NCBI GenBank assembly: GCA_963664015.2
Contig: CAXXLF010000002.1
Span: forward strand, 768,001 to 832,000
Origin: Candidatus Binatia bacterium
GTDB taxonomy: Bacteria; Desulfobacterota; Binatia; UBA9968; CAXXLF01
DNA: 64,000 bases
Direction: 5' to 3'
Shown here in pieces: positions 1 through 64,000 of the stretch. A program made the translations under genes and the position numbers. Below the pieces are notes generated by a model. It worked only from the letters and a program-made list of their open reading frames with translations. It was not told where the DNA came from and ran no database searches. How positions within the stretch are numbered: position 1 is the stretch's first letter; each line of letters opens with the position of its first letter.

Positions 1-665
1 TATGCGGAACCGGGAGTTGAAGGTGCGCCGTTAAAACCAATGACCCCATCGGTAGCGAGAGTCGCTTTGATTGCGTCGGATTCAAAATGACCATCAAGAA
101 ATTCCCTAACGCTCGAGCGCATGATCTTGGCAAGCGCTGCAAGGGAGGATGGATCTCTCCAACCGAGTGCAAGCAACTCGCCGCCGAGGGACAGGCATCG
201 TTTCCAATCGTCACTCCCCATGGGAGGAAGATTAGGCGGCGTCTTTCTGAATTGGGACTCGGCGAAGACTGCAAGCCGATTGACGAGCGCCTCATAATCG
301 GCATAATGGGACGCGTCGCGCCGGGAGAATCTGGCCATTTCATCAAATGTCTTTTTTCCATCCTGCCAGAAAAACAGACCCCGGCCGTCCGGATGCGGAG
401 TGTACGAGACCGGATCCTTGGGAAAGATGGCGTAGCCGAAACGATGCAATTCCAATTCGGCGACAACTCCAGGATCCAGGAGACTGCACACGTATGAGGC
501 CGTGGATATTCGATGTCTGGGAAAGGTCTCTTCGGTGACACACACTCCACCCACGATGGACCGCCGCTCGAGGACCAGGACATTGAGCCCATTGCGAACC
601 AGGTATCCGGCGGTTACCAGGCCGTTGTGACCGGCACCGATAATGATGGCATCGAATTTTCTCAC
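1..665 (-). CDS. Phytoene desaturase-family FAD-dependent oxidoreductase (5' part; runs off the window)
   Basis: Absent from the ORF track. Manual translation from GTG at 665: VRKFDAIIIGAGHNGLVTAGYL...VLERRSIVGG...STASYVCSLL...FESDAIKATLATDGVIG, with a Rossmann GxGxxG motif. Confidence 0.85.
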   Translation of the reverse strand, partial: MRKFDAIIIGAGHNGLVTAGYLVRNGLNVLVLERRSIVGGVCVTEETFPRHRISTASYVCSLLDPGVVAELELHRFGYAIFPKDPVSYTPHPDGRGLFFWQDGKKTFDEMARFSRRDASHYADYEALVNRLAVFAESQFRKTPPNLPPMGSDDWKRCLSLGGELLALGWRDPSSLAALAKIMRSSVREFLDGHFESDAIKATLATDGVIGFNGAPSTPGSA

Positions 666-763
666 GGAGGAAAGCTTGGGCAGGGAACCCGTGCCTTTAG
701 TTCGTAAACAGAACGGGGCTCAAAGTCCCGCCGGTCCCAGCGGCTCACGAGGGAAGCCCGGAA

Positions 764-1804
764 TTACTCCTTGACGATCTGTACCTCGGCCTTCACGCCG
801 TTATCGGCGAGTGCCTGCAGATACTCCTGGTGAATCTCCGGAGGCTCCTCATCGAAGGGGAGCATATAATGGAGCGGCGTACGGTAACGGTCCTGGCTAT
901 ACTTGGGGCTTCTCCCCCGCATGGCAAAGTGCCGCATGGTCGTAGCGCCGGTATTGAAATGACCGTGGAACATGAGATCGCCAGGCGAGTAGATAGATCC
1001 GGGTTGAACCTCAAAGCGCTGGCGCGCTTCGTCTTCGCGCCAAACCATCCCGAATCCGTTTCCCTGGGTCACGCAAACGATGGCACCGGGGCCATGCCGA
1101 TGAAAGGTGCTGCGGCTACCTACGGGTATTTCTTGAACGTGACAGCCATAGGTGGTGCCCGCCAATCCGAAACGCATGATCTTCACACCTTTGCCTTTCA
1201 TCGGATAATCGTCCAGGGAAAAGGTATTGACGTCAGGAATCAGGTTGGTTTCCCAGCTGCGGGTCGTCAGCTGCACGTTGTGACTGAAATAATCGGGTTC
1301 GTTGGCGAAGCGATCCCGGAACTGGAACGGGTTGCGAAAGATGAAATCCTCGTTATGAAACAAATTCATCAAATGGGGCAAATTGGTTCCCGCCAGAATG
1401 CGAACGGGTTCGTCCTTGGAAACGTTGAAATGCTGATAAGAGACATTCAAAGGGATGGCAAAGACAGCGCCGGCGCTCCATTCGAATGTACGTTTGGTAT
1501 TATCCTCATGCCAGAGGGTGGTGGCACCGCTGCCGGCGCCCACATGAATCAGGGTCTCGAACAAATGGCGCTGGGGCAGGGTCTGACTGGCCGGCGGAAT
1601 CTCACACACATAGGCGTCCGTGTCATCCTGGTCGCCCATGTTCAGGTAACAACCCAATGCTCCCATCCGTTTCCACGGTTGGACCTCAACCGTCTTGAAA
1701 TCCTCCAGGAAATAGCCGTGGATGACTGGAAGCCCTTCTTTGGACAAAAACTCTTCGTAGGGCGTTGCACCCAGATCAATCGCATCTCTGATCGGCAGTT
1801 TCAT
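764..1804 (-). CDS. Bicupin protein, probable dioxygenase-like; paralogue of 39209..40381
   Basis: Two cupin halves (PQRHLFE...GxGxT; FHRHGPGA...FHGHFN), 346 aa. Confidence 0.75.
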   Translation of the reverse strand: MKLPIRDAIDLGATPYEEFLSKEGLPVIHGYFLEDFKTVEVQPWKRMGALGCYLNMGDQDDTDAYVCEIPPASQTLPQRHLFETLIHVGAGSGATTLWHEDNTKRTFEWSAGAVFAIPLNVSYQHFNVSKDEPVRILAGTNLPHLMNLFHNEDFIFRNPFQFRDRFANEPDYFSHNVQLTTRSWETNLIPDVNTFSLDDYPMKGKGVKIMRFGLAGTTYGCHVQEIPVGSRSTFHRHGPGAIVCVTQGNGFGMVWREDEARQRFEVQPGSIYSPGDLMFHGHFNTGATTMRHFAMRGRSPKYSQDRYRTPLHYMLPFDEEPPEIHQEYLQALADNGVKAEVQIVKE

Positions 1805-1980
1805 GGCTCGGATACCTCCGGGAAAGAATTCTGGACACCCAACTTAGCCCCAATTGAGCAAAGGCGTCAACCGCTCATCAAATCAGACTATGTGGACAAC
1901 CGGCTTTGAATCCCCGTGGCCTATATAACTTGCAAAGGGAAAATCACCCGCTTCTCCCCTTTTTTTGGATAACCCATCGA

Positions 1981-2133
1981 TCCTTCGACTTTGCTCAGGA
2001 TGGTGAGCCTGCCCTTCGAGAGCCTCAGGGCCGTGAGCTTGTCGAATCGGTCGAACCATTATGTGCCCGCGGCTTGCCTCGGGAATTCCTACATAATGAT
2101 GGATACCACGGGCGTAAGCTCGTGGAGGCTTCA
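1981..2133. repeat. Mosaic of REP-like palindromic elements
   Basis: TCCTTCGACTTTGCTCAGGATGGTGAGCCTG...GTCGAACC interrupted by CCCTTCGAGAGCCTCAGGGCCGTGAGCTTGTCGAA, then CCGCGGCTTGCCTCGG and CCACGGGCGTAAGCTCGTGGAGGCTTCA. Confidence 0.65.
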
Positions 2134-2892
2134 CCTACGAAACAGTGTTTTTCCATTTTTCCCCAGGACTCGTTCGATGTCGCTGCTGAAGAGTCCCGGT
2201 TTGCCGCTCAGAAACTCCATGGCCGTCCTACCCGCTTTGGTTTCGGCGGTCGTGAATTTCTGCCGGCGTCGGTAGTCGTGTTTATCAATGTAACGCTCCA
2301 GCGTATCCCTGAGAGACCTGGCCTTTTGGGCCTGAACCTCCCGTAGTAACCCGAAATTGGGGTGGTTGAAGGATTGTTCCTCGGTCAGGAGAAAGTGAAG
2401 CAAACAGATTCCCTGTGAGGTTTCGTAGTTTTCGAAGAACTCCTTTTCCTGTAGATGGTCCAGGAATTCTTTCAAATGATAGGACTCGAATTGTGTAACG
2501 TAGCGGCAGACGGGACAGCTCTTCTGCTTGATCATGGGACGAATTTTGCGTTGTCTCTTGGCAAAAACCGATTTGAGGGTCTTCTTTTTTGTCCCTGTGC
2601 CGGCCCCTGCCAGGTTATCGAACTTCCTCAAGAGATCCGAGGCAAGAATGGCAAAGCCAAGATCCGGTGAACTGATATGGGGTAGGCCGGAAAGCTGCCA
2701 GGTATGCCAGTTGCACAGCCCGAATGAGTCGATCAACTCCATGCGCGTCGGGACATCCATAATGCGCTCATACATCATACTGTCCAGGTAGCCGAGGCCA
2801 TCCTGGATGACGAGGCTGCAGATGGGGCACCCCGCCTCACCCAGGGTATCCAGGAGCTTGAAATAAGAGCGTCCCTTGCGCACAGATTCCAT
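2131..2892 (-). CDS. DUF6062-like protein with two CPxC/CxxH zinc-binding-type repeats
   Basis: GCPIC...GLCNWH and SCPVC...GICLLH; likely start MESVRK at 2892. Confidence 0.7.
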   Translation of the reverse strand: MESVRKGRSYFKLLDTLGEAGCPICSLVIQDGLGYLDSMMYERIMDVPTRMELIDSFGLCNWHTWQLSGLPHISSPDLGFAILASDLLRKFDNLAGAGTGTKKKTLKSVFAKRQRKIRPMIKQKSCPVCRYVTQFESYHLKEFLDHLQEKEFFENYETSQGICLLHFLLTEEQSFNHPNFGLLREVQAQKARSLRDTLERYIDKHDYRRRQKFTTAETKAGRTAMEFLSGKPGLFSSDIERVLGKNGKTLFRR

Positions 2893-3065
2893 GCCCTGTG
2901 CATAGCACCCCCGCTCCCGAATTGGCAACGAAGACACAAGGAGATCAAACTCGGTCAACTAGAACCATCTTGACGAGGGATCCATCCATACGATAGAAAG
3001 CCAATTGGGCAAGGGCTGGCGTGAGACCCCGGGAAAGCCCATAAGGATTAGAATAAGGACGCACT

Positions 3066-4328
3066 ATGGCAAATGAAACGACGACCGGACCAGGAACATC
3101 TACAACAGTGGATCCAAACACGGTCGTCATCAGCAGTCGGGAAAAACAGATTGTCCTGTGGTTGAACAACATCAACCATATGATGAACCATTTTCAGAAC
3201 CAGATCGTATTCGTTATGTACCCGACCATCGCAAGAGAGATGGGTTTCGGCCCGCTTCAGTTGAGCCTCCTCACTGCCGGGCGAAGCATCTTCAACAACT
3301 GGGCGCAGCTGGGGTACGGATTTATCACACCGTTTGTTCCCCGCTTTCAGCTCCTAGGCATTACTAGCCTGATATACGCCATAGGTACCTTTCTTAGCGG
3401 CACCGCGTGGAGCTTCCTGAGCTTCCTCGGGATTCGCTGCCTCGCGGCACTGGGCTCAAGCTCCATGCACCCTGTAGGCACCAGCCTGCTGGCCAGTTAC
3501 TTCAGGGAGACTCGAGGTGCAGTGCTGGCTCTGAACAGCACCATGTCCCAGGTGGGCAGCATCATGGCTCCCTTACTAGGCGGGTTTTTACTAATTACCA
3601 TCGGTTGGCGAAATACCTTCTTCAGCGTAGCTATCCTGAGCGTCCTGATGGCCTTAGCCTACTTCTTTTTTCGGGATCGTGTCAGGGACACGACCAAGAC
3701 CACCGAGTCGAATAAGGCAAAACTCGCCCGTAGCAAAAGCAGTTATCTGCGCCTGCTGCGCAACCGCAATTTCATGCTCATCGCCCTCGTATTTCTCATA
3801 GGCGGTGCCGGTCGGGGTGAGGTGATGCCGACTTACCTACCCCTCTACCTTGAGCGGGATTTCGGTTTTGCCACCACCTTCACCATCACAGTGCTCTTTC
3901 TATTCCAACTGGGCGGTCTCGCGGGCCCCCTCCTGTTCGGATGGTTCTCCGACCGGGGCTCCCGTAAACGGGTCACTCAGGCCTCTTTGGCACTTTCGGG
4001 GCTGGGCGCCATCGGATTGGCATGGCAAGGACCTAACCCGATTCTGATCATCCTCAACGTTATCTTCTTTGGCGCGGTCACCCACTCCCGAGGGAGTCTG
4101 ACCCAGGCCATGGTGGCCGACTCGGTAACCGAAGAGGACCAGGACGCGGCATTTAGCCTCTATTTCTTTCTCGGGTTCCTATCGGCCCCGGTCTGGGCGA
4201 TCGTGACCGGCTACCTGTTTCAGGCCTACAGCTTCACGGCGGCCTTTTCGGTCATGTCACTGAGCTTCTTTGCCGCCATGATCGCGATGAACCTGGTGCA
4301 GGATACCCAACCCCGTCGTGCCGCCTGA
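3066..4328 (+). CDS. MFS transporter
   Basis: 420 aa with about 12 hydrophobic segments; motif A-like GWFSDRGSRK. Confidence 0.9.
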   Translation: MANETTTGPGTSTTVDPNTVVISSREKQIVLWLNNINHMMNHFQNQIVFVMYPTIAREMGFGPLQLSLLTAGRSIFNNWAQLGYGFITPFVPRFQLLGITSLIYAIGTFLSGTAWSFLSFLGIRCLAALGSSSMHPVGTSLLASYFRETRGAVLALNSTMSQVGSIMAPLLGGFLLITIGWRNTFFSVAILSVLMALAYFFFRDRVRDTTKTTESNKAKLARSKSSYLRLLRNRNFMLIALVFLIGGAGRGEVMPTYLPLYLERDFGFATTFTITVLFLFQLGGLAGPLLFGWFSDRGSRKRVTQASLALSGLGAIGLAWQGPNPILIILNVIFFGAVTHSRGSLTQAMVADSVTEEDQDAAFSLYFFLGFLSAPVWAIVTGYLFQAYSFTAAFSVMSLSFFAAMIAMNLVQDTQPRRAA

Positions 4329-4362
4329 GCCCCCTGCAGGGCTCCCGATGCGTTATTCTTTC

Positions 4363-4402
4363 TAAAGGCACCGGCAGACTCTCGGTTCTGCCGGTGCCTT
4401 TA
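4363..4402. terminator. Bidirectional intrinsic terminator
   Basis: Perfect inverted repeat TAAAGGCACCGGCAGA/TCTGCCGGTGCCTTTA between convergent genes. Confidence 0.75.
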
Positions 4403-4591
4403 TCCCCAATCGTAAAGACCGACATGTTAGGGAAACGTGGCGCGCAGCCTGAGTCTCCTCTCCGTGGCTAGGGCATCATTCGCCGACAGAGATAGGTAAG
4501 AGCTCTAAGTGTGTACTGGGAGAGATGATAGGTGAATCATAGGTGAAAAAGATGAAACCGCACTAGTTTACGAAGCGGGACAGGATTACGC

Positions 4592-5062
4592 TTATTCTTT
4601 GTCTCCGAGCATCGTCCCGCGGCACCGGCGCGCACCGCAGAAGCAGGCATGCTCCTTTTTCGCCTTCTTGGTATGACGTTCGGATAGCTGCAGGTTGTAG
4701 TCGTATCTGATTTCTTCGCCCTTTTTGATGTCGCGAATCGCATCGATGAAAATACGGTCATTCTCGTCATCCGTATCGCAGTTGGGGTCGCACGAGTGGT
4801 TAATCCAACGAGCCGAATTCCCTTTGCGGGTGCCGTCGATAACGATTTCATCGTTGACCGTGAAAAGCATGGTATGGGGCGAGTTGGCCTGTTCTTCCCC
4901 GAAGCGATCATCGGCCTCTTCATGAGAGATGCGCATGCCCTTGTACTCTATAACCCGACTCCCTTTCCGAATGAGTCTGAGCGCAAAGACGCCAAACCCG
5001 TGAATGGAAGAACGGCGTACCACAAGCCTCCGTTTGCCTATTTTCTTTTTTGCACGCGCCAT
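4592..5062 (-). CDS. SET-domain protein-lysine methyltransferase
   Basis: SSIHGFGVFA, ARWINHSCDPNC, EEIRYDY, post-SET CFCGARRCRG. Confidence 0.92.
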   Translation of the reverse strand: MARAKKKIGKRRLVVRRSSIHGFGVFALRLIRKGSRVIEYKGMRISHEEADDRFGEEQANSPHTMLFTVNDEIVIDGTRKGNSARWINHSCDPNCDTDDENDRIFIDAIRDIKKGEEIRYDYNLQLSERHTKKAKKEHACFCGARRCRGTMLGDKE

Positions 5063-5187
5063 GGTGAATCTTACCTCCGGTTCAATTGAAGTTGACTGTC
5101 TTTTGAGAAATGGGCGAGAGCCCAAGCTGAGAAGATATATATTAGCAACGTACGGAACCCGAGTCACTAAAAAATTGGTTCGAGAAA

Positions 5188-5817
5188 TTAGGAAAAGCTT
5201 TGCCAGTTACGGTAGGTTCGATCCGCATAGAGTTTCTTCATATCAAGCCCAATAGGGATCCCTCGACCGCTCAAATACGCGGCGATAGGCTTCAATGGTA
5301 ATCCCACAGCGGCAAGATAGTCCCCCTGGATGGCCGCGATCAGAGCCCTCCCCTCTCCCTGGATGGAATAAGCGCCGGCCTTATCGAGGGACTCACCGCA
5401 GGAGAGATAGCTTTCGATCTGTTCTTCCGAATAGGGGTGCATCTGGACCGAGACCACCTCGACCATCTCTAACCCTGGGCCTCCCTTGCCATCGACAATC
5501 GCCACGCTGGTCAAAATCCGGTGGGTTCGACCCGAAAGAACATGAAGGATACGCCTGGCATCGGCTACTCCGTTCGGCTTGCCGATCTTTTCTTCATCGA
5601 TTTGAATCATGGTGTCGCTACCGATAACGAGGCCTTCCGGGTATTGGTGGAGGACAGACCGGGCCTTACCGAGAGCAAAACACAGCACCTCATCCTCCGC
5701 AGGACGATGGGCAACCCCAAGTTCGTCATAATCCGGGGCTACGACCTCAAAGGGCAAACCAAGCAAGGTGAGAATTTCACGGCGGCGGGGAGAGGTAGAG
5801 GCGAGGATGAGCTTCAT
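5188..5817 (-). CDS. maf: Maf-family nucleoside triphosphate pyrophosphatase
   Basis: LILASTSPRRREIL, IGSDT, GKP, DKAGAYSIQG. Confidence 0.93.
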   Translation of the reverse strand: MKLILASTSPRRREILTLLGLPFEVVAPDYDELGVAHRPAEDEVLCFALGKARSVLHQYPEGLVIGSDTMIQIDEEKIGKPNGVADARRILHVLSGRTHRILTSVAIVDGKGGPGLEMVEVVSVQMHPYSEEQIESYLSCGESLDKAGAYSIQGEGRALIAAIQGDYLAAVGLPLKPIAAYLSGRGIPIGLDMKKLYADRTYRNWQSFS

Positions 5818-5829
5818 AGAAGCAGAGAT

Positions 5830-7020
5830 TCAGAGGCCTAGGGGGGCAATGACCGGACCCTCAGTTGGCTCCCACGGGGCAGGACTCTGGTTATCTCCAG
5901 TCGAAGCGATCATCGCGGTGTAGTTCCGTAGGCAGCGCACTACATCGCCTACGTCCTTTGCCTGGACCATTTGATTGCGCAACTTGGACGCTCCCGGAAT
6001 ACCCTTACAGTACCATGCCAGATGTTTACGCATCCCGACAAAACTCGGGGCGCCCGAAACCTGGTCAAAATAATTGCTGTGCTCCAGGATAACGCTGATT
6101 CGCTCTTCCAGGGACACAGGTGTCAACGGTTCCTGGCAAATCCACGCCCTGTTCTGGGAGAGCAACGCCTCTTTGAGCCGTGCCTTGCCCCGGAAGATCC
6201 ATGGGTTCCCCTGGACCGAGCGCCCAAGTAGAACACCATCGACCTGAGTCTCACGGACACGACGATAAACATCCTGCATACCTCGCAGATCCCCGTTTCC
6301 AAGGATCAATGTTCCCGAACCCTTGACCACTGAAGCTGCCAGAGCAATGGCCTCCCAATCGGCCTCGCCCTTGTACATTTGCTTGAGGGTTCGTCCGTGG
6401 AGTGAGATCACTGATGGTCTCTCCTCTAGAAGCGCTCGCATCCAATCTTCCACGACGATCCGGTCATACCCCAGGCGGGTCTTGACCGAAACCGGGATCG
6501 GGCGCCGCAGGTCCGGAGTTTCACTCCCCGTTCTGAACCGATTGACACTTTTCACCCGTTCGCTAACCTCCGGGTGCAACTCCAGGCCCGAAAGGCTCTG
6601 TCCCCGGCACCAGTCTTGGATTCCCCGACGCACGCTCCGGATGATGGACCGGGCTATATCCGGAGTCAGGATCAAAGCGGCGCCGCAGCCGTTACCGACG
6701 ACCTTGCGCGCGGGACACCCCATATTAATGTCCAGCCCATCGAAACCGAGCTCACAGACGATATGGGCAATTTTGTAGAAAAGCTCCGGGTCATGGCCAT
6801 AAACCTGGGCCACGATCGGGCGTTCCAACTCGCCATAGGTCAAATCTCTGATCAGCGTGTGCGGTGCATAGAGCGCCGTCTGGACGTTGACGAACTCGGT
6901 AAAGGTCACATCGGGACCACCATGTTTCGCGATGATGTGGCGGAAAGCCAAGTCAGTGACCCCGTCCATAGGGGAAAGGCCGACGATGGGTCTGGGGATC
7001 TTATGCCAAAAATTTTCCAT
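5830..7020 (-). CDS. dus: tRNA-dihydrouridine synthase
   Basis: LSPMDGVTD, DINMGCP, VSVKTRLG, LHGRT, GNGD, MRKHLAWY. Confidence 0.92.
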   Translation of the reverse strand: MENFWHKIPRPIVGLSPMDGVTDLAFRHIIAKHGGPDVTFTEFVNVQTALYAPHTLIRDLTYGELERPIVAQVYGHDPELFYKIAHIVCELGFDGLDINMGCPARKVVGNGCGAALILTPDIARSIIRSVRRGIQDWCRGQSLSGLELHPEVSERVKSVNRFRTGSETPDLRRPIPVSVKTRLGYDRIVVEDWMRALLEERPSVISLHGRTLKQMYKGEADWEAIALAASVVKGSGTLILGNGDLRGMQDVYRRVRETQVDGVLLGRSVQGNPWIFRGKARLKEALLSQNRAWICQEPLTPVSLEERISVILEHSNYFDQVSGAPSFVGMRKHLAWYCKGIPGASKLRNQMVQAKDVGDVVRCLRNYTAMIASTGDNQSPAPWEPTEGPVIAPLGL

Positions 7021-7220
7021 GAAGCCTACACGGGCTTACGCCCGTGGTATCCCTCTTTCTTCGGCGGAATCCACCGAAACGCCCTCCTTGCCTACTCCGC
7101 CGAAGCAGCTGTTTGGGCTGCGAAGGCCGGTCGCTCTTCGAGCTTCGGCCCGTCGCCCGTAGGCTTTAGGGCGGAGAGTTTGTCCATCGCATTCATCCAT
7201 GGGCTTACGCGAAGGCGGAT
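7020..7220 (+). repeat. MITE/REP-like element (longest copy) with an internal REP-like insert
   Basis: Starts TGAAGCCTACACGGGCTTACGCCCGTGGTATCC and ends CATCCATGGGCTTACGCGAAGGCGGAT; matches copies at 2101, 20687 and 57655. Confidence 0.7.
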
Positions 7221-7335
7221 GGAATTAGACAACTCTGGTTATGATAGCAAAGCTCCCCGATAGGAACAACAACTGGAATAGTCGATCAGAATACAGTATA
7301 AAATAGAATATTAACCCGCATTAGGAGGTAATGAA

Positions 7336-7953
7336 ATGAGCCTGTTTAGACGTACGGCCATAAAGATGCTAGCTATGGGTTCCCTTCTTTTTGCCATCGG
7401 GCTATTGCCCGGCGAGCGCGCCCACAGCCAGCTCCAAGGGAAACAACACAAAGTAATCTTTACAACCAACCTCGGGGCCTTCGTCGTCGAGTTGTATCCG
7501 GACAAGGCCCCCATCAGTGTGAAGAACTTCCTCGACTATGTGGACTCTGGATTTTTCGACAACACCATCTTCCACCGCGTCATTCCCGGTTTCATGATAC
7601 AAGGCGGGGGATTCGGCCCGGATCTGAAGCGCAAAAAGACCCGCTCCCCAATCAAGAATGAGGCCGACAACGGTCTCAAGAATAAACGCGGCACCCTTTC
7701 TATGGCCCGTACGAATGAGATTCACAGCGCCATGTCCCAGTTTTTCATCAGCGTCAAAAACAACGATTTTCTAGATCACGGTACCCAGGATTTCGGTTAC
7801 GCGGTCTTTGCAAGGGTGATCGCGGGGATGGAGGTGGTCGACAAGATTGCCGCTGTCCCGACGGGCAATAGCGGCTACATGAAAAATATACCCAAACCTC
7901 CGGTGGTCATCCAGTCGGCGCGTCGCGAACCGGAACCGGGAAAGCCCAATTGA
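7336..7953 (+). CDS. ppiA: Cyclophilin-type peptidyl-prolyl isomerase with signal peptide
   Basis: [41 protein letters not shown]. Confidence 0.93.
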
Positions 7954-8031
7954 CAAACCCAACGACCCAAGAGTAATAAGTCATGTTTCCAAACAGTGCT
8001 ATCGGCTCAAAGCCCCTTGAGGAGAATCTTT

Positions 8032-8700
8032 ATGACTGCCATGCCTGACGAACAAACAATGGCCGACCTCTGGCAAGAGATCGATGCCCTGAGCCGGAGC
8101 TTCTACGACCAGGTTTATGAAGTATCCAAAGAGTTCTGGGCCACCAAGCCTTCCGGCGAGCGCCTCAACCAGTGGCTCACGGAAAGGGTCTGGAGCGAAC
8201 GGGAGGGCGCCAAGATGCACGCCTACGTGGTCGTGCAGATGGCTGAAGTCCTTGAATCTCAGGATTTGGTTTTTTTGGCTCAACAGGCTGCCGACGAGGC
8301 GCACCATTGCCAGTTGGTCGGCGATTGTTTAAAAACACGGGGACTGAGTCTCAAAGGCTACGAACCCGCCCCTCGCTGGCGGGCCATCTTTCAAGAAGAC
8401 TACGATGCGGCCGATACACGCGATCCTATTCTCCTCTTCTCTATCCTCCATATGGGAGGAGAGGGTCCGGCTTCTGCGACGGCCAAGGCCGCAGCGGAGG
8501 CACTGAAGGACACCCCGGATGCGGATATTGGCCGGGCCTACGAGAAGATCTACCCGGAGGAGGCAGGCCACTGGAAGGCGGGACGGGACGCCCTCAAACG
8601 CCACGCCACCACCCCAGAGGCACTGGAACGGTGCCATGAGGCCCTCAAGACAAAGGCCAAACGGCTCTTCTCGGGATACAAACGGATGGCCAAGGAATGA
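8032..8700 (+). CDS. Ferritin-like diiron-domain protein of unknown function
   Basis: Two spaced ExxH motifs (ADEAHH, EEAGHW) plus upstream glutamates; helical composition. Confidence 0.65.
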   Translation: MTAMPDEQTMADLWQEIDALSRSFYDQVYEVSKEFWATKPSGERLNQWLTERVWSEREGAKMHAYVVVQMAEVLESQDLVFLAQQAADEAHHCQLVGDCLKTRGLSLKGYEPAPRWRAIFQEDYDAADTRDPILLFSILHMGGEGPASATAKAAAEALKDTPDADIGRAYEKIYPEEAGHWKAGRDALKRHATTPEALERCHEALKTKAKRLFSGYKRMAKE

Positions 8701-8888
8701 GACTTACGCATCCTCAACTGCATTAACCACGTCGGCCTCTCGGGCAAGGTCCTCCATCTCTACATTCTTCAGGAAAAGAACCATCGTGTTTCCTTCTTTC
8801 CCCCGTGGAGGAAGCTCCCGATCAAGGCGACTCATCTTAATCGTGAATAATACTTCAAAGCCATGAGTGTCACTCCGTGGTACGGGGT

Positions 8889-9746
8889 TTAAAGGGTGAT
8901 GATCAAAATGGACCCGGCTACCGTGGTAACAGCACCGACGACCACCCTCAGATTGAGCACTTCCAAGTCACGAAGAAAAATCGTGGTGAGAAGAAGAGAA
9001 AGAACCGGATTTGCTCCGATCAGAGGGTTGACGACAACGACCTTGCCGTAACTCAAGGCATAAAAGGCCGACAGCATGGCCGCCGTATGTGCAGATCCGG
9101 CCGCCAGGAACCAGGCGAAAGACCTCCGTGTCAACGAAAAGGACCGCCACCCCCCTTGGGCCTGGTGCATTATCGCTCCAACAACGACCGCCGTGGTTGC
9201 TGATGTAGTCGCCGCCATCAAGGGGAGGTTCGCGATGAGCAATCCGAGCTTACGCAGAATGGAGGCTGAAGCGAAACAGAACGAGGCTAGGGCCGGATAG
9301 ATCAGGTCGAGCTTCCGCCAGTGGGATTTTTGCGTCTGGGACCCGGAAAGAATCACAATATCAAGGATGACCAGGGATGTGCCTATGATATTTTGCGCTG
9401 GCCAAATCTCTCCTACCAGAATAACGGCCATAATTGAGGAAAACATCGGCGACGTGTTGGTAATAGGCACCGAACGCGCTACCCCGATACGTTCGATCGA
9501 TATGAAGGTCATGAGTCGGCCGATGGCCGGGGCAAAAATTCCGCCGGCAATAAAGTACCAAATCGCCTGCGTATTAAAACTAGACAGAGGTATTGAGAAC
9601 AAGGTAACGAGCCAAAGCAAAACGGCGGAGATGATGATGGAGACGATGGTACCGGTGGCCGAATTGGAGGTCACCAGACCGCGCCGTATCAGAATATGGG
9701 AGGCGGAAAAGCAAAAGGCGGCCTGAATAGCAAAGTAGATACTCAT
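8889..9746 (-). CDS. EamA/DMT transporter
   Basis: 285 aa with two EamA halves; paralogue of 13900-16465. Confidence 0.9.
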   Translation of the reverse strand: MSIYFAIQAAFCFSASHILIRRGLVTSNSATGTIVSIIISAVLLWLVTLFSIPLSSFNTQAIWYFIAGGIFAPAIGRLMTFISIERIGVARSVPITNTSPMFSSIMAVILVGEIWPAQNIIGTSLVILDIVILSGSQTQKSHWRKLDLIYPALASFCFASASILRKLGLLIANLPLMAATTSATTAVVVGAIMHQAQGGWRSFSLTRRSFAWFLAAGSAHTAAMLSAFYALSYGKVVVVNPLIGANPVLSLLLTTIFLRDLEVLNLRVVVGAVTTVAGSILIITL

Positions 9747-10031
9747 AGTTGGCCAGAATGAACTCAGAACATGTCAAGACATTGGATTGACACGGGAATC
9801 CTGGTCTCATGATCACACACGCTCCTGGGCAACCCGAACCTGAGTCTTATCTTCTCCACCCTGGAGTGTCAATCTTCTTCACGAACAAGATGAACTTGAC
9901 AACGAATACGGGTTTCCATATTCTCTCAGACACGTCCCTTCCGGATGGCAGGGGCGTCCTCCTAATGTTCTTTGTGCTGAGCTTTTGATAGGGGTCAGGA
10001 CCTGACGGGAACCAGAGAAAAGGAGAAGCCA

Positions 10032-11240
10032 ATGGCCAAAGGCGGATTCAAAATCTTTGACAGTGATATGCACATCATGGAGCCAGCCGACCTGTGGGAG
10101 CGCTATATTGACCCCAAGTTCCGCTCCATCTCCCCCCTGGGCAGGACCTCCGACAACGTACGCGACCTGGGATTGATCTATCGCGACCGAAGCCCAGTAG
10201 GCAGAAGCACTACCGGAGTACCTCATCGCGGCCACAACTATGAGAAAAACCAGAAGGTCTATCGTGACCACTCCCAACGTGGCTGGGGTCCCGACTGCCA
10301 GTTGGAGGCGATGGAATTGGAAGGACTCGACGTCGCGGTGCTCTTCCCCAGCCGGGGATTGAGCGTCCTGACCCAACCGGATTATGACCCCCCGTTCGCC
10401 GCCGCCATTGCCAGGGCCTATAACGATTGGATGTTCGAATTCTGTCAGCCCGACACAAAGCGGCTTATTGGTGCCGGGATGCTCTCGGTTTACAATATCG
10501 ACGACGCCGTCGAGGAAGCCCACCGGGTCGTGGAAAAGCTGGGGTTCCGGGCGGTGTTTCTCCGCTCTAATATCGTCAACGGCAAGACCTGGCACGACCC
10601 CTATTACGAACCGTTGTGGAAAACACTGGAGGAACTGGATATCCCCGTAGGCTATCATGAGGCTTCAGGTTCCCGATCGCACCAAAGCGCAGAGCACTTC
10701 GATCCCAACTTCGGCCTGCGTCGGGTCTATGCCCAACCCTTCGAGCAGATGCTTGGCCTCGGCAGCTTTGTAGCGGGAGGTATTCTCGAGCGGCACCCCA
10801 AGCTTAAGGTGGCCTTTCTCGAGGCCAACTGCTCCTGGTTGCCCTGGCTCCTCTGGCGGTTCGACGAGGGCTACGAACGGGAAGGTGACGTCTTCATGGA
10901 AGAGCTGACCATGGCACCGAGCGAGTATTTCAAGCGCCAGTGCTATGTCTCCGTGGAGCCCGATGAGCTCCCTGCCCGTTATGTCATTGACGCCTTCGGT
11001 AGTGACCAGATCGTCTTTTCCACGGATTATCCACACGGGGACTCCAGATATCCAGGTGCCGTGGATGCCTTTCTAGAACTACCCCTCTCCGATGAGGACA
11101 AGCGAAAAATTCTCTGGGACAACTGTGCTCGATTCTATGCGGTTGATGAAGTACCGGAAACGGTAAGTTCGCAGCCAACAGGAACCAACGGACGTTCCAT
11201 CGAGGCAAAAGAAGGGAGAGATGCCCATGAAGACCGATAG
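10032..11240 (+). CDS. Amidohydrolase_2 family protein (ACMSD/LigW-like decarboxylase/hydratase)
   Basis: DSDMH, GYHE, AFLEANCSWLP, FSTDYPHGD. Confidence 0.88.
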   Translation: MAKGGFKIFDSDMHIMEPADLWERYIDPKFRSISPLGRTSDNVRDLGLIYRDRSPVGRSTTGVPHRGHNYEKNQKVYRDHSQRGWGPDCQLEAMELEGLDVAVLFPSRGLSVLTQPDYDPPFAAAIARAYNDWMFEFCQPDTKRLIGAGMLSVYNIDDAVEEAHRVVEKLGFRAVFLRSNIVNGKTWHDPYYEPLWKTLEELDIPVGYHEASGSRSHQSAEHFDPNFGLRRVYAQPFEQMLGLGSFVAGGILERHPKLKVAFLEANCSWLPWLLWRFDEGYEREGDVFMEELTMAPSEYFKRQCYVSVEPDELPARYVIDAFGSDQIVFSTDYPHGDSRYPGAVDAFLELPLSDEDKRKILWDNCARFYAVDEVPETVSSQPTGTNGRSIEAKEGRDAHEDR

Positions 11241-11838
11241 GCAAAATGCACTGGAGCGATTTGTCGAAAAGACACGGGAATTGTTTTCCAAAGAACAGGA
11301 CCCTGAAAAACGTTGGTCGGCGCTTTCGCCGATCCTTTCCGAGCTGCTGGCGGAGCCCCAGGTACTCGAGGCCTCCCAGAAATGGCCCGATTGTCTTCCC
11401 AAGGACGGGCGCGCGGAGAATCTCCTCTTCTATGTCGACCCCGATTATGGCTTCGCCATCAACGGCCTGACCAAAGGGGCCGCCAGGCGGGGTCAGCGCA
11501 CTCGCATCCACGACCACGCCCATATCTATACCCTTTACGGAGTACTCGACGGTCACGAAAATGTCGAGCGCTACGAGAGGATCGACGATCGTTCCCGCCC
11601 CAACTACGCGGAGATTCGGAAAAGCAGCGACCAGCTCGTCGGTCCGGGCGAAATCGACCTCGTGAAACCCTACGAAGTCCACTCCGAGCTCACCGTGGGT
11701 GAGAGAACCGTCGCCGTCATCATTCGCAGCGAGAAGGCCGGTGGGTTCAACCAGGGGCGCTATAATCCGGAGACCTTCGAGTACTTCGAGAGCCTGGGAC
11801 CGCGTCAGACACCTGTCGAGATGCTACCCAAGGGCTAA
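11221..11838 (+). CDS. Cysteine dioxygenase-like cupin
   Basis: IHDH...YGVLDGHE...EVHSE, a three-His cupin pattern. Confidence 0.65.
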   Translation: MPMKTDRQNALERFVEKTRELFSKEQDPEKRWSALSPILSELLAEPQVLEASQKWPDCLPKDGRAENLLFYVDPDYGFAINGLTKGAARRGQRTRIHDHAHIYTLYGVLDGHENVERYERIDDRSRPNYAEIRKSSDQLVGPGEIDLVKPYEVHSELTVGERTVAVIIRSEKAGGFNQGRYNPETFEYFESLGPRQTPVEMLPKG

Positions 11839-11867
11839 TCCTCGAGGCCAAATCAAAAAGAGTCACT

Positions 11868-12512
11868 ATGAAACTCTACAGCTTCTTTCGCAGTTCTGCG
11901 TCCTATCGAGTCCGTATCGCATTGACTTTCAAGGGACTGGGATACGAACAGGTCCCCATCCATCTGCGCCGCAATGGTGGCGAACAGTTCCATGCCGAAT
12001 ACAAGGCAGTGAACCCTCAGGAACTCGTTCCCACGCTAGTCGATGCCGGCCGTAATCTCAGCCAATCCCTAGCCATTATCGAGTATCTGGAAGAACGTTT
12101 CCCTGATCCCCCATTGCTCCCTAAAGATCCTGCAGACCGGGCAACCGTGCGCGCCATGGCCCTTGTCCTCGCCTGCGAGGTGCACCCGCTGCAAAACTTG
12201 AGGGTCCTCGTCTATCTGAAAAACAAACTGAACCAAGAACAAGCCGAGATCGACCGCTGGTCCCAGCATTGGATAGCCCTCGGTCTATCGACGCTGGAGA
12301 CGATGATGCAATCGGCCCCCAAGCAGGGGAATTTCTGCTTCGGAGACACGCCAACGCTGGCCGATATCTGTCTCGTCCCACAGCTCGCCAACGCCCGTCG
12401 TTTCAATTGCGACCTAACCCCCTACCCCACCCTCATGCGTATCGAAGCCGCCTGTCTGATTCTCCACCCCTTTATTGAAGCTATCCCCGAGAACCAACCG
12501 GACGCCGAATAA
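11868..12512 (+). CDS. maiA: Maleylacetoacetate/maleylpyruvate isomerase (zeta-class GST)
   Basis: YSFFRSSASYRVRIAL, NPQELVPTL, SQSLAIIEYL, HPLQNLRVL, QPDA. Confidence 0.93.
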   Translation: MKLYSFFRSSASYRVRIALTFKGLGYEQVPIHLRRNGGEQFHAEYKAVNPQELVPTLVDAGRNLSQSLAIIEYLEERFPDPPLLPKDPADRATVRAMALVLACEVHPLQNLRVLVYLKNKLNQEQAEIDRWSQHWIALGLSTLETMMQSAPKQGNFCFGDTPTLADICLVPQLANARRFNCDLTPYPTLMRIEAACLILHPFIEAIPENQPDAE

Positions 12513-12720
12513 CCTGGTAATCCTAGCTAATCTGGCTAATTTAGCCCCCGATGCGGCGGACCACAGAGGGTTTCCAAAAATCCAAGGGAATGACTAAAAC
12601 CTATATTCTAGTGTTACGCCCAGAATTCCCAGCGGCTCGTACTCAGAGTAAAGCCATCCCGTTTTCAACAGGTTCGCTAATGATGTGGATTTGTTTGGGT
12701 CAGAATGGGGCGGGATCATC

Positions 12721-13847
12721 CTACCCAGCGTGCAGCATGTCGGCCAACCAGCGAATGGCGAGGGCGCGTGCCTCTGGGGGGCCCATGTGACCTCCGGGAT
12801 AAAAGCGGCCGACCTTGGGACTCCCATGTTCCATCAACAGGTAATGATCACGAATGGGAAAGACCGAGTCGCCGACACCGTTGATACAGAATAAGGGTGC
12901 GGACGGGTTGTCCAGCAGGCCCTGATCGAGTAGCGAGAACTGGCCCGCATGCTCCACCCAGTCATCGAAGGTTTTGAGACCAAAGGCGAAGGCAAGGGTC
13001 TCGGCCAGCTCGAAGGGGTATTCACCGTACTGTGACTTCTCGATCCAATCAGGCTGGAAGGCGTAGTGGACCGGGCCGCCGTGATTGACCACGGCCTTTA
13101 ATAAGTCCGCGTGGGTGTGCGCGACCTTGGCCGCCCAGTAGCCTCCCGTACTGGCCCCCATGGCGGCGATGGGCCTGCCACCTACTTCGGGGTGGGAGCG
13201 CGCCCAGCTAAGAGGGTATCGAAGAAGCCCTCCGGGTCTTGGGAGCCATCGATAGGTGCCTCGCCTACACCCGGCATGTCGATGCTCAGGAGTAAAAGGT
13301 TTTCTTTGAGGAACGGCCCAGGCAAACGATCTTCCTTGTATCCGTCGATACCGCCCCACGAGACCACCATGGGATGCGGCCCCTCGGTTGCCGGGCGATA
13401 GAGGTACCCCTTGATTACGTTCCCACTGGTGAACCGCCCATGCAATGGGATTTCAACGACCTCCGGAACATGGCCAAAATAGGGCGCCGCCTTTAGCCAG
13501 TTGGCCTTTGACCTCGAGTAGGCCTCTCCCTTGGCAGGGGAATTGGGCGCCGGGTAACGGGCCACCCGGTAGGTTGCGAAAGCCAATAAATAGTTGTCCC
13601 TGGCCTCCGTTTGATCTCCGGCGGCCTCCGCCTTGGCCGCCTTATCCTCGTAAGGCAAAGCCGCTTCTGAGAAAATCTTGGCCCACGCAACAGATTCGAC
13701 CGAACTCAACTTGGAAAAGGCGTTGCTGATATCTTCCAGTTTGCATTCGGCAAACGGATTTCGGTTGTGGCGGGCCCGTTCCAGCAGGATATGACGAATC
13801 TTAGGAAACGGTCGAGAATAGTACTTGATACGATTGTTCTTTTCCAT
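12721..13847 (-). pseudogene. Alpha/beta hydrolase (FrsA / 2,6-dihydroxypseudooxynicotine hydrolase-like), single frameshift
   Basis: N-half (WGGIDG, DMPGVG) in 13182..13847 and C-half (GASTGG, GGHMG) in 12721..13359; frame change near 13212. Confidence 0.8.
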
Positions 13848-13899
13848 GGCAGCCTGATCTAGAGAGTCCTCCCCTAATTATCCTATTGAGACTATCTTG

Positions 13900-14757
13900 T
13901 CATGCGGTAATGACGAGGATGGAACCCGCCACCGTGCAAGCAGCTCCGACAACAATGCGGGAGGTAATGGACTCCAGATCTCTAAGAAAGATAGCCGAGA
14001 GAATTATTACCAGCACCGGGTTAGCGCCAATCAGGGGTTCCACAGTAACTACCTTGCCAAAACTCAGGGCGTAAAAAACCGACACCATCGCCGTGGTATT
14101 GGAGATCCCAGCAGCAAAGAACCAGCTAAACGAGCGCCGTGACAAAACGATCGCTTTCCTTCCCCCGTGCAGTTGCAACATGATCAGACCCAGCAGTAGA
14201 CCCGTCGAGGCCGTTACCGCAGCCCCCATGATAGGAAGGTGTTCAACCAGTAGACCCAATTTGCGCAAGTTGCTCGACACAGCAAAGGCAAAGGCAGCCA
14301 TAACGGGAAATATCAAATCGATTTTACGCCATTGAACGTTCAGAGATTCTTTCCTTGAAAGGATGACAACTCCAAGAACCACGAGGGATGTTCCCAGGAA
14401 ATTCTGCAGTGTCCATCGCTCGCCCATGAGAATGACGGCTAGAATGGATGCGATCATGGGATACGTATTAGCAATGGGAACCGACCGCGCGGCACCCACG
14501 CGTTCCATGCCGAGGATGGTCAAGGTCCGTCCCAACCCGGGTGCAAAAATCCCACCGGCCAGGAAGTACCAGACGGCATGGCTCCGGAAGCTTGCCAACG
14601 GGACAAAGAAAGGCACCAGGGTCCACAAAACAACGGCTGACATAGTCAGGGAGAAAAGGGACGCCGTAATGCCATTGGAAGACACCAACCCGCGACGGTT
14701 CAAGACGTGGGACAGCGCAAAACAGAGAGAGGCCTGGATAGCAAAGTAATCGCTCAT
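13900..14757 (-). CDS. EamA/DMT transporter (tandem copy 3)
   Basis: Start MSDYFAIQ overlaps the upstream stop (ATGA); 285 aa. Confidence 0.9.
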   Translation of the reverse strand: MSDYFAIQASLCFALSHVLNRRGLVSSNGITASLFSLTMSAVVLWTLVPFFVPLASFRSHAVWYFLAGGIFAPGLGRTLTILGMERVGAARSVPIANTYPMIASILAVILMGERWTLQNFLGTSLVVLGVVILSRKESLNVQWRKIDLIFPVMAAFAFAVSSNLRKLGLLVEHLPIMGAAVTASTGLLLGLIMLQLHGGRKAIVLSRRSFSWFFAAGISNTTAMVSVFYALSFGKVVTVEPLIGANPVLVIILSAIFLRDLESITSRIVVGAACTVAGSILVITA

Positions 14758-15611
14758 GCGGTTATCACCAAGACCGTACCAAGCACCGTGCAAAGCGTCC
14801 CCGCAACAACACGAAACGTGACGGCCTCTAAATCTTTCAGGAAGAGAGCGGAGAGAGGGAGGGTGAGGACGGGATTCGCATTGACCAGAGGATCTACGAT
14901 CACTACTTTTCCGTAGCTCAAGGCATAGAAGACCGAAACCATGGCTGCCGTAGTAGTTAATGCGCCCGCAAGTAACCAACCGAGAGATTTCCGGGGCAAC
15001 AAGAAGACTTGCCGGCCTCCCTGGAACCGAAGAATGGTCATCGAAAAGATCACGGCTGTCGTCGCAGTCACCGCCGCTGCCACGAGAGGAACGTTGTCTA
15101 TCAGTAGCCCGAGTTTACGGAGATTGGTCGAAACGGCAAAAGAGAGAGCTGCCAAGGCTGGGAAAACGAGGTCGCGTTTTCGCCATCGAGTCTGTCCCGA
15201 CCCCCTCGTGGAAAGGATCACAATCCCGAGAATCACCAGAGAGGTGCCCAGGAAATTCTGCAGTGTCCAACTCTCGCCCATGAGGAGTACGGCCAGTATC
15301 GACGCCACCATTGGGGAAGAGTTGGAGATCGGGATAGAGCGTCCGACGCCGACCCGCTCCATTCCCGTCATGCTCATGAGTCGTCCAAGGCCGGGTGCAA
15401 AGATACCGCCCGCTAGGAAATACCAGATCGCAGGTGTTCGGAAACTGGACCAAGGAACAACGAAGGGCACGATACTCCATAAAACCACTGCGGATATAAT
15501 GATGGAGAATAGAGACGCGGTGATAGCGTTGGACGCGACAAGACCACGGCGGTTCAAGATATGGGAAATGGCAAAGCAGAAGGCAGCCTGAAGGGCAAAG
15601 TACTCGCTCAT
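14754..15611 (-). CDS. EamA/DMT transporter (tandem copy 2)
   Basis: 285 aa; shared GGIFAPGLGR, WTLQNFLGTSLV, NLRKLGLL. Confidence 0.9.
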   Translation of the reverse strand: MSEYFALQAAFCFAISHILNRRGLVASNAITASLFSIIISAVVLWSIVPFVVPWSSFRTPAIWYFLAGGIFAPGLGRLMSMTGMERVGVGRSIPISNSSPMVASILAVLLMGESWTLQNFLGTSLVILGIVILSTRGSGQTRWRKRDLVFPALAALSFAVSTNLRKLGLLIDNVPLVAAAVTATTAVIFSMTILRFQGGRQVFLLPRKSLGWLLAGALTTTAAMVSVFYALSYGKVVIVDPLVNANPVLTLPLSALFLKDLEAVTFRVVAGTLCTVLGTVLVITA

Positions 15612-16465
15612 AACGTAATCACCAAGATCGATCCACCGACAGTACAGGCGGCCCCTACCAGGATACGCTTGGTAATGGCTTCCAGGTCCCTGAGGAAGAT
15701 GGACGACAAAAGAATGGCCATAAAAGGATTAGTACCGATGAGAGGCTCGACTATCACCACGGGACCAAAGCTGAGCGCATAAAACACCGAAATCATGGCC
15801 GTCGTGTTGGTGAGGCCGGCGGCCAAAAACCATCCGAAGGAGCGCCGTGACAGCAAAAACGCCTGACGTCCCCCCTGCACCTGAAGCATAACCAATCCAA
15901 GAAGAAACCCGGTACTGGCCGTGGTCGCTGCGGCCATAAGAGGGATATCGGTAATGAGCAACCCGATCTTGCGGAGATTCACAGAGATGGCAAAAGAAAA
16001 CGCCGCCATGATGGGAAAGATCAGGTCGACTTTACGCCATTGAGCTTGCCCCCTCTCTCTCTTGGAGAAAATCACAACCCCCGAAACGACCAGAGACGTG
16101 CCCAGGAAGTTTTGCAACGTCCAGGTCTCCCCCATAAGGATCACGGCCAAAACGGAAGCGAAAATAGGTGAGGCGTTAGATATGGGCACGCAACGGGCAA
16201 CACCAACCCGCTCGATTCCTGTGAGATTCAGGAACCGCCCCAGACCGGGGGCAAAGATGCCTGCGACAAGAAAGTACGGCAGTGCAGGCGTCCAAAAGGC
16301 GGCAAATGGGACAAGAAAAAGGACCACAATCCACAACACAAGCACCGACACACTGAAGGAAAACACAGACGCGGTTATGGCATTTGAGGTAACCAAACCT
16401 CGGCGGTTTAAGATATGCGAGAGCGCAAAAAAGACAGCTGCCTGGACGGCTAAATACTCGGTCAT
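15608..16465 (-). CDS. EamA/DMT transporter (tandem copy 1)
   Basis: 285 aa; same motifs. Confidence 0.9.
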   Translation of the reverse strand: MTEYLAVQAAVFFALSHILNRRGLVTSNAITASVFSFSVSVLVLWIVVLFLVPFAAFWTPALPYFLVAGIFAPGLGRFLNLTGIERVGVARCVPISNASPIFASVLAVILMGETWTLQNFLGTSLVVSGVVIFSKRERGQAQWRKVDLIFPIMAAFSFAISVNLRKIGLLITDIPLMAAATTASTGFLLGLVMLQVQGGRQAFLLSRRSFGWFLAAGLTNTTAMISVFYALSFGPVVIVEPLIGTNPFMAILLSSIFLRDLEAITKRILVGAACTVGGSILVITL

Positions 16466-16632
16466 GAGGTGCTCGCTGACCGCAGCCCTTCCTCTTCTAT
16501 ATTGTGATAAGGGTTTAACATGAAACCAGCAGGATCACGGATCAACCAAGACAAGGAATGGACGATATCAGCGACTCTCCCTCCTCTACACTCCCAGGGA
16601 GATTTTGTACATTTCCAAATCGACCGCCCGGT

Positions 16633-18167
16633 TTAGGAGATTTGGAGTTTCTTTGAGAATGGGCTTGCAACTCTTGGGGGGGGGGAGGTTTTCGGAAGGC
16701 TTTCTCGAAATTGCACAAAGCGCGGTAGCTTGAAATCCGCCAGGCTATCTTTAGACCAATCGATGAGTTCCTCTCCCGTCATGGATTGCCCGACCATGAG
16801 CACAACGCAAGCCATGACGTCGTCTTCCCCCAAATCGAAAAGAACGGCTATGACGGCCGATTCTAAGACCTTCGGATTCTCATTGACGACGCCTTCAACC
16901 TCAGCTGCTGAAATGTTTTCCCCCTTTTTTCGGATGATATCTTTTTCTGTCAGCGAAAAAGAAATAACCATCCTCATCCTTGTAAGCATAGTCGCCGGTA
17001 TAAAGCCACCCATCCCGAATCGCCTCTGCGGTCTTTTGGGGATCTTTGAAATAACCGCGCATCAGCACCGGGCTTCGAACCGCAAGTTCGCCTACCGTTT
17101 CTACGGGAACCCCCCTCATAATCCACGATTTTCAATTCGGAAAAGCCGCCGGACCACCCCGGGTGCGTTGCGGGAATGCCTTTGCTTTTCATCTTTACAA
17201 TTCCCCCGATGGGATTTTGGAAAACCGCCGGGATCTCTGTCATTCCGTAGGCGTCGATGACGTGAGGGATTTTAAACCTCTTGGTGAAAGCCTCATAGAC
17301 TCGGGGACTAATGCCCGCTCCTATGGCCACTCGGATTCGATGGTCGGAAAGAAATTCGTCTTCCCGTCGACTGCACAAGGCAGAGCCTATGGCCCCGACA
17401 AAATTGAGTTCGGTCGCCCCGTAGCGCACAGCCTGATGCCAGAACTGACTGGCGCTGAACTGGTGGATCAATATGAGGCTAGCCTCCCCCGCTATGGCTC
17501 CCCAGGTACTGTAAAACTGGGCATTCATATGAAAGAGCGGCAGGATGGTCATAATACGATTATTAGAGTTAATTTGGGTGCGTACAAGAAAGGCCTCGCC
17601 AGTTACCAGTACGCTATTGTGTATATGCATAACCCTCTTGGGGAATCCTGTGGTTCCTGAAGTATAAATCACGCAAGCAAGCTCATCGGCTTCAAGATTT
17701 ACCGGCCTCAGGATGTTCGACATCCTCTCTGATAAAGGGCTTGAGGGCAATCACGCTTTCAGGCAGTTGGTACTGTTCCATGTCAACACAGGAAAACCAC
17801 GTTAATCGAGTGTAGTTCTTTTGTATCTGGTCGATGATTTCAAGGCGTTCTTCCGAGACGATCAGGCCCACCGCCTCGAGTGTTGCACAATGTATTGGCA
17901 TTCATTGGCTTTAAAATTCGCATTGATGGGAACGGCTACGCCCACGATCTTACACAATGCAAACCAGCGATACCGGAACTCAGGGATATTGCGTAGCAAC
18001 AGACACACTCGGTCCCCACGCTTCAACCCCTTTTCCAGTAAACCTATAGCCACCCGGCTAACTGTCTCGTCAAAATCTCCGTAGCTGACCCTGACGACGT
18101 TATAGTAGAGAAACAAATTTTTCCGAAATTTCTGTACTTTGTCTTCCCAATAGCGCCGCAGATTCAA
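16633..18167 (-). pseudogene. CaiC-like acyl-CoA ligase, multiply frameshifted
   Basis: Motifs spread over at least five ORF fragments: VAVPIN, IYTSGTTG, YGMTE, GWLYTGD, GENISAAEVE; G10 tract at 16676-16685. Confidence 0.88.
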
Positions 18168-18432
18168 GTCTCAACCTGAGTCTGGCTTTATCAGCAAACT
18201 TTCAATGAGATTTATTCTTAGCAAGAAAATAGTAGACGGAAAGTCCGAAAATCGCGACATCACCGCTTACGGGCGGAGGGTCCCTCGCTCAATATTTATT
18301 GCTAATGTGTACAAATTTGACCGTTGATCAAGGAAAATAGCGAACGGAGGGCTTCAAGAGACCGCCGATTAATTGCCTTGTAGTTTAAACTGGCGGTCTC
18401 TACTTTGTCATCGAATGTCGCATTTCAGGGAA

Positions 18433-18459
18433 CAGGCGCCGCCCGATGGACGGCGCCTG
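18433..18459 (-). terminator. GC hairpin after the TctC-like gene
   Basis: CAGGCGCCG...CGGCGCCTG inverted repeat. Confidence 0.45.
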
Positions 18460-18483
18460 GAATGATTCATTTCGCTGGGGGCA

Positions 18484-19548
18484 TCAATGTGGCGGCAAGG
18501 GACCGGCTCCGGCAAATTTCTTGTAGAGTTGCGCCATCTCCGGGTCCGTTGGTAGATTAAGGATAGCCTTAGACTGCTCCTCCGGCATCAGAGGGGTGGC
18601 CTCGGCACCGGTCAGTTTTTTGTACTCCTTCAAGAAACCGGGATCTTGGTATACCTTACGGAAGGCCTCGCTTAGGATCTTCACACGGTCCGGAGGAGTG
18701 CCCGGGGGAAGGAAGTATGGGGACCCGGCCAGCCTGAACGTCCGGTACATACCAATAATTTTTTTCTCCCTATCGTTCCGGGCAAAACTTTCAAGCGAAG
18801 GCAATGGATTGAAGACAGGGTGTCGCGTACGGTGCCCCCTTGGAATCTCCAAAATGGCATGAAAATAGGTAAGCTTGTCAGTGATCCATTCGGGGCTACG
18901 CTGCAGGATCGTATCGGGGAGATTGATTCTAGCGTCGATCTCACCACTCAACAGGGCAATATCCATTTCCGGGCCTCTTGTATAACCGGTAACAAACCTG
19001 GGCTCTTTTAAATTCATAAGCCAGGCAAAGATTCTCGCATTGATGTACAGATCGTGCCCGACTCCCAAGGACCCGATCCTGAGTCCGGTTGCAGCTTGCA
19101 GTTTTTCCAACGTATCCAAGCCGGTTTTGCTGCTAACGGCCAATACGTAATTCGTTTTGCTGTTAGCGCTACCCAAATAGATAAACTTATCGTAATCGTA
19201 TCGCACGCCGCGGGTGCGCAAATAACCATTCGTTAACAGCGCACCGCCAACATTCCCAATAGTAAGCCCATCGGGCCGGGCCCTGGAAAAGAGATAGTTT
19301 CCCACCAATCGACCGCCACCGCCCGGCATGTATTTGATCAATATGGTGGGATTCCCTGGAATATACTTTGGCAGAAAAGGCATGATCGCTCGGACCCGCA
19401 TGTCACCTGTACCGCCTGCCCCTCTGCCGCTAATAAGAGTAACGATCTTACCTTTAAACGGAGACGATTGGGAATAAATTGTCCCTGGTAAAACCAGAAA
19501 TGCTACAAGGCTCAGGATCAATGCACCTAAAGATACTCTCGTTTCCAT
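18484..19548 (-). CDS. Tripartite tricarboxylate transporter substrate-binding protein (TctC/Bug family)
   Basis: Signal peptide; GGTGD, MPGGGG, PDGLTIG, PPGTPPDRV. Confidence 0.85.
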   Translation of the reverse strand: METRVSLGALILSLVAFLVLPGTIYSQSSPFKGKIVTLISGRGAGGTGDMRVRAIMPFLPKYIPGNPTILIKYMPGGGGRLVGNYLFSRARPDGLTIGNVGGALLTNGYLRTRGVRYDYDKFIYLGSANSKTNYVLAVSSKTGLDTLEKLQAATGLRIGSLGVGHDLYINARIFAWLMNLKEPRFVTGYTRGPEMDIALLSGEIDARINLPDTILQRSPEWITDKLTYFHAILEIPRGHRTRHPVFNPLPSLESFARNDREKKIIGMYRTFRLAGSPYFLPPGTPPDRVKILSEAFRKVYQDPGFLKEYKKLTGAEATPLMPEEQSKAILNLPTDPEMAQLYKKFAGAGPLPPH

Positions 19549-19598
19549 AAGAACCTCCCATAAACAGAATTGACGAATAAGACGACTGTCACTAGTCT

Positions 19599-20687
19599 CT
19601 ACCCTCCGCCGGCAAGAGTAAGAGGCGCCTTGACGACCAGGGAAGAATCGATGCTCCCAATGTTCGGCCGACCACACTTGGCCATAGTAATCTCTATTTC
19701 ATCACGCAAGATGTTCAAAACACGTTCCACTCCTCGCTGCCCATCCAAGGCGAGCCCCCAAAAGAGAGGACGGCCGATGCAGACCGCTTTGGCACCCAGG
19801 GCCAGTGCTTTGACCACGTCGGCGCCGCGCCGGATCCCTCCATCGAGCAAAACCTCAACGCGCCCCTTGGCCGCGTCCACGACTTCGGGGAGGACCTCAA
19901 TCGTCGCGAGGGTGTTGTCGATACCCCGGCCGCCGTGATTTGAAACAATAACGGCGTCCATCCCAACATCAGCGCATAAGGCTGCGTCTTCACCGGTCAT
20001 GATTCCTTTGGCAATCACCGGCAGGTCGGTTAGGGATTTGATCCACTCCAGATCTTTCCAGGTGGCCGCGGGGTCACCGCCGCGAGTCCTGATGTGGGAG
20101 TCGACCTTACCCGTCTCTTCCGACACCGCACCAGGATAATTAACTCCACCCTTTCTCACATAGTTATTGCGAATATTGCGCTCCCGTTTGGGCGGCCATG
20201 CCGAGTCGACGGTTACGCAAATGGCCGCGTAACCCGCCTCCTTCCCACGTTGGATCCAGTCCTTTGCCATTTCCTTGTCACGGAAGGGGTACATCTGGAG
20301 CCACAAGGGTCCTGCCGCCACTCCCGCTAGATCATCGAAGGTGATGTTCGAATTGGCACTGACTGCCATGACGGTCCCGCACGCCGCGGCCGCTTTATAG
20401 GTGGCGGCTTCGCCTTCAGGGTGAGCCTTCTTATGGCCCCCCGCAGGAGCAATCAATATGGGGAAGCTCACCTTGGTACCAAGGACCGTCGTACTCAGGT
20501 CCGGATGGCTCACCCCGCACAGGACCCGCGGCCGCAGGGCAAGAGACTCGAAAGCGCTGCGGTTGCGCCGTACGCTGATCTCATCAGTCGCACCGCCGGC
20601 AATGTAGTCGTACTCCAACAGCGGCAACCGCTCTTTGGCGATGGGCTCGAACTCGAAGAGATTTATGGGGCCAGGACCTGTAATCAT
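19599..20687 (-). CDS. FMN-dependent alpha-hydroxy acid oxidase/dehydrogenase
   Basis: DYIAGGA, LRPRVL, VSNHGGR, DGGIRRGADVVKALALGA. Confidence 0.93.
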   Translation of the reverse strand: MITGPGPINLFEFEPIAKERLPLLEYDYIAGGATDEISVRRNRSAFESLALRPRVLCGVSHPDLSTTVLGTKVSFPILIAPAGGHKKAHPEGEAATYKAAAACGTVMAVSANSNITFDDLAGVAAGPLWLQMYPFRDKEMAKDWIQRGKEAGYAAICVTVDSAWPPKRERNIRNNYVRKGGVNYPGAVSEETGKVDSHIRTRGGDPAATWKDLEWIKSLTDLPVIAKGIMTGEDAALCADVGMDAVIVSNHGGRGIDNTLATIEVLPEVVDAAKGRVEVLLDGGIRRGADVVKALALGAKAVCIGRPLFWGLALDGQRGVERVLNILRDEIEITMAKCGRPNIGSIDSSLVVKAPLTLAGGG

Positions 20688-20734
20688 GAAGCCTCCATCG
20701 GTTTACGTCCTTGGTCTTCTGCGAAAGCGGATAA
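20687..20734 (+). repeat. Short degenerate copy of the TGAAGCC element
   Basis: TGAAGCCTCCATCGGTTTACGTCCTTGGTCTTCTGCGAAAGCGGATAA joins both ends of the 7020 copy. Confidence 0.6.
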
Positions 20735-20749
20735 GATTGGGCAACCGGA

Positions 20750-21097
20750 TTACTCTTTCAAAGACACATGGGGACCACCAAAGGCTTCCGAGCGGTTGCC
20801 GAAGAGCAGTAGCGGACCCATCCCCACGTTGGTGATCTGGTAGTTTTCCTTGGCTCCAAAGAAGGCAACCTCGTTCTTCTCGACCACTCGTTCTTCACCC
20901 TTGGCGCCTTTCACCAATGCCTTCCCTTCTACCACTAGGAAGGATTCGGGAGAAGCATGGGAGTGCATATCGGTACCGTCCCCCGGCTGAAAGCAAAGGA
21001 TCCAAGAGCGAAAGTTGTCAGTACCAAAAAGGTTAAGCTTACTCTTGTTTGTCTTGAGGGCTTCATCCTTCTTGTTTGTGAGACTGGCAAAATCCAT
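20750..21097 (-). CDS. Small cupin-domain protein
   Basis: MHSHASPESFLVVEG; start MDFASL preceded by AGGAGG. Confidence 0.8.
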   Translation of the reverse strand: MDFASLTNKKDEALKTNKSKLNLFGTDNFRSWILCFQPGDGTDMHSHASPESFLVVEGKALVKGAKGEERVVEKNEVAFFGAKENYQITNVGMGPLLLFGNRSEAFGGPHVSLKE

Positions 21098-21219
21098 TGG
21101 AGTCCTCCTGTCTTTTCGTTGGTTGCAGTATTTGCAATTACGGGCCGTTTTCGCGAAACCGGTGGTACAGGCGCTGTAGTCTAGCCCAGCTGCTTTTCGC
21201 TTGTCAATCGGCCCTATAT

Positions 21220-22086
21220 TTAGGGCTTTTTGAGGGTTCCCTCGTAATATCTCCACAGCATCTCGGAGAACCGGTAACCTTCCTTGTTCTGCAATTTTGC
21301 CATATTGCTTACAGCGTTAACCGTCGAGAGGATCGGCGTGGGGATCTCTTTGGCCCCTGCGAGCTCGACTCCGTGATAGAGGTCCTTGGCCACCCAACTG
21401 GGACTCGTTTCGAGCCGCCCATCGAGTATTTCCTTAAGCTGATTCACTCGGCGTGGGCCACGGCTGCTGATGATTTCGAGAAAGCCATCTTTTGTAATCC
21501 CATTACTCATACACCAGGCGAGGACCTCATAGGTTACGGCCGTCTCAGTGGCGTTGAGCATGGCGCCGGCAATCTTGAGCAGCTTGGCCGCTCCTAAATC
21601 ACCCACATAAGTGGCTTTATTTCCTATGGTAGTAAAAATAGGCTCGCACTCTTGAACCGTCTCCCGTTTTCCCGCGGTTAGAAATCCCAGTTCCTTCGAC
21701 TCAATGGTATAGGGTCGTCCTCTGAGCGCAGCCTCCACGTATCTGCCGCCACCACCTTCAACCTTCTGGGCAAGGCGAATGCTCGTCTCATGGTCGATGC
21801 TGCTGCATTCGATGAGGATGGCTCCCTTTTTCAATCCGGCAATAACCCCACCCTCACCCAGAACCGCCTCCTCCACCACCTTGGGGTAGGTAAGAACCGT
21901 CATCACCACATCCGATTGAGACGCCAGATCCTTGGCGCTTACGGACTTCCTAGCGCCGGCCTGAGAGAGGATATCCATCTGTTTCTGATCAATGTCAAAG
22001 ACCTGTACCGGGTATCCTCCTTTCAAGAGGTTCCTGGCCATGGGCGCACCCATTTCTCCGATACCAACCAGTCCGACAGTCACCAT
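21220..22086 (-). CDS. Beta-hydroxyacid dehydrogenase family (HIBADH/6PGDH-like)
   Basis: GIGEMGAPMARNL, IECSSID. Confidence 0.85.
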   Translation of the reverse strand: MVTVGLVGIGEMGAPMARNLLKGGYPVQVFDIDQKQMDILSQAGARKSVSAKDLASQSDVVMTVLTYPKVVEEAVLGEGGVIAGLKKGAILIECSSIDHETSIRLAQKVEGGGGRYVEAALRGRPYTIESKELGFLTAGKRETVQECEPIFTTIGNKATYVGDLGAAKLLKIAGAMLNATETAVTYEVLAWCMSNGITKDGFLEIISSRGPRRVNQLKEILDGRLETSPSWVAKDLYHGVELAGAKEIPTPILSTVNAVSNMAKLQNKEGYRFSEMLWRYYEGTLKKP

Positions 22087-22180
22087 GGGATCATCCCCCT
22101 TCTTCTATGACTTCTATTCGGGCGTCAACAGACACGAAAAGTCCCTGAGGGGTCACAAGACGGAATTATTTTAGCTTTGT

Positions 22181-23050
22181 CTATCCTTTTTTTCGCGCTC
22201 GCTCGTAGAACTTCCACATCATACCGCCAAAGCTGTAGCCCTCCCGGTTTTGCGCCTTGGCGAGATTGATCAGCGAATTCACCGTGGCTAAAAGCGGAGT
22301 CGGGATGTCTTTGTCTTCTCCGTACTTCAACCCGTGGTAGACGTCTTTGGCCGTCCAACTGGGATGGGTATCAAGTCCCGTCCCTTTCATTAGACGCTCC
22401 AGATTCGCGGCCCGATCCGGTCGACGTTCCCTAAGCAATTCCAGAAAGCCTTCCTGGGATATCTTGTTGCCCAGACACCAGGTTAGGGCTTCATACGTGA
22501 TGATCGTCTCCGTAGCATTGAACATGGCATTGGCGATCTTGAGGAGTTTGGCCGTACCCAATTCACCCGCGTAGAGGTTTTTCTTCCCGATAGCCAGAAA
22601 AATCGGCTCACATTCCTGAACCAACTCCTTCTTCCCTGCGGACAAGAATAGGAGGTTGTGCGCCTCAATCTCAAAGGGCCGTCCCATGAGCGCTGCCTCC
22701 ACATACCGGCAGCCCGTGGCCTCGACCTTGCCACCGATACGGATGCTCGTCTCATGATCGATGCTACTGCATTCGATGAGCATGGCTCCCTTTTTTAACC
22801 CGGCAAGGACCCCACCCTCACCCAAAACCGCCTCCTCTACCACATTGGGCCAGGTCAATACCGTGAGGACCACGTCCGATTGAGACGCCAGATCCTTAGC
22901 GCTTGCGGACTTCTTAGCACCGGCCTGGGCCAGGTTGTCCATTTGTTTTTCATCGATATCGTAGACACTGACCGGATACCCGGCCGCCAACAAATTCTTC
23001 GCCATGGGTGTCCCCATGTGTCCGACTCCAATAATACCTATGTTAATCAT
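22181..23050 (-). CDS. Beta-hydroxyacid dehydrogenase family, tandem paralogue
   Basis: GVGHMGTPMAKNL; N-half nearly identical to 21220..22086. Confidence 0.85.
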   Translation of the reverse strand: MINIGIIGVGHMGTPMAKNLLAAGYPVSVYDIDEKQMDNLAQAGAKKSASAKDLASQSDVVLTVLTWPNVVEEAVLGEGGVLAGLKKGAMLIECSSIDHETSIRIGGKVEATGCRYVEAALMGRPFEIEAHNLLFLSAGKKELVQECEPIFLAIGKKNLYAGELGTAKLLKIANAMFNATETIITYEALTWCLGNKISQEGFLELLRERRPDRAANLERLMKGTGLDTHPSWTAKDVYHGLKYGEDKDIPTPLLATVNSLINLAKAQNREGYSFGGMMWKFYERARKKG

Positions 23051-23438
23051 CTCATTCTCCTTCCTCGCGTTCAGACGCCTTAACCCAAGTCGTTCCCTAT
23101 AACCGGCCAGTAGTCTATTCCCAGCCTTGCAAATTTGTCAATTCATCGCAGCCGGTTATAAAGAGGCCCAACTATTGGCCCTCGTCTCAGACTTGTCAAT
23201 GGCTTGACGTCATACCGTCAAGCAGAGACGAGCCTGGATCGTGGAAATCGTCGCCCACTGTCACAAGATCCAAGCCGTGGGATTTAAAAACCATTGGGCT
23301 GGACGAGATGATTTTTCTCATCCAAGGGTCAATTGGACCCCCATCCTGATAAGTTGACACTCTTGCCCCCCTCGGCTATGGAATACCCTTGCTGGCAGAA
23401 CCACGGCCGTCTATTTCCATTCGAGGAGCATCCTGTTT

Positions 23439-25049
23439 ATGGCATATCCTGACATTCATCAGCACCTTAAGAATCTCGAGGCCGCAGGTTTACTGCGCCG
23501 TATCACCCGTCCCATCAATAAAGACACGGAGCTCCACCCCCTGGTTCGCTGGCAGTATCGTGGCGGCATCCCGGAAGAGGAACGCAAGGCTTGGTTGTTC
23601 GAGAACGTCATCGACGCCAAAGGCCGTCGTTACAATTTCCCCGTGACCGTGGGTGCCCTGGCGGGGAACAAGGACATCTACTTTATGGGTATGGGATGCA
23701 AGACGGTGGAGGAAATGGACGAGAAATGGAAGACGGCCCTTTCCCAACCCGTTGCCCCAACCGTCGTCATGGAAGCGCCCTGTCAGGAGGAAGTCCACCT
23801 GGGTGAAGAGCTGAAGCAACCCGGCCTGGGGTTGGACGAATTTCCCGTCCCCGTTTCAACGCCTGGATTCGACAACGGTCCCTACACAACCTGCTCCCAC
23901 TGGATCACCCGGGACCCGGATACGGGGATCCAGAATATCGGTAACTACCGCGGGCAGATTAAATCGCAGACACGAATCGGCGTCTTTCCCTCGGGATTGG
24001 GTCAGGACATCTACGTTCACTGGAAAAAGGCACAGGCCAAGGGAGAGCATTTACCGGCCGCGTTGGTTTTAGGAGCTCCACCGGTCGTTTCCTATGTGGC
24101 GGTGCAAAAGGTGCCCTACGGGGTCGACGAGATCGCTGTGGCCGGGGGACTGGTCAACGAACCGATTCGAATGGTCAAATGCAAGACCGTGGATCTCCTG
24201 GTCCCCGCGGAGGCGGAGATCGTCATCGAGGGCTACGTGAATACGGAGTGGATCGAACCCGAGGGCCCCTTCGGCGAGTCCCACGGCTACATGCACCCGC
24301 GCCAATTGAACCCGTTTATGGAGCTGACGGCTGTCACCCATCGGAAAAACGCCGTCTACGTTTCATGGATAAGCCAGGTGACACCCAGCGAGTCCTCCTG
24401 CATGCGGAAGATCGGTTACGACCGTCTCATGCTCGTTCACCTGCGTGACCAGTGCCGTATCCCCAGCGTGCTCCGGGTAGAAATGCACGAACCCCTCACC
24501 AACACGTATAAACTCGTGATCGTCCAGATGCGCAAGCCCAATGAAGCAGAGGTCTGGCGCGCGCTACACGCTGCATGCTCCTTTCACCCGGGCGTCGGCA
24601 AGATCGTCGTTGCAGTGGACGAGGATATCGATCCCTCCAATGAAGCGGCCGTGTTCTGGGCCATGTGCTACCGAATGAAACCGGACCGGGACGTCCATAT
24701 TGTCAGCGGGATGGAAAAGGGTCACGCCCCTCCGTTTCTTTACAAAGACGAACAGCGCGGAACCGACGTGGTTTCCTACCACCTGCCGGCGGATGAGTCG
24801 GCTATGCTATGCAATGCGATTCTGAAAGAACCCTTCCCGCCCATTTCTCTGCCGAAAAAGGAATACATGGAGCATGCCCGTATGCTTTGGGAAGAGATGG
24901 GCCTGCCCAAATTGCGGCCCGAGTCACCGTGGTACGGCTATTCACTCGGTCAATGGGACGAGGAACTGGATGAAGAGGCCCGACTTGCGGTCCTAGGGCG
25001 CTACTATGAGACTGGCGAGAAGCTGGCCAAAGGGCGCGTGAAGGCCTGA
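23439..25049 (+). CDS. UbiD-family prFMN-dependent (de)carboxylase
   Basis: NIGNYR, VPAEAEIVIEG, EGPFGE, VDEDIDP. Confidence 0.92.
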   Translation: MAYPDIHQHLKNLEAAGLLRRITRPINKDTELHPLVRWQYRGGIPEEERKAWLFENVIDAKGRRYNFPVTVGALAGNKDIYFMGMGCKTVEEMDEKWKTALSQPVAPTVVMEAPCQEEVHLGEELKQPGLGLDEFPVPVSTPGFDNGPYTTCSHWITRDPDTGIQNIGNYRGQIKSQTRIGVFPSGLGQDIYVHWKKAQAKGEHLPAALVLGAPPVVSYVAVQKVPYGVDEIAVAGGLVNEPIRMVKCKTVDLLVPAEAEIVIEGYVNTEWIEPEGPFGESHGYMHPRQLNPFMELTAVTHRKNAVYVSWISQVTPSESSCMRKIGYDRLMLVHLRDQCRIPSVLRVEMHEPLTNTYKLVIVQMRKPNEAEVWRALHAACSFHPGVGKIVVAVDEDIDPSNEAAVFWAMCYRMKPDRDVHIVSGMEKGHAPPFLYKDEQRGTDVVSYHLPADESAMLCNAILKEPFPPISLPKKEYMEHARMLWEEMGLPKLRPESPWYGYSLGQWDEELDEEARLAVLGRYYETGEKLAKGRVKA

Positions 25050-25069
25050 AAGGCGCCTTGCGCCTTATC

Positions 25070-26218
25070 TCAGACAGACGTCGTAGCCGCCACACCCGTG
25101 TTGCCGACGGCGTGCAACCTGGGAATCAGCTCGCTCCCTATCAAACGGACATTGCGAAGGGCGACGTCCTGGGGCATGGCACCCATGCGCACGATGCCCA
25201 GCAAGGTTCCGAAGCCTCCGACTTCTTCATACTGCTCCATCAACTGATTGAAGACCTGATCCGGCGTACCAACCAAAACTAATCCGTCCTCACGCAGCTT
25301 TTCAAAGGGTGCAGTGTGAAACGGATAGGGCGGCTTGACACTTTTGGCATCGAGTTCCGGGTTCATTTCTACTATCCTGGTGATTGCCGCCTCATTGATC
25401 TCTCCCAACAGGTTGTGAAAATAATACTCAAGGTTGGGTTTACACAGCTTTTCAGCCTCCTTCTCAGTCTCCGCGACATAGATATGGCGTCCGTAGACAA
25501 TATCGTCATCGGTCACAATCCGGCCGCACTTTGCGGCGCTGTCGCGAAAAAGCTTTAGCTGGTCCTTGACCCGAACCGTCGGGAGGAAATTAACGCAAAG
25601 GGATACACCGGCGCGACGTGCCACGGTTCGTATCGGCTCGGCAGTCGTCGCCCCCACCCACACGGGAGGATGAGGCCTCTGATAAGGACGGGGCCACATA
25701 TCGACGTCCTTGTAGCTGAAGAATCGACCCTGGTGGCTAAAAATTTCACTGGTCCAGGCGTTCAAAATCACATCCAAGGCCTCTTCAAAACGGGCCCGGG
25801 ACTCTTTCAGGGGAACCGGTAGGATCAGATACTCACGCGGGATGCCACGCACAAATCCCGCAATGATGCGCCCTCTGGTCATAATGTCCAGCATGGCTAG
25901 CTCTTCGGCCACCCGAAGTGGATGCCCGTGGATAGGCAAAAGATTACCCGCCATGGCAAGCTTGAGGCGCTGAGTATGAGCAGCGATGTAGGCTAGTAAG
26001 ACGTTGGGCGAGTTATCCAGGCTATAGGGGCTGCCATGGTGCTCATTGAGAGTGATCCCGTCGAAACCAAGCTCTTCGCACAGTTGGAATTGTTCTACGT
26101 GGTCCTGATAGGTCCGGTAGGCTATTTCACGATCGAACTGAGCCCTGCCAACGGGGTAACCCAGGTGCCCTGTCAGATCTTTCCCGTAAGGAACGAAATC
26201 AAATGAAAAAACTTTCAT
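25070..26218 (-). CDS. Luciferase-like (LLM) flavin-dependent monooxygenase
   Basis: NEHH, HPLRVAEELAMLD, PRPYQRPHPPVW, VGTPDQV. Confidence 0.92.
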   Translation of the reverse strand: MKVFSFDFVPYGKDLTGHLGYPVGRAQFDREIAYRTYQDHVEQFQLCEELGFDGITLNEHHGSPYSLDNSPNVLLAYIAAHTQRLKLAMAGNLLPIHGHPLRVAEELAMLDIMTRGRIIAGFVRGIPREYLILPVPLKESRARFEEALDVILNAWTSEIFSHQGRFFSYKDVDMWPRPYQRPHPPVWVGATTAEPIRTVARRAGVSLCVNFLPTVRVKDQLKLFRDSAAKCGRIVTDDDIVYGRHIYVAETEKEAEKLCKPNLEYYFHNLLGEINEAAITRIVEMNPELDAKSVKPPYPFHTAPFEKLREDGLVLVGTPDQVFNQLMEQYEEVGGFGTLLGIVRMGAMPQDVALRNVRLIGSELIPRLHAVGNTGVAATTSV

Positions 26219-26580
26219 CCTGGCTTATCCTTTTCAAAAATACGACGGGCGATTTGACACCCTAGCGCAATTCCTTCAGGATGCCAACTTGCCCAACTTA
26301 AAATGATGAGCAGGGCGAGACCTTCATCGGGGCTCCTGGAACCGTTGGATAAGCTCCCCTAATGGTCCCTGCTCACGGGGTGGAGTTCGGACCACACGCC
26401 GCAGTTTCCCCATTCATGAGAAGAAAGGGATGCCCACAATCCCAAAGGCGCAAAAGATTCCCCGAAGCCCCGGCAAAAAGCCCGTTCAATGCAGGCCAGT
26501 GGTTGCGCTTGATGTAGGCATGTTCCTAGCGTTGAGGTTGCGTGGCAACCATGTAGCTTGCAGGCTATGGAGGAAGGACC

Positions 26581-26925
26581 ATGGACACAATCAAGCTCGG
26601 GATCTATCAAGACATGCTGCTCCGACGGAGGCGCGGAACGCTTAGCTGCCTAAAGCGTCTGGAAGAAGAAATCGCCACGTTGATGCAGGAAAGACAGCTT
26701 GCCTGGATCGATCAGGCCGTGGACGAAACTGAGATCCACCTCGTGGACCGTCTCAACGAGGAACATACTCGGGAGTTGGGCCGCGTCCAAGCGGCGCTGG
26801 ACAGGATCCATACCGGAATATACGGCGTATACCGAGCCTGCCACCAATCCATAGATAAAAGGCGCCTGGCGGACTTTTGTTCAGCCTGCCAGGACACCAG
26901 AGAGGCCTTGGAACGGGTTCACTAG
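26581..26925 (+). pseudogene. TraR/DksA C4-zinc-finger protein, probably degenerate
   Basis: Coiled coil then ALDRIHTGIYGVYRAC...RRLADFCSACQ; first Cys is replaced and the usual spacer is missing. Confidence 0.65.
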
Positions 26926-27338
26926 GACCTGCGGCGGATAACCACAGGACCTGTATTTCCCGTTCCACCTTACGGCTTACCGCACAACGGACGCCCCTAC
27001 CCCCTGGAGAGCAAGACAACCTCGTTCGACGTCCTCCCTAAACCTCCCCGTATAGACACCCAGCCAGAAGATTGATAGTTTCCCTCTTGCCAATAATTAT
27101 ATTTCTTTTTTGAGTCTGGGGTCCGACTAATGGCGACGGGAATCGTTTGTTGGGGGGCCAAAGATGAGCGAGTATCCACACCAGCCGCAATTTCAGCTCC
27201 CTGCAAGGCGTGCTGGTTTTTTTGCCCAGTGGGGGAAGCAACCTGTAACTCGGTGGGTATCAGAATGTAGTAAGAAAGGAGGACCAGCGAACAAGCGTTA
27301 ACCCTTTGCTTCATATGGCCGAAAAGGAGGTAATCACT

Positions 27339-28050
27339 ATGGCTATCATTACAATTTTCGGAGGTGAATTCACTGGCGGCGAAGCGCTAGCCGAGGACGT
27401 CAGCAAAACTCTAGGGTACCGGTCCGTGGGCCACGAACAGCTTGGCAAGACCATCCTGTCTTACGGCAAACCCGAGGCTAAACTCAATGATGTCTTGGGA
27501 AGCGATCCCCATTGGTGCGACCGATGGATACAGAACCTACTCCCCTATCGGATTGCCATACAGGCGGCCATGTGCGAGGTCGCCTAAGAGGGGAACGTGG
27601 TCTACTACGGGCACCTGGGCCACGAATTCTTACCGGGCATCAATCATGTGTTAATGACGCTTCTTACGGCTCCCATGGGACTCCGTATCGAAAATTGCCG
27701 AAAGCAGCGCGGCATTGATGAAACCGCCGCACGCCGTTATATCGATCACGTGGACAAGGCCCGGACACGCCGTCCCATGGCGTTGTATGGCGCCGACTGG
27801 AGAAATCCCACACGATACGCTCTGGTCCTTAACCTGGGACAAATGAGCCTGGATGCTGCGAAGCAGGCCATCGTCGAAATGGCCCGACTCAAGGAGTATC
27901 AGCCAACGCCTGCTTCTCGAGAGGCCCTGCAAAATCTAACCCTCACGTCACGGACTCAGACCACGTTAGCGATGTCTTCAAACTCGCAAAAGCTTCCTGT
28001 CGACGTGCGGGCCAAACAAGGGGTCGTCACGGTGACGGGGAACACAAAGG
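27339..28050 (+). pseudogene. Cytidylate kinase-like family protein with partial BON-like C-terminus
   Basis: MAIITIFGG...; in-frame TAA at 27585-27587; same frame resumes VVYYGHLGH...DWRNPTRY; homology ends near 28050. Confidence 0.8.
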
Positions 28051-28051
28051 T

Positions 28052-29008
28052 TCTATCCGTCTTAAAGCATATCCCTGTCAGGAACGGGCAGGAGTTATCT
28101 TTGCCTATTTAGGACCTGGGGAGCCACCCCTGCTGCCCAATTATGAGTTCCTGATCGTTCCCGAGGCGCAACGGACCGTTTCAAAGATCTTTTACGACTG
28201 CAACTATCTGCAAGGGAATGAAGGCAACATCGACCCGGTTCACCTGTCTTTTTTGCACCGCAACCTTCAGGAGACAGAGCGGGATAGAAGCAGGCGAGTT
28301 TCAGGAGGGACTCAATCTACCAACACCCTATTGGGAGTCGACACCGCTCTAACCATCGAACTCGAATTAACAAATTTTGGAATTCGAATTTACTCGGTCC
28401 GAAAGGCGGGACCCGATCAGCACTATCTTCGAGTAACCAATTTTATCCTTCCTAACCTCGCTGCGTTCGGAGGACCCACAGGGAACCAGGGATACTAGGT
28501 GAACTGGCATGTTTCAATCAATGATACGCAGCACTGGAGATACGCCTTGGTCTTTAGAAGAAACGGCCCCTTGGAACTACCCGCAAGAGGAGGACCAGAG
28601 AATACACCGGATTATAAGTCGATCCGCGACAAAACCAACCGGTACCTGCAGGACCGGGACACTACGAAAGCCATCAGTTTTACCGGTTTGGGCTACAATT
28701 TTTCAGATCAGGACAGATGTGTTATAGAGGGGGCTGGTTTCATACAAGATCGCACCAAGGAGATGATCCTTTCTTCGGATAAAGTTATTGTAACGGCGCG
28801 TAAGCTCTTACTAAATGCCATTAAAGACATTCAAGCGGGGCGGGAGGCACCCCACGTCATCCGGGACCCCGAATTGAATCGCTTCCCACAAATAGCGGTC
28901 ATCAATGAAGTGATTTCCACCAGTGCCGATTGGAGAGAGCATACCCAAAAGGCCGAATCCAGGGTCAGAGTGTATGGGGGCACAGATCAACTGCAGGAAG
29001 GAACTTGA
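28052..29008 (+). pseudogene. Rieske oxygenase alpha subunit (phthalate/vanillate type), Rieske domain deleted
   Basis: Begins IRLKAYPCQERAGVIFAYLGP, then CNYLQGNEGNIDPVHLSFLH; in-frame TAG at 28496-28498. Confidence 0.82.
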
Positions 29009-30075
29009 TGAATCAGCGCGTAAAAAAAGAAGTCACCGAGGATCAGGAAGGATTGGACCAATACCTTTGGCAACGCTGGATGTCAGGGTTATGGACCGTA
29101 GACCCGGCAGAGCGCCCCCTTGAGCCCAAGACCAAGGTCAAGCCTCACCTGTGGAAATGGGCTGAGGTCCATGATGGTCTTCTTCAAGCACGAGACCGGA
29201 TTAAAATAGCCAGGGGTAGTGGGGAAAGAAGGGTCATCCGGCTAGTGAACCCTGGACTCCAGGAAACAAGAAGAACAACTCAGACTATGCTCTTCACTGT
29301 GCAGATCCTCAACCCTGGCGAAGTCGCTCCACCCCATCGCCATTCCATTGCCGCTATCCGTTTCATATTAGAGGGCAAAGGGGCCTACACCACAGTTGAG
29401 GGCGAAAAAATAATGATGGAAGAGGGGGACCTCATTTTGACCCCTCAGGGGAGCTGGCACGAGCACGCCAATGAAGGTAGTGAACCGATGATCTGGATCG
29501 ACGGGTTGGATATCCCTCTTATCGAGTCGTTGCAGCAGGTTTATTTGGAGCCCTATGGGGAAGAGCGAATGGCGGTCGATAAGAGCCGTTATTCATCGAC
29601 AAATTTCGGCATAGAGCGGGCCGTGGTCCCCAATGGGAATGACGTTTCCCACCCTTTTCATTATCGTTGGCGGGATATCTATCCTTCCCTGCAACGCCGA
29701 GCCGAATTCGATCCCCACCCTTTTGAAGGAGTGGCCTTAGAGTATACGAATCCCCTCACCGGCGGATCCACCTTGCCGACCCTCGGTTGCTGGATCCAGA
29801 TGCTTCGGCCTCGGGAACGGACTCGGATCCACCGGCATACCAGCACCACGATTTACCATGCCTTTCGGGGCAGCGGCACCACAGTCATCAACGGAGAAGC
29901 GATCCACTGGAAAAAGGGAGACACCTTTGTTGTTCCCCTGTGGAGCTGGCACGAGCACGCCAACAGCTCGGGTAAAAATGAGGCGGTATTATTCTCCATG
30001 CACGATAAACCGGTGCTCGACGCCTTTGGGCTTTACCGCGAGGAGCAACAAGGCCCGTCTCACATGGGGCTCTGA
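29008..30075 (+). CDS. Gentisate 1,2-dioxygenase-like bicupin
   Basis: ERRVIRLVNPG, PPHRHSIAAIRF, WHEH, WIDGLDIP, HRHTS; ATG overlaps the upstream TGA. Confidence 0.85.
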   Translation: MNQRVKKEVTEDQEGLDQYLWQRWMSGLWTVDPAERPLEPKTKVKPHLWKWAEVHDGLLQARDRIKIARGSGERRVIRLVNPGLQETRRTTQTMLFTVQILNPGEVAPPHRHSIAAIRFILEGKGAYTTVEGEKIMMEEGDLILTPQGSWHEHANEGSEPMIWIDGLDIPLIESLQQVYLEPYGEERMAVDKSRYSSTNFGIERAVVPNGNDVSHPFHYRWRDIYPSLQRRAEFDPHPFEGVALEYTNPLTGGSTLPTLGCWIQMLRPRERTRIHRHTSTTIYHAFRGSGTTVINGEAIHWKKGDTFVVPLWSWHEHANSSGKNEAVLFSMHDKPVLDAFGLYREEQQGPSHMGL

Positions 30076-30092
30076 GAAGGAGTGGAAGCGCA

Positions 30093-31013
30093 ATAATCGT
30101 CTGTCTTTCTCCCGGGGGTCAAACGACAACCGTTGCCGAGTCTGCCTCGAACACGCTTTTTGTCGGCACTGCTAACGGAATCTATTCTTTCAGTAAAGTG
30201 GGAGACTCCTGGAAACCCACGGACCGCTTTTTACCGGGCAGCCACATCAGCGCACTCGACTTTGAGCCTTCAGGCGGAACGATATTTGCAGGTGTTTACG
30301 AGGGCGCTCCATCGGAAGACAAAGAACAATGCCCCTTATACGCCTCCACGGATATGGGTAAAGGCTGGGGGAAGCGGGATCAGGGGATTAATTATCCAAA
30401 TCTATTCACTCTCGGATTTCAGAAGTCCGGCGGACAAACTCGGCTTTATGCCGGAACCGAGCCGGGAAATATCTTTTTCAGCGACGATGGGGGCAAGACT
30501 TAGCGTCAACTTGAGGGAATTCATGAAGATGTCCATAGGGTCCTGATCTCACATTCAAATCCAGAGAAACTTTTCCTTTCCGGGTTGGGTGGCATCTGCG
30601 TCAGCCACGACAGCAGGACCACATGGGAAAATCTCACATCCAGCGAATTCAGGATCAGCTACCCCGATGTCCTTCTCATGCACCCCCGACAGGAAGAACT
30701 GATGTTAATGGCGGGGGCAAAGACCGTCCCAGGACGCTGGAGGACAACCCATACGGCGGATCCCCGGATAGCCAGAAGCCGGGACGGTGGAAGGCACTCG
30801 GAAATTTTGCAACAGTGTCTCCCAGAACACATCCGTGGAAATATTGAAGCCATGTCGATGAACGTATGGCACGATGGCTTTGCCCTCTTTGCAGGAACAA
30901 CCGATGGATACGTATTTTACAGCGATGACGAAGGCAACCAGTGGAAGAAGATCGTGGAAGGGCTCCCTCCCCTGTCTAAGGTAAGTCACTTTCGCTATCT
31001 GAAGGCATCGTAA
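30093..31013 (+). pseudogene. Asp-box (BNR/YCF48-like) beta-propeller protein, disrupted
   Basis: STDMGKGW, SDDGGKT*, SHDSRTTW, SRDGGR, SDDEGNQW; internal stop at 30503 and apparent ATG-to-ATA start loss. Confidence 0.75.
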
Positions 31014-31138
31014 GTGGCATTAAACCAAACGGAGTCACCCATGAGGATGGACTTGCTCCGAGGTGGTTTTCCTCGATATAAGAGAATCGCGCCAAAAACT
31101 CTCTGCTCCCTAGAATAGGGTCTTCGAGGTAATCCGTT

Positions 31139-32302
31139 ATGATTATCGATTGCGATACGCATATCATCCCCAGGAATGCCTTTGAATTTATGGATGAAGG
31201 ATCGAAACATCTCCGCCCCCTTCTCCATTTTAACGATCAAGGCCTATACTCACATTCGGATTTCTCCGCTAGGCCTCCTCTGATCCCCGGTACGACACCA
31301 CTTCCCTCCTTTGCAAAGTCTCGCGGCGGCTCCGGTACGGATCTGTTGGGGATGACGGATATCGAGACCCGTCTAAAGGACCTGGGGCGCCTTGGGGTAG
31401 ACCGGCAGGTTATCCTGCCCCAGTTCACGCCCTGGGCCTGGTCCACACTCCTCGAACCGGGTCTCGCGGCTGCATTAGCCCGGTCCTACAACCGCTCGAT
31501 CGTTGCGATTATGAAAGCCCATCCGAAAGAGTTCATCGGTGTAGCTCTGATTCCCATTCAAGACGTGGGAGCGGCAGTGAGGGCGGTCGAATGGGCGCGG
31601 GAGAACGGCTTCAAGGCGGTGGTGGTCGACTATACTTACATTGTTGAGGACCACCCCTATGGCGAAACCCTTGGAGAGCATCCCGAGCTCTGGCCGTTCT
31701 TCAAAAAAGTGGAGAAACTCGACATGGTGCTTTACCTCCACGCGGTTCAACACGGTCACCGGGCCTTCAACTTTCGGAGGTTCCAGCGAATTGGACTGGA
31801 TATCTTTGCCCCACACGATGGCCATATGACCCTGGTCTCCCTGATCACCAGCGGACTGCTGGATGAGGTCCCCCGGCTGCAAGTCGTGTACACGGAAGGG
31901 GGCACCGCCTGGATCAAGCCTCTATTTCAACGGCTGGATGCCAGATTCCAACGCAACCTCCCGGATTACTCTAGGAACGCTGGGACCTCGGCCAAGAAAC
32001 CGAGCGGCCCCCCAAGTCTAGTACCGAAGGAAGAGGCTCGACCCAAAAATAAATTAAGACCCAGCGATTACCTGCGGAGAAACGTCAACTTTACCATCGA
32101 GACGGAGGAGCCTGAACTGGTGGAAGCAATCAATTTCCTTGGGGCTGAGCGATACCTCTATGCAACGGACTACCCCCACGATGATCCCGGGGGACTCATG
32201 AAATGGCAAGACAGAGACCTCTTCGAGTCCAACAAAGAGATCTCACAGCCCGACAAAGACATGATCAAGTATTTGAACGCCCAGAAACTATTCCGCCTAT
32301 GA
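31139..32302 (+). CDS. Amidohydrolase_2 family protein
   Basis: IDCDTH, YLHA, TEGGTAW, YATDYPHDD. Confidence 0.88.
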   Translation: MIIDCDTHIIPRNAFEFMDEGSKHLRPLLHFNDQGLYSHSDFSARPPLIPGTTPLPSFAKSRGGSGTDLLGMTDIETRLKDLGRLGVDRQVILPQFTPWAWSTLLEPGLAAALARSYNRSIVAIMKAHPKEFIGVALIPIQDVGAAVRAVEWARENGFKAVVVDYTYIVEDHPYGETLGEHPELWPFFKKVEKLDMVLYLHAVQHGHRAFNFRRFQRIGLDIFAPHDGHMTLVSLITSGLLDEVPRLQVVYTEGGTAWIKPLFQRLDARFQRNLPDYSRNAGTSAKKPSGPPSLVPKEEARPKNKLRPSDYLRRNVNFTIETEEPELVEAINFLGAERYLYATDYPHDDPGGLMKWQDRDLFESNKEISQPDKDMIKYLNAQKLFRL

Positions 32303-32529
32303 AAAAGCAACAGGACTTCTTATCGAAGACATTGCCATGTTACGGCTGGGCTAGCCCCTGCAACCCCCCCCTCCAAAACATCGGCGGCCCTTTGAGGAGA
32401 CAACGCATTTGGATAAGTTCGACAAGAATAATCTTCGCGACGTGCGAAAGTCTATCGAGAGCTACGGAAAGGGATAGGGTCGGCTGTAGGTGACGGACGT
32501 GGGATCTTAAGGCCCGCAGGATTTAAATT

Positions 32530-32971
32530 TCAAGATTGCCCCGTCAGGACGAGCTCTGTCTGTCGTATGATCTCAGTCGCGGTAGCACGATCATGGCGAA
32601 AGAAGCCGCGCCACCGTCCGCATGCGCGTACTCTTCCGTGTGACTCGATCCAATCGAACCTCGATCAACCGGTCAGTTGCCTTCCTCTCGATGATCTCAC
32701 CGCGGGTGGTTGTCTCATCACTACCCTGAACCCGAATGCCCATGCGTTTCAGCGCCACTATAGCGGCGCGGCGTACCCTCGGGAGCGGGGCCGTCAGGGT
32801 GCGGGACGCAACGCCGCTCAGGGAATAGCCCACCGCAGTCTCTCCGGCAACCCCAACGCTCGCCCCCAGCAGGGCGATGGCAATGGCGGCGCAGCCGTTC
32901 AGGCTTAGAAGCGCTACCATAGTTACAATTAAAATAACTCTTTGGATCCAGTGATAACGTTGTCTTGGCAT
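32530..32971 (-). pseudogene. DUF3568-like lipoprotein with C-terminal frameshift
   Basis: Lipobox LNGC; likely tail GFFRHDRATATEIIRQTELVL lies in another frame after about 32605. Confidence 0.6.
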
Positions 32972-33199
32972 CGGTCAACCGATTGGCCGAGATATCCCTC
33001 AAGCTGCCCTTAGGATGCCAAATTCATGCCAACATCCGAAATCGCTAAATAACCGCTAATAAATCAATAGGGTCCAGCCCATTAGGAGACGAGTCGTCCC
33101 AGCGATAGGAAATTATGCGTATAATTGAACAGTTGACGTGGCCCCTAAATTTGGGACCACGCCAGAGATCAGGAGGAATTGGGGTTCTTCAGATTCGAG

Positions 33200-34060
33200 C
33201 TATGAGCTAAAGAAGTCCTTCATCAGTTTCCCAACTACCTGGGGCTGGTCGTTCTGCACCTGGTGACCCGCCTGGGGGATGTAATGAAACTTGATGTTCG
33301 GCAGGAGCTTCTCCAACTGATGACCGAGATCTACAGGTGCAAAGTTGTCCTGCTCACCCCAGATAAACTGGGTAGGAATAGGCAACCTGGGCAGCAGATG
33401 GTTCATTTCATACTTGAAACGTAAATTCGGGTCATTTGTGAGGCGTTGCATCCCAGCGGCAAAGCTCTTTCGGGCCTCGGCGGCGCCCGGCCGGTTGGCG
33501 GCGTTGTTACGGAGTTCAACCAGCTCATCGGTCACGATGGATTTGTTGAACACCAATACCTCCAGCATACGCCGCATGGATTCCGGGGTCCCGTCGTACG
33601 CTTGCAGCGCACGCATACCGTCCGTGGGAGGAACTTTAAGTCCCATTGCAATAGAAATAGTAGCGCTAGCCACGAGCATGAGTTTGCGGACGCGTTCAGG
33701 ATGCTGGATAGCGTATTTGGCTGCAACCCAGGCTCCCTGCGAATTGCCCGACAAAAATATCTGGTCCAGACAAAGGTTATCGATAAAGGCCTCTAACTGG
33801 TCCACCCGTGTCTGAACGCCTTCGGAAGCCGGATAATAGGGATCCGTCTCTCCAAATCCGCCAACACTGTCAGGGGCATATACCTGATAATCACCGGCCA
33901 GCTCCTCAATGAGTTTCCCAAAGCCGGCCTCACCGGAAGATCCCGCACCGCCTCCGTGGCAAAGCACGACCGGTGGACCATTATGGCCCGCCTCCGAATA
34001 ATGGGTCTTGATATGCCCTGCCATGACGTATCTGGATCGGATTCTAGAATCAGACATCAT
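33200..34060 (-). CDS. Alpha/beta hydrolase, meta-cleavage product hydrolase-like (MhpC/BphD)
   Basis: HGGGAG, GNSQG nucleophile elbow, WGEQD, AGHQVQ. Confidence 0.82.
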   Translation of the reverse strand: MMSDSRIRSRYVMAGHIKTHYSEAGHNGPPVVLCHGGGAGSSGEAGFGKLIEELAGDYQVYAPDSVGGFGETDPYYPASEGVQTRVDQLEAFIDNLCLDQIFLSGNSQGAWVAAKYAIQHPERVRKLMLVASATISIAMGLKVPPTDGMRALQAYDGTPESMRRMLEVLVFNKSIVTDELVELRNNAANRPGAAEARKSFAAGMQRLTNDPNLRFKYEMNHLLPRLPIPTQFIWGEQDNFAPVDLGHQLEKLLPNIKFHYIPQAGHQVQNDQPQVVGKLMKDFFSS

Positions 34061-34527
34061 TTACCCCCTATTTCACCGTAGATATCAGTCAACAAGATTG
34101 CTTGTCTTCATGGTGTAAAAACAAGCTCTACATACTAATGGCAAATGCCCGCATGAGCGAATGGCTTCAAAGGCCAGACTGAATCTCTAATAAAGTCGGA
34201 AATCGATGTCAATAGGGACAGCGTTGGGTGTCCGATTACGAGTGGAATGGAACTAAATGTGCCGGTGCCCTTAGTCATACCATTGGCCGATAACCGTTCC
34301 CCTCTCGGGGAAAGCAGGATCATCGATGGTGGTCTGTCATCAGGTAGTTCGTCCCCGGTTTTGGCACGATGTTTTCCCCATCCATAATGTAATCTTTTGG
34401 AATGTCTACCCGTAGAGAATATGCATCCACGTGTCTCTGCCAAGCGGCTTGCCCCTTACGGAATACAATATCTTAGCTGCGCCTAACACCAAGACGAATC
34501 CTCCAAAATTACTTATCGCTCATCGGT

Positions 34528-35730
34528 TTACTTATTGTGCCAGTCCGACGGCCAGGCGCTGTGTCCTTCAGGCCGTAACTTCAGCCATACTTTTTTCCCC
34601 TCGTCCACGGGTTCGTGACGCTCTCCGTAGATCATGATGATCCCCTGCCCGTCGACCTCAACCTGGTACTCGATTCGTTCGCCGATAAACAGCGCAGCTA
34701 GCACCTTTCCTCCGATCATCCCCGAGGGCGCCTCAGACGCCGCGGCAGGGAGGATCTCTGTATCTTCGGGTCGGACCGCCATAAAAACGGACTCGCCGGC
34801 CTGAAGCCCACCGGGATTGTAATTGCGCCCAAAGACAACGCAGTCCGGCGCACCGTCGACAGCGATGGCCATTTGCCCCGAGGGGTTGCTGCTCTGTACT
34901 TTACCCTGGAACAACAGGGTCCGGCCGACAAAGTCCCGCACGAATTCGTTGGCGGGCTCTTCGTAGAGCATACGTGGATTACCCTGCTGCTGCACGACAC
35001 CGAAATTCATCAGCGCAATGCGATTGGACATACTGAGCGCCTCGATCTGGTCGTGGGTGACAAACAGCACAGCAATGTTGAGCCGTTTTTGCAGAAGCTT
35101 CACCTCTAGGCGCATCTGCTCGCGGAGCTTGGCATCCAGGTTGCTAAAGGGTTCATCCAGCAGCAACACCCGAGGCTCGGTCACCAGCGCCCGTGCCAGG
35201 GCCACCCGCTGTTGCTGCCCGCCGCTCAGCAGCGGTCCCGGGCGTTTCTCAAATCCCTCCATACCGACCAGCTCCAGGACCCGGGCCACGCGATCACCGA
35301 TTTCCCGCCGCGGAAATTTACGTGACTTGAGCGGGAACATGACGTTTTCCTCGACTGACATGTGGGGCCAAATGGCATAGGATTGGAACACCATTCCCAC
35401 GTTCCGCTTGTCTGGTGGGAGGCATGTTCGGTCCGAGGTCATGACGACAACACGGTCGCCAAAAAAGATATTGCCCGCATCGGGGATCTCGAGGCCCGCC
35501 ACCATACGCAGCGTAGTACTCTTACCGCACCCGCTTGGACCCAGCAACGTCATAACCTCGCCGTCATAAACATCCAGAGAGAGGTCCTGTACCGCCGCCT
35601 GGGATGCCCCGGGATAGGTCTTCCATAGCCCCTCCAGTCGCACGGCAATCCCGGCCTCACCACGGTCTTCCAGTCCTCCGCCGGGGGTTGCCGACACAGG
35701 CACTTCAGGTGTTGAGAAATTCTTTGACAT
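34528..35730 (-). CDS. ABC importer ATPase (FbpC/PotA type) with TOBE domain; no permease adjacent
   Basis: GPSGCGKS, LSGGQQQRVALARAL, LLDEPFSNLD, VTHDQ. Confidence 0.92.
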   Translation of the reverse strand: MSKNFSTPEVPVSATPGGGLEDRGEAGIAVRLEGLWKTYPGASQAAVQDLSLDVYDGEVMTLLGPSGCGKSTTLRMVAGLEIPDAGNIFFGDRVVVMTSDRTCLPPDKRNVGMVFQSYAIWPHMSVEENVMFPLKSRKFPRREIGDRVARVLELVGMEGFEKRPGPLLSGGQQQRVALARALVTEPRVLLLDEPFSNLDAKLREQMRLEVKLLQKRLNIAVLFVTHDQIEALSMSNRIALMNFGVVQQQGNPRMLYEEPANEFVRDFVGRTLLFQGKVQSSNPSGQMAIAVDGAPDCVVFGRNYNPGGLQAGESVFMAVRPEDTEILPAAASEAPSGMIGGKVLAALFIGERIEYQVEVDGQGIIMIYGERHEPVDEGKKVWLKLRPEGHSAWPSDWHNK

Positions 35731-35796
35731 GATGTTATTTGTCTCCTTGCTTGGTTTCGATAGATCCCCGCGACGGACCCTCCCGTGCGGCCGTAC

Positions 35797-35928
35797 TCAC
35801 CCGGCGCCCGCTGTGCCTGTAATCAGCAGGACCAACAGCCCGCTAAAAACAAACACCATCAGGTTTAAGATAATCCCCATGACCTTCAATTGCGCTAACG
35901 TGATTGAACCATATATATTCCTAAGCAT
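35797..35928 (-). pseudogene. 43-aa signal-peptide-like ORF, possibly the remnant of a substrate-binding protein gene
   Basis: MLRNIYGSITLAQLKVMGIILNLMVFVFSGLLVLLITGTAGAG* directly upstream of the ABC ATPase. Confidence 0.4.
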
Positions 35929-36204
35929 CTTGTATTCCCCCTATCAATTCTTTAATTATGTCCGCTCCTTATGAGAGAACTAGAAAGGAATGAAGCCTCC
36001 ATAAGTATTTACTCTCTTGGTCTTCTCCGAAAGCAGTTAAAAACAAAAACGCCAGCTCACCCCGGCGAATGTTTACAAAGGATAGCTGGTTTAAATTCCT
36101 CTTATGTATATCCCTCCAATACTCATGGGGGGCTCCATTAGGCCTCTAATTGATGCAAGGGCCTTACCAGCGCTGGCTGAGGCGCCTAAGGTTGGTTGTG
36201 TGGA

Positions 36205-36282
36205 CACATATCATATAGGGAGTAGGTGTCAACTCCGCCGGGTGGGTGAAAATCTTGACTTCCCCAGAACTTCATATTACTA
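36205..36282. promoter_or_regulatory. Divergent sigma70-like promoters
   Basis: Minus strand TTGACA...TGaTATGT; plus strand TTGACT-N17-TACTAA. Confidence 0.45.
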
Positions 36283-36310
36283 AAGACAATGAAAGGGAGG
36301 TGTCCGTAAA

Positions 36311-37135
36311 ATGGCACTCCAGGAAACAAATCAAGAAAAACGATTGAGCCGGGAAGAGTGTTGGGAACTGGTTAACGAGTCTGTCAATGCGGCATTGAAG
36401 CAAGCCTTTGAACAGATCTTTACCCACCCTTTCACCCAGGAACTCAAGGATGGAACATTACCGATGGAGTGCATCCGGGGCTGGCTCCTGAACACGTATG
36501 CCTGGTCCCTTGAAATTAATATGTCGCTTCCCTACCGGTACTACCTCTTCAATCACATGCTCAATCAGAGACCAGACCTCCTGGAGCTCCTGGCAGACCG
36601 CTATGCGGACGAGTTCGTCACCCCCGTTCGAGGCGGGCATCAACGCACGCTGGACGCCTTCGGTCAGGCCATCGGCCTGGACAGAAAAACACTCCACGAA
36701 TACAAGCCCCTGGCGGCCATGAGAAGCATGCTGGATTCCACCGTCTGGGCGCTGGAAGTCAACTTGGATTTCGGCATTGGAAACACCACCGAGGAATGGT
36801 TCGGCAAGTGGTGTTGGATCTGGTACCAGAGTTTGACCAAGAACTATGGCCTCAGCGACAATGGTGCCTACTACTTCCGGCTCCATTCTGAAGCCGACAA
36901 CTTCGGTGAGCACGAGGGCGGAGAAGTGATCGGTCACGAGGTCATGGGTCATGCGGAGGGGAATCGGTATATCACCGTGCGCATGATCGAGGACGGTTTC
37001 GTAAAACCGGACGAGATCAAAGGGCTCGTCTTGCGTTCCAGCAGCGTAGAGCGTTACCTGAGTTTTCTCGATGCCGTCTATTACACCTACCATCCGGCCA
37101 AAAAGGTCGGCGAGGTTGAACAGCTCCTTCGTTAG
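36311..37135 (+). CDS. Heme-oxygenase-like (TenA/PqqC/CADD) helical protein, probable diiron oxidase
   Basis: HPFTQELKDG, DEF...GGH, YFRLHSEAD...HAE. Confidence 0.7.
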   Translation: MALQETNQEKRLSREECWELVNESVNAALKQAFEQIFTHPFTQELKDGTLPMECIRGWLLNTYAWSLEINMSLPYRYYLFNHMLNQRPDLLELLADRYADEFVTPVRGGHQRTLDAFGQAIGLDRKTLHEYKPLAAMRSMLDSTVWALEVNLDFGIGNTTEEWFGKWCWIWYQSLTKNYGLSDNGAYYFRLHSEADNFGEHEGGEVIGHEVMGHAEGNRYITVRMIEDGFVKPDEIKGLVLRSSSVERYLSFLDAVYYTYHPAKKVGEVEQLLR

Positions 37136-37254
37136 ATCCGATCGTTTTTAGTCGCCCCTTGACATACCGCTTTGGCCGGAGCTAGCTTCGCGCTTCAGCT
37201 TTTATCGGGTTTCTGACTAAAAGTTCTTATTCCAATTACGACCAGGAGGCCGCC

Positions 37255-37788
37255 ATGGAGGCTAAAGGTATCATTTCCGACGCGTTCGGTAGGATCAGTG
37301 AATCTCTTCACAAGGCATTATCCGACCTCAACGTGAAAGAACTCCACCGGGAACCGAACCCGCCCATCGGTTGGCTGGCCTGGCGCTTGACCCGGTCTGA
37401 CGACAGCCAGCTCTCGCGTTTGGCAGGGCTAGAGCAGACCTGGATAGCGGAAGGCTGGCACTCCCGCTTTAACTTACCGCCAAATCCTTCCGATTTCGGC
37501 CCCGGTCTCTCCCACACTCGCGAGCAGGTCGCTGCCTTTCGGGCTCCCGATGCCAAAACCCTGTTGGATTACTATGACAGGGTCATGGAGCGGTGTCGGC
37601 CCTACCTGGAGGCCCTGACGCCTCAAGAACTTGACCGCGTACTCAACGAGCCCCGTTTCCAGCCACTACCATCCGTCGCGATCCGCCTCGTGAGCATCCT
37701 GCATTCGGACACGCAAATCAGTGGGCAGATCGGCTATCTACGCAGCTTGCACCGTATTGGTGGTTGGTTTCCTAGAGAAGGCGCCTGA
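37255..37788 (+). CDS. DinB/YfiT-family protein
   Basis: PIGWLAWRL, W...GW..RF.LP, GQIGYLR. Confidence 0.75.
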   Translation: MEAKGIISDAFGRISESLHKALSDLNVKELHREPNPPIGWLAWRLTRSDDSQLSRLAGLEQTWIAEGWHSRFNLPPNPSDFGPGLSHTREQVAAFRAPDAKTLLDYYDRVMERCRPYLEALTPQELDRVLNEPRFQPLPSVAIRLVSILHSDTQISGQIGYLRSLHRIGGWFPREGA

Positions 37789-37843
37789 GCTGGAGTCCCC
37801 CAAGTAAAAAGAATCTCTGTTACGGAATCCTGAAAAATCCCCA

Positions 37844-37910
37844 GGGCCACGCTTCTAAAATAATGTGGCCCCTTTTCTGCTGGCTCTCTTTCGTTGACGT
37901 CTTTAAAACT
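37844..37910. mobile_element. att-like junction A (most degenerate)
   Basis: Hairpin GGGCCACGCTTCTAAAATAATGTGGCCC, then TGGCTCTCTTTCGTTGACGTCTTTAAAACT at 37881. Confidence 0.6.
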
Positions 37911-38302
37911 CTCCTGCTGAGGCCACCTCCGGGAATTTGTCAATCCGGATTCGCCCCGGAGCGGCTCTGGGATTGGCTTTGCTCGGTGTTTTGCTACCAG
38001 GACTCAATGAATGAGCTATTTAAACGCGGCTTGCGGGCCGTTAGAAAGAAAACGGCGGCCCGTTGTGGACCGCCGCATGATGAACAACCAATATACGCAA
38101 CTAGGTACAACAACAGCTTGGATAGGTTCGCAGAGAATACTCTAAGTGGCTACCCAAGCGGTTTTTTGTCACACGTGTCACCTTTTCCGTATCCATCAGA
38201 GTCCTTCGGAGTTTGAAGACCAATAACGCGTAGAACGTTTTTCCCTTCGACTGGGAAGGCTTCCATGGTTTCAGCTTGAACGAAGATGGACGATTCTGCA
38301 AT

Positions 38303-38535
38303 TCAGAAGGCCGTGAGACCGAGCCAGCCTCCCCAAGCGATGAGTAGTAGGCCAGTTCCTCTTCCGAACGCGACACCTGCGGGCATCATTTTTTCTGCGA
38401 GAACGAACAACGCGAGGCCAATGATCCAAATCAGGTTCATTACGCCCCCATAGAACATGAGGGCCATTAGAAACCAACAACAGCCCAAGCAGAATACGCC
38501 GTGCTCAATGCCCATCCTGAACGCCTCCCCGACAC
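38303..38535 (-). pseudogene. DUF2182-like membrane protein, C-terminal fragment
   Basis: GIEHGVFCLGCCWFLMALMFYGGVMNLIW...AEK. Confidence 0.75.
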
Positions 38536-39070
38536 CAGGGCGCCTGGTCCGGAATCTAGCCCAATGAAATTCTATTACGACAACCCCAAACTCGGCCCGG
38601 ATTTCTTAAAGCGCCTCTTTGGCGAAACGGATATGACCTTTTACCGGGATTTTCGTAGCGGGACGGACTGGCTGTCCCGAGGTAGGATTGCCGTATGCTT
38701 TTTGCAGTGGTATAAGCAGAGCCAGGAGCCAGGGGCTTCCAGTGGACCAGTTTGGAACCATGAAAGAAGGTGCGGCCCTTGTTTCCTTTCATGGTAGTTT
38801 AGCCCTCGTAAATAAAGCTCCCCACCCAAACGCGGCCAAGGTCTTCATCAACTGTTTTCTCTCCCGGGAGGGGGCAGATTGCCCTGCAGAAGGCGTTAGC
38901 TAATTTAGGGGATGACCCTCCGAATTCCCTACGCATCGAAATCCCAAAGGACTCTGGTCCACTCATAAGGCGCAGGATGAAGCGGGGAACGTATATAGAT
39001 CTGGAATCCGGCGGAGGAGTCGATAACAAGCCTCCCTTGAGGATCTTAAATGATATCCTGGTAAAGATGA
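38530..39070 (+). pseudogene. ABC substrate-binding protein, frameshifted C-terminal fragment
   Basis: KLGPDFLKRLF...DWLSRG; ALVNKAPHPNAAKVFIN.FLSREG; NSLRIEIPKD. Confidence 0.7.
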
Positions 39071-39208
39071 ATAAGAGATAACGGTCCGGTCGAATTTGTC
39101 AGCCACGTATCAACGGAGATGGAGTAACACCGGTCGGCGACAAACATCCTAAGGGTGGACAAGCGAGACCTCGGGTAATCCCGATACCTCGAAGTGGAGG
39201 GGAAGCAT

Positions 39209-40381
39209 ATGGAGCGTAAAAATTCCGAAGGAACCCAGGCACAGTTTAAATACCAACAGTTCATAGAAGGCGAGGGCATACCCATTCATAGGGGGATCTC
39301 GGGGGTCGATGACGTTACCGCACTTCCGCGCCGACCCTGGGCTCGAACAGGCGGCCTGGGAACCTTCATCGAACTGACGAGCACCTTCCAATCGGAGCGC
39401 GGCATGTTCGTGTGTGAGATTCCCGGCGGCAAAACACTGGAAGTTCAGCACCACCTTTACGAACAATTGACGCTCATCCTGGAGGGTCGAGGAGCCACCG
39501 AGATCTGGCAAGAGAATGGGCCCAAGCAAATGTTCGAGTGGGGGCCAGGAAGCCTTTTCGCTCCACCGAAAAACACCTACTACCGGCTACACAACGGTGG
39601 ACCGGAACCCGTGGTTTTTTTCGCGATCACCACCGCACCGAGGATCATAAACGGTTTAAACGAGGTCGATTTCGTCTTCAACTGCAAGCATAACTTCACA
39701 GATCTTTACAATGGCCAGGAGGATTATTTCAACCAGACGCAAGATCGCGTTACAGGAGGACGTTACAATACCACCACCTGGTACACGAATTTCATTAGTG
39801 ATGTGAATCGGGAGAACGTAGACGCCCACGAGCAAAAGGTGGCAGGCGGTCAGCTTACAGGCTACCGGATGGCCGGACAGTTCCCAACGGGCCATATTTC
39901 CGAATGGCCGATGGGCAGATACCACAAGGCCCATTACCACCGCCCCGGCGCCGTCCTCGTGGGCCTTAAAGGTAAAGGCTACGTCAACCTGTGGCCCAAG
40001 GAGTTGGGAATCCACCCATGGCAGGACGGACACGGGGACAAGGTCGTCCTGGTCCAATGGGGAGCGAACAGCATTTACAGCCCTCCGGACGGCTGGTTCC
40101 ACCAGCACATGAGCACGGGCAAGGTGCCCGCGCGCCATGTGGCATGCTACGGCGGGACCAACCCGCTTGCATGGACTCGGGATCCAGATGGAAGCAACGT
40201 GATGATTCCTGTGCGCGAGGGAGGGCAGCTTATTGACTATGAAGACGAGGATCCGGAGGTCCGGCGGTACTTTACCGATGCCAACGGGAGAGAAGGCGTG
40301 AAATGCGCGATGCCACAGGTCAAGTTCCGTACCGATCCACTTCCTCCTGTAGCCCTCGCCAGACTCGGGATTCGGGGGTAG
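39209..40381 (+). CDS. Bicupin protein, paralogue of 764..1804
   Basis: FIEGEGIPIH, CEIP, QHHLYE, FEW, YHKAHYHRPGA, WFHQHM. Confidence 0.75.
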   Translation: MERKNSEGTQAQFKYQQFIEGEGIPIHRGISGVDDVTALPRRPWARTGGLGTFIELTSTFQSERGMFVCEIPGGKTLEVQHHLYEQLTLILEGRGATEIWQENGPKQMFEWGPGSLFAPPKNTYYRLHNGGPEPVVFFAITTAPRIINGLNEVDFVFNCKHNFTDLYNGQEDYFNQTQDRVTGGRYNTTTWYTNFISDVNRENVDAHEQKVAGGQLTGYRMAGQFPTGHISEWPMGRYHKAHYHRPGAVLVGLKGKGYVNLWPKELGIHPWQDGHGDKVVLVQWGANSIYSPPDGWFHQHMSTGKVPARHVACYGGTNPLAWTRDPDGSNVMIPVREGGQLIDYEDEDPEVRRYFTDANGREGVKCAMPQVKFRTDPLPPVALARLGIRG

Positions 40382-40567
40382 GTTCTCCGCTCACATGGAT
40401 AATTTCTTGGACTTCCTGTTGACCCTATCAAGGGAAACCACATGGGCGCGATCTTAGGAATCGGATGCAACCACACGCTGCAACAGGCCTCGGGCATGGA
40501 TCGTTCGAGATATTTGCTTATCCGTCCTCGTCTTTAGAAATAACTCCGCCCGAATGCCTCGTTTTTA

Positions 40568-41710
40568 TCACAATGGGGTTCTGGACCCGGGGAAGGTGAT
40601 AATTTGGTTTTTTTCCGGATCGCGGACAAGAGCCATAGGCTCGCCTCCTCGCTCGACAATCTCGATCTGCTCGCGAAGGAGCTTTCGATACATCGTGATT
40701 CCCTCGTCCGTTGCACCTAGATTCTCCTTGCTCCGATCGAAGATACTTCCCTGAGTTTCCCAGGCCATGAAGTCCTGAGCGTGGAACAAGGTCATATCGT
40801 ACTCGCCTTCCGGAGTCCTCAGGTCCCAACGGATGACACGCGGCTCTTCGGGTTGTTCCACAACCCGACCGTCTTTGGAGGGTTTGAACACCATGAGATA
40901 GATCTGGGTATGGGTGTCGTCAATCGGTATACGCCAGTGCAGTGCCTCGGAAGGTCCCTTTGGAATCCGGAGGATATTAGGGAAAACAAGAGGTGGACGT
41001 ATTTCAATCTCCGGCTTGTCTCCGCCATACCTGCAGCTTTTCGTGATCCCCCATTCACAGTGTTCCCAGTCGTATTCCTCTATGGGCCGGTAGTAATACT
41101 CTCCTCCACTAAGACCTTTTTCGTGAAAGGTATGGCCGTGAAGGTAGTAAGTATGAATCGTGTCCACCGAATTCTCCATGGCCTGCAGCCAGTTGCAGTT
41201 GAGCACCGGGTCCACTTCGATCAAACGCGTTCCATCTGTCCTGGCGATCACATCCCAACGGGGTAGCAGCGGTTTTTTCTCAGGGGGCCCCATGTAGACA
41301 AAGATCATTCCGCACAGGCTCTCCAACGGATAGCTTGGATGACATATCTTGTGTTTGAATTCCGGATTGTTCTCGAAGGGCTGCTCGATACATTTCCCTT
41401 GAGCATCGTATTTCCAACCATGGTAAGGACATCGAATCCCGTCATCTTCCACGAAACCATAGTATAAGGATGTCCCCCTGTGAGAGCAGTGTTCGGCAAC
41501 GCAACCGTACTGAACCGCCTTCTCACCATTCTCTGTCGGGAGGCGAAAGACGACCAGTTCTTCACCCATGATCTGAACACGTTTCTTGGGGTTCTCCTTG
41601 GTAAGATCACTGACCAGGCAGATCGGATGCCAATAACGGCGCAATAATCTACCGCTAGGTGTATCAGGACCAATGCGGGTCAACATTTCATTCACTTCTT
41701 GATTAAGCAT
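40568..41710 (-). CDS. Rieske non-heme iron oxygenase alpha subunit (intact)
   Basis: CSHRG...CPYHGW Rieske motif; NWLQAMENSVDTIHTYYLH; QDFMAWETQG. Confidence 0.92.
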   Translation of the reverse strand: MLNQEVNEMLTRIGPDTPSGRLLRRYWHPICLVSDLTKENPKKRVQIMGEELVVFRLPTENGEKAVQYGCVAEHCSHRGTSLYYGFVEDDGIRCPYHGWKYDAQGKCIEQPFENNPEFKHKICHPSYPLESLCGMIFVYMGPPEKKPLLPRWDVIARTDGTRLIEVDPVLNCNWLQAMENSVDTIHTYYLHGHTFHEKGLSGGEYYYRPIEEYDWEHCEWGITKSCRYGGDKPEIEIRPPLVFPNILRIPKGPSEALHWRIPIDDTHTQIYLMVFKPSKDGRVVEQPEEPRVIRWDLRTPEGEYDMTLFHAQDFMAWETQGSIFDRSKENLGATDEGITMYRKLLREQIEIVERGGEPMALVRDPEKNQIITFPGSRTPL

Positions 41711-42032
41711 GCCTCACCCTCCTCTCGTGCAAAACGCTTCTCTCATCACGTTTATATAAAAGACGCGATATTATACCAGCAGTAGAACAATGCCATAAAC
41801 CGGCGGGGATTTTCCCACTGTGCCAAGTGTTTGTCAAGCATCCCATTGATTGGGTGTGAGGCTGTGAACATTTGATAAATGCAACGACTCTAAAGTATCA
41901 GAGGAGACCATAGGCTGAAGGCCGCGTGTCCATTTTCCCAGCGCGCTTCCTCATGTCATCAGTCGAGGAAATCAAGGACAGCCATATATAGAGATAAGGG
42001 CAACTACCGTCAGTAGGCTTAGGCTTTTCAAT

Positions 42033-42362
42033 CTAAACAAAATCGACTTCGTTTTCAGCCAGTGTTTTATCTCGCCTCAATTTACGAAACTTTGCATCAC
42101 TCTGGCGCCATTCGTCATCACTCGCACGTAGCTCGGCCAACGCTTCATCGGGCTGGCGCTTCGTGCCACCATCATTCGGGCGCTCTTTACCATCATTCGG
42201 ACGTACCTCAGTCGACACCTTATCGAGCTGGCGCTTCGTGTTGGACTTACTCGCGGTGCTCTGGGTAGTCGGGGCACTCGGGGAGGTCGCGCTGGTAGAG
42301 CAAGCGACAGCCCCGATTAATAGGCCGAAAAGCACTAAAACATCAAGATTACGCATGATCAC
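42033..42362 (-). CDS. Hypothetical lipoprotein with short internal repeats
   Basis: Lipobox AVAC; TKRQ twice, RPNDG twice. Confidence 0.5.
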   Translation of the reverse strand: MIMRNLDVLVLFGLLIGAVACSTSATSPSAPTTQSTASKSNTKRQLDKVSTEVRPNDGKERPNDGGTKRQPDEALAELRASDDEWRQSDAKFRKLRRDKTLAENEVDFV

Positions 42363-42680
42363 TCAGGTCCAATGATAGATAGACCCTAAGGAGAAATCAA
42401 TTGTGATCCATGCCCTACCTTGTAAGTAAACGATATCGGAACCGAGGGTTTTATGTCAATCCGAGTTGGGATTTCGTGAAACCTGAACAATCCCCTGTAA
42501 GACAATAGGTTATAGGTAACAAGAGGGGATTCCATTTGGCCTAAAAGACGGAGAATTGACATGTTTTTGATGGGATTACTGGTAGTGTTGAGCATGTTCT
42601 TCGCCCCGGAGGCAATCCGTAAGAATCACCATCAAAACTTTCACAATTACAGTAAATGTGGATGAAATACTGCGGCAGAT

Positions 42681-42750
42681 AAAAGGCCGTGCTTCAAAAG
42701 AAACACGGCCTTTTTAGAACTGGCTCCCCTTCGTGGACGCATTTCGAACC
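42681..42750. mobile_element. att-like junction B
   Basis: AAAAGGCCGTGCTTCAAAAGAAACACGGCCTTTT, then TGGCTCCCCTTCGTGGACGCATTTCGAACC; the 9-bp core equals the tRNA-Asn 3' end. Confidence 0.75.
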
Positions 42751-43010
42751 CTATTGCTCAGGCCAACGCCTGAGATAGAAGAGCTCTTCCGCGATCTTAG
42801 AAAATCAGGTTAGATAGTTCCAAACGAACAGTAAGGGCGGCCCAGGAGGGTCGGGAAATTGTTAAATCTAGTTAGACCGGAGCTGCTCTGGGCTTAAATT
42901 TGCTCGCTATTGGACCCCAGGATCAATTGTCCCGTTAATTAAATGCGTCTTACGGCCTAGCGACAATCCGTGAATCTCACCGAGATAGACAACAACCACA
43001 TCTTCAGGCG

Positions 43011-44762
43011 CTAATCCCCGGCCCTTTCAATTCTTTCTGGAGGGGGTTTGAAAACGTCATATCGGCCGAGGATCTCCACTCTCATGCTAGGGTTGTGAAA
43101 ATTTGAATCCAGCTCAGCCTCATTTTTGATGGTAAGCAGATGCTCAATCTTGGCCTCCATATCTTTACCCGAGGCCATATTCGCTTCGCCTAAGTCTTCG
43201 TCAACATCATAGGAACGGACCCAATCGAAACTGTAATAGGCGTCCACAAATTGAGGGTCAAGATCCATGGCTCTCGTGGCAAGGGTAATGCCTTCTCTGA
43301 ACTTCCCGCCCCAATTGGCCAGCATGGCCAGGTTCATAAGGGCATCAGCGTGGGCTTCGCGATCCACCTGTGACATCTTGATTTTCTCGATCGACTCCAT
43401 TCCTCCTTCTGTCATTGGACGAGGCGCACGAACCAGTCCGCTTTTGATAATTTCATCCATTATTTCAAGTGCCAGTATCTTGTGGCCTTCTATGGTCGGA
43501 TGGACATGGTCCAAAAACCACTCCTCCCCTGTTATACCTTCGGGGGACCTCTCCGTAATGATCGAATCAAAATCGACAACTGGGACATTCATCTCATGGC
43601 CAATATCATTGACCGAAGTACCCAAGGCAGATATCGCCCGTAATGGACATACATCCTCATCTATGGCTTTTCGGTAAGCCGCCTTTGCTTCTCCATATCT
43701 TCCCAAAGAAAAGAGGATGTCCCCTTTTAATGCGAAGGTATGAGCATACCGAGGGTCTAATATTTCAGCGTTCAATATATGAATAAGCGCTTCTTCAAAC
43801 TCTTTTTGCCGGACCAATTCCAGGGCCCATGCATAGTTTCGTATCCACTCCTCTAAAGCTGGCTTTCCTAAGTCATCTCTATGTTGTGATTTAAAGGGCG
43901 CTTCATGCCGCATTTTTGAAGCCGGGGTCACCAGAATAATCTTGGAATCAACCGATCGGGCAAGCCTGATGATTCTTGTCAGGTTAAATCTAAAATGAGC
44001 GACGACGTCCTTTTTGTGCTCCTCATCTCTTGTATAGTCGTGAGGTCCAACAGATTGGTCCAGGATCGGATTGACCTCTTTGGAAAGCTTGTGAACATAC
44101 CCTACTTTACCCTTTTCACTTGACCAATACCCGATAATATTATTCAAAAGGGAATAGATCCGTAACTTGGAGGCGAGGGTTCCAAGATCTCGTAGAACCA
44201 TTGGTAGCCCAAGTATTTTTGAATAGGTCCTTCGTTCCAGGAATTCATTATGCCCCGTGTAGACAACCACCAGGTCGGGTTCATATTGAATAAGCTCGTC
44301 CATGAGTAGCACAATCCGGTAGCTGGCATAACTGACGCCACCGGCGTTGATGACCTCCCATTGATGCTCCCGGTCTACGTAATTGAGAAAATCTTCAAGC
44401 CAGCTACAAAAAGAGGTACGGGGCGAGTACGGTCTTCCATAGATGGTGAATCCGCCTACACAAAAGACACGCAATGTATTTGCGGATTTCATCTTTGTGA
44501 ATGACTCATTAGGAAACAACTCAAGCTTTTTAGGGTGAGTAATCATAACGGGAATGTTCCCCCCGTTCTTGATGAAGACGGAGTCGGTGAAGAGCCTCTC
44601 CTGGGAGCTAAAACCGACAAACGGGTCCTGACTGCTTTCCCCTTTGGGAATATCAAAAATTGTCAAAACACCTTCCACGAGAAGAAAAAACAGCGAACAG
44701 GTAATGGCGCTAAAAGCAATGAGTTTGGGTTTTGATAGAGGATAGGGGTTTGTTGAATTCAT
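43011..44762 (-). CDS. SGNH/GDSL-like plus TPR membrane-anchored protein
   Basis: N-terminal TM, EVINAGGVSYAS, YTGHNEF, TPR helices, FLDHVHPT; block I reads GGFT, so the catalytic Ser may be lost. Confidence 0.75.
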   Translation of the reverse strand: MNSTNPYPLSKPKLIAFSAITCSLFFLLVEGVLTIFDIPKGESSQDPFVGFSSQERLFTDSVFIKNGGNIPVMITHPKKLELFPNESFTKMKSANTLRVFCVGGFTIYGRPYSPRTSFCSWLEDFLNYVDREHQWEVINAGGVSYASYRIVLLMDELIQYEPDLVVVYTGHNEFLERRTYSKILGLPMVLRDLGTLASKLRIYSLLNNIIGYWSSEKGKVGYVHKLSKEVNPILDQSVGPHDYTRDEEHKKDVVAHFRFNLTRIIRLARSVDSKIILVTPASKMRHEAPFKSQHRDDLGKPALEEWIRNYAWALELVRQKEFEEALIHILNAEILDPRYAHTFALKGDILFSLGRYGEAKAAYRKAIDEDVCPLRAISALGTSVNDIGHEMNVPVVDFDSIITERSPEGITGEEWFLDHVHPTIEGHKILALEIMDEIIKSGLVRAPRPMTEGGMESIEKIKMSQVDREAHADALMNLAMLANWGGKFREGITLATRAMDLDPQFVDAYYSFDWVRSYDVDEDLGEANMASGKDMEAKIEHLLTIKNEAELDSNFHNPSMRVEILGRYDVFKPPPERIERAGD

Positions 44763-44791
44763 TGACTGAATCCTTGAAAGTAGTCGTTCAA

Positions 44792-44971
44792 TTAAAAAAG
44801 CGTATAGATAAATGGGGCTACAGCCGAACTTTGGGCGAAAATGACCAGCCCAGCGAAAAGCAAAAGGATCAAAATCATTGGCGTCAACCACCACCACTTG
44901 TGCTGCCAAAAGAACATAAGAAGTTCGCCCATGATACCCATGCGACTAGCTAAACTTTCAACAAACCGCAT
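44792..44971 (-). CDS. DUF5989/SxtK-like small membrane protein (59 aa)
   Basis: Below the ORF-track cutoff: ...FWQHKWWWLTPMILILLLFAGLVIFAQSSAVAPFIYTLF*. Confidence 0.85.
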   Translation of the reverse strand: MRFVESLASRMGIMGELLMFFWQHKWWWLTPMILILLLFAGLVIFAQSSAVAPFIYTLF

Positions 44972-44984
44972 GTACGTTTCCTCC

Positions 44985-46775
44985 TCAACTTAAGCCTTGA
45001 GGCTTTTCAATCACATATTCCCCCAGAGCTAGAATGTCCATTCCACTTTGGCTGAACGTCCGAAAAGCTTCCTGGGGCGTGTTGACAATCGGCTCGCCCT
45101 TCAGGTTGAAAGAGGTGTTTAGCACTATTGGAACGCCGGTAGCTTGTCCAAAGTTCTCGATCAGCCGGTAAAATTTCGGGTTCACTTCTTTCTGAACTGT
45201 CTGAAGCCTTCCTGTGCCATCCACGTGTGTGATGGCAGGGATGGCCTCCCGCTTTCCTTCCCTTACGTCCACCACATAGAGCATGAAGCGAGCTGGATAG
45301 TGCCTTGGCGCGTCGGGCAGGACAAAGTACTCCTCTGCACACTCAGCCAATACAGAGGGAGCAAAAGGACGGAATGGCTCGCGGAACTTGATCTTGACGT
45401 TAACGATATCCTTCATATCGGCACGCCTCGGATCGGCCAGAATGCTCCGATTCCCCAGCGCTCGAGGGCCCCATTCAAACCGATCCTGGAACCACCCTAC
45501 GACCTTTCCGGATTGAAGTTCTCCAACAATCCGCTCTATCAACTTCTCCTCACTGTCGAACCGCCGATAACGGATACCCTTCTCTTTCAGGAACTTTTCG
45601 ATCTCGCCAGGACCGTGCTCCTCTCCCCAGTAGGCATGCGACATAACGAACTTACGCGGCTTACCCAGAATGGCATGATGAGCATAGAGAGCTGCTCCGA
45701 TAGCCCCACCTCCGTCACCGGCTGAGAGCTGGATGTAGATTTGCTCGAAGGGGGTCTCTTCAAGAATTCGCGCGTTGGCTACGCTATTCAGAGCTACTCC
45801 ACCAGCCATACAAAGCCTCTTCACGCCAGTCTCCTCGTACACATTTCGTGCCATCCTGAGCAGAACATCCTCTGTCACAGCCTGAATACTTGCGGCAACA
45901 TCCGCATAATATTGATTTAACTTCCCCAGCTCTTCATAGTTCCCCGGCTTTTCGCCGAAGTACGAAGGATAGCCACCCGCCGGCGTGAAAAAAGGGGCTT
46001 TGGGATCTCTTGAGGGACCAAAAAGGGCCTCAAATTTTCCATTAAACGTATTCTCTGTGGAGTAATGAAAGGAAAAATAGTCCATGTTGATTTCAAAGCT
46101 GCCGTCACATGCCACCCGGATGAGTTTGTAAATTTTGTCTTGATATCTCGGCGTGCCAAAAGGGGCCATCCCCATAACCTTATATTCCCCTTCGTTTACC
46201 TCAAATCCCAGAAATGCCGTAAACGCGCTATAGAGAAGCCCTAGAGAATCGGGAAAACGAATCTCTTTGAGCAGTTTTAAATCCGTACCCTTCCCTAGTC
46301 CAAGGCTAGCCGTTGTCCACTCTCCTACTCCATCCACTGTCAGTATGGCTGCGTCCTCAAAGGGGGAACAGAAAAAAGAGCTGGCCGCGTGGGAGAGGTG
46401 GTGTTCGCTGAAGAGAATCCTGGACGGTGGCACTCTGAGCCGTGTTCGAATGAGATGCTTGATCCAGAGCTTATCTCCTAGCCAGCTGGTCATCGCCTGT
46501 CTGAAAAGGCGATGGGATCGGGGAAAGGTTTGCATGCTGGTTAAGATGAGTCGTTCAAACTTAATAAAAAGCTTCTCGAAAAAGGCTACATAGTCCAGTT
46601 CTTCCGCCCGGATTCCACCAACTCCTAGACAGAAATCAATGGCATGCTGAGGGAACTCATAGTCGTGCTTCTTGCGTGTGAACCGCTCCTCCTCGGCTGC
46701 AGCAATCAGCTGCCCGTCGCGTAGTAACGCGGCTGCGGCATCGTGGAAGTAACAGGAGATGCCTAAGATATCCAT
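44985..46775 (-). CDS. NodU/CmcH-family O-carbamoyltransferase
   Basis: ILGISCYFHDAAA, EEERFTRKKH, EHHLSHAAS, DGVGE, EYKVMG, GPRALGNRSILADP, NTSFN. Confidence 0.95.
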   Translation of the reverse strand: MDILGISCYFHDAAAALLRDGQLIAAAEEERFTRKKHDYEFPQHAIDFCLGVGGIRAEELDYVAFFEKLFIKFERLILTSMQTFPRSHRLFRQAMTSWLGDKLWIKHLIRTRLRVPPSRILFSEHHLSHAASSFFCSPFEDAAILTVDGVGEWTTASLGLGKGTDLKLLKEIRFPDSLGLLYSAFTAFLGFEVNEGEYKVMGMAPFGTPRYQDKIYKLIRVACDGSFEINMDYFSFHYSTENTFNGKFEALFGPSRDPKAPFFTPAGGYPSYFGEKPGNYEELGKLNQYYADVAASIQAVTEDVLLRMARNVYEETGVKRLCMAGGVALNSVANARILEETPFEQIYIQLSAGDGGGAIGAALYAHHAILGKPRKFVMSHAYWGEEHGPGEIEKFLKEKGIRYRRFDSEEKLIERIVGELQSGKVVGWFQDRFEWGPRALGNRSILADPRRADMKDIVNVKIKFREPFRPFAPSVLAECAEEYFVLPDAPRHYPARFMLYVVDVREGKREAIPAITHVDGTGRLQTVQKEVNPKFYRLIENFGQATGVPIVLNTSFNLKGEPIVNTPQEAFRTFSQSGMDILALGEYVIEKPQGLS

Positions 46776-47036
46776 CAGAATTGCCTACCAGCGCGCTCTT
46801 CCGGGGTATCCTTGTTTTCCCCCCTGACCCGCCACCCCCCTTGGGCTACCATTCTTGATGGCTAGAGGGTCACAAAGCCAGCGTACTGCTAGGGCGAATG
46901 GCGCAAAAACAACGTAGTAGAAAAAGCTTAAAAGCGCTTGCGCCTGGAGGTCGCCTATCTTCTTCCCGACTCGCCTCCACCACTGCCAGAAGCTCCCCAC
47001 CGCCCCGGCTATGCTACTCCCTTCTCGTTCAGCCAT
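46775..47036 (-). pseudogene. SxtJ-like membrane protein, apparent frameshift in a G run
   Basis: WQWWRRVGKKIG...FYYVVFAPFAL...DPL; typical ...RQF* tail overlapping the next ATG lies in another frame after about 46840. Confidence 0.65.
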
Positions 47037-47442
47037 GAATGATTTCCATTTGTTCAGAAGTGAAAATAATAAGGAGCTCTTTTTGAGGCAAGGCCAACAA
47101 GAACCCAAGAATTCTCCTAACGCCACTTTTCATAACTATTAAGCCGGAACACCCCTGGCAAAAAATCGCCAAAGCTGTTGGGTTTCTTTTACTCTCTCAC
47201 GGAAGCCGATTTCTGGTCCCCTTGTTTAGTTTTCACTCTTCACTAGAAACTCTATAATAAATCGGCTGAGGTTACTATGAGACCCCCAATTATCACACTG
47301 GAAAGCGTTTGTCGATTTTCCCAAGGCTTCAATAACACTTCAATTATGCCCTTCAACGAGCAGACTCCATTCACCGGTTTCTTCCCTAGGGATTAGCTAG
47401 CTTGCTCGGCTTCACAATGGCAGGTGGAATGGTGGGACACCG

Positions 47443-47512
47443 AAAAAAAGGCCGCGCTTCCAAAGAAACGCAGCCTTCAATAACTGGCTTCCCTTTGTGG
47501 ACGGTTTTAGAA
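47443..47512. mobile_element. att-like junction C
   Basis: AAAGGCCGCGCTTCCAAAGAAACGCAGCCTT, then TGGCTTCCCTTTGTGGACGGTTTTAGAAC at 47485. Confidence 0.72.
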
Positions 47513-47868
47513 CTCTGTGTACCGTACCACCAGTCGGGATTGCAGAGCGTCTCGGAGAGCTTGGACAAGCCGGTCTTACATGCGGAGCAGACTGATCGAT
47601 CCGAAGGCTAACGATTAAAAGAGACTGCAGCCTATTAAAAACCAATACGAAATTGTAAGTCCACCTGGATCCAAATCCAACCGTAACCCCTTCAACGAGC
47701 CGCTTGAGAGCTTTCGCCCTTCTTAGAAGGCGACTACAGCTAAAATAGATTTTCCTATTAAATTCGTTCTCATCGGTGGGGCTCCGGCCCTTCTGAGCGA
47801 CACTGTAAAACACGTAACCACAGATATCGATATTGTGAATTCTCGACTTTCCCTACAATGTGGACTAC

Positions 47869-47890
47869 CATAGCTATTAGCATAGCTATG
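47869..47890. promoter_or_regulatory. Probable antitoxin operator
   Basis: CATAGCTATTAGCATAGCTATG: tandem near-palindromes just upstream of the RHH gene. Confidence 0.55.
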
Positions 47891-47905
47891 CCGAAAGGTG
47901 AAATT

Positions 47906-48139
47906 ATGAAGACGGTGCAAATGACGCTGGACGAGGATCTCGTTAAAGCAGTGGACAGGGCTGCTAAACGACTTGGCACCACTCGGTCGGGCTTCGCGCG
48001 GGACGCGCTCCGCTCGGCTCTTAAGCACGTGCACATTGCGGAATTGGAACGAAAACATCGCGAAGGGTACCAGCGCAAGCCAGTTAAGCCAGGGGAGTTC
48101 AGCAACTGGGAATTGGAACAGGCCTGGGCTGAGGAGTGA
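47906..48139 (+). CDS. Ribbon-helix-helix (CopG-like) antitoxin
   Basis: MKTVQMTLDEDLVKAVDRAAKRLGTTRS; overlaps the toxin start. Confidence 0.88.
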   Translation: MKTVQMTLDEDLVKAVDRAAKRLGTTRSGFARDALRSALKHVHIAELERKHREGYQRKPVKPGEFSNWELEQAWAEE

Positions 48140-48447
48140 AGAGAGGTGAGGTTAGGTGGTACAAGGTTTCCCGGCCTGACAAGCAGAGACCGATTCTGAT
48201 CCTCACGAGGGACTCCGCTCTCGAATACCTTGGGGAGGTTACTGTAGCTCCTATCACGTCAACAATCCGAGATATTCCCTCGGAAGTCTTGTTGAGCAAA
48301 GCAGATGGCATGCCTCGGGACTGCGCTGTGAACCTTGATCACATCCAGACCGTCTCAAAGACTAAAATTAGTTCCTTGATTACAACACTCAGTCCTAGGA
48401 AGATGCTTGAGCTGCGCTCAGCCCTCACCTTTGCCCTGGGCTTTTAG
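48136..48447 (+). CDS. PemK/MazF-family endoribonuclease toxin
   Basis: MKRGEVRW...KQRPILIL...VAPITST...VNLDHIQTV. Confidence 0.92.
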   Translation: MKRGEVRWYKVSRPDKQRPILILTRDSALEYLGEVTVAPITSTIRDIPSEVLLSKADGMPRDCAVNLDHIQTVSKTKISSLITTLSPRKMLELRSALTFALGF

Positions 48448-48593
48448 GAATCCATTCCTCGCTTGCAGAGTTGGAATAACTGATTGCTCAGCAATCGGTG
48501 CCAGGCTTCACCATCGGGAAAGTGTTAGCGAGCACGCCCGCTATGGCTCGCCCTCTCGGCGGTCTCGGAGGAGGGGATAGAATACTACGACAC

Positions 48594-48629
48594 AAAAAAG
48601 GGCCGCGCCTCTTAAGAAACGCGGCCCTT
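48594..48629 (-). terminator. Hairpin plus T run after tRNA-Asn (same motif as junctions A-C)
   Basis: Minus strand AAGGGCCGCGTTTCTTAAGAGGCGCGGCCCTTTTTT. Confidence 0.7.
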
Positions 48630-48636
48630 CCAACAC

Positions 48637-48712
48637 TGGCTCCCCGGGAGGGACTCGAACCCCCGACAAAGTGGTTAACAGCCACCTGCTCTACCAGCTG
48701 AGCTACCGGGGA
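48637..48712 (-). tRNA. tRNA-Asn(GTT)
   Basis: TCCCCGGTAGCTCAGCTGGTAGAGCAGGTGGCTGTTAACCACTTTGTCGGGGGTTCGAGTCCCTCCCGGGGAGCCA: cloverleaf with encoded CCA. Confidence 0.97.
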
Positions 48713-48918
48713 AAATTATACGGTCAAACTGGTGAGATCCCCGCTCATTACTGCTTCAGCTCAATCCTCCTGAGGCGGACCCGCCTCGGGCGGGAACTGA
48801 TCAGCGTAAGACTGAACCGGGTGTACTTAGATTATATATCAATGTATCAGCAGATTTTCCACCCATGAGCGGGAGCGAAGAAGGAGCCTAGATACCGACA
48901 CCTTACGTCTCCACTTTC

Positions 48919-49407
48919 TCAGTTTCCGCTCGTGCCAGCCCCAAGGGCCTTCAACTCCTCGATCATCTTGTCGTGGTGAGTGGCCGGCCAGTAGATTCGC
49001 TGACAGCGCCGGCACAACGAAAAATTCTCCTGGGAAGAATAGACGTAGGGTGGTACCCGGTCCTGAACAGATTCCTTAGTGATCGCTTCGAGGACCCTGT
49101 TGCACTCCACGCAGCAAGTAAACGCCTTTTCCAATGGATTCAGGTCGCAGGCATCAACGACCTGTTTCAGCTGCTCGCGAAAATGATCGCTCTTGATAAT
49201 CATGGTGTCCGGCGGATTCTTTTTCAAGATGCTGCGGTCACGGGTAAGGATCAAGCGATTTTCCTTCCGTGCTAAATGAATCAATCCATGGCCTACCAGG
49301 TGTGAACCGTAAGCGACATCCTGGCCGAGGATGCGAAGCCACCGGGCCAGCCTGCCCAACGCCTTGTCCGCAGCAAATTTTACAACTTCATCTCGATGCT
49401 TGGCCAT
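48919..49407 (-). CDS. Mut7-C RNase domain protein (PIN plus zinc ribbon)
   Basis: FAAD..LGRLARWLRILGQD, LILTRD, CVECN, CRRCQRIYWPATH. Confidence 0.88.
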   Translation of the reverse strand: MAKHRDEVVKFAADKALGRLARWLRILGQDVAYGSHLVGHGLIHLARKENRLILTRDRSILKKNPPDTMIIKSDHFREQLKQVVDACDLNPLEKAFTCCVECNRVLEAITKESVQDRVPPYVYSSQENFSLCRRCQRIYWPATHHDKMIEELKALGAGTSGN

Positions 49408-49509
49408 AAAAGATCCATTAAATTTGCGATTTGCCAAATTTGCTAAGAACGCCACCGATGATTACCATATAACGATCTCCACGCAATTGGGAAGAGGAGC
49501 CCAGCAAAA

Positions 49510-50177
49510 ATGACTAAAAAGGTTTGTCGGCTATTTGCTTATTTTGGAGCAACCCTAGGCCTTGTCCTAATCCTCCTCTATATTTGGATAGCTCCCCTGT
49601 TGGCGGCCTTCGGCGGCTTCCTCGTGAAGACCGACGACCCCACCCCGACGGCGGCCGTCGTGTTTCTAAGCACAGGGGTCGAATACTATCCCAGACTCAT
49701 TGAAGCCGCCTAGCTGTTCCGCGAAGGATACGCAGGAAAAGTAGTCATCAACGGGAATCGAAAGACAAAGGTCCTCCGCGAATTGAAAAAACAGGGCTTC
49801 ACTCCCGGTTGTCCATGGTACGAAAATTCACTTCGGATCCTTCCCCTCCTGGGTGTACCGAGGGACCGGGTCATGACCATCAGCGCGGAGGACGTCTACG
49901 ACACCGTCAGCGAATCGGAGGCTGTTGGCAAAGAACTGCTCAGAGCGGGAATGAAAAGTATCATTCTTACCACTAGCAAGTCGCGTACTCGAAGGCAAAG
50001 TTTATTTGGGAGCACAATTTCCCCAATCAGTTCTCCATACTGACAGTTGGCGCGCGCACCAACACCTATTCGGCTGCTGGATGGTGGAAAGAGGGCCGGC
50101 AGATCCGTTGGGTACTGGCAGAGCATGGCGCCTGGCTATACTTTTATTGGAAGATTAAATTCACTAGGGGTGACTAA
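49510..50177 (+). pseudogene. YdcF/DUF218 family protein, disrupted
   Basis: In-frame TAG at 49711; frameshift near 49990 after IILTTSKS; tail GWW...VLAE in another frame. Confidence 0.78.
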
Positions 50178-51246
50178 TAGGGCTCGACTCGGGCGCCGGC
50201 AAACTAGATTGGGAGGGAAGGAGCTCACGGACCCCATCCCACGGGTCATCGCTAATTTCAACGGATTCCTCGATCACCATCCATACCCTCACAAGGTCTT
50301 TTCCCTGGGACTGATATATGGACTCGAACAGATGGAGGCCCCCCAGGTAGAGCTGGTAATGGGCGATCACCGCGTTGTTCACCTCCCGTTTGGCATAGCT
50401 CCCATACCGATGCTGGGGACGATCTGTTATCAGGTTACTCCATTCTTGTTGACTGCGGGAGAAGATTCCCTGACGCAATTCGAGTTTTTTCTCATCCGGA
50501 ATGTCCCGCCGATACAGATCCCCAAGGGCGGCGGCGACTTCATTGAGGACAACCGAAAATTCGAGTTCTTGTTTCCAGGATTGCACGGCCTCCCGAAACT
50601 CAGTGCTCCCTTTACCGAAACGGTCCTCCAGAAAGATAATCGCCGCTCGGTTTCCCACAAAGCTGGCTATACTTTCGTTGAAAGCCACTGCCTCAACAAC
50701 AAACAATGTGTTATGAAAAAGCTCGTGAAAGATCACTTCCACCAAAACGGCCTTGTCCAGCTCTATGAGATGGGAAAGAAGTGGATCGTCAAACCAGCCC
50801 AGGGTACTGAAGGCTGAAACCGGCCGGACGAAGGTGTCGTACCCCCGATTTTTTAATCCTTGGGCCGCTTTCTTGGCGTCGTCTTCCGAGAAATACCCTT
50901 TATAAGGCATCCTTCCCACAAAGGGGAACCACCAGGTATTGGGCTGCAAGCTGGTGCCGGGTACCGCTGTCAACACGTAGGAGACAACTGACCCGTCCAC
51001 ATAGGAATAGCCCGAGTAGCTTCCACCGACATTGAGTTGTAACCTATCATGGGCAAATGTACGGGCTGCGAGTACCAATTCTAATTTTTCCCGCTTCTTT
51101 GGATCGAGTTCGGGGTCCTTGAGCATTTCTGAAATGGGTTGACGTCGCCAGAGGATCTTCCCTTCCTCATAGGCGGCTCGAAATACGTATACGGGGGAAC
51201 AACCGGACAGCAGAAGCAAAAAGAGAAGAAAGACCGTGGAAAACAT
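50164..51246 (-). CDS. Putative zinc aminopeptidase lipoprotein
   Basis: Lipobox LSGC; WWFPFVG..PYKGYF, AFSTLGWFDDP, FHELFH, FNES. Confidence 0.88.
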   Translation of the reverse strand: MFSTVFLLFLLLLSGCSPVYVFRAAYEEGKILWRRQPISEMLKDPELDPKKREKLELVLAARTFAHDRLQLNVGGSYSGYSYVDGSVVSYVLTAVPGTSLQPNTWWFPFVGRMPYKGYFSEDDAKKAAQGLKNRGYDTFVRPVSAFSTLGWFDDPLLSHLIELDKAVLVEVIFHELFHNTLFVVEAVAFNESIASFVGNRAAIIFLEDRFGKGSTEFREAVQSWKQELEFSVVLNEVAAALGDLYRRDIPDEKKLELRQGIFSRSQQEWSNLITDRPQHRYGSYAKREVNNAVIAHYQLYLGGLHLFESIYQSQGKDLVRVWMVIEESVEISDDPWDGVRELLPSQSSLPAPESSPISHP

Positions 51247-51282
51247 GGGATTTGGGGAGCCGGCGAGGAGCGGGAAGGGCCG

Positions 51283-53103
51283 CTACTCTTGCACTTTAAC
51301 CTCGCTCCCTCTTTTACCCATATTCCATTCCTCGCGCTCGTATTGCAGGCGGTAGAGACGGTGATAGATGCCGCGCTTTTCTAATAGCTCCGCATGGGAG
51401 CCGATCTCGCGCACCTCCCCTTTATGTATGACAATGATTCGGTTGGCGTTTCGGATCGTGGAAAGTCGGTGAGCGATGACCAGGCAGGTTCGTTCCTTCA
51501 TCACGGTTTCCAAAGCGTCTTGAATCAGCAGTTCGGTCTCCGTGTCCACACTCGAAGTCGCCTCATCCAACACCAGGATCTCAGGATCGTAGACCAGTAC
51601 CCGAGCCATGGCCAGGAGTTGTCGTTGACCGGAAGAAAAGTTGCTGCCCCGCTCCCGTACCTGGGCGTTTAATTCTCCAGGCAGACGGCGAAGGAAACGC
51701 TCTGCATGGGTGGCCTGCACTGCCTTCTGGACCCGTTCCAATGGCACCGAGGAGTCCCCCAGCGTGAGGTTGCTCAAGACGTCGCCTGAGAACAGGAATA
51801 CATCCTGGAGGACCACGCCGATGTGCCGTCTCAACGCCTGCAGATCCCAGTCCCTGACATCCGCCCCATCCACCGCAACGGACCCTTGCTGTACGTCATA
51901 AAAGCGGCTGAGGAGTTTTATGGTGGTGGTCTTACCGGAACCGGTCGCTCCGACCACGGCGACTCTCTCTCCCGGAGCGATTCGAAAGGTCACCCCTTTG
52001 AGGACCGGGTCGGCTTCCCGATAACCAAACCATACATCGTTAAACGCAATTTCACCCCGGAAGGGGCTGGGGATGACGGGCTGCTTGGGACTCGTGATGG
52101 GCAGAGGGGTGTCGAGAAGCTGGAAGATCCGCTCGGCGGCAGTCATGGCCGACTGCATCACGGCGTATTTTTGGCTGAAGTCGCGCATGGGAATAAAGAA
52201 CCGGTGGATATACTCCTTAAACGCAACCAGAGTCCCGATCCCGATGGCCTGATTCAAGACCTCCCCTCCCCCATACCACAACAGAAGCGCCACACTGACG
52301 GAACCGGCGGCTTCTACCATAGAGAAGAGGGAAGCTTCATAAATATTGGACATTTGGATCGCATCCCGATGGGCACTATTGAGCTCGTCGAACTCGTCGA
52401 ACGTCTTTTGCTCGCGAACAAACAACTGGACAATGGACATGCCGGAAATCGCTTCGCCTAGGTATCCATTGATCCTTGAGATTCGCTCCCGTACGAGTCG
52501 GTAGATCTGACGGGCCCTGATTCGGAAAAAATTGATCGCCAGGGCGACAGGAGGGATCAGGGCCAGAGAAACCAGCGCCAGACCCGGGTGCAGAGAGAAC
52601 ATGATGACCACAATCCAGACAAGCATGATGACATCCGCCGCCAACGTCATAATTCCGGCAGCGAACATTTCCTGCAGAACCTCCACGTCGGTGGTCATCC
52701 GGGTCATCAGCCGACCGACCGGGTGCCGGTCGAAGGTACTCATGGGTATTCTCTGCACATGGGCGAATACGCTGACGCGAAGGTCGGCCAAGGCCTTCTG
52801 GGCGACCTGCATGGTTAAAAAATACTGGAAATAAAGAGTGATCATCTCCCCGAGAACCGCTGCGGCGAAGAGGCCTGCGGCAAATCCCAGGCCCCACATA
52901 TCCGCACCCGCGATATACCGATCGATGGCGACCTTCATGATGTATGGCTGGGCGAGGCCACACGCCTGCTGTACCGGGAGAAGAAGAACGGACAGCCAGA
53001 ATACGCCCTGGTAGGGCGCTATGAACTGCCACATCCGCTTTATCAGTTTTAGATCGTAGGCCTTCTCTGCAAAGACCTCTTCTTGTTGTGTCTCGGCGTT
53101 CAT
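51283..53103 (-). CDS. ABC exporter, fused TMD-NBD (MdlB/YheH-like)
   Basis: GATGSGKTT, FSSGQRQL, LDEATSSVD, IAHRLSTI. Confidence 0.93.
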   Translation of the reverse strand: MNAETQQEEVFAEKAYDLKLIKRMWQFIAPYQGVFWLSVLLLPVQQACGLAQPYIMKVAIDRYIAGADMWGLGFAAGLFAAAVLGEMITLYFQYFLTMQVAQKALADLRVSVFAHVQRIPMSTFDRHPVGRLMTRMTTDVEVLQEMFAAGIMTLAADVIMLVWIVVIMFSLHPGLALVSLALIPPVALAINFFRIRARQIYRLVRERISRINGYLGEAISGMSIVQLFVREQKTFDEFDELNSAHRDAIQMSNIYEASLFSMVEAAGSVSVALLLWYGGGEVLNQAIGIGTLVAFKEYIHRFFIPMRDFSQKYAVMQSAMTAAERIFQLLDTPLPITSPKQPVIPSPFRGEIAFNDVWFGYREADPVLKGVTFRIAPGERVAVVGATGSGKTTTIKLLSRFYDVQQGSVAVDGADVRDWDLQALRRHIGVVLQDVFLFSGDVLSNLTLGDSSVPLERVQKAVQATHAERFLRRLPGELNAQVRERGSNFSSGQRQLLAMARVLVYDPEILVLDEATSSVDTETELLIQDALETVMKERTCLVIAHRLSTIRNANRIIVIHKGEVREIGSHAELLEKRGIYHRLYRLQYEREEWNMGKRGSEVKVQE

Positions 53104-54867
53104 CTATAGTTGTTCCAGCTCTTCAGACAACTGTTGCTGGTGAAAAAGATCGGCATAGAGCCCATCCTCTTGCACCAGAGACTGATGGTCTCCCCTCTGC
53201 AGCACCGTACCTTCGTTTAGGACCAGGATTTCATCGGCTCCCCTGACCGTAGATATCCGATGGGAAATGATAATGCAGGTCTTATCCTTGAGGAGATCCT
53301 CGAACTCGTTCAGGATGTCCCGTTCGGTCTCGGCATCGACGCTGGAAAGGCAATCGTCCAGGATGATAAACGGTGCATGAAATAAAATGGCCCGCCCCAG
53401 AGTGGCCCTCTGTTTCTGCCCTCCGGAAAGAGCGATACCCCGTTCCCCAACGATAGTGTCCAGCCCGTTAATGAAACCTTCCACGTCCTGGTCGAGCCGG
53501 GCCGCGTGCACAGCCTCCTGAATAGCCGTGTCCGAGGCATCATCACTGCCGTAGGCCAGATTGCTTGCCAAGGTGCTGGAAAAAAGAAACGCGTCCTGTG
53601 GCACGTAACCTACGGCGCGCCGTAAGTCGGTTAGGGACAGGCTACGAATATCCTGACCACCGATGCGGATCTCCCCCGCCGATACGTCATAGAGCCGCGG
53701 GATGAGCTGGACCAACGAGGTCTTTCCAGCCCCTGTGCGTCCCACGATTCCCAATTTTTTCCCCCGTGGGAGGTGAAAGCTTATGTCCTTCAATGCCATC
53801 TCACCGTTGGTATTACCGCCGTAGGCAAAGCAAACATCGCGGAACTCGATGCCCTTACCCGATTGGGGTAGAGGAACAGGCCGGGCCGGATCCCCAATGG
53901 CCGGCTCAACCCTGAAAATCTCTTCGATTCGCCCCATGGACGCCCTTCCCCGCTCCACGAGGGCTAGCATCCACCCAAAAGCAGCCGTCGGCCACGCCAA
54001 GACATTGAGATACGCGATGAAGGCCACCACATCGGCCATCATCAGGTCTCCGGAGATAACCCGGACACCGCCATACCAGAGGATCACCAGAATGGTCAGC
54101 CCGCTGATAGCACCCATAAAGGGGTGGACCAGGCCACGGAGCTGCGCCATTTCCATGTTTCTTGCTTGATACTCTTTATTGAGATCTACGAACCGACGGG
54201 TTTGGTCTTGCTCACGCCCGTAGGCCTTCACCACGTGTATGCCGCTCAAGTTTTCCTGGACATGGCTGCTAAGTGCCGACATCTGCTGCTGGAGCTTAAG
54301 GGAGACGCTCTGAATCTTGCCCCTGAACCTTCGGAAGGCCCAAGCCATGAGCGGATAGGTCAGGACCACTACCAAGGTCATTCGCACGTCCATCTGGAGC
54401 ATGAGCACCATGGCGTAGAGGTAGTAGAGGGGAGCGTTGATCATGTTCAGAATGCCGGGTCCCAGGAGCATGCGAACGCTATTGATATCATTGATCGCAC
54501 GGGACATGAGGTCCCCGGTCCTCTGGGAGCGGTAATAGGACAGGGGCAATTTCAATAGATGGGCAAACACATCGTTTCTGAGCTCGTACTCCACGGCGCG
54601 ACCCGAGTTGAAGATGAGAAAGCGGGAAAAGGTACGCATCAACCCTTGGCCTACAGCAGCTCCCATGATCGCCATTGCATAAAAGACCACGTCCTCGTTG
54701 GGCCCTCCACGCTCGATGATGATTATCGCGGATCGAATCCACCACGGGATCACCATGACCAAGGTAGCGGTCAAAAAGAGGCATACGCCTCCGAGAAAAT
54801 AGCTCTGCCAATGGCGCCAGAGATAAATCCTCAATTTTTGCATCCCGGTCATTTGAACTACCGCCAT
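53104..54867 (-). CDS. ABC exporter, fused TMD-NBD (MdlA/YheI-like)
   Basis: GRTGAGKT, LSGGQKQR, degenerate LDDCLSSVD; heterodimer partner of the adjacent gene. Confidence 0.93.
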   Translation of the reverse strand: MAVVQMTGMQKLRIYLWRHWQSYFLGGVCLFLTATLVMVIPWWIRSAIIIIERGGPNEDVVFYAMAIMGAAVGQGLMRTFSRFLIFNSGRAVEYELRNDVFAHLLKLPLSYYRSQRTGDLMSRAINDINSVRMLLGPGILNMINAPLYYLYAMVLMLQMDVRMTLVVVLTYPLMAWAFRRFRGKIQSVSLKLQQQMSALSSHVQENLSGIHVVKAYGREQDQTRRFVDLNKEYQARNMEMAQLRGLVHPFMGAISGLTILVILWYGGVRVISGDLMMADVVAFIAYLNVLAWPTAAFGWMLALVERGRASMGRIEEIFRVEPAIGDPARPVPLPQSGKGIEFRDVCFAYGGNTNGEMALKDISFHLPRGKKLGIVGRTGAGKTSLVQLIPRLYDVSAGEIRIGGQDIRSLSLTDLRRAVGYVPQDAFLFSSTLASNLAYGSDDASDTAIQEAVHAARLDQDVEGFINGLDTIVGERGIALSGGQKQRATLGRAILFHAPFIILDDCLSSVDAETERDILNEFEDLLKDKTCIIISHRISTVRGADEILVLNEGTVLQRGDHQSLVQEDGLYADLFHQQQLSEELEQL

Positions 54868-54873
54868 TAGCTC

Positions 54874-55113
54874 TCAGCGCTCCAATCTCTTTTTAAGTTC
54901 CCCCGCCGAAACCCGGTATTTGAAGGCCTTGCGCCGGTCGATAAACAGAACTGGGACCTCGGCACCGAAGGCTTCTGTCAACTGGGGCGAACTATCCACA
55001 TCGATTTCATCAAGCTCTATGGGATTCGCCCTGGCGACCTTCCGGATGACCTCTTTCATCTCCTCACATAGACAGCTGTGCCTTCGTGTGTAAAGCGTGA
55101 GATGCCGGTTCAT
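54874..55113 (-). CDS. Glutaredoxin-like protein (DUF836)
   Basis: LTLYTR..SCLCEE...IDVD...EVPVLFID; own RBS and ATG inside the longer ORF call. Confidence 0.7.
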   Translation of the reverse strand: MNRHLTLYTRRHSCLCEEMKEVIRKVARANPIELDEIDVDSSPQLTEAFGAEVPVLFIDRRKAFKYRVSAGELKKRLER

Positions 55114-55169
55114 TCCCGTTCCTCGGTTGAAATAATGATGTCCTTGGGAATGGACAGGGCGCCAAAGAG

Positions 55170-56050
55170 GAACTCGGAAAGGGTGCTTGATCGGCCCTTT
55201 GACATTGAAACTCGCCACCAGAAGCGAATTCTTGATCCCTGCTATTCCCCTGCCTATGAAATGGATCCGGTTAACCGCCGAGTCGACCCCAGGGAAGGGG
55301 CGCATGGCAATGACAAAATCTATTTTGTCTTTGGCCCCATCGATCTCCCCGGCCCCGCTGATACGCAGCTCTTCGCCGGACACCAACAGATTGCGCGTCG
55401 AGTACACCCCACGGGCGATTTTAAAGTCGCCGCTAACGGTCTCAAAAGGAACACCTTCTTGATTGATATCAGGCATTTTAAGTGTAAACCAACGGGATAA
55501 ATCTAAAACGCTCAAGATACGCACCAGGACCGCCATCCTGCGTATGACTCCCTTTCGCGCCCGGAGCTTGAATCCGCCCTCCAGGTTTTGTTTTTTCTCG
55601 GCAATCGTTTTACCACGGGTCTCAAAGGTTCCGCTCAGGTCGACCCGGCCGGACACCTCCCCTATGTCTTTGCCGAAAAAGCCCAATACCCCACTGGCGG
55701 GAACGTTTTGAATCCGCGACTCGATGGCTAGGAGCGGTTCCTCGGGCTAGTCGATAATCGACGCGGTACCGTCGATGGTTCCCCCTTCTGATTTGGCAGA
55801 AAAATTGTCAAAGAGCCAGTGTCGTCGGTCCAGAGAAATATTGCTCTTGAGATTGGAAAAGCGGAGGCGCTTGTCCCCCCCTTATCGATCTCCACCCTCC
55901 CCTTGATCTGCAACTCATCGTAGAAACGAGCTACCGCCGGGGATGCCGGTTTTTTAGGCCTCTCCCGAGGCAAGAGCTCGGTAAAATCCATATCGACGGC
56001 CTTCGAGGTGAATGTCAGCTGGGGACTTCCCCTATACGCCAATCGGCCCT
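55170..56050 (-). pseudogene. AsmA-like protein, C-terminal frameshifted fragment
   Basis: FETVSGDFKIARGV, ISGAGEID, SFNVKGP spread over several frames; no N-terminus. Confidence 0.7.
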
Positions 56051-56641
56051 TGAAATCACCTTGCCACCAAGCCCCGGGATCCGTATTTTGAGACCACGAA
56101 AATCCGACGTCGGATTGATACACTTACGAAACCACCCTCCCATTTGCATTCCAGTAGAGGCCGACGGTCGAGGCACGAGACCGAAGCTCTCGTAGGTCTC
56201 TTCCCAGAGTTTCAGGCCACCGCCCGAGTACAACCACGCGTACTGTCCCTCGGCGTTCAGCCCGAAGGGGACTGCCGTAAACCACTGGACCGCGGGCTCC
56301 TTGCCCGCCCAGTAATACGACGCGGCATTGTACATTTCGATGGTCCCCTGCTGACAGGCATCGAACGCACCGCTTCCTGGAACCAATTCGCCGGCGGCAA
56401 ACACCCGGATTTTAAGCTGACCACCGCTCATTTCCTCAACGACGGTGGCAAATCTCCTGGCGTTGCCCAAGAGGATATCCAGGGCCGGGGTCCAGGCCGT
56501 TACCATACGCCACTCAAAATGGGGACGTGGGATGACCTAAGGTACGCTATCCTGACGGCTTTCCTGTCGGCACCCTGCAACGGTTGCCTCCGCGGAAGCC
56601 AACGCGCCTCCCGCTGTTAAAAGAAATTCCCGCCGTTCCAT
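56050..56641 (-). pseudogene. TRAP substrate-binding protein (DctP/TakP-like), N-terminal fragment
   Basis: Tat-like MERREFL, in-frame stop, WRMVTAW, YYWAGK, QMGGWFRK, GLKIRIPGLGG, then truncated. Confidence 0.85.
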
Positions 56642-56718
56642 CAATCCATGCCACCAATCCCCCAGCTTGACAGGTCTACTCTTATCATCCAGACTTCAAA
56701 TAATCGAGGCGTTATAAG

Positions 56719-57657
56719 GTGGCAGTTAAAGATGTGTTTCTCGCCCAACCCCGGGGATTTTGCGCCGGGGTGGAGATGGCGGTGGATACGGTTGAACGGG
56801 CACTGCAAAAGTTTGGTGCCCCCGTTTACGTTTTCCACGAGATCGTCCATAATCGCAGCGTCGTTGAGGACTTCCAGCGCCGAGGCGTGATATTCGTCCA
56901 GTCGGTGGAAGAGGTCCCAACGGGCGCAACGCTTATCTTCAGCGCCCATGGGATCTCGCCCGCCGTTAACGGCGAGGCCAAGGCGAAAGAGCTCCAATTG
57001 ATCCTGGACGCCACCTGTCCCCTGGTCGAGAAGGTGCACCGGGAGGTGCGCCGGTACAACACCCAGAGTTATTGGATCTTCCTTATCGGACAGAGAGGCC
57101 ACGACGAGATTGTCGGCACCAGCGGTGAAGCCCCCAAGCGTATACAAATCGTGTCAACCGTTGAGGAGGCCCATCGGGTCGATGTTCCCGACCCAAAACG
57201 GGTTGCCGTTCTAACCCAGACCACCCTGAGCATCGATGACACCAGAGAGATCATCGAGGCCCTCAAGAAAAGATTCCCCAACATGATCGTTCCGGCTAAG
57301 GACGATATCTGCTACGCGACCCAGAATCGCCAGGACGCCGTCAAGGAACTGGCTGGGCAAGTGGAACTGATACTAGTGATCGGGTCCCCTAATAGCGAAA
57401 ATTCCAACCAGCTCTGCCGGGTCGCCAACTCTAAGGGGACTCGGGCTTACCTGATAAACAGCATCAACGAACTCGACCCCAACTGGCTCGAGGGTGTGGA
57501 ACGGCTCGGCATTACGTCCGGGGCCTCAGCCCCCGAACATCTCGTACAAGAGGCAGCGGGGTATTTCAAACAAAGGGGCGCCCATGTAACCAGCATCGGC
57601 TTTAAGGAACAGGAGATCCATTTTGCTCTCCCCGATGGCCTAGAAGCCTCTTCCTGA
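56719..57657 (+). CDS. ispH: 4-hydroxy-3-methylbut-2-enyl diphosphate reductase
   Basis: PRGFCAGV, IVHN, SAHG, DATCPLV, DICYATQNRQ, TSGASAP. Confidence 0.97.
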   Translation: MAVKDVFLAQPRGFCAGVEMAVDTVERALQKFGAPVYVFHEIVHNRSVVEDFQRRGVIFVQSVEEVPTGATLIFSAHGISPAVNGEAKAKELQLILDATCPLVEKVHREVRRYNTQSYWIFLIGQRGHDEIVGTSGEAPKRIQIVSTVEEAHRVDVPDPKRVAVLTQTTLSIDDTREIIEALKKRFPNMIVPAKDDICYATQNRQDAVKELAGQVELILVIGSPNSENSNQLCRVANSKGTRAYLINSINELDPNWLEGVERLGITSGASAPEHLVQEAAGYFKQRGAHVTSIGFKEQEIHFALPDGLEASS

Positions 57658-57683
57658 AGCCTCCACGGGCTTACACCCATGCC
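57655..57683 (+). repeat. Partial copy of the TGAAGCC element
   Basis: TGAAGCCTCCACGGGCTTACACCCATG begins at the ispH stop codon. Confidence 0.6.
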
Positions 57684-57824
57684 TTTCTCTGGAGGTGGAC
57701 AAATTTCCTCCCCATTTACACCAAATATCATTGAAGCTTAAAAGATAGGCATTTGCCTATTTTTTGCCCATCAATTTTTGGGCTTGTGTCAGCTAAATCC
57801 CTGTAGTAATAGAAACCGGTCCAG

Positions 57825-57840
57825 TGGCATATGAATTGCA
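57825..57840 (+). promoter_or_regulatory. Sigma54 -24/-12 promoter of amtB-glnA-PII
   Basis: TGGCATATGAATTGCA fits TGGCAC-N5-TTGC. Confidence 0.75.
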
Positions 57841-57901
57841 ATCTCATCGGGTACATCACGGAAAAAATATTATCATCGACAAATAGGGGGAGGATCGAAA
57901 C

Positions 57902-59227
57902 GTGATTGAGCAGAAAAGAATTTGGATGGTACTTTCATTTTTAATTGCCGTCGCCGCATATTTAGTCGCGACCCCGGCCCTTGCTCAACAGGCGGCTCCG
58001 CCTCCAACCATAGACTCGGGAGATACAGCCTGGATTCTCACCTCTTCCGCTCTGGTTTTGATGATGACTATTCCGGGACTATTCCTCTTTTACGGTGGTT
58101 TGGTTCGGGGAAAGAATATTCTCGGAACGATCATGCATAGCTTCATCATCGTGGCCCTGATCAGCGTCCAATGGGTCCTTTGGGGCTACAGCCTATCCTT
58201 CGGTCCCGACATCGGCGGTATCGTGGGCAGCCTAGCCTGGTTCGGCCTAAACGGCGTTGGCGTCGAGCCGTCGAGCTACGCACCGACGATTCCCCACCAG
58301 GCCTTTATGGTCTTTCAAATGATGTTCGCCATCATCACCCCGGCACTTATCACGGGAGCCTTTGCCGAACGAGCCAAGTTCAGCACCTTCCTTGTCTTCA
58401 TCCTGCTTTGGTCGACCTTTATATACGACCCCCTCTGCCACTGGGTATGGGGCGGTGGTTGGATAGGGTCCATGGGAGCCATGGATTTTGCCGGAGGCAC
58501 AGTCGTCCATATCAGTTCCGGCGTATCCGCCCTAGCAGCGGCCATCATGTTTGGTAAGCGGGCAGGCTACGGGAGGGAACCCATGCCGCCCCACAATCTG
58601 CCTTTCAGCGTCATAGGAGCATCCCTACTGTGGGTGGGCTGGTTTGGCTTCAATGCTGGTAGCGCCCTGGCAGCCGATGGACTCGCCACAATCGCCTTTG
58701 TTACGACCCATACGGCAACGGCGGGAGCCGTGCTGTCGTGGATGTTTATGGACTGGGCATTGAAGGGCAAGCCAACCGCTCTGGGAGCGGCCAGCGGTGC
58801 CGTCGCAGGGCTAGTGGCCATAACACCGGCAGCGGGCTTTGTGACCCCGATTTCGGCACTGATTATCGGTATCGTCGCCGGAATACTTTGCTCCACAGCA
58901 TGTAATTTGAAATCCAAATTGGGCTACGACGACTCCCTCGATGTGGTCGGGGTCCATGGGGTCGGCGGTATCTGGGGCGCATTGGCAACTGGTCTTTTTG
59001 CCTCAACGGCAGTAAATTCGGCCGGAAGTAATGGCCTTTTTTACGGCAATCCGGGGCAGCTCTGGATCCAGTTCGTAGCCGTCCTGGCGACCGCTGTACT
59101 GGCCTTTGTCGGCACCTTTATTATTCTTGGGATCCTCAAGATCACCATGGGGCTCAGGGTCAGTGAGGAAGAAGAGAGCATGGGGTTGGATCTAGGCCAG
59201 CACAACGAGAAGGGATATTCCATCTAG
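57902..59227 (+). CDS. amtB: Ammonium transporter
   Basis: FQMMFAIIT, DFAGGTVVHI, GWFGFNAGS, DDSLDVVGVHG. Confidence 0.97.
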   Translation: MIEQKRIWMVLSFLIAVAAYLVATPALAQQAAPPPTIDSGDTAWILTSSALVLMMTIPGLFLFYGGLVRGKNILGTIMHSFIIVALISVQWVLWGYSLSFGPDIGGIVGSLAWFGLNGVGVEPSSYAPTIPHQAFMVFQMMFAIITPALITGAFAERAKFSTFLVFILLWSTFIYDPLCHWVWGGGWIGSMGAMDFAGGTVVHISSGVSALAAAIMFGKRAGYGREPMPPHNLPFSVIGASLLWVGWFGFNAGSALAADGLATIAFVTTHTATAGAVLSWMFMDWALKGKPTALGAASGAVAGLVAITPAAGFVTPISALIIGIVAGILCSTACNLKSKLGYDDSLDVVGVHGVGGIWGALATGLFASTAVNSAGSNGLFYGNPGQLWIQFVAVLATAVLAFVGTFIILGILKITMGLRVSEEEESMGLDLGQHNEKGYSI

Positions 59228-59331
59228 CCCCCGTAGCCAGTCTCCGGGGGACTACCCCCGGGGGAAAATAAATGCTAATAGATTCGATTCAAAAATTTTC
59301 CAACATTTGAGGGAAAGAGAGGGATAAGATA

Positions 59332-60747
59332 ATGACACCCAGCGAGGTATTAGAGTATGCCAAGAAAAACCAAGTAGAAATCGTTGATTTAAGGTTCTGC
59401 GACCTGCCGGGTCTCTGGCAGCATTTTTCCATAACGATGACTCAGTTCGACGAAGATCTGTTCGAGAACGGAATCGGCTTTGATGGTTCTAGCATCCGCG
59501 GGTTTCAGACCATCCATGAATCGGACATGCTTCTATTCCCGGATCCGGACACGGCCGTTCTCGACCCTTTTACTGCCCTGCCCACGTTGATCCTCATCTG
59601 CTCCGTCAAAGACCCAATCACAAGGCAGTCCTATACGAGAGATCCCCGCTACGTGGCCCAAAAGGCTGAGATGTATCTCAAATCTACGGGGCTAGCGGAT
59701 ACGAGCTACTGGGGGCCCGAGATCGAGTTCTACGTGTTCGACAACGTGCGTTTCGATCAGAGCTCCAATCACGGCTTTTACTACGTGGACTCGGAAGAGG
59801 GTGCCTGGAATACAGGCAGCGATGAGAGACCCAACCTGGGATATAAGCCCAGGTATAAAGAGGGGTACTTCCCGGTCCCTCCCATGGACCATTTGCAGGA
59901 TCTTCGGTCGGAGATGGTTCGTACGCTTGAGAAGAGCGGCATACCGGTAGAGGTCCATCACCACGAGGTCGGTACCGGTGGCCAATGCGAGATCGACCTA
60001 CGTTTTACAACGCTGGTCAAGATGGCCGACCAGGTATTGATGTACAAGTACATCGTCAAGAACGTGGCAAGGAAAAACGGCAAGACCGTAACCATGATGC
60101 CCAAGCCCCTCTTTATGGACAACGGCTCCGGTATGCACACCCACCAGAGCCTCTGGAAAAACGGCAAAAACGTCTTTTACGATCCAAAGAACTACGGGCT
60201 GATCAGCGATACGACCCGTTACTACATCGGGGGACTGCTCAAACATGCCCCCGCCCTCTGTGGTTTAATCGCACCGAGCACCAATTCGTATCGCAGGTTG
60301 GTACCGGGCTACGAGGCTCCTATCAATCTGGTCTATTCACTGAGGAACCGGAGCGCTTGTATACGTATTCCGGTCTATTCGACTAGCGAGAAGGCAAGGC
60401 GGCTCGAATTCAGAACTCCCGACCCAAGCTGCAATGCGTACTTATCCTTTTCGGCGCAGCTGATGGCCGGTCTGGACGGCGTCAAGAACAAGATCGAGCC
60501 GCCCAAGCCCATCGATAAGGACCTTTATGAACTCTCTCCTGAAGAGGCAGCTGATGTGAAGTCGATACCAACATCCCTCGATGCGTCTCTGGAGGCCTTG
60601 GAGAAGGACCATGACTTTCTGCTCGTCGGGGACGTCTTTACCAAAGATGTGATTGACACATGGATCAACTTCAAGCGCACCAAAGAGATAGAACCCATGC
60701 GGCTGAGGCCCCATCCCCACGAATTCGCTCTTTATTATGACATTTAA
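59332..60747 (+). CDS. glnA: Glutamine synthetase type I
   Basis: [36 protein letters not shown]. Confidence 0.98.
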
Positions 60748-61131
<384 letters not shown>

Positions 61132-61148
61132 TTAATCGGAACTAGAGT

Positions 61149-61172
61149 AATCGGCCCATTAGGGGCCGATTA
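61149..61172 (+). terminator. Hairpin after the PII gene
   Basis: TAATCGGCCC...GGGCCGATTA inverted repeat. Confidence 0.6.
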
Positions 61173-61223
61173 TCCAATTTACCTAAACTTGTTTCGACCC
61201 ACCCACTAGCACCTGATTAATTT

Positions 61224-62873
61224 TCAGCTCCCCGGCTTTTTATCGGTGCCGGACTTAGACTCTTTTCCTTTAGCTTCAACCTCGGTCGGATTGCCCGGCT
61301 CGAAACCGCCGGTTTCGTGATAAACAACCTTCGACTCCTCCTCATAGGCCGCAACTGTCGGAATCTCACCCGGCAGACCCAACTCGCGCCAGCGGGAGGC
61401 AACCTTATCGTAGGTCTCCTTGCGGAGTTTGGTTCGTTTGGAAAAAACCGGTAGGTAGCGGTGTTCCATACAAGCATTGATCAGGGCCTTTGAACCGTAC
61501 GGCCGTTCCTCCGGTGGGTTCTGGGTTGGATCGAGCCAGGTGCTCCATGTGTTCTTGAGGATATCTATGTCCTCCACCGGGTTGCAGCGACTGCTCATGG
61601 CCCAGATGACTTGATTGATGTCGGAAGCCTCGATGTCCTCGTCGACGGCAATGATCCACTTGGTATAATAAGCGCCCCCTGGAACCTGAGCTGCCAAGGC
61701 CAGCGTCTGGGCCGCATGGCCTGCATAGCGCTGCTCGAGGCTAATGACCGTCATCCCGAATCCTCCGGTCGCAGCCGGGTGGGCATAAACTCCACGGATA
61801 CCCGGTATACCGAGCTTATCGAGATCCTCCCAAATACGGGCTGAGCGAATGACGCTGAAGAAGCCGCTTTGCTCGCAAGAGGGATAGTCCGCCATCAGGG
61901 CATTGGTCATAATTGGATTGGAACGATAGTGAACCGCCGTCACATCGATCAGGGGACAGCCGGCCTCAGGCCGGCCGTAGTAACCGGTAAACTCGCCAAA
62001 GGGTCCTTCCGTCTTGATTGATTGGGGGCGGATAACACCTTCGATAACCAGTTCCGCATTGGCCGGCAGTAACAGATCGCACGTGGTGGCCTTCACTACC
62101 GGGATGGGTTGCCCCTTCACTCCACCGGCAAACTCGTACTCGGAAACGTTTTTTGGGAAGGTCTGAGAACCTATGATCATAAACAGCGGATCTATGCCCC
62201 AAGCGGCGGCAACGTGGATGGACTCTCCCTTTTGCCAGGCACGTGTAATATGGAGACGGGCGTCCTTGCCCGGCGAGAGATAGAGGCCAACCTGACGATC
62301 GCCTTGCAACATCATCCGGTACGTTCCAATGTTTATATAGCCCGAATCCGGATCACGGGTGAATACGGCATCTGCTGTTCCAGCATAGCGTCCACCATCC
62401 AGTGGCCAATGTTTTGGAACGGGCAACTGGCTCAAGTCCACCTGAGAACCGGTCCAGTTATTTTCAAAAAGAGGTGCCTCACTCTGGGGCACCTCTCTGG
62501 GTGGAATTCGTCGTTTCAGCTTTTCCTTGGCTCGCTGAATCAATTCCAGCGTTGAGGTATCGGGAGGTTCTTCCAGCGTCAAAGCGACCCGCCTCATGCT
62601 GGGCCCAAGGATATTCCAGAGTAGCTGGGCCCCAACGGGGCTCTTTTCATAGCCCTTCACCCGGTCGAATAGGATTGCCGGCGACGGGTCTTGTTTGGCA
62701 ACCAGATATCCGATGGTACTCATCTCCTCGTCCCAGTTGACCACTTGATTGATCCGCAGCAACTCGCCGAGTTCCTCGACACGTTGGAGCCACTGGCGCA
62801 GGTCCTGGATCGGCTCCTTTCCCTCTGTGCTGGCCTCTTTTAATTCGGCGGAACGCTTTTCAACTTTCGCCAT
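61224..62873 (-). CDS. UbiD-family (de)carboxylase, second subfamily
   Basis: DGGRYAGT, NIGTYR, EGPFGEFTGYY, VDEDI. Confidence 0.92.
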   Translation of the reverse strand: MAKVEKRSAELKEASTEGKEPIQDLRQWLQRVEELGELLRINQVVNWDEEMSTIGYLVAKQDPSPAILFDRVKGYEKSPVGAQLLWNILGPSMRRVALTLEEPPDTSTLELIQRAKEKLKRRIPPREVPQSEAPLFENNWTGSQVDLSQLPVPKHWPLDGGRYAGTADAVFTRDPDSGYINIGTYRMMLQGDRQVGLYLSPGKDARLHITRAWQKGESIHVAAAWGIDPLFMIIGSQTFPKNVSEYEFAGGVKGQPIPVVKATTCDLLLPANAELVIEGVIRPQSIKTEGPFGEFTGYYGRPEAGCPLIDVTAVHYRSNPIMTNALMADYPSCEQSGFFSVIRSARIWEDLDKLGIPGIRGVYAHPAATGGFGMTVISLEQRYAGHAAQTLALAAQVPGGAYYTKWIIAVDEDIEASDINQVIWAMSSRCNPVEDIDILKNTWSTWLDPTQNPPEERPYGSKALINACMEHRYLPVFSKRTKLRKETYDKVASRWRELGLPGEIPTVAAYEEESKVVYHETGGFEPGNPTEVEAKGKESKSGTDKKPGS

Positions 62874-62885
62874 GGGAACCCTCCT

Positions 62886-63629
62886 TCATGAAACCCGCTT
62901 CCTGGCCGCGATGAGAGACGCAAAATAGTCAAAGGCATGGTAAGACCTGTAAATCATATTTTCCTTCATATCGTCAATATCCTTCGATGGCATAATCACT
63001 GGATTCCCTACCGAGCTGGCAACCCACTGCATATGGGCCGCCCGTTCCAGGTAGATGGCGTGGACAGTAGAATACTCTACGCTCTCTCCTACCACAACTA
63101 TCCCATGCCCCTGTAGCAACATCGCCATTCTGTCACCCAGTGTCTGGCAGATCTCAAGTCCGTCCTGAACCGTGTGAATCAAGCGGGGACTTTTGAAGAT
63201 GGGCGTTTCGGGTGCAAAAGCCGCAGCCTGGTTGTAAATGGGCTTGATCGGCACGCCTGCTACGGAAAACGCGGTAGCGAGAGGCTGGTGCGTGTGAACC
63301 ACCGAATTGACGTCGGGCCGGGCCTCATAAATCGAGGCGTGAATCATACTCTCACGAGGAGGATTTTTTAACCTGACAACCTCGCGCTTATTCCCCGCCT
63401 TGGCGTAGTTCTCTTCACAACTGGCCTTGTACTCATCGATATCCACTACCATAATATCGCGGCTGGAAACTCTTCCTAAAGGTGCGAGCACGGGTTTGAT
63501 AAGAAATTGACGGGTCCCGGGGATACGGGCGCTCACATGGCCATGATAGTCGGCAAGGCCCTGGTGAAACATGATTTGATTGCCCAAGGCTACCTTCTTT
63601 TTGAGTTCTGAGAGTTGTTTGGGGGTCAA
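62886..63629 (-). CDS. Class II aldolase/adducin family protein
   Basis: GHVSARIP, E..IH..IY..RPDVNSVVHTH, LLQGHG. Confidence 0.9.
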   Translation of the reverse strand: MTPKQLSELKKKVALGNQIMFHQGLADYHGHVSARIPGTRQFLIKPVLAPLGRVSSRDIMVVDIDEYKASCEENYAKAGNKREVVRLKNPPRESMIHASIYEARPDVNSVVHTHQPLATAFSVAGVPIKPIYNQAAAFAPETPIFKSPRLIHTVQDGLEICQTLGDRMAMLLQGHGIVVVGESVEYSTVHAIYLERAAHMQWVASSVGNPVIMPSKDIDDMKENMIYRSYHAFDYFASLIAARKRVS

Positions 63630-63771
63630 ATTATTCCTCTTTCTCTCGCTTGCTCTGGCTTAATTCGGGGGTTCAATGGGAGTCACATCAAGCAAGAAAA
63701 AATTGTTCACTTTTCATAGCACAGATTGGGGAGCAGCTGGAAGGATGCATAAGTTTCTATATTGTTTTCAG

Positions 63772-64000
63772 CTACTTAGGTGGGTTGATTGACTCCCCGT
63801 TGCTTTGCTGAGTTTTCCATTCTAGACCGTTTGTGGTAAAAATTTTCCTGTCTTGATTGGAGAAGGTGAAAATGCGTGCGGTATTACCACCAGTGAAAGA
63901 ACGACGTTTGGTAGATCGCCAACTTACAGCCTTTTTTCGGGAATATAAACCATCCGATTTTACCATTCCAGGATGCCCCATATTGAGTGGTTCGAGTATA
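63772..64000 (-). CDS. Hypothetical protein, 3' end only
   Basis: Frame open from the window edge to TAG at 63772; no motif recognised. Confidence 0.3.
   Translation of the reverse strand, partial: ILEPLNMGHPGMVKSDGLYSRKKAVSWRSTKRRSFTGGNTARIFTFSNQDRKIFTTNGLEWKTQQSNGESINPPK

Follow-up and report, generated by a model that had tools for sequence, protein, structure and literature searches.

A probable relic tandem array at a tRNA-Asn gene, with junctions that resemble detached ends of large serine recombinase genes

Integrons gather promoter-less or short cassettes at one site, with the newest beside the anchor. The archaeal SSV-type integrases, tyrosine recombinases of viruses and plasmids, are encoded by genes that integration at a tRNA gene splits near the 5' end. 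At rlmH/orfX, the composite islands of the staphylococcal cassette chromosome (SCC) are moved by the large serine recombinases (LSRs) CcrAB and CcrC. Their target is the 3' end of a conserved gene, which stays functional after insertion, and their tandem arrays include recombinase-less pseudo-SCC elements.

A close precedent for the locus described here is found in the ssrA islands of Dehalococcoides (McMurdie et al., 2011, PMC3146451), and by the excerpts of that paper cited here this kind of system has already been described. There, a single-copy tRNA-like gene is followed downstream by islands in tandem, whose limits are marked by a short direct repeat of the 3' end of that gene. The gene for DsiB, a CcrB-like serine recombinase of ~540 aa, is the neighbour of the target and runs into it; the 3' end of this recombinase gene contains the att repeat. 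The integration module is missing from some members of the arrays. The authors suggest that a complete recombinase may exist only on the circle, or beside a neighbouring island that gives a 3' gene fragment, and they liken the islands to SCC. Apart from this precedent, the literature matches listed include no report of an attP inside a serine recombinase gene.

We analyzed a window of 64,000 nucleotides from a Candidatus Binatia bacterium (contig CAXXLF010000002.1, positions 768,001 to 832,000 of the forward strand). An initial annotation had described in it foreign, integrase-less segments lined up in tandem from the tRNA-Asn 3' end, and the anchored array is supported by our analysis. ARAGORN and Rfam place the sole tRNA of the window, tRNA-Asn(GTT), at 48637-48712 on the minus strand; the genome has 50 tRNA genes, and this is its single tRNA-Asn. 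The four annotated junction strings are all present at their positions, with the core reading TGGCTCTCT at 37881, TGGCTCCCC at 42721, TGGCTTCCC at 47485 and TGGCTCCCC at 48637. The cores share one orientation, spread over 10.8 kb, and their spacings (1152, 4764 and 4840 bp) equal the annotated segment sizes. A G+C hairpin lies 5' of each core, at about 37844-37872, 42685-42710, 47447-47478 and 48600-48627. The three non-tRNA junctions consist of hairpin, 9-base core and a common arm, and the tRNA site of hairpin and core. The features are:

37844-37872: junction 1 hairpin (GGGCCACG...TGTGGCCC)
37881-38023, plus strand: junction 1, core TGGCTCTCT and decayed putative LSR tail (WLSFVDVFKTLLLRPPPG..), about 20 codons
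38024-42684: segment A cargo, with small ORFs, cupin protein (39194-40381), Rieske/LigXa-like oxygenase (40568-41710) and two small ORFs
42685-42710: junction 2 hairpin GGCCGTG...CACGGCC, A and T runs on its flanks
42721-42813, plus strand: junction 2, core TGGCTCCCC and intact putative LSR tail, 30 codons and stop (WLPFVDAFRTLLLRPTPEIEELFRDLRKSG, stop)
42830-42928, plus strand: box2, a conserved stretch 3' of the junction 2 tail, with a terminator-like hairpin at 42877-42891
42929-47415, minus strand: segment B cargo, with GDSL/TPR protein (43011-44909), carbamoyltransferase (44985-46775) and a 113-aa ORF (46785-47126)
47416-47484, plus strand: in-frame stretch left of junction 3 (NGRWNGGTPKKRPRFQRNAAFNN), weak similarity, includes hairpin 47447-47478
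47485-47595, plus strand: junction 3, core TGGCTTCCC and start-less putative LSR tail, 36 codons and stop (WLPFVDGFRTLCTVPPVGIAERLGELGQAGLTCGAD, stop)
47596-48599, plus strand: segment C cargo, with RHH antitoxin (47858-48139) and PemK/MazF toxin (48136-48447)
48600-48627, minus strand: tRNA terminator hairpin, directly 3' of the tRNA, homologous to the three junction hairpins (nhmmer E 7e-9)
48637-48712, minus strand: tRNA-Asn(GTT), the putative integration target; its last 9 bases (48637-48645) read TGGCTCCCC on the plus strand, the common core

The combination of hairpin, core and arm occurs nowhere else in the 3.5 Mb genome, and all three genome-wide matches to a longer arm motif fall at the 37881, 42721 and 47485 sites. 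The 9-mer by itself is insignificant, with roughly 45-50 copies of GGGGAGCCA among the genome matches listed. An nhmmer profile made from the three window copies and two from relatives detected, at E < 0.1, just the three junctions and the tRNA 3' end with its hairpin (E 7e-9). By this genome scan, which the annotation had proposed, the junctions are specific and do not represent a plain terminator scattered over the genome.

Pfam assigns these parts of the cargo as annotated: RHH and PemK/MazF; carbamoyltransferase and GDSL/TPR; cupin and Rieske/LigXa-like. The RHH_1 (E 2.9e-6) and PemK_toxin (E 8.3e-17) genes of segment C overlap by 4 bases, and these adjacent, overlapping small genes have the MazEF-like layout of a putative type II toxin-antitoxin pair. 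The GC content of the segments is below that of the flanks (0.49 vs 0.54 for segment B). The ORFs tested in the three segments gave no Pfam match to an integrase or transposase, and no LSR gene or convincing LSR body remnant was found within them. To this extent the segments are integrase-less, as annotated; the description fails at the junctions, each of which appears to carry the tail of an LSR gene.

The arm reads as protein on the plus strand, a start-less tail of 30-36 codons with the pattern WLPFVDxFRTL..P.PE...stop. Among 25 distinct copies, third codon positions are the most variable (entropy 0.87/0.81/1.19 over 22 codons), all four CCN codons are in use at Pro 15 and 17, and Leu and Arg codons vary synonymously. 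The stop lies 28-39 codons after W in 18 of the 22 complete tail copies. Because of this codon-position pattern, the synonymous changes and the conserved stop position, we assign the arm a protein-coding origin. These features bear on whether the repeats could instead be a small or cis-regulatory RNA of the minus strand, with a tRNA-like 3' end and terminator, or a micro-protein gene of the plus strand. The element recurs in different phyla with its sequence conserved, a hairpin always comes after it on the minus strand, and some copies have a TTGACA-like box on their 5' side. However, no Rfam family was found at the junctions (window and relatives at gathering threshold; 37600-48800 at E ≤ 10), none of the tail copies has a conserved start codon, and the tail at 42721 has a stop codon two codons upstream. 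In view of the plus-strand coding pattern the minus-strand RNA reading was rejected. As 9 of 150 ORFs also carry LSR sequence in one unbroken frame with the tail (below), we regard both forms of this explanation as highly improbable.

A profile of 17 tails matched 605 cluster representatives at E ≤ 1e-3 among 1.84 billion proteins. In the best 150 of the 605, W lies a median of 33 residues from the end of the ORF, and 114 of 151 matches fall in the range 28-40. Nine of these 150 ORFs, P0027 and P0062 for example, contain an LSR C-terminal region in frame just 5' of the tail (E ≤ 1e-3). All tail ORFs among the best 150 are 267 aa or shorter, and none is an intact full-length LSR with the tail attached. 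The first ~115 residues of P0027 share 57-83% identity with seven full-length or near-full-length recombinases (449-539 aa) and 50% with an eighth. Precomputed domains PF00239, PF07508 and PF13408 are carried by seven of nine P0027 relatives (P0151, P0153, P0155-P0159); the protein to which the tail belongs would have the LSR domain set of Resolvase catalytic domain, Recombinase and zinc ribbon. On sequence grounds, we identify the arm as the detached C-terminal coding end of an LSR gene with its 3'UTR and terminator, and not as the neutral non-tRNA end for which it had been taken. Box2, common to the 37881 junction, genome G004 and metagenome contig L140, is the part that we read as the 3'UTR and terminator.

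Searches of proteins by word index, run with 44 aa of the tail, were uninformative beside the exhaustive profile search and gave one candidate among longer proteins and one among proteins of similar length. A 20-base degenerate pattern matched 93 stretches of genome contigs, with ~78 expected by chance by our estimate, and only 6-7 of the loci searched with nhmmer were confirmed. The junction pattern had no match in viral contigs, nor did tblastn of P0027 against plasmids and phages.

The full-length LSRs finish with ...RKPFDILAEGLSSANWLP and diverge thereafter. For P0153, P0156, P0157 and P0158 the continuation is antisense tRNA (WLPGPDSNQRPSG, stop, and similar). In genome G063, an intact 524-aa LSR ORF terminates within tRNA-Asn(GTT), and on the antisense strand of the LSR an 8-bp hairpin and T run come right after the tRNA. 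A frameshifted LSR remnant runs into tRNA-Asn (tRNA read by eye) in G017, of the same order, and an LSR 3' remnant lies across the tRNA-Asn hairpin in G061. An LSR gene beside the target and reading into it is therefore found intact in G063, as a pseudogene in G017 and as a 3' remnant in G061. Our window has none: a recombinase body adjoining its tRNA, as a split gene would leave, was looked for and not found, and neither window nor 3.5 Mb genome contains an LSR of the tail-bearing family, including one beside the same end elsewhere, where the annotation had suggested looking. The tRNA-Asn of this genome is 95% identical to that of a Verrucomicrobial one. The best NCBIfam match of the tail-bearing family is CcrB, at 92 bits against a cut-off of 900; therefore these LSRs are not Ccr proteins, and by the cited account of DsiB the likeness to it is one of architecture.

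The same loci bear on classical tRNA islands of tyrosine integrases, in which the repeats would be 3' fragments of tRNA-Asn displaced by decayed phage-like or P4-like islands. According to the Islander work, islands usually target the 3' end of a tRNA gene, and a displaced fragment shows where an island stops; the genome also has 12 tyrosine-recombinase matches. None of the 12 lies in the window, where PF00589 has no match, and it is LSR ORFs, not tyrosine integrases, that abut tRNA-Asn in G063, G017 and G061. Moreover, the identity to the tRNA covers 9 bases only and the remainder of the repeat is LSR coding sequence, which contradicts this reading and makes it hardly credible. Xer/dif-type integration, as in IMEX, which are integrase-less and tandem, was also rejected: inspection by eye revealed no dif-like palindrome of 28 bp, and the locus is away from the GC-skew extremes (0.12 and 1.77 Mb on C2; window 0.77-0.83 Mb).

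We propose that the locus is probably a relic tandem array, in which three islands inserted successively at the single tRNA-Asn 3' end by CcrB/DsiB-like LSRs and the recombinases were lost. The attachment site of the element would be inside the LSR gene, some 33 codons short of the stop, and would fall on codons W-L-P, which would be TGGCTCCCC, the reverse complement of the tRNA 3' end GGGGAGCCA. Because the site sits inside the gene, integration would split it, leaving the recombinase body beside the tRNA and reading into it, and moving the last 30-36 codons, 3'UTR and terminator to the far boundary of the island. Each window junction would be such a far boundary, composed of hairpin, core and detached tail. 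In G063 and G061, the strand opposite the LSR gene stretch just before W-L-P encodes the tRNA terminator hairpin, which would explain the related hairpins at every junction and at the tRNA. For this element family, the annotated idea that incoming DNA brings a tRNA terminator is supported in these two genomes. In the window, hairpin 48600-48627 read on the plus strand runs in frame into W-L-P (..ETRPFQH, then WLP).

A new island would enter at the tRNA and push older ones outward, so A (37881) would have come first, then B (42721) and last C (47485). The junction farthest from the tRNA is indeed the most decayed, as first noted: at 37881 an internal deletion of ~85 bases joins the decayed tail to box2 (37929-38023; hairpin 37955-37971). 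The recombinase genes would afterwards have been deleted down to the hairpin. Because the genome has no LSR of the family, the array would now be fixed unless a recombinase arrives in trans, and for the same reason the active integron-like cassette platform originally suggested is not supported. To our knowledge, attR-type sites are not substrates for integration by canonical LSRs. Inserting again and again at a tRNA that is already occupied would therefore need a relaxed site choice, which we argue only by analogy for the tail-bearing LSRs.

Relatives differ from the window by whole segments bounded by such junctions, as the annotation led one to expect, with different recombinase-less segments between tails and tRNA-Asn. 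The G004 segment (3.3 kb) contains GNAT and an M20 peptidase, and that of G114 (2.3 kb) one ORF; L140 has two segments, of which the cupin/Rieske one adjoins the tRNA. In G122, AbiEi/AbiEii is flanked by two tails on a contig stretch without tRNA-Asn. Segment histories are not simple, because the GDSL gene, 88% identical in DNA to that of G004 (about 70% for flanking genes), lies beyond the last junction in G004 and within the array here.

These arrays also allow the segments to be non-autonomous cassettes that never had a recombinase, each with a minimal att site of hairpin, core and tail, and moved by an LSR in trans. Such a platform would be analogous to integrons or recombinase-less SCC elements. 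All recombinase-less segments examined (three in the window, G004, two in L140, G114) end cleanly at the hairpin, and small segments hold a toxin-antitoxin pair alone (RHH-MazF here, AbiEi/AbiEii in G122). The cupin/Rieske segment occupies different array positions in the window and in L140, where the tRNA-adjacent segment is 82-88% identical to 38531-41851. Recombinase-less 'cis-mobilizable' islands are also discussed in the cited excerpts on Dehalococcoides (PMC3146451). Three independent deletions, each ending at a hairpin, are not obviously likely, and elements without recombinase from the start would account more simply for the clean ends.

With the arm read as an LSR tail, however, recombinase remnants stand at every junction, a finding that the annotation itself had named as speaking against never-autonomous elements. 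Further remnants of the upstream part appear left of some junctions: RKPFDVLA 5' of the hairpin at L140 junction a, out of frame, and possibly 47416-47484, whose hairpin at 47447-47478 is terminator-like on the minus strand and which may be the LSR 3' end of the preceding island. The variable lengths of LSR 3' remnants by tails elsewhere (the 9 of 150 ORFs, L140a, the G017 pseudogene) point to resident genes that decayed, and this genome has no family LSR to act in trans. The cupin/Rieske blocks of window and L140 differ at the tRNA-proximal end and so do not form a fixed-end cassette. Tails and remnants thus seem to favour decayed autonomous islands built by accretion, and never-autonomous cassettes are rather doubtful.

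The proposed relic array shares with the ssrA islands, as described in the excerpts cited, the tandem arrangement, a repeat of an RNA-gene 3' end, an att site in the recombinase gene (with LSR-tRNA read-in seen in other genomes) and recombinase-less islands. As in that system, short direct repeats of the target 3' end bound the islands (37881, 42721, 47485 and the tRNA), and past the repeat at each far boundary lies a putative recombinase 3' fragment, with tails of 30, 36 and about 20 (decayed) codons starting exactly from the core. The target here is tRNA-Asn instead of tmRNA, the core is 9 bases instead of 20, and the DsiA, ParB and Mom module of Dehalococcoides was not seen. The 3' fragment is strongly conserved in protein sequence across several phyla, whereas the Dehalococcoides C-terminal part is reported as divergent in the cited text (PMC3146451). 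The target's terminator hairpin inside the recombinase ORF is a feature of the LSR family here, unlike Dehalococcoides as there described.

SCC likewise has LSRs, a target gene 3' end kept functional and tandem arrays with recombinase-less members. It differs in that our target is a tRNA, the att site is within the recombinase gene, we saw no CcrA-like partner as a second recombinase, and the proteins are not Ccr. The SSV-type integrases share an att site inside the gene, so that integration into a tRNA gene partitions it, but the enzyme here is bacterial and of the serine class, and only ~33 residues at its C-terminus are lost. Common to integrons are short cassettes gathering at one anchored site, newest nearest the anchor. 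Unlike integrons, the window has no IntI or other tyrosine recombinase, and neither attI nor attC-type folded sites bounding cassettes were apparent; the junctions appear to be LSR gene fragments, and the recombinase class is another.

The puzzling 'integrase-less' array would be explained if what looked like a neutral end belongs to the integrase gene. Hairpin, CTGGCTCCCC and a WLPFVD.[FY]RT tail would then be the signature of integration scars of one serine-integrase family, reaching at least 605 protein clusters and several phyla. This gives direct sequence support to the idea, raised and left open in the cited excerpts on Dehalococcoides, that recombinases of this sort have their full length only when off the chromosome.

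A bolder reading, which we think unlikely to hold, is that the tail is a built-in switch of these multi-phylum integrases. The enzyme would be full-length only across the circle or a neighbour's tail, integration would sever the tail and thereby lock the island, and recombinase-less segments would be cassettes open to excision or shuffling by any full-length enzyme that comes in. Read on the opposite strand, the stretch before the cut would also serve the tRNA as a new terminator, so that the occupied site would resemble an empty one again. If true, integrons would have a counterpart at tRNA-Asn that works with serine recombinases. Serine integrases are in use as genome-engineering tools, and a natural family with a conserved target in very distant bacteria and a possible self-inactivation step could be useful; the locus in this genome would be its fossil.

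Contigs of a second study (Logan) have an identical array, with 0 differences in X6 over 38743-44990 and 46664-47947. No joint between a junction and the tRNA site was found among 15 of 40 Logan joints listed, from contigs of a kind in which a rare circle or an empty site would not appear. For two X3 joints, the best reading is a variant junction from a related strain. The match of one X2 contig ends at 42718, right at a core.

The window contains one tRNA gene, a tRNA-Asn(GTT), which is the single tRNA-Asn gene among the 50 tRNA genes of the genome. The four sequences reported by the initial annotation are present at 37881, 42721, 47485 and 48637, each with a G+C-rich hairpin before it, and the lengths given for the segments (1152, 4764 and 4840 bp) are correct. 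The array is laid out as follows:

37881, outermost junction: hairpin, 9-base core and shared arm
37881 to 42721, segment A (4840 bp): cupin, Rieske/LigXa-like oxygenase and small ORFs
42721, middle junction
42721 to 47485, segment B (4764 bp): carbamoyltransferase, GDSL/TPR gene and a 113-aa ORF
47485, junction nearest the tRNA
47485 to 48637, segment C (1152 bp): RHH and PemK/MazF
48637-48712, - strand: tRNA-Asn(GTT)

The G+C content of the segments (0.52, 0.49 and 0.52) is lower than that of the flanks (0.54). The array is unchanged in public contigs of a second study, which are assembled contigs in which circles or empty sites cannot show. The 9-base core by itself is frequent, with roughly 45-50 copies listed in the genome. 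The strict arm motif has three matches in 3.5 Mb, all at the three junctions. An nhmmer profile was built from the three window copies and two from relatives, whose own scores are high by construction; at E < 0.1 genome-wide it found, besides the junctions, just the tRNA 3' end with its hairpin (E 7e-9). Because the matches to motif and profile are confined to the array and the tRNA, the junction is specific, as proposed, and is not a terminator scattered over the genome.

Related junction copies were collected from the relatives G001 and G004, four distant genomes and 17 metagenome stretches. Translated from the strand that does not carry the tRNA, the arm gives W-L-P-F-V-D-x-[FY]-R-T-[LFV]-...-P-x-P-[ED]... 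and then a stop in every copy; in 18 of 22 complete copies the stop lies 28-39 codons past the W. Over 22 codons of 25 distinct copies, the mean entropy at codon positions 1-3 is 0.87, 0.81 and 1.19, the third position being the most variable. The first 10 codons served to select the copies, and the informative coding signal is that of the codons beyond, where two Pro codons appear as CCA, CCG, CCC and CCT and Leu as TTA, CTG and CTC. Judged from sequence, the shared arm codes for protein on the + strand. No conserved start codon was found in any copy, and at 42721 a stop codon is located two codons upstream of the W.

A profile of 17 such tails, scored against 1.84 billion representative proteins, matched 605 proteins at E <= 1e-3. 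The best 150 of these 605 are short ORFs of 35-267 aa, in which the W lies a median of 33 residues from the ORF end (28-40 in 114 of 151 matches) and the stretch upstream of the tail is 1-234 residues long. In nine of the best 150, the C-terminal region of a large serine recombinase (LSR) is in frame directly upstream of the tail (E <= 1e-3), and five more show it weakly. Over its first ~115 residues, one of these ORFs, P0027, shares 57-83% identity with seven recombinases that are full-length or nearly so (449-539 aa), and 50% with an eighth, each with Resolvase, Recombinase and zinc-ribbon domains. The full-length relatives all run ...YRKPFDILAEGLSSANWLP and then differ from one another. Four of them go on as a tRNA gene read in antisense: WLPGPDSNQRPSG and WLPGQESNLRPIG, each followed by a stop, and WLPGQDSNLRPIG... 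and WLGREDSNPHRQ.... Since the LSRs diverge after W-L-P, some into antisense tRNA, the recombination site lies within the LSR gene itself, where W-L-P is encoded, and the WLPFVD... tail is the continuation of the LSR gene when uninterrupted by integration. The non-tRNA arm of the initial annotation is common to the three copies as described, but the codon pattern, the profile and the in-frame LSR C-termini identify it as the coding tail of an LSR. Against NCBIfam, the best match of the LSR family is CcrB (92 bits), far under the cut-off of 900.

Recombinases of this family abut tRNA-Asn in other genomes. In G063, an intact 524-aa ORF of the family ends ...KYDIWLPE and a stop within a convergent tRNA-Asn(GTT), and the stretch immediately preceding the W-L-P codons, read on the strand of the tRNA, provides an 8-bp hairpin and then six T directly after the tRNA. 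In G017, whose order is that of the window's genome, the frameshifted remnant of an LSR gene reads into a tRNA whose anticodon region is, by eye, GTT (Asn). In the Verrucomicrobial genome G061, an LSR 3' remnant spans the hairpin of a tRNA-Asn, 95% identical to that of the window, and runs to the contig end. Going by these loci, tRNA-Asn is the target of the family, which comes with a terminator for it; the proposal that incoming DNA supplies the tRNA terminator gains support from the hairpin and T run of G063 and from G061. Such a supply would explain why homologous hairpins are found at the three junctions and at the tRNA.

No ORF in the three segments matches an integrase or transposase in Pfam, in agreement with the initial annotation. 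When six full-length LSRs, together with four LSR-tail fragments, were compared with the window's genome by tblastn, the tails alone were returned, and the LSR P0153 had no match there at E <= 1e-20. Pfam family searches of the genome detected, outside the window, a gene for a small resolvase that contains an internal TAA stop (C2:1018300-1018728; C2 is a contig of this genome) and a fragment of 45 residues from a Recombinase domain (PF07508, 23.9 bits; C2:938479-938613), neither with a junction motif beside it, and 12 tyrosine-recombinase matches, all likewise outside the window.

By sequence comparison, the junction consists of a hairpin, the tRNA 3' core and a detached recombinase tail, plus box2, a conserved stretch after the tail with a terminator-like hairpin on the + strand. 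An intact Binatia-type element would carry an LSR gene reading into tRNA-Asn and, at its far end, a WLPFVDAFRTLLLRP-type tail and box2. We infer that islands integrated one after another at the tRNA in the order A, B, C, the newest nearest to it. Each inner junction would then join the recombinase 3' end of the older island, with its hairpin, to the tail of the newer one, and the recombinase bodies would later have been lost. That the outermost tail is the most decayed of the three fits this succession; the tail at 47485, of a different subtype from those at 42721 and 37881 (RTLC..., lacking box2), also fits. The model leaves unexplained why three deletions all stop at the hairpin; selection for the terminator is our guess. 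A further weak point is that reuse of an occupied site is not generally known for serine integrases. The initial annotation had instead proposed non-autonomous elements driven by a recombinase in trans. Its tandem array, anchored at the tRNA and devoid of recombinases, stands, as does the incoming terminator, but its 'shared end' is a fragment of an integrase gene. We consider it unlikely that the segments are cassettes that never had a recombinase and are moved in trans. For successive LSR islands, remnants beside the tails are relevant: upstream of the hairpin at the outer junction of the metagenome contig L140 is an out-of-frame LSR remnant (...RKPFDVLA), and window positions 47416-47484, next to a tail, may be a weaker one.

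Tails occur in 5 of 151 sampled genomes of the class, with a maximum of three in the window's genome. Related arrays are ordered as follows:

G004 (labelled Candidatus Binatia): Mut7-C, tRNA-Asn, 3.3-kb segment (GNAT and M20 peptidase), one junction with intact tail, GDSL/TPR gene
L140: tRNA-Asn, cupin/Rieske segment, junction, PEP-mutase/aminotransferase segment, second junction, PLD-like gene
G114: tRNA-Asn, 2.3-kb segment with one ORF, tail
G122 (L149, G122:C59): AbiEi/AbiEii as sole cargo between two tails 1.9 kb apart (locus ~7920 and ~9823)

The cupin/Rieske part of L140 is 82-88% identical to window 38531-41851. This segment is nearest the tRNA in L140 and farthest from it in the window, and its tRNA-proximal part encodes an alpha/beta hydrolase and a solute-binding protein in L140 versus two small ORFs in the window. 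The G122 contig stretch with the two tails has no tRNA-Asn; an intact LSR of the family is on a separate contig. Its type IV toxin-antitoxin pair, AbiEi and AbiEii, parallels RHH-MazF in the window's 1.15-kb segment, and small islands of the family seem to carry addiction modules. Compared with its counterpart in G004, which belongs to a different genus, the GDSL/TPR gene (43003-44769; GC 0.46 versus 0.54) has 88% identity in DNA and 83% in protein, whereas the flanking conserved genes (Mut7-C, TenA and DinB) show about 70% DNA identity, which suggests that this one gene was recently exchanged horizontally.

The window's system has a published counterpart of the same kind in Dehalococcoides; SCC elements, SSV-type split integrases and the integration-dependent immunity of mycobacteriophages offer further analogies. 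In Dehalococcoides, a 20-bp repeat of the 3' end of the tmRNA gene bounds tandem islands located downstream of that gene, and the CcrB-like serine recombinase gene dsiB (540 residues), which adjoins the target, contains this repeat within its own 3' end (PMC3146451). Islands without an integration module are discussed there as cis-mobilizable elements and accretion, and dsiB is suggested to be fully functional maybe just on a circular element or beside an island with the requisite 3' fragment (McMurdie et al., 2011; PMC3146451). In contrast to that system, the target here is tRNA-Asn rather than tmRNA, the LSR family reaches across several phyla, the 3' fragment shows clear conservation as protein where its counterpart is divergent, and the target's terminator is encoded inside the recombinase ORF (PMC3146451).

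Three Verrucomicrobia-like contigs and one binned with G021, of the window's order (L109, L128, L133 and L151), share a hairpin and a tail junction adjoining a xanthine-dehydrogenase-type molybdopterin gene; the contig assigned to G021 may be a contaminant of the bin. Around tRNA-Asn there are many paralogous genes for Rieske/LigXa-like oxygenases and cupin proteins, both in window 28930-41710 and in the relatives' loci L016, L018, L029 and L030, and genes for aromatic-compound oxygenases seem to have a hot spot in this region.

In relatives, tRNA-Asn(GTT) is interrupted in its anticodon loop, between positions 35 and 36, by a group I intron (Rfam RF00028, 78-95 bits):

L016:13268-13534 (G004)
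L022:785-1105 (G003)
L025:1221-1492 (G002, second locus)
L140:1-217

It is absent from the window's tRNA-Asn and from the main copy in G002. In the LSR P0156, the C-terminal extension runs across an intron of this kind in antisense; therefore, intron-bearing tRNA-Asn genes occur elsewhere too. A literature search and a term search within a preprint on tRNA group I introns turned up no mention of Asn. About 100 bases upstream of its tRNA-Asn gene with the intron, G004 has a duplicated 5' fragment of tRNA-Asn (L016:13632-13666; positions 1-29 or 1-35).
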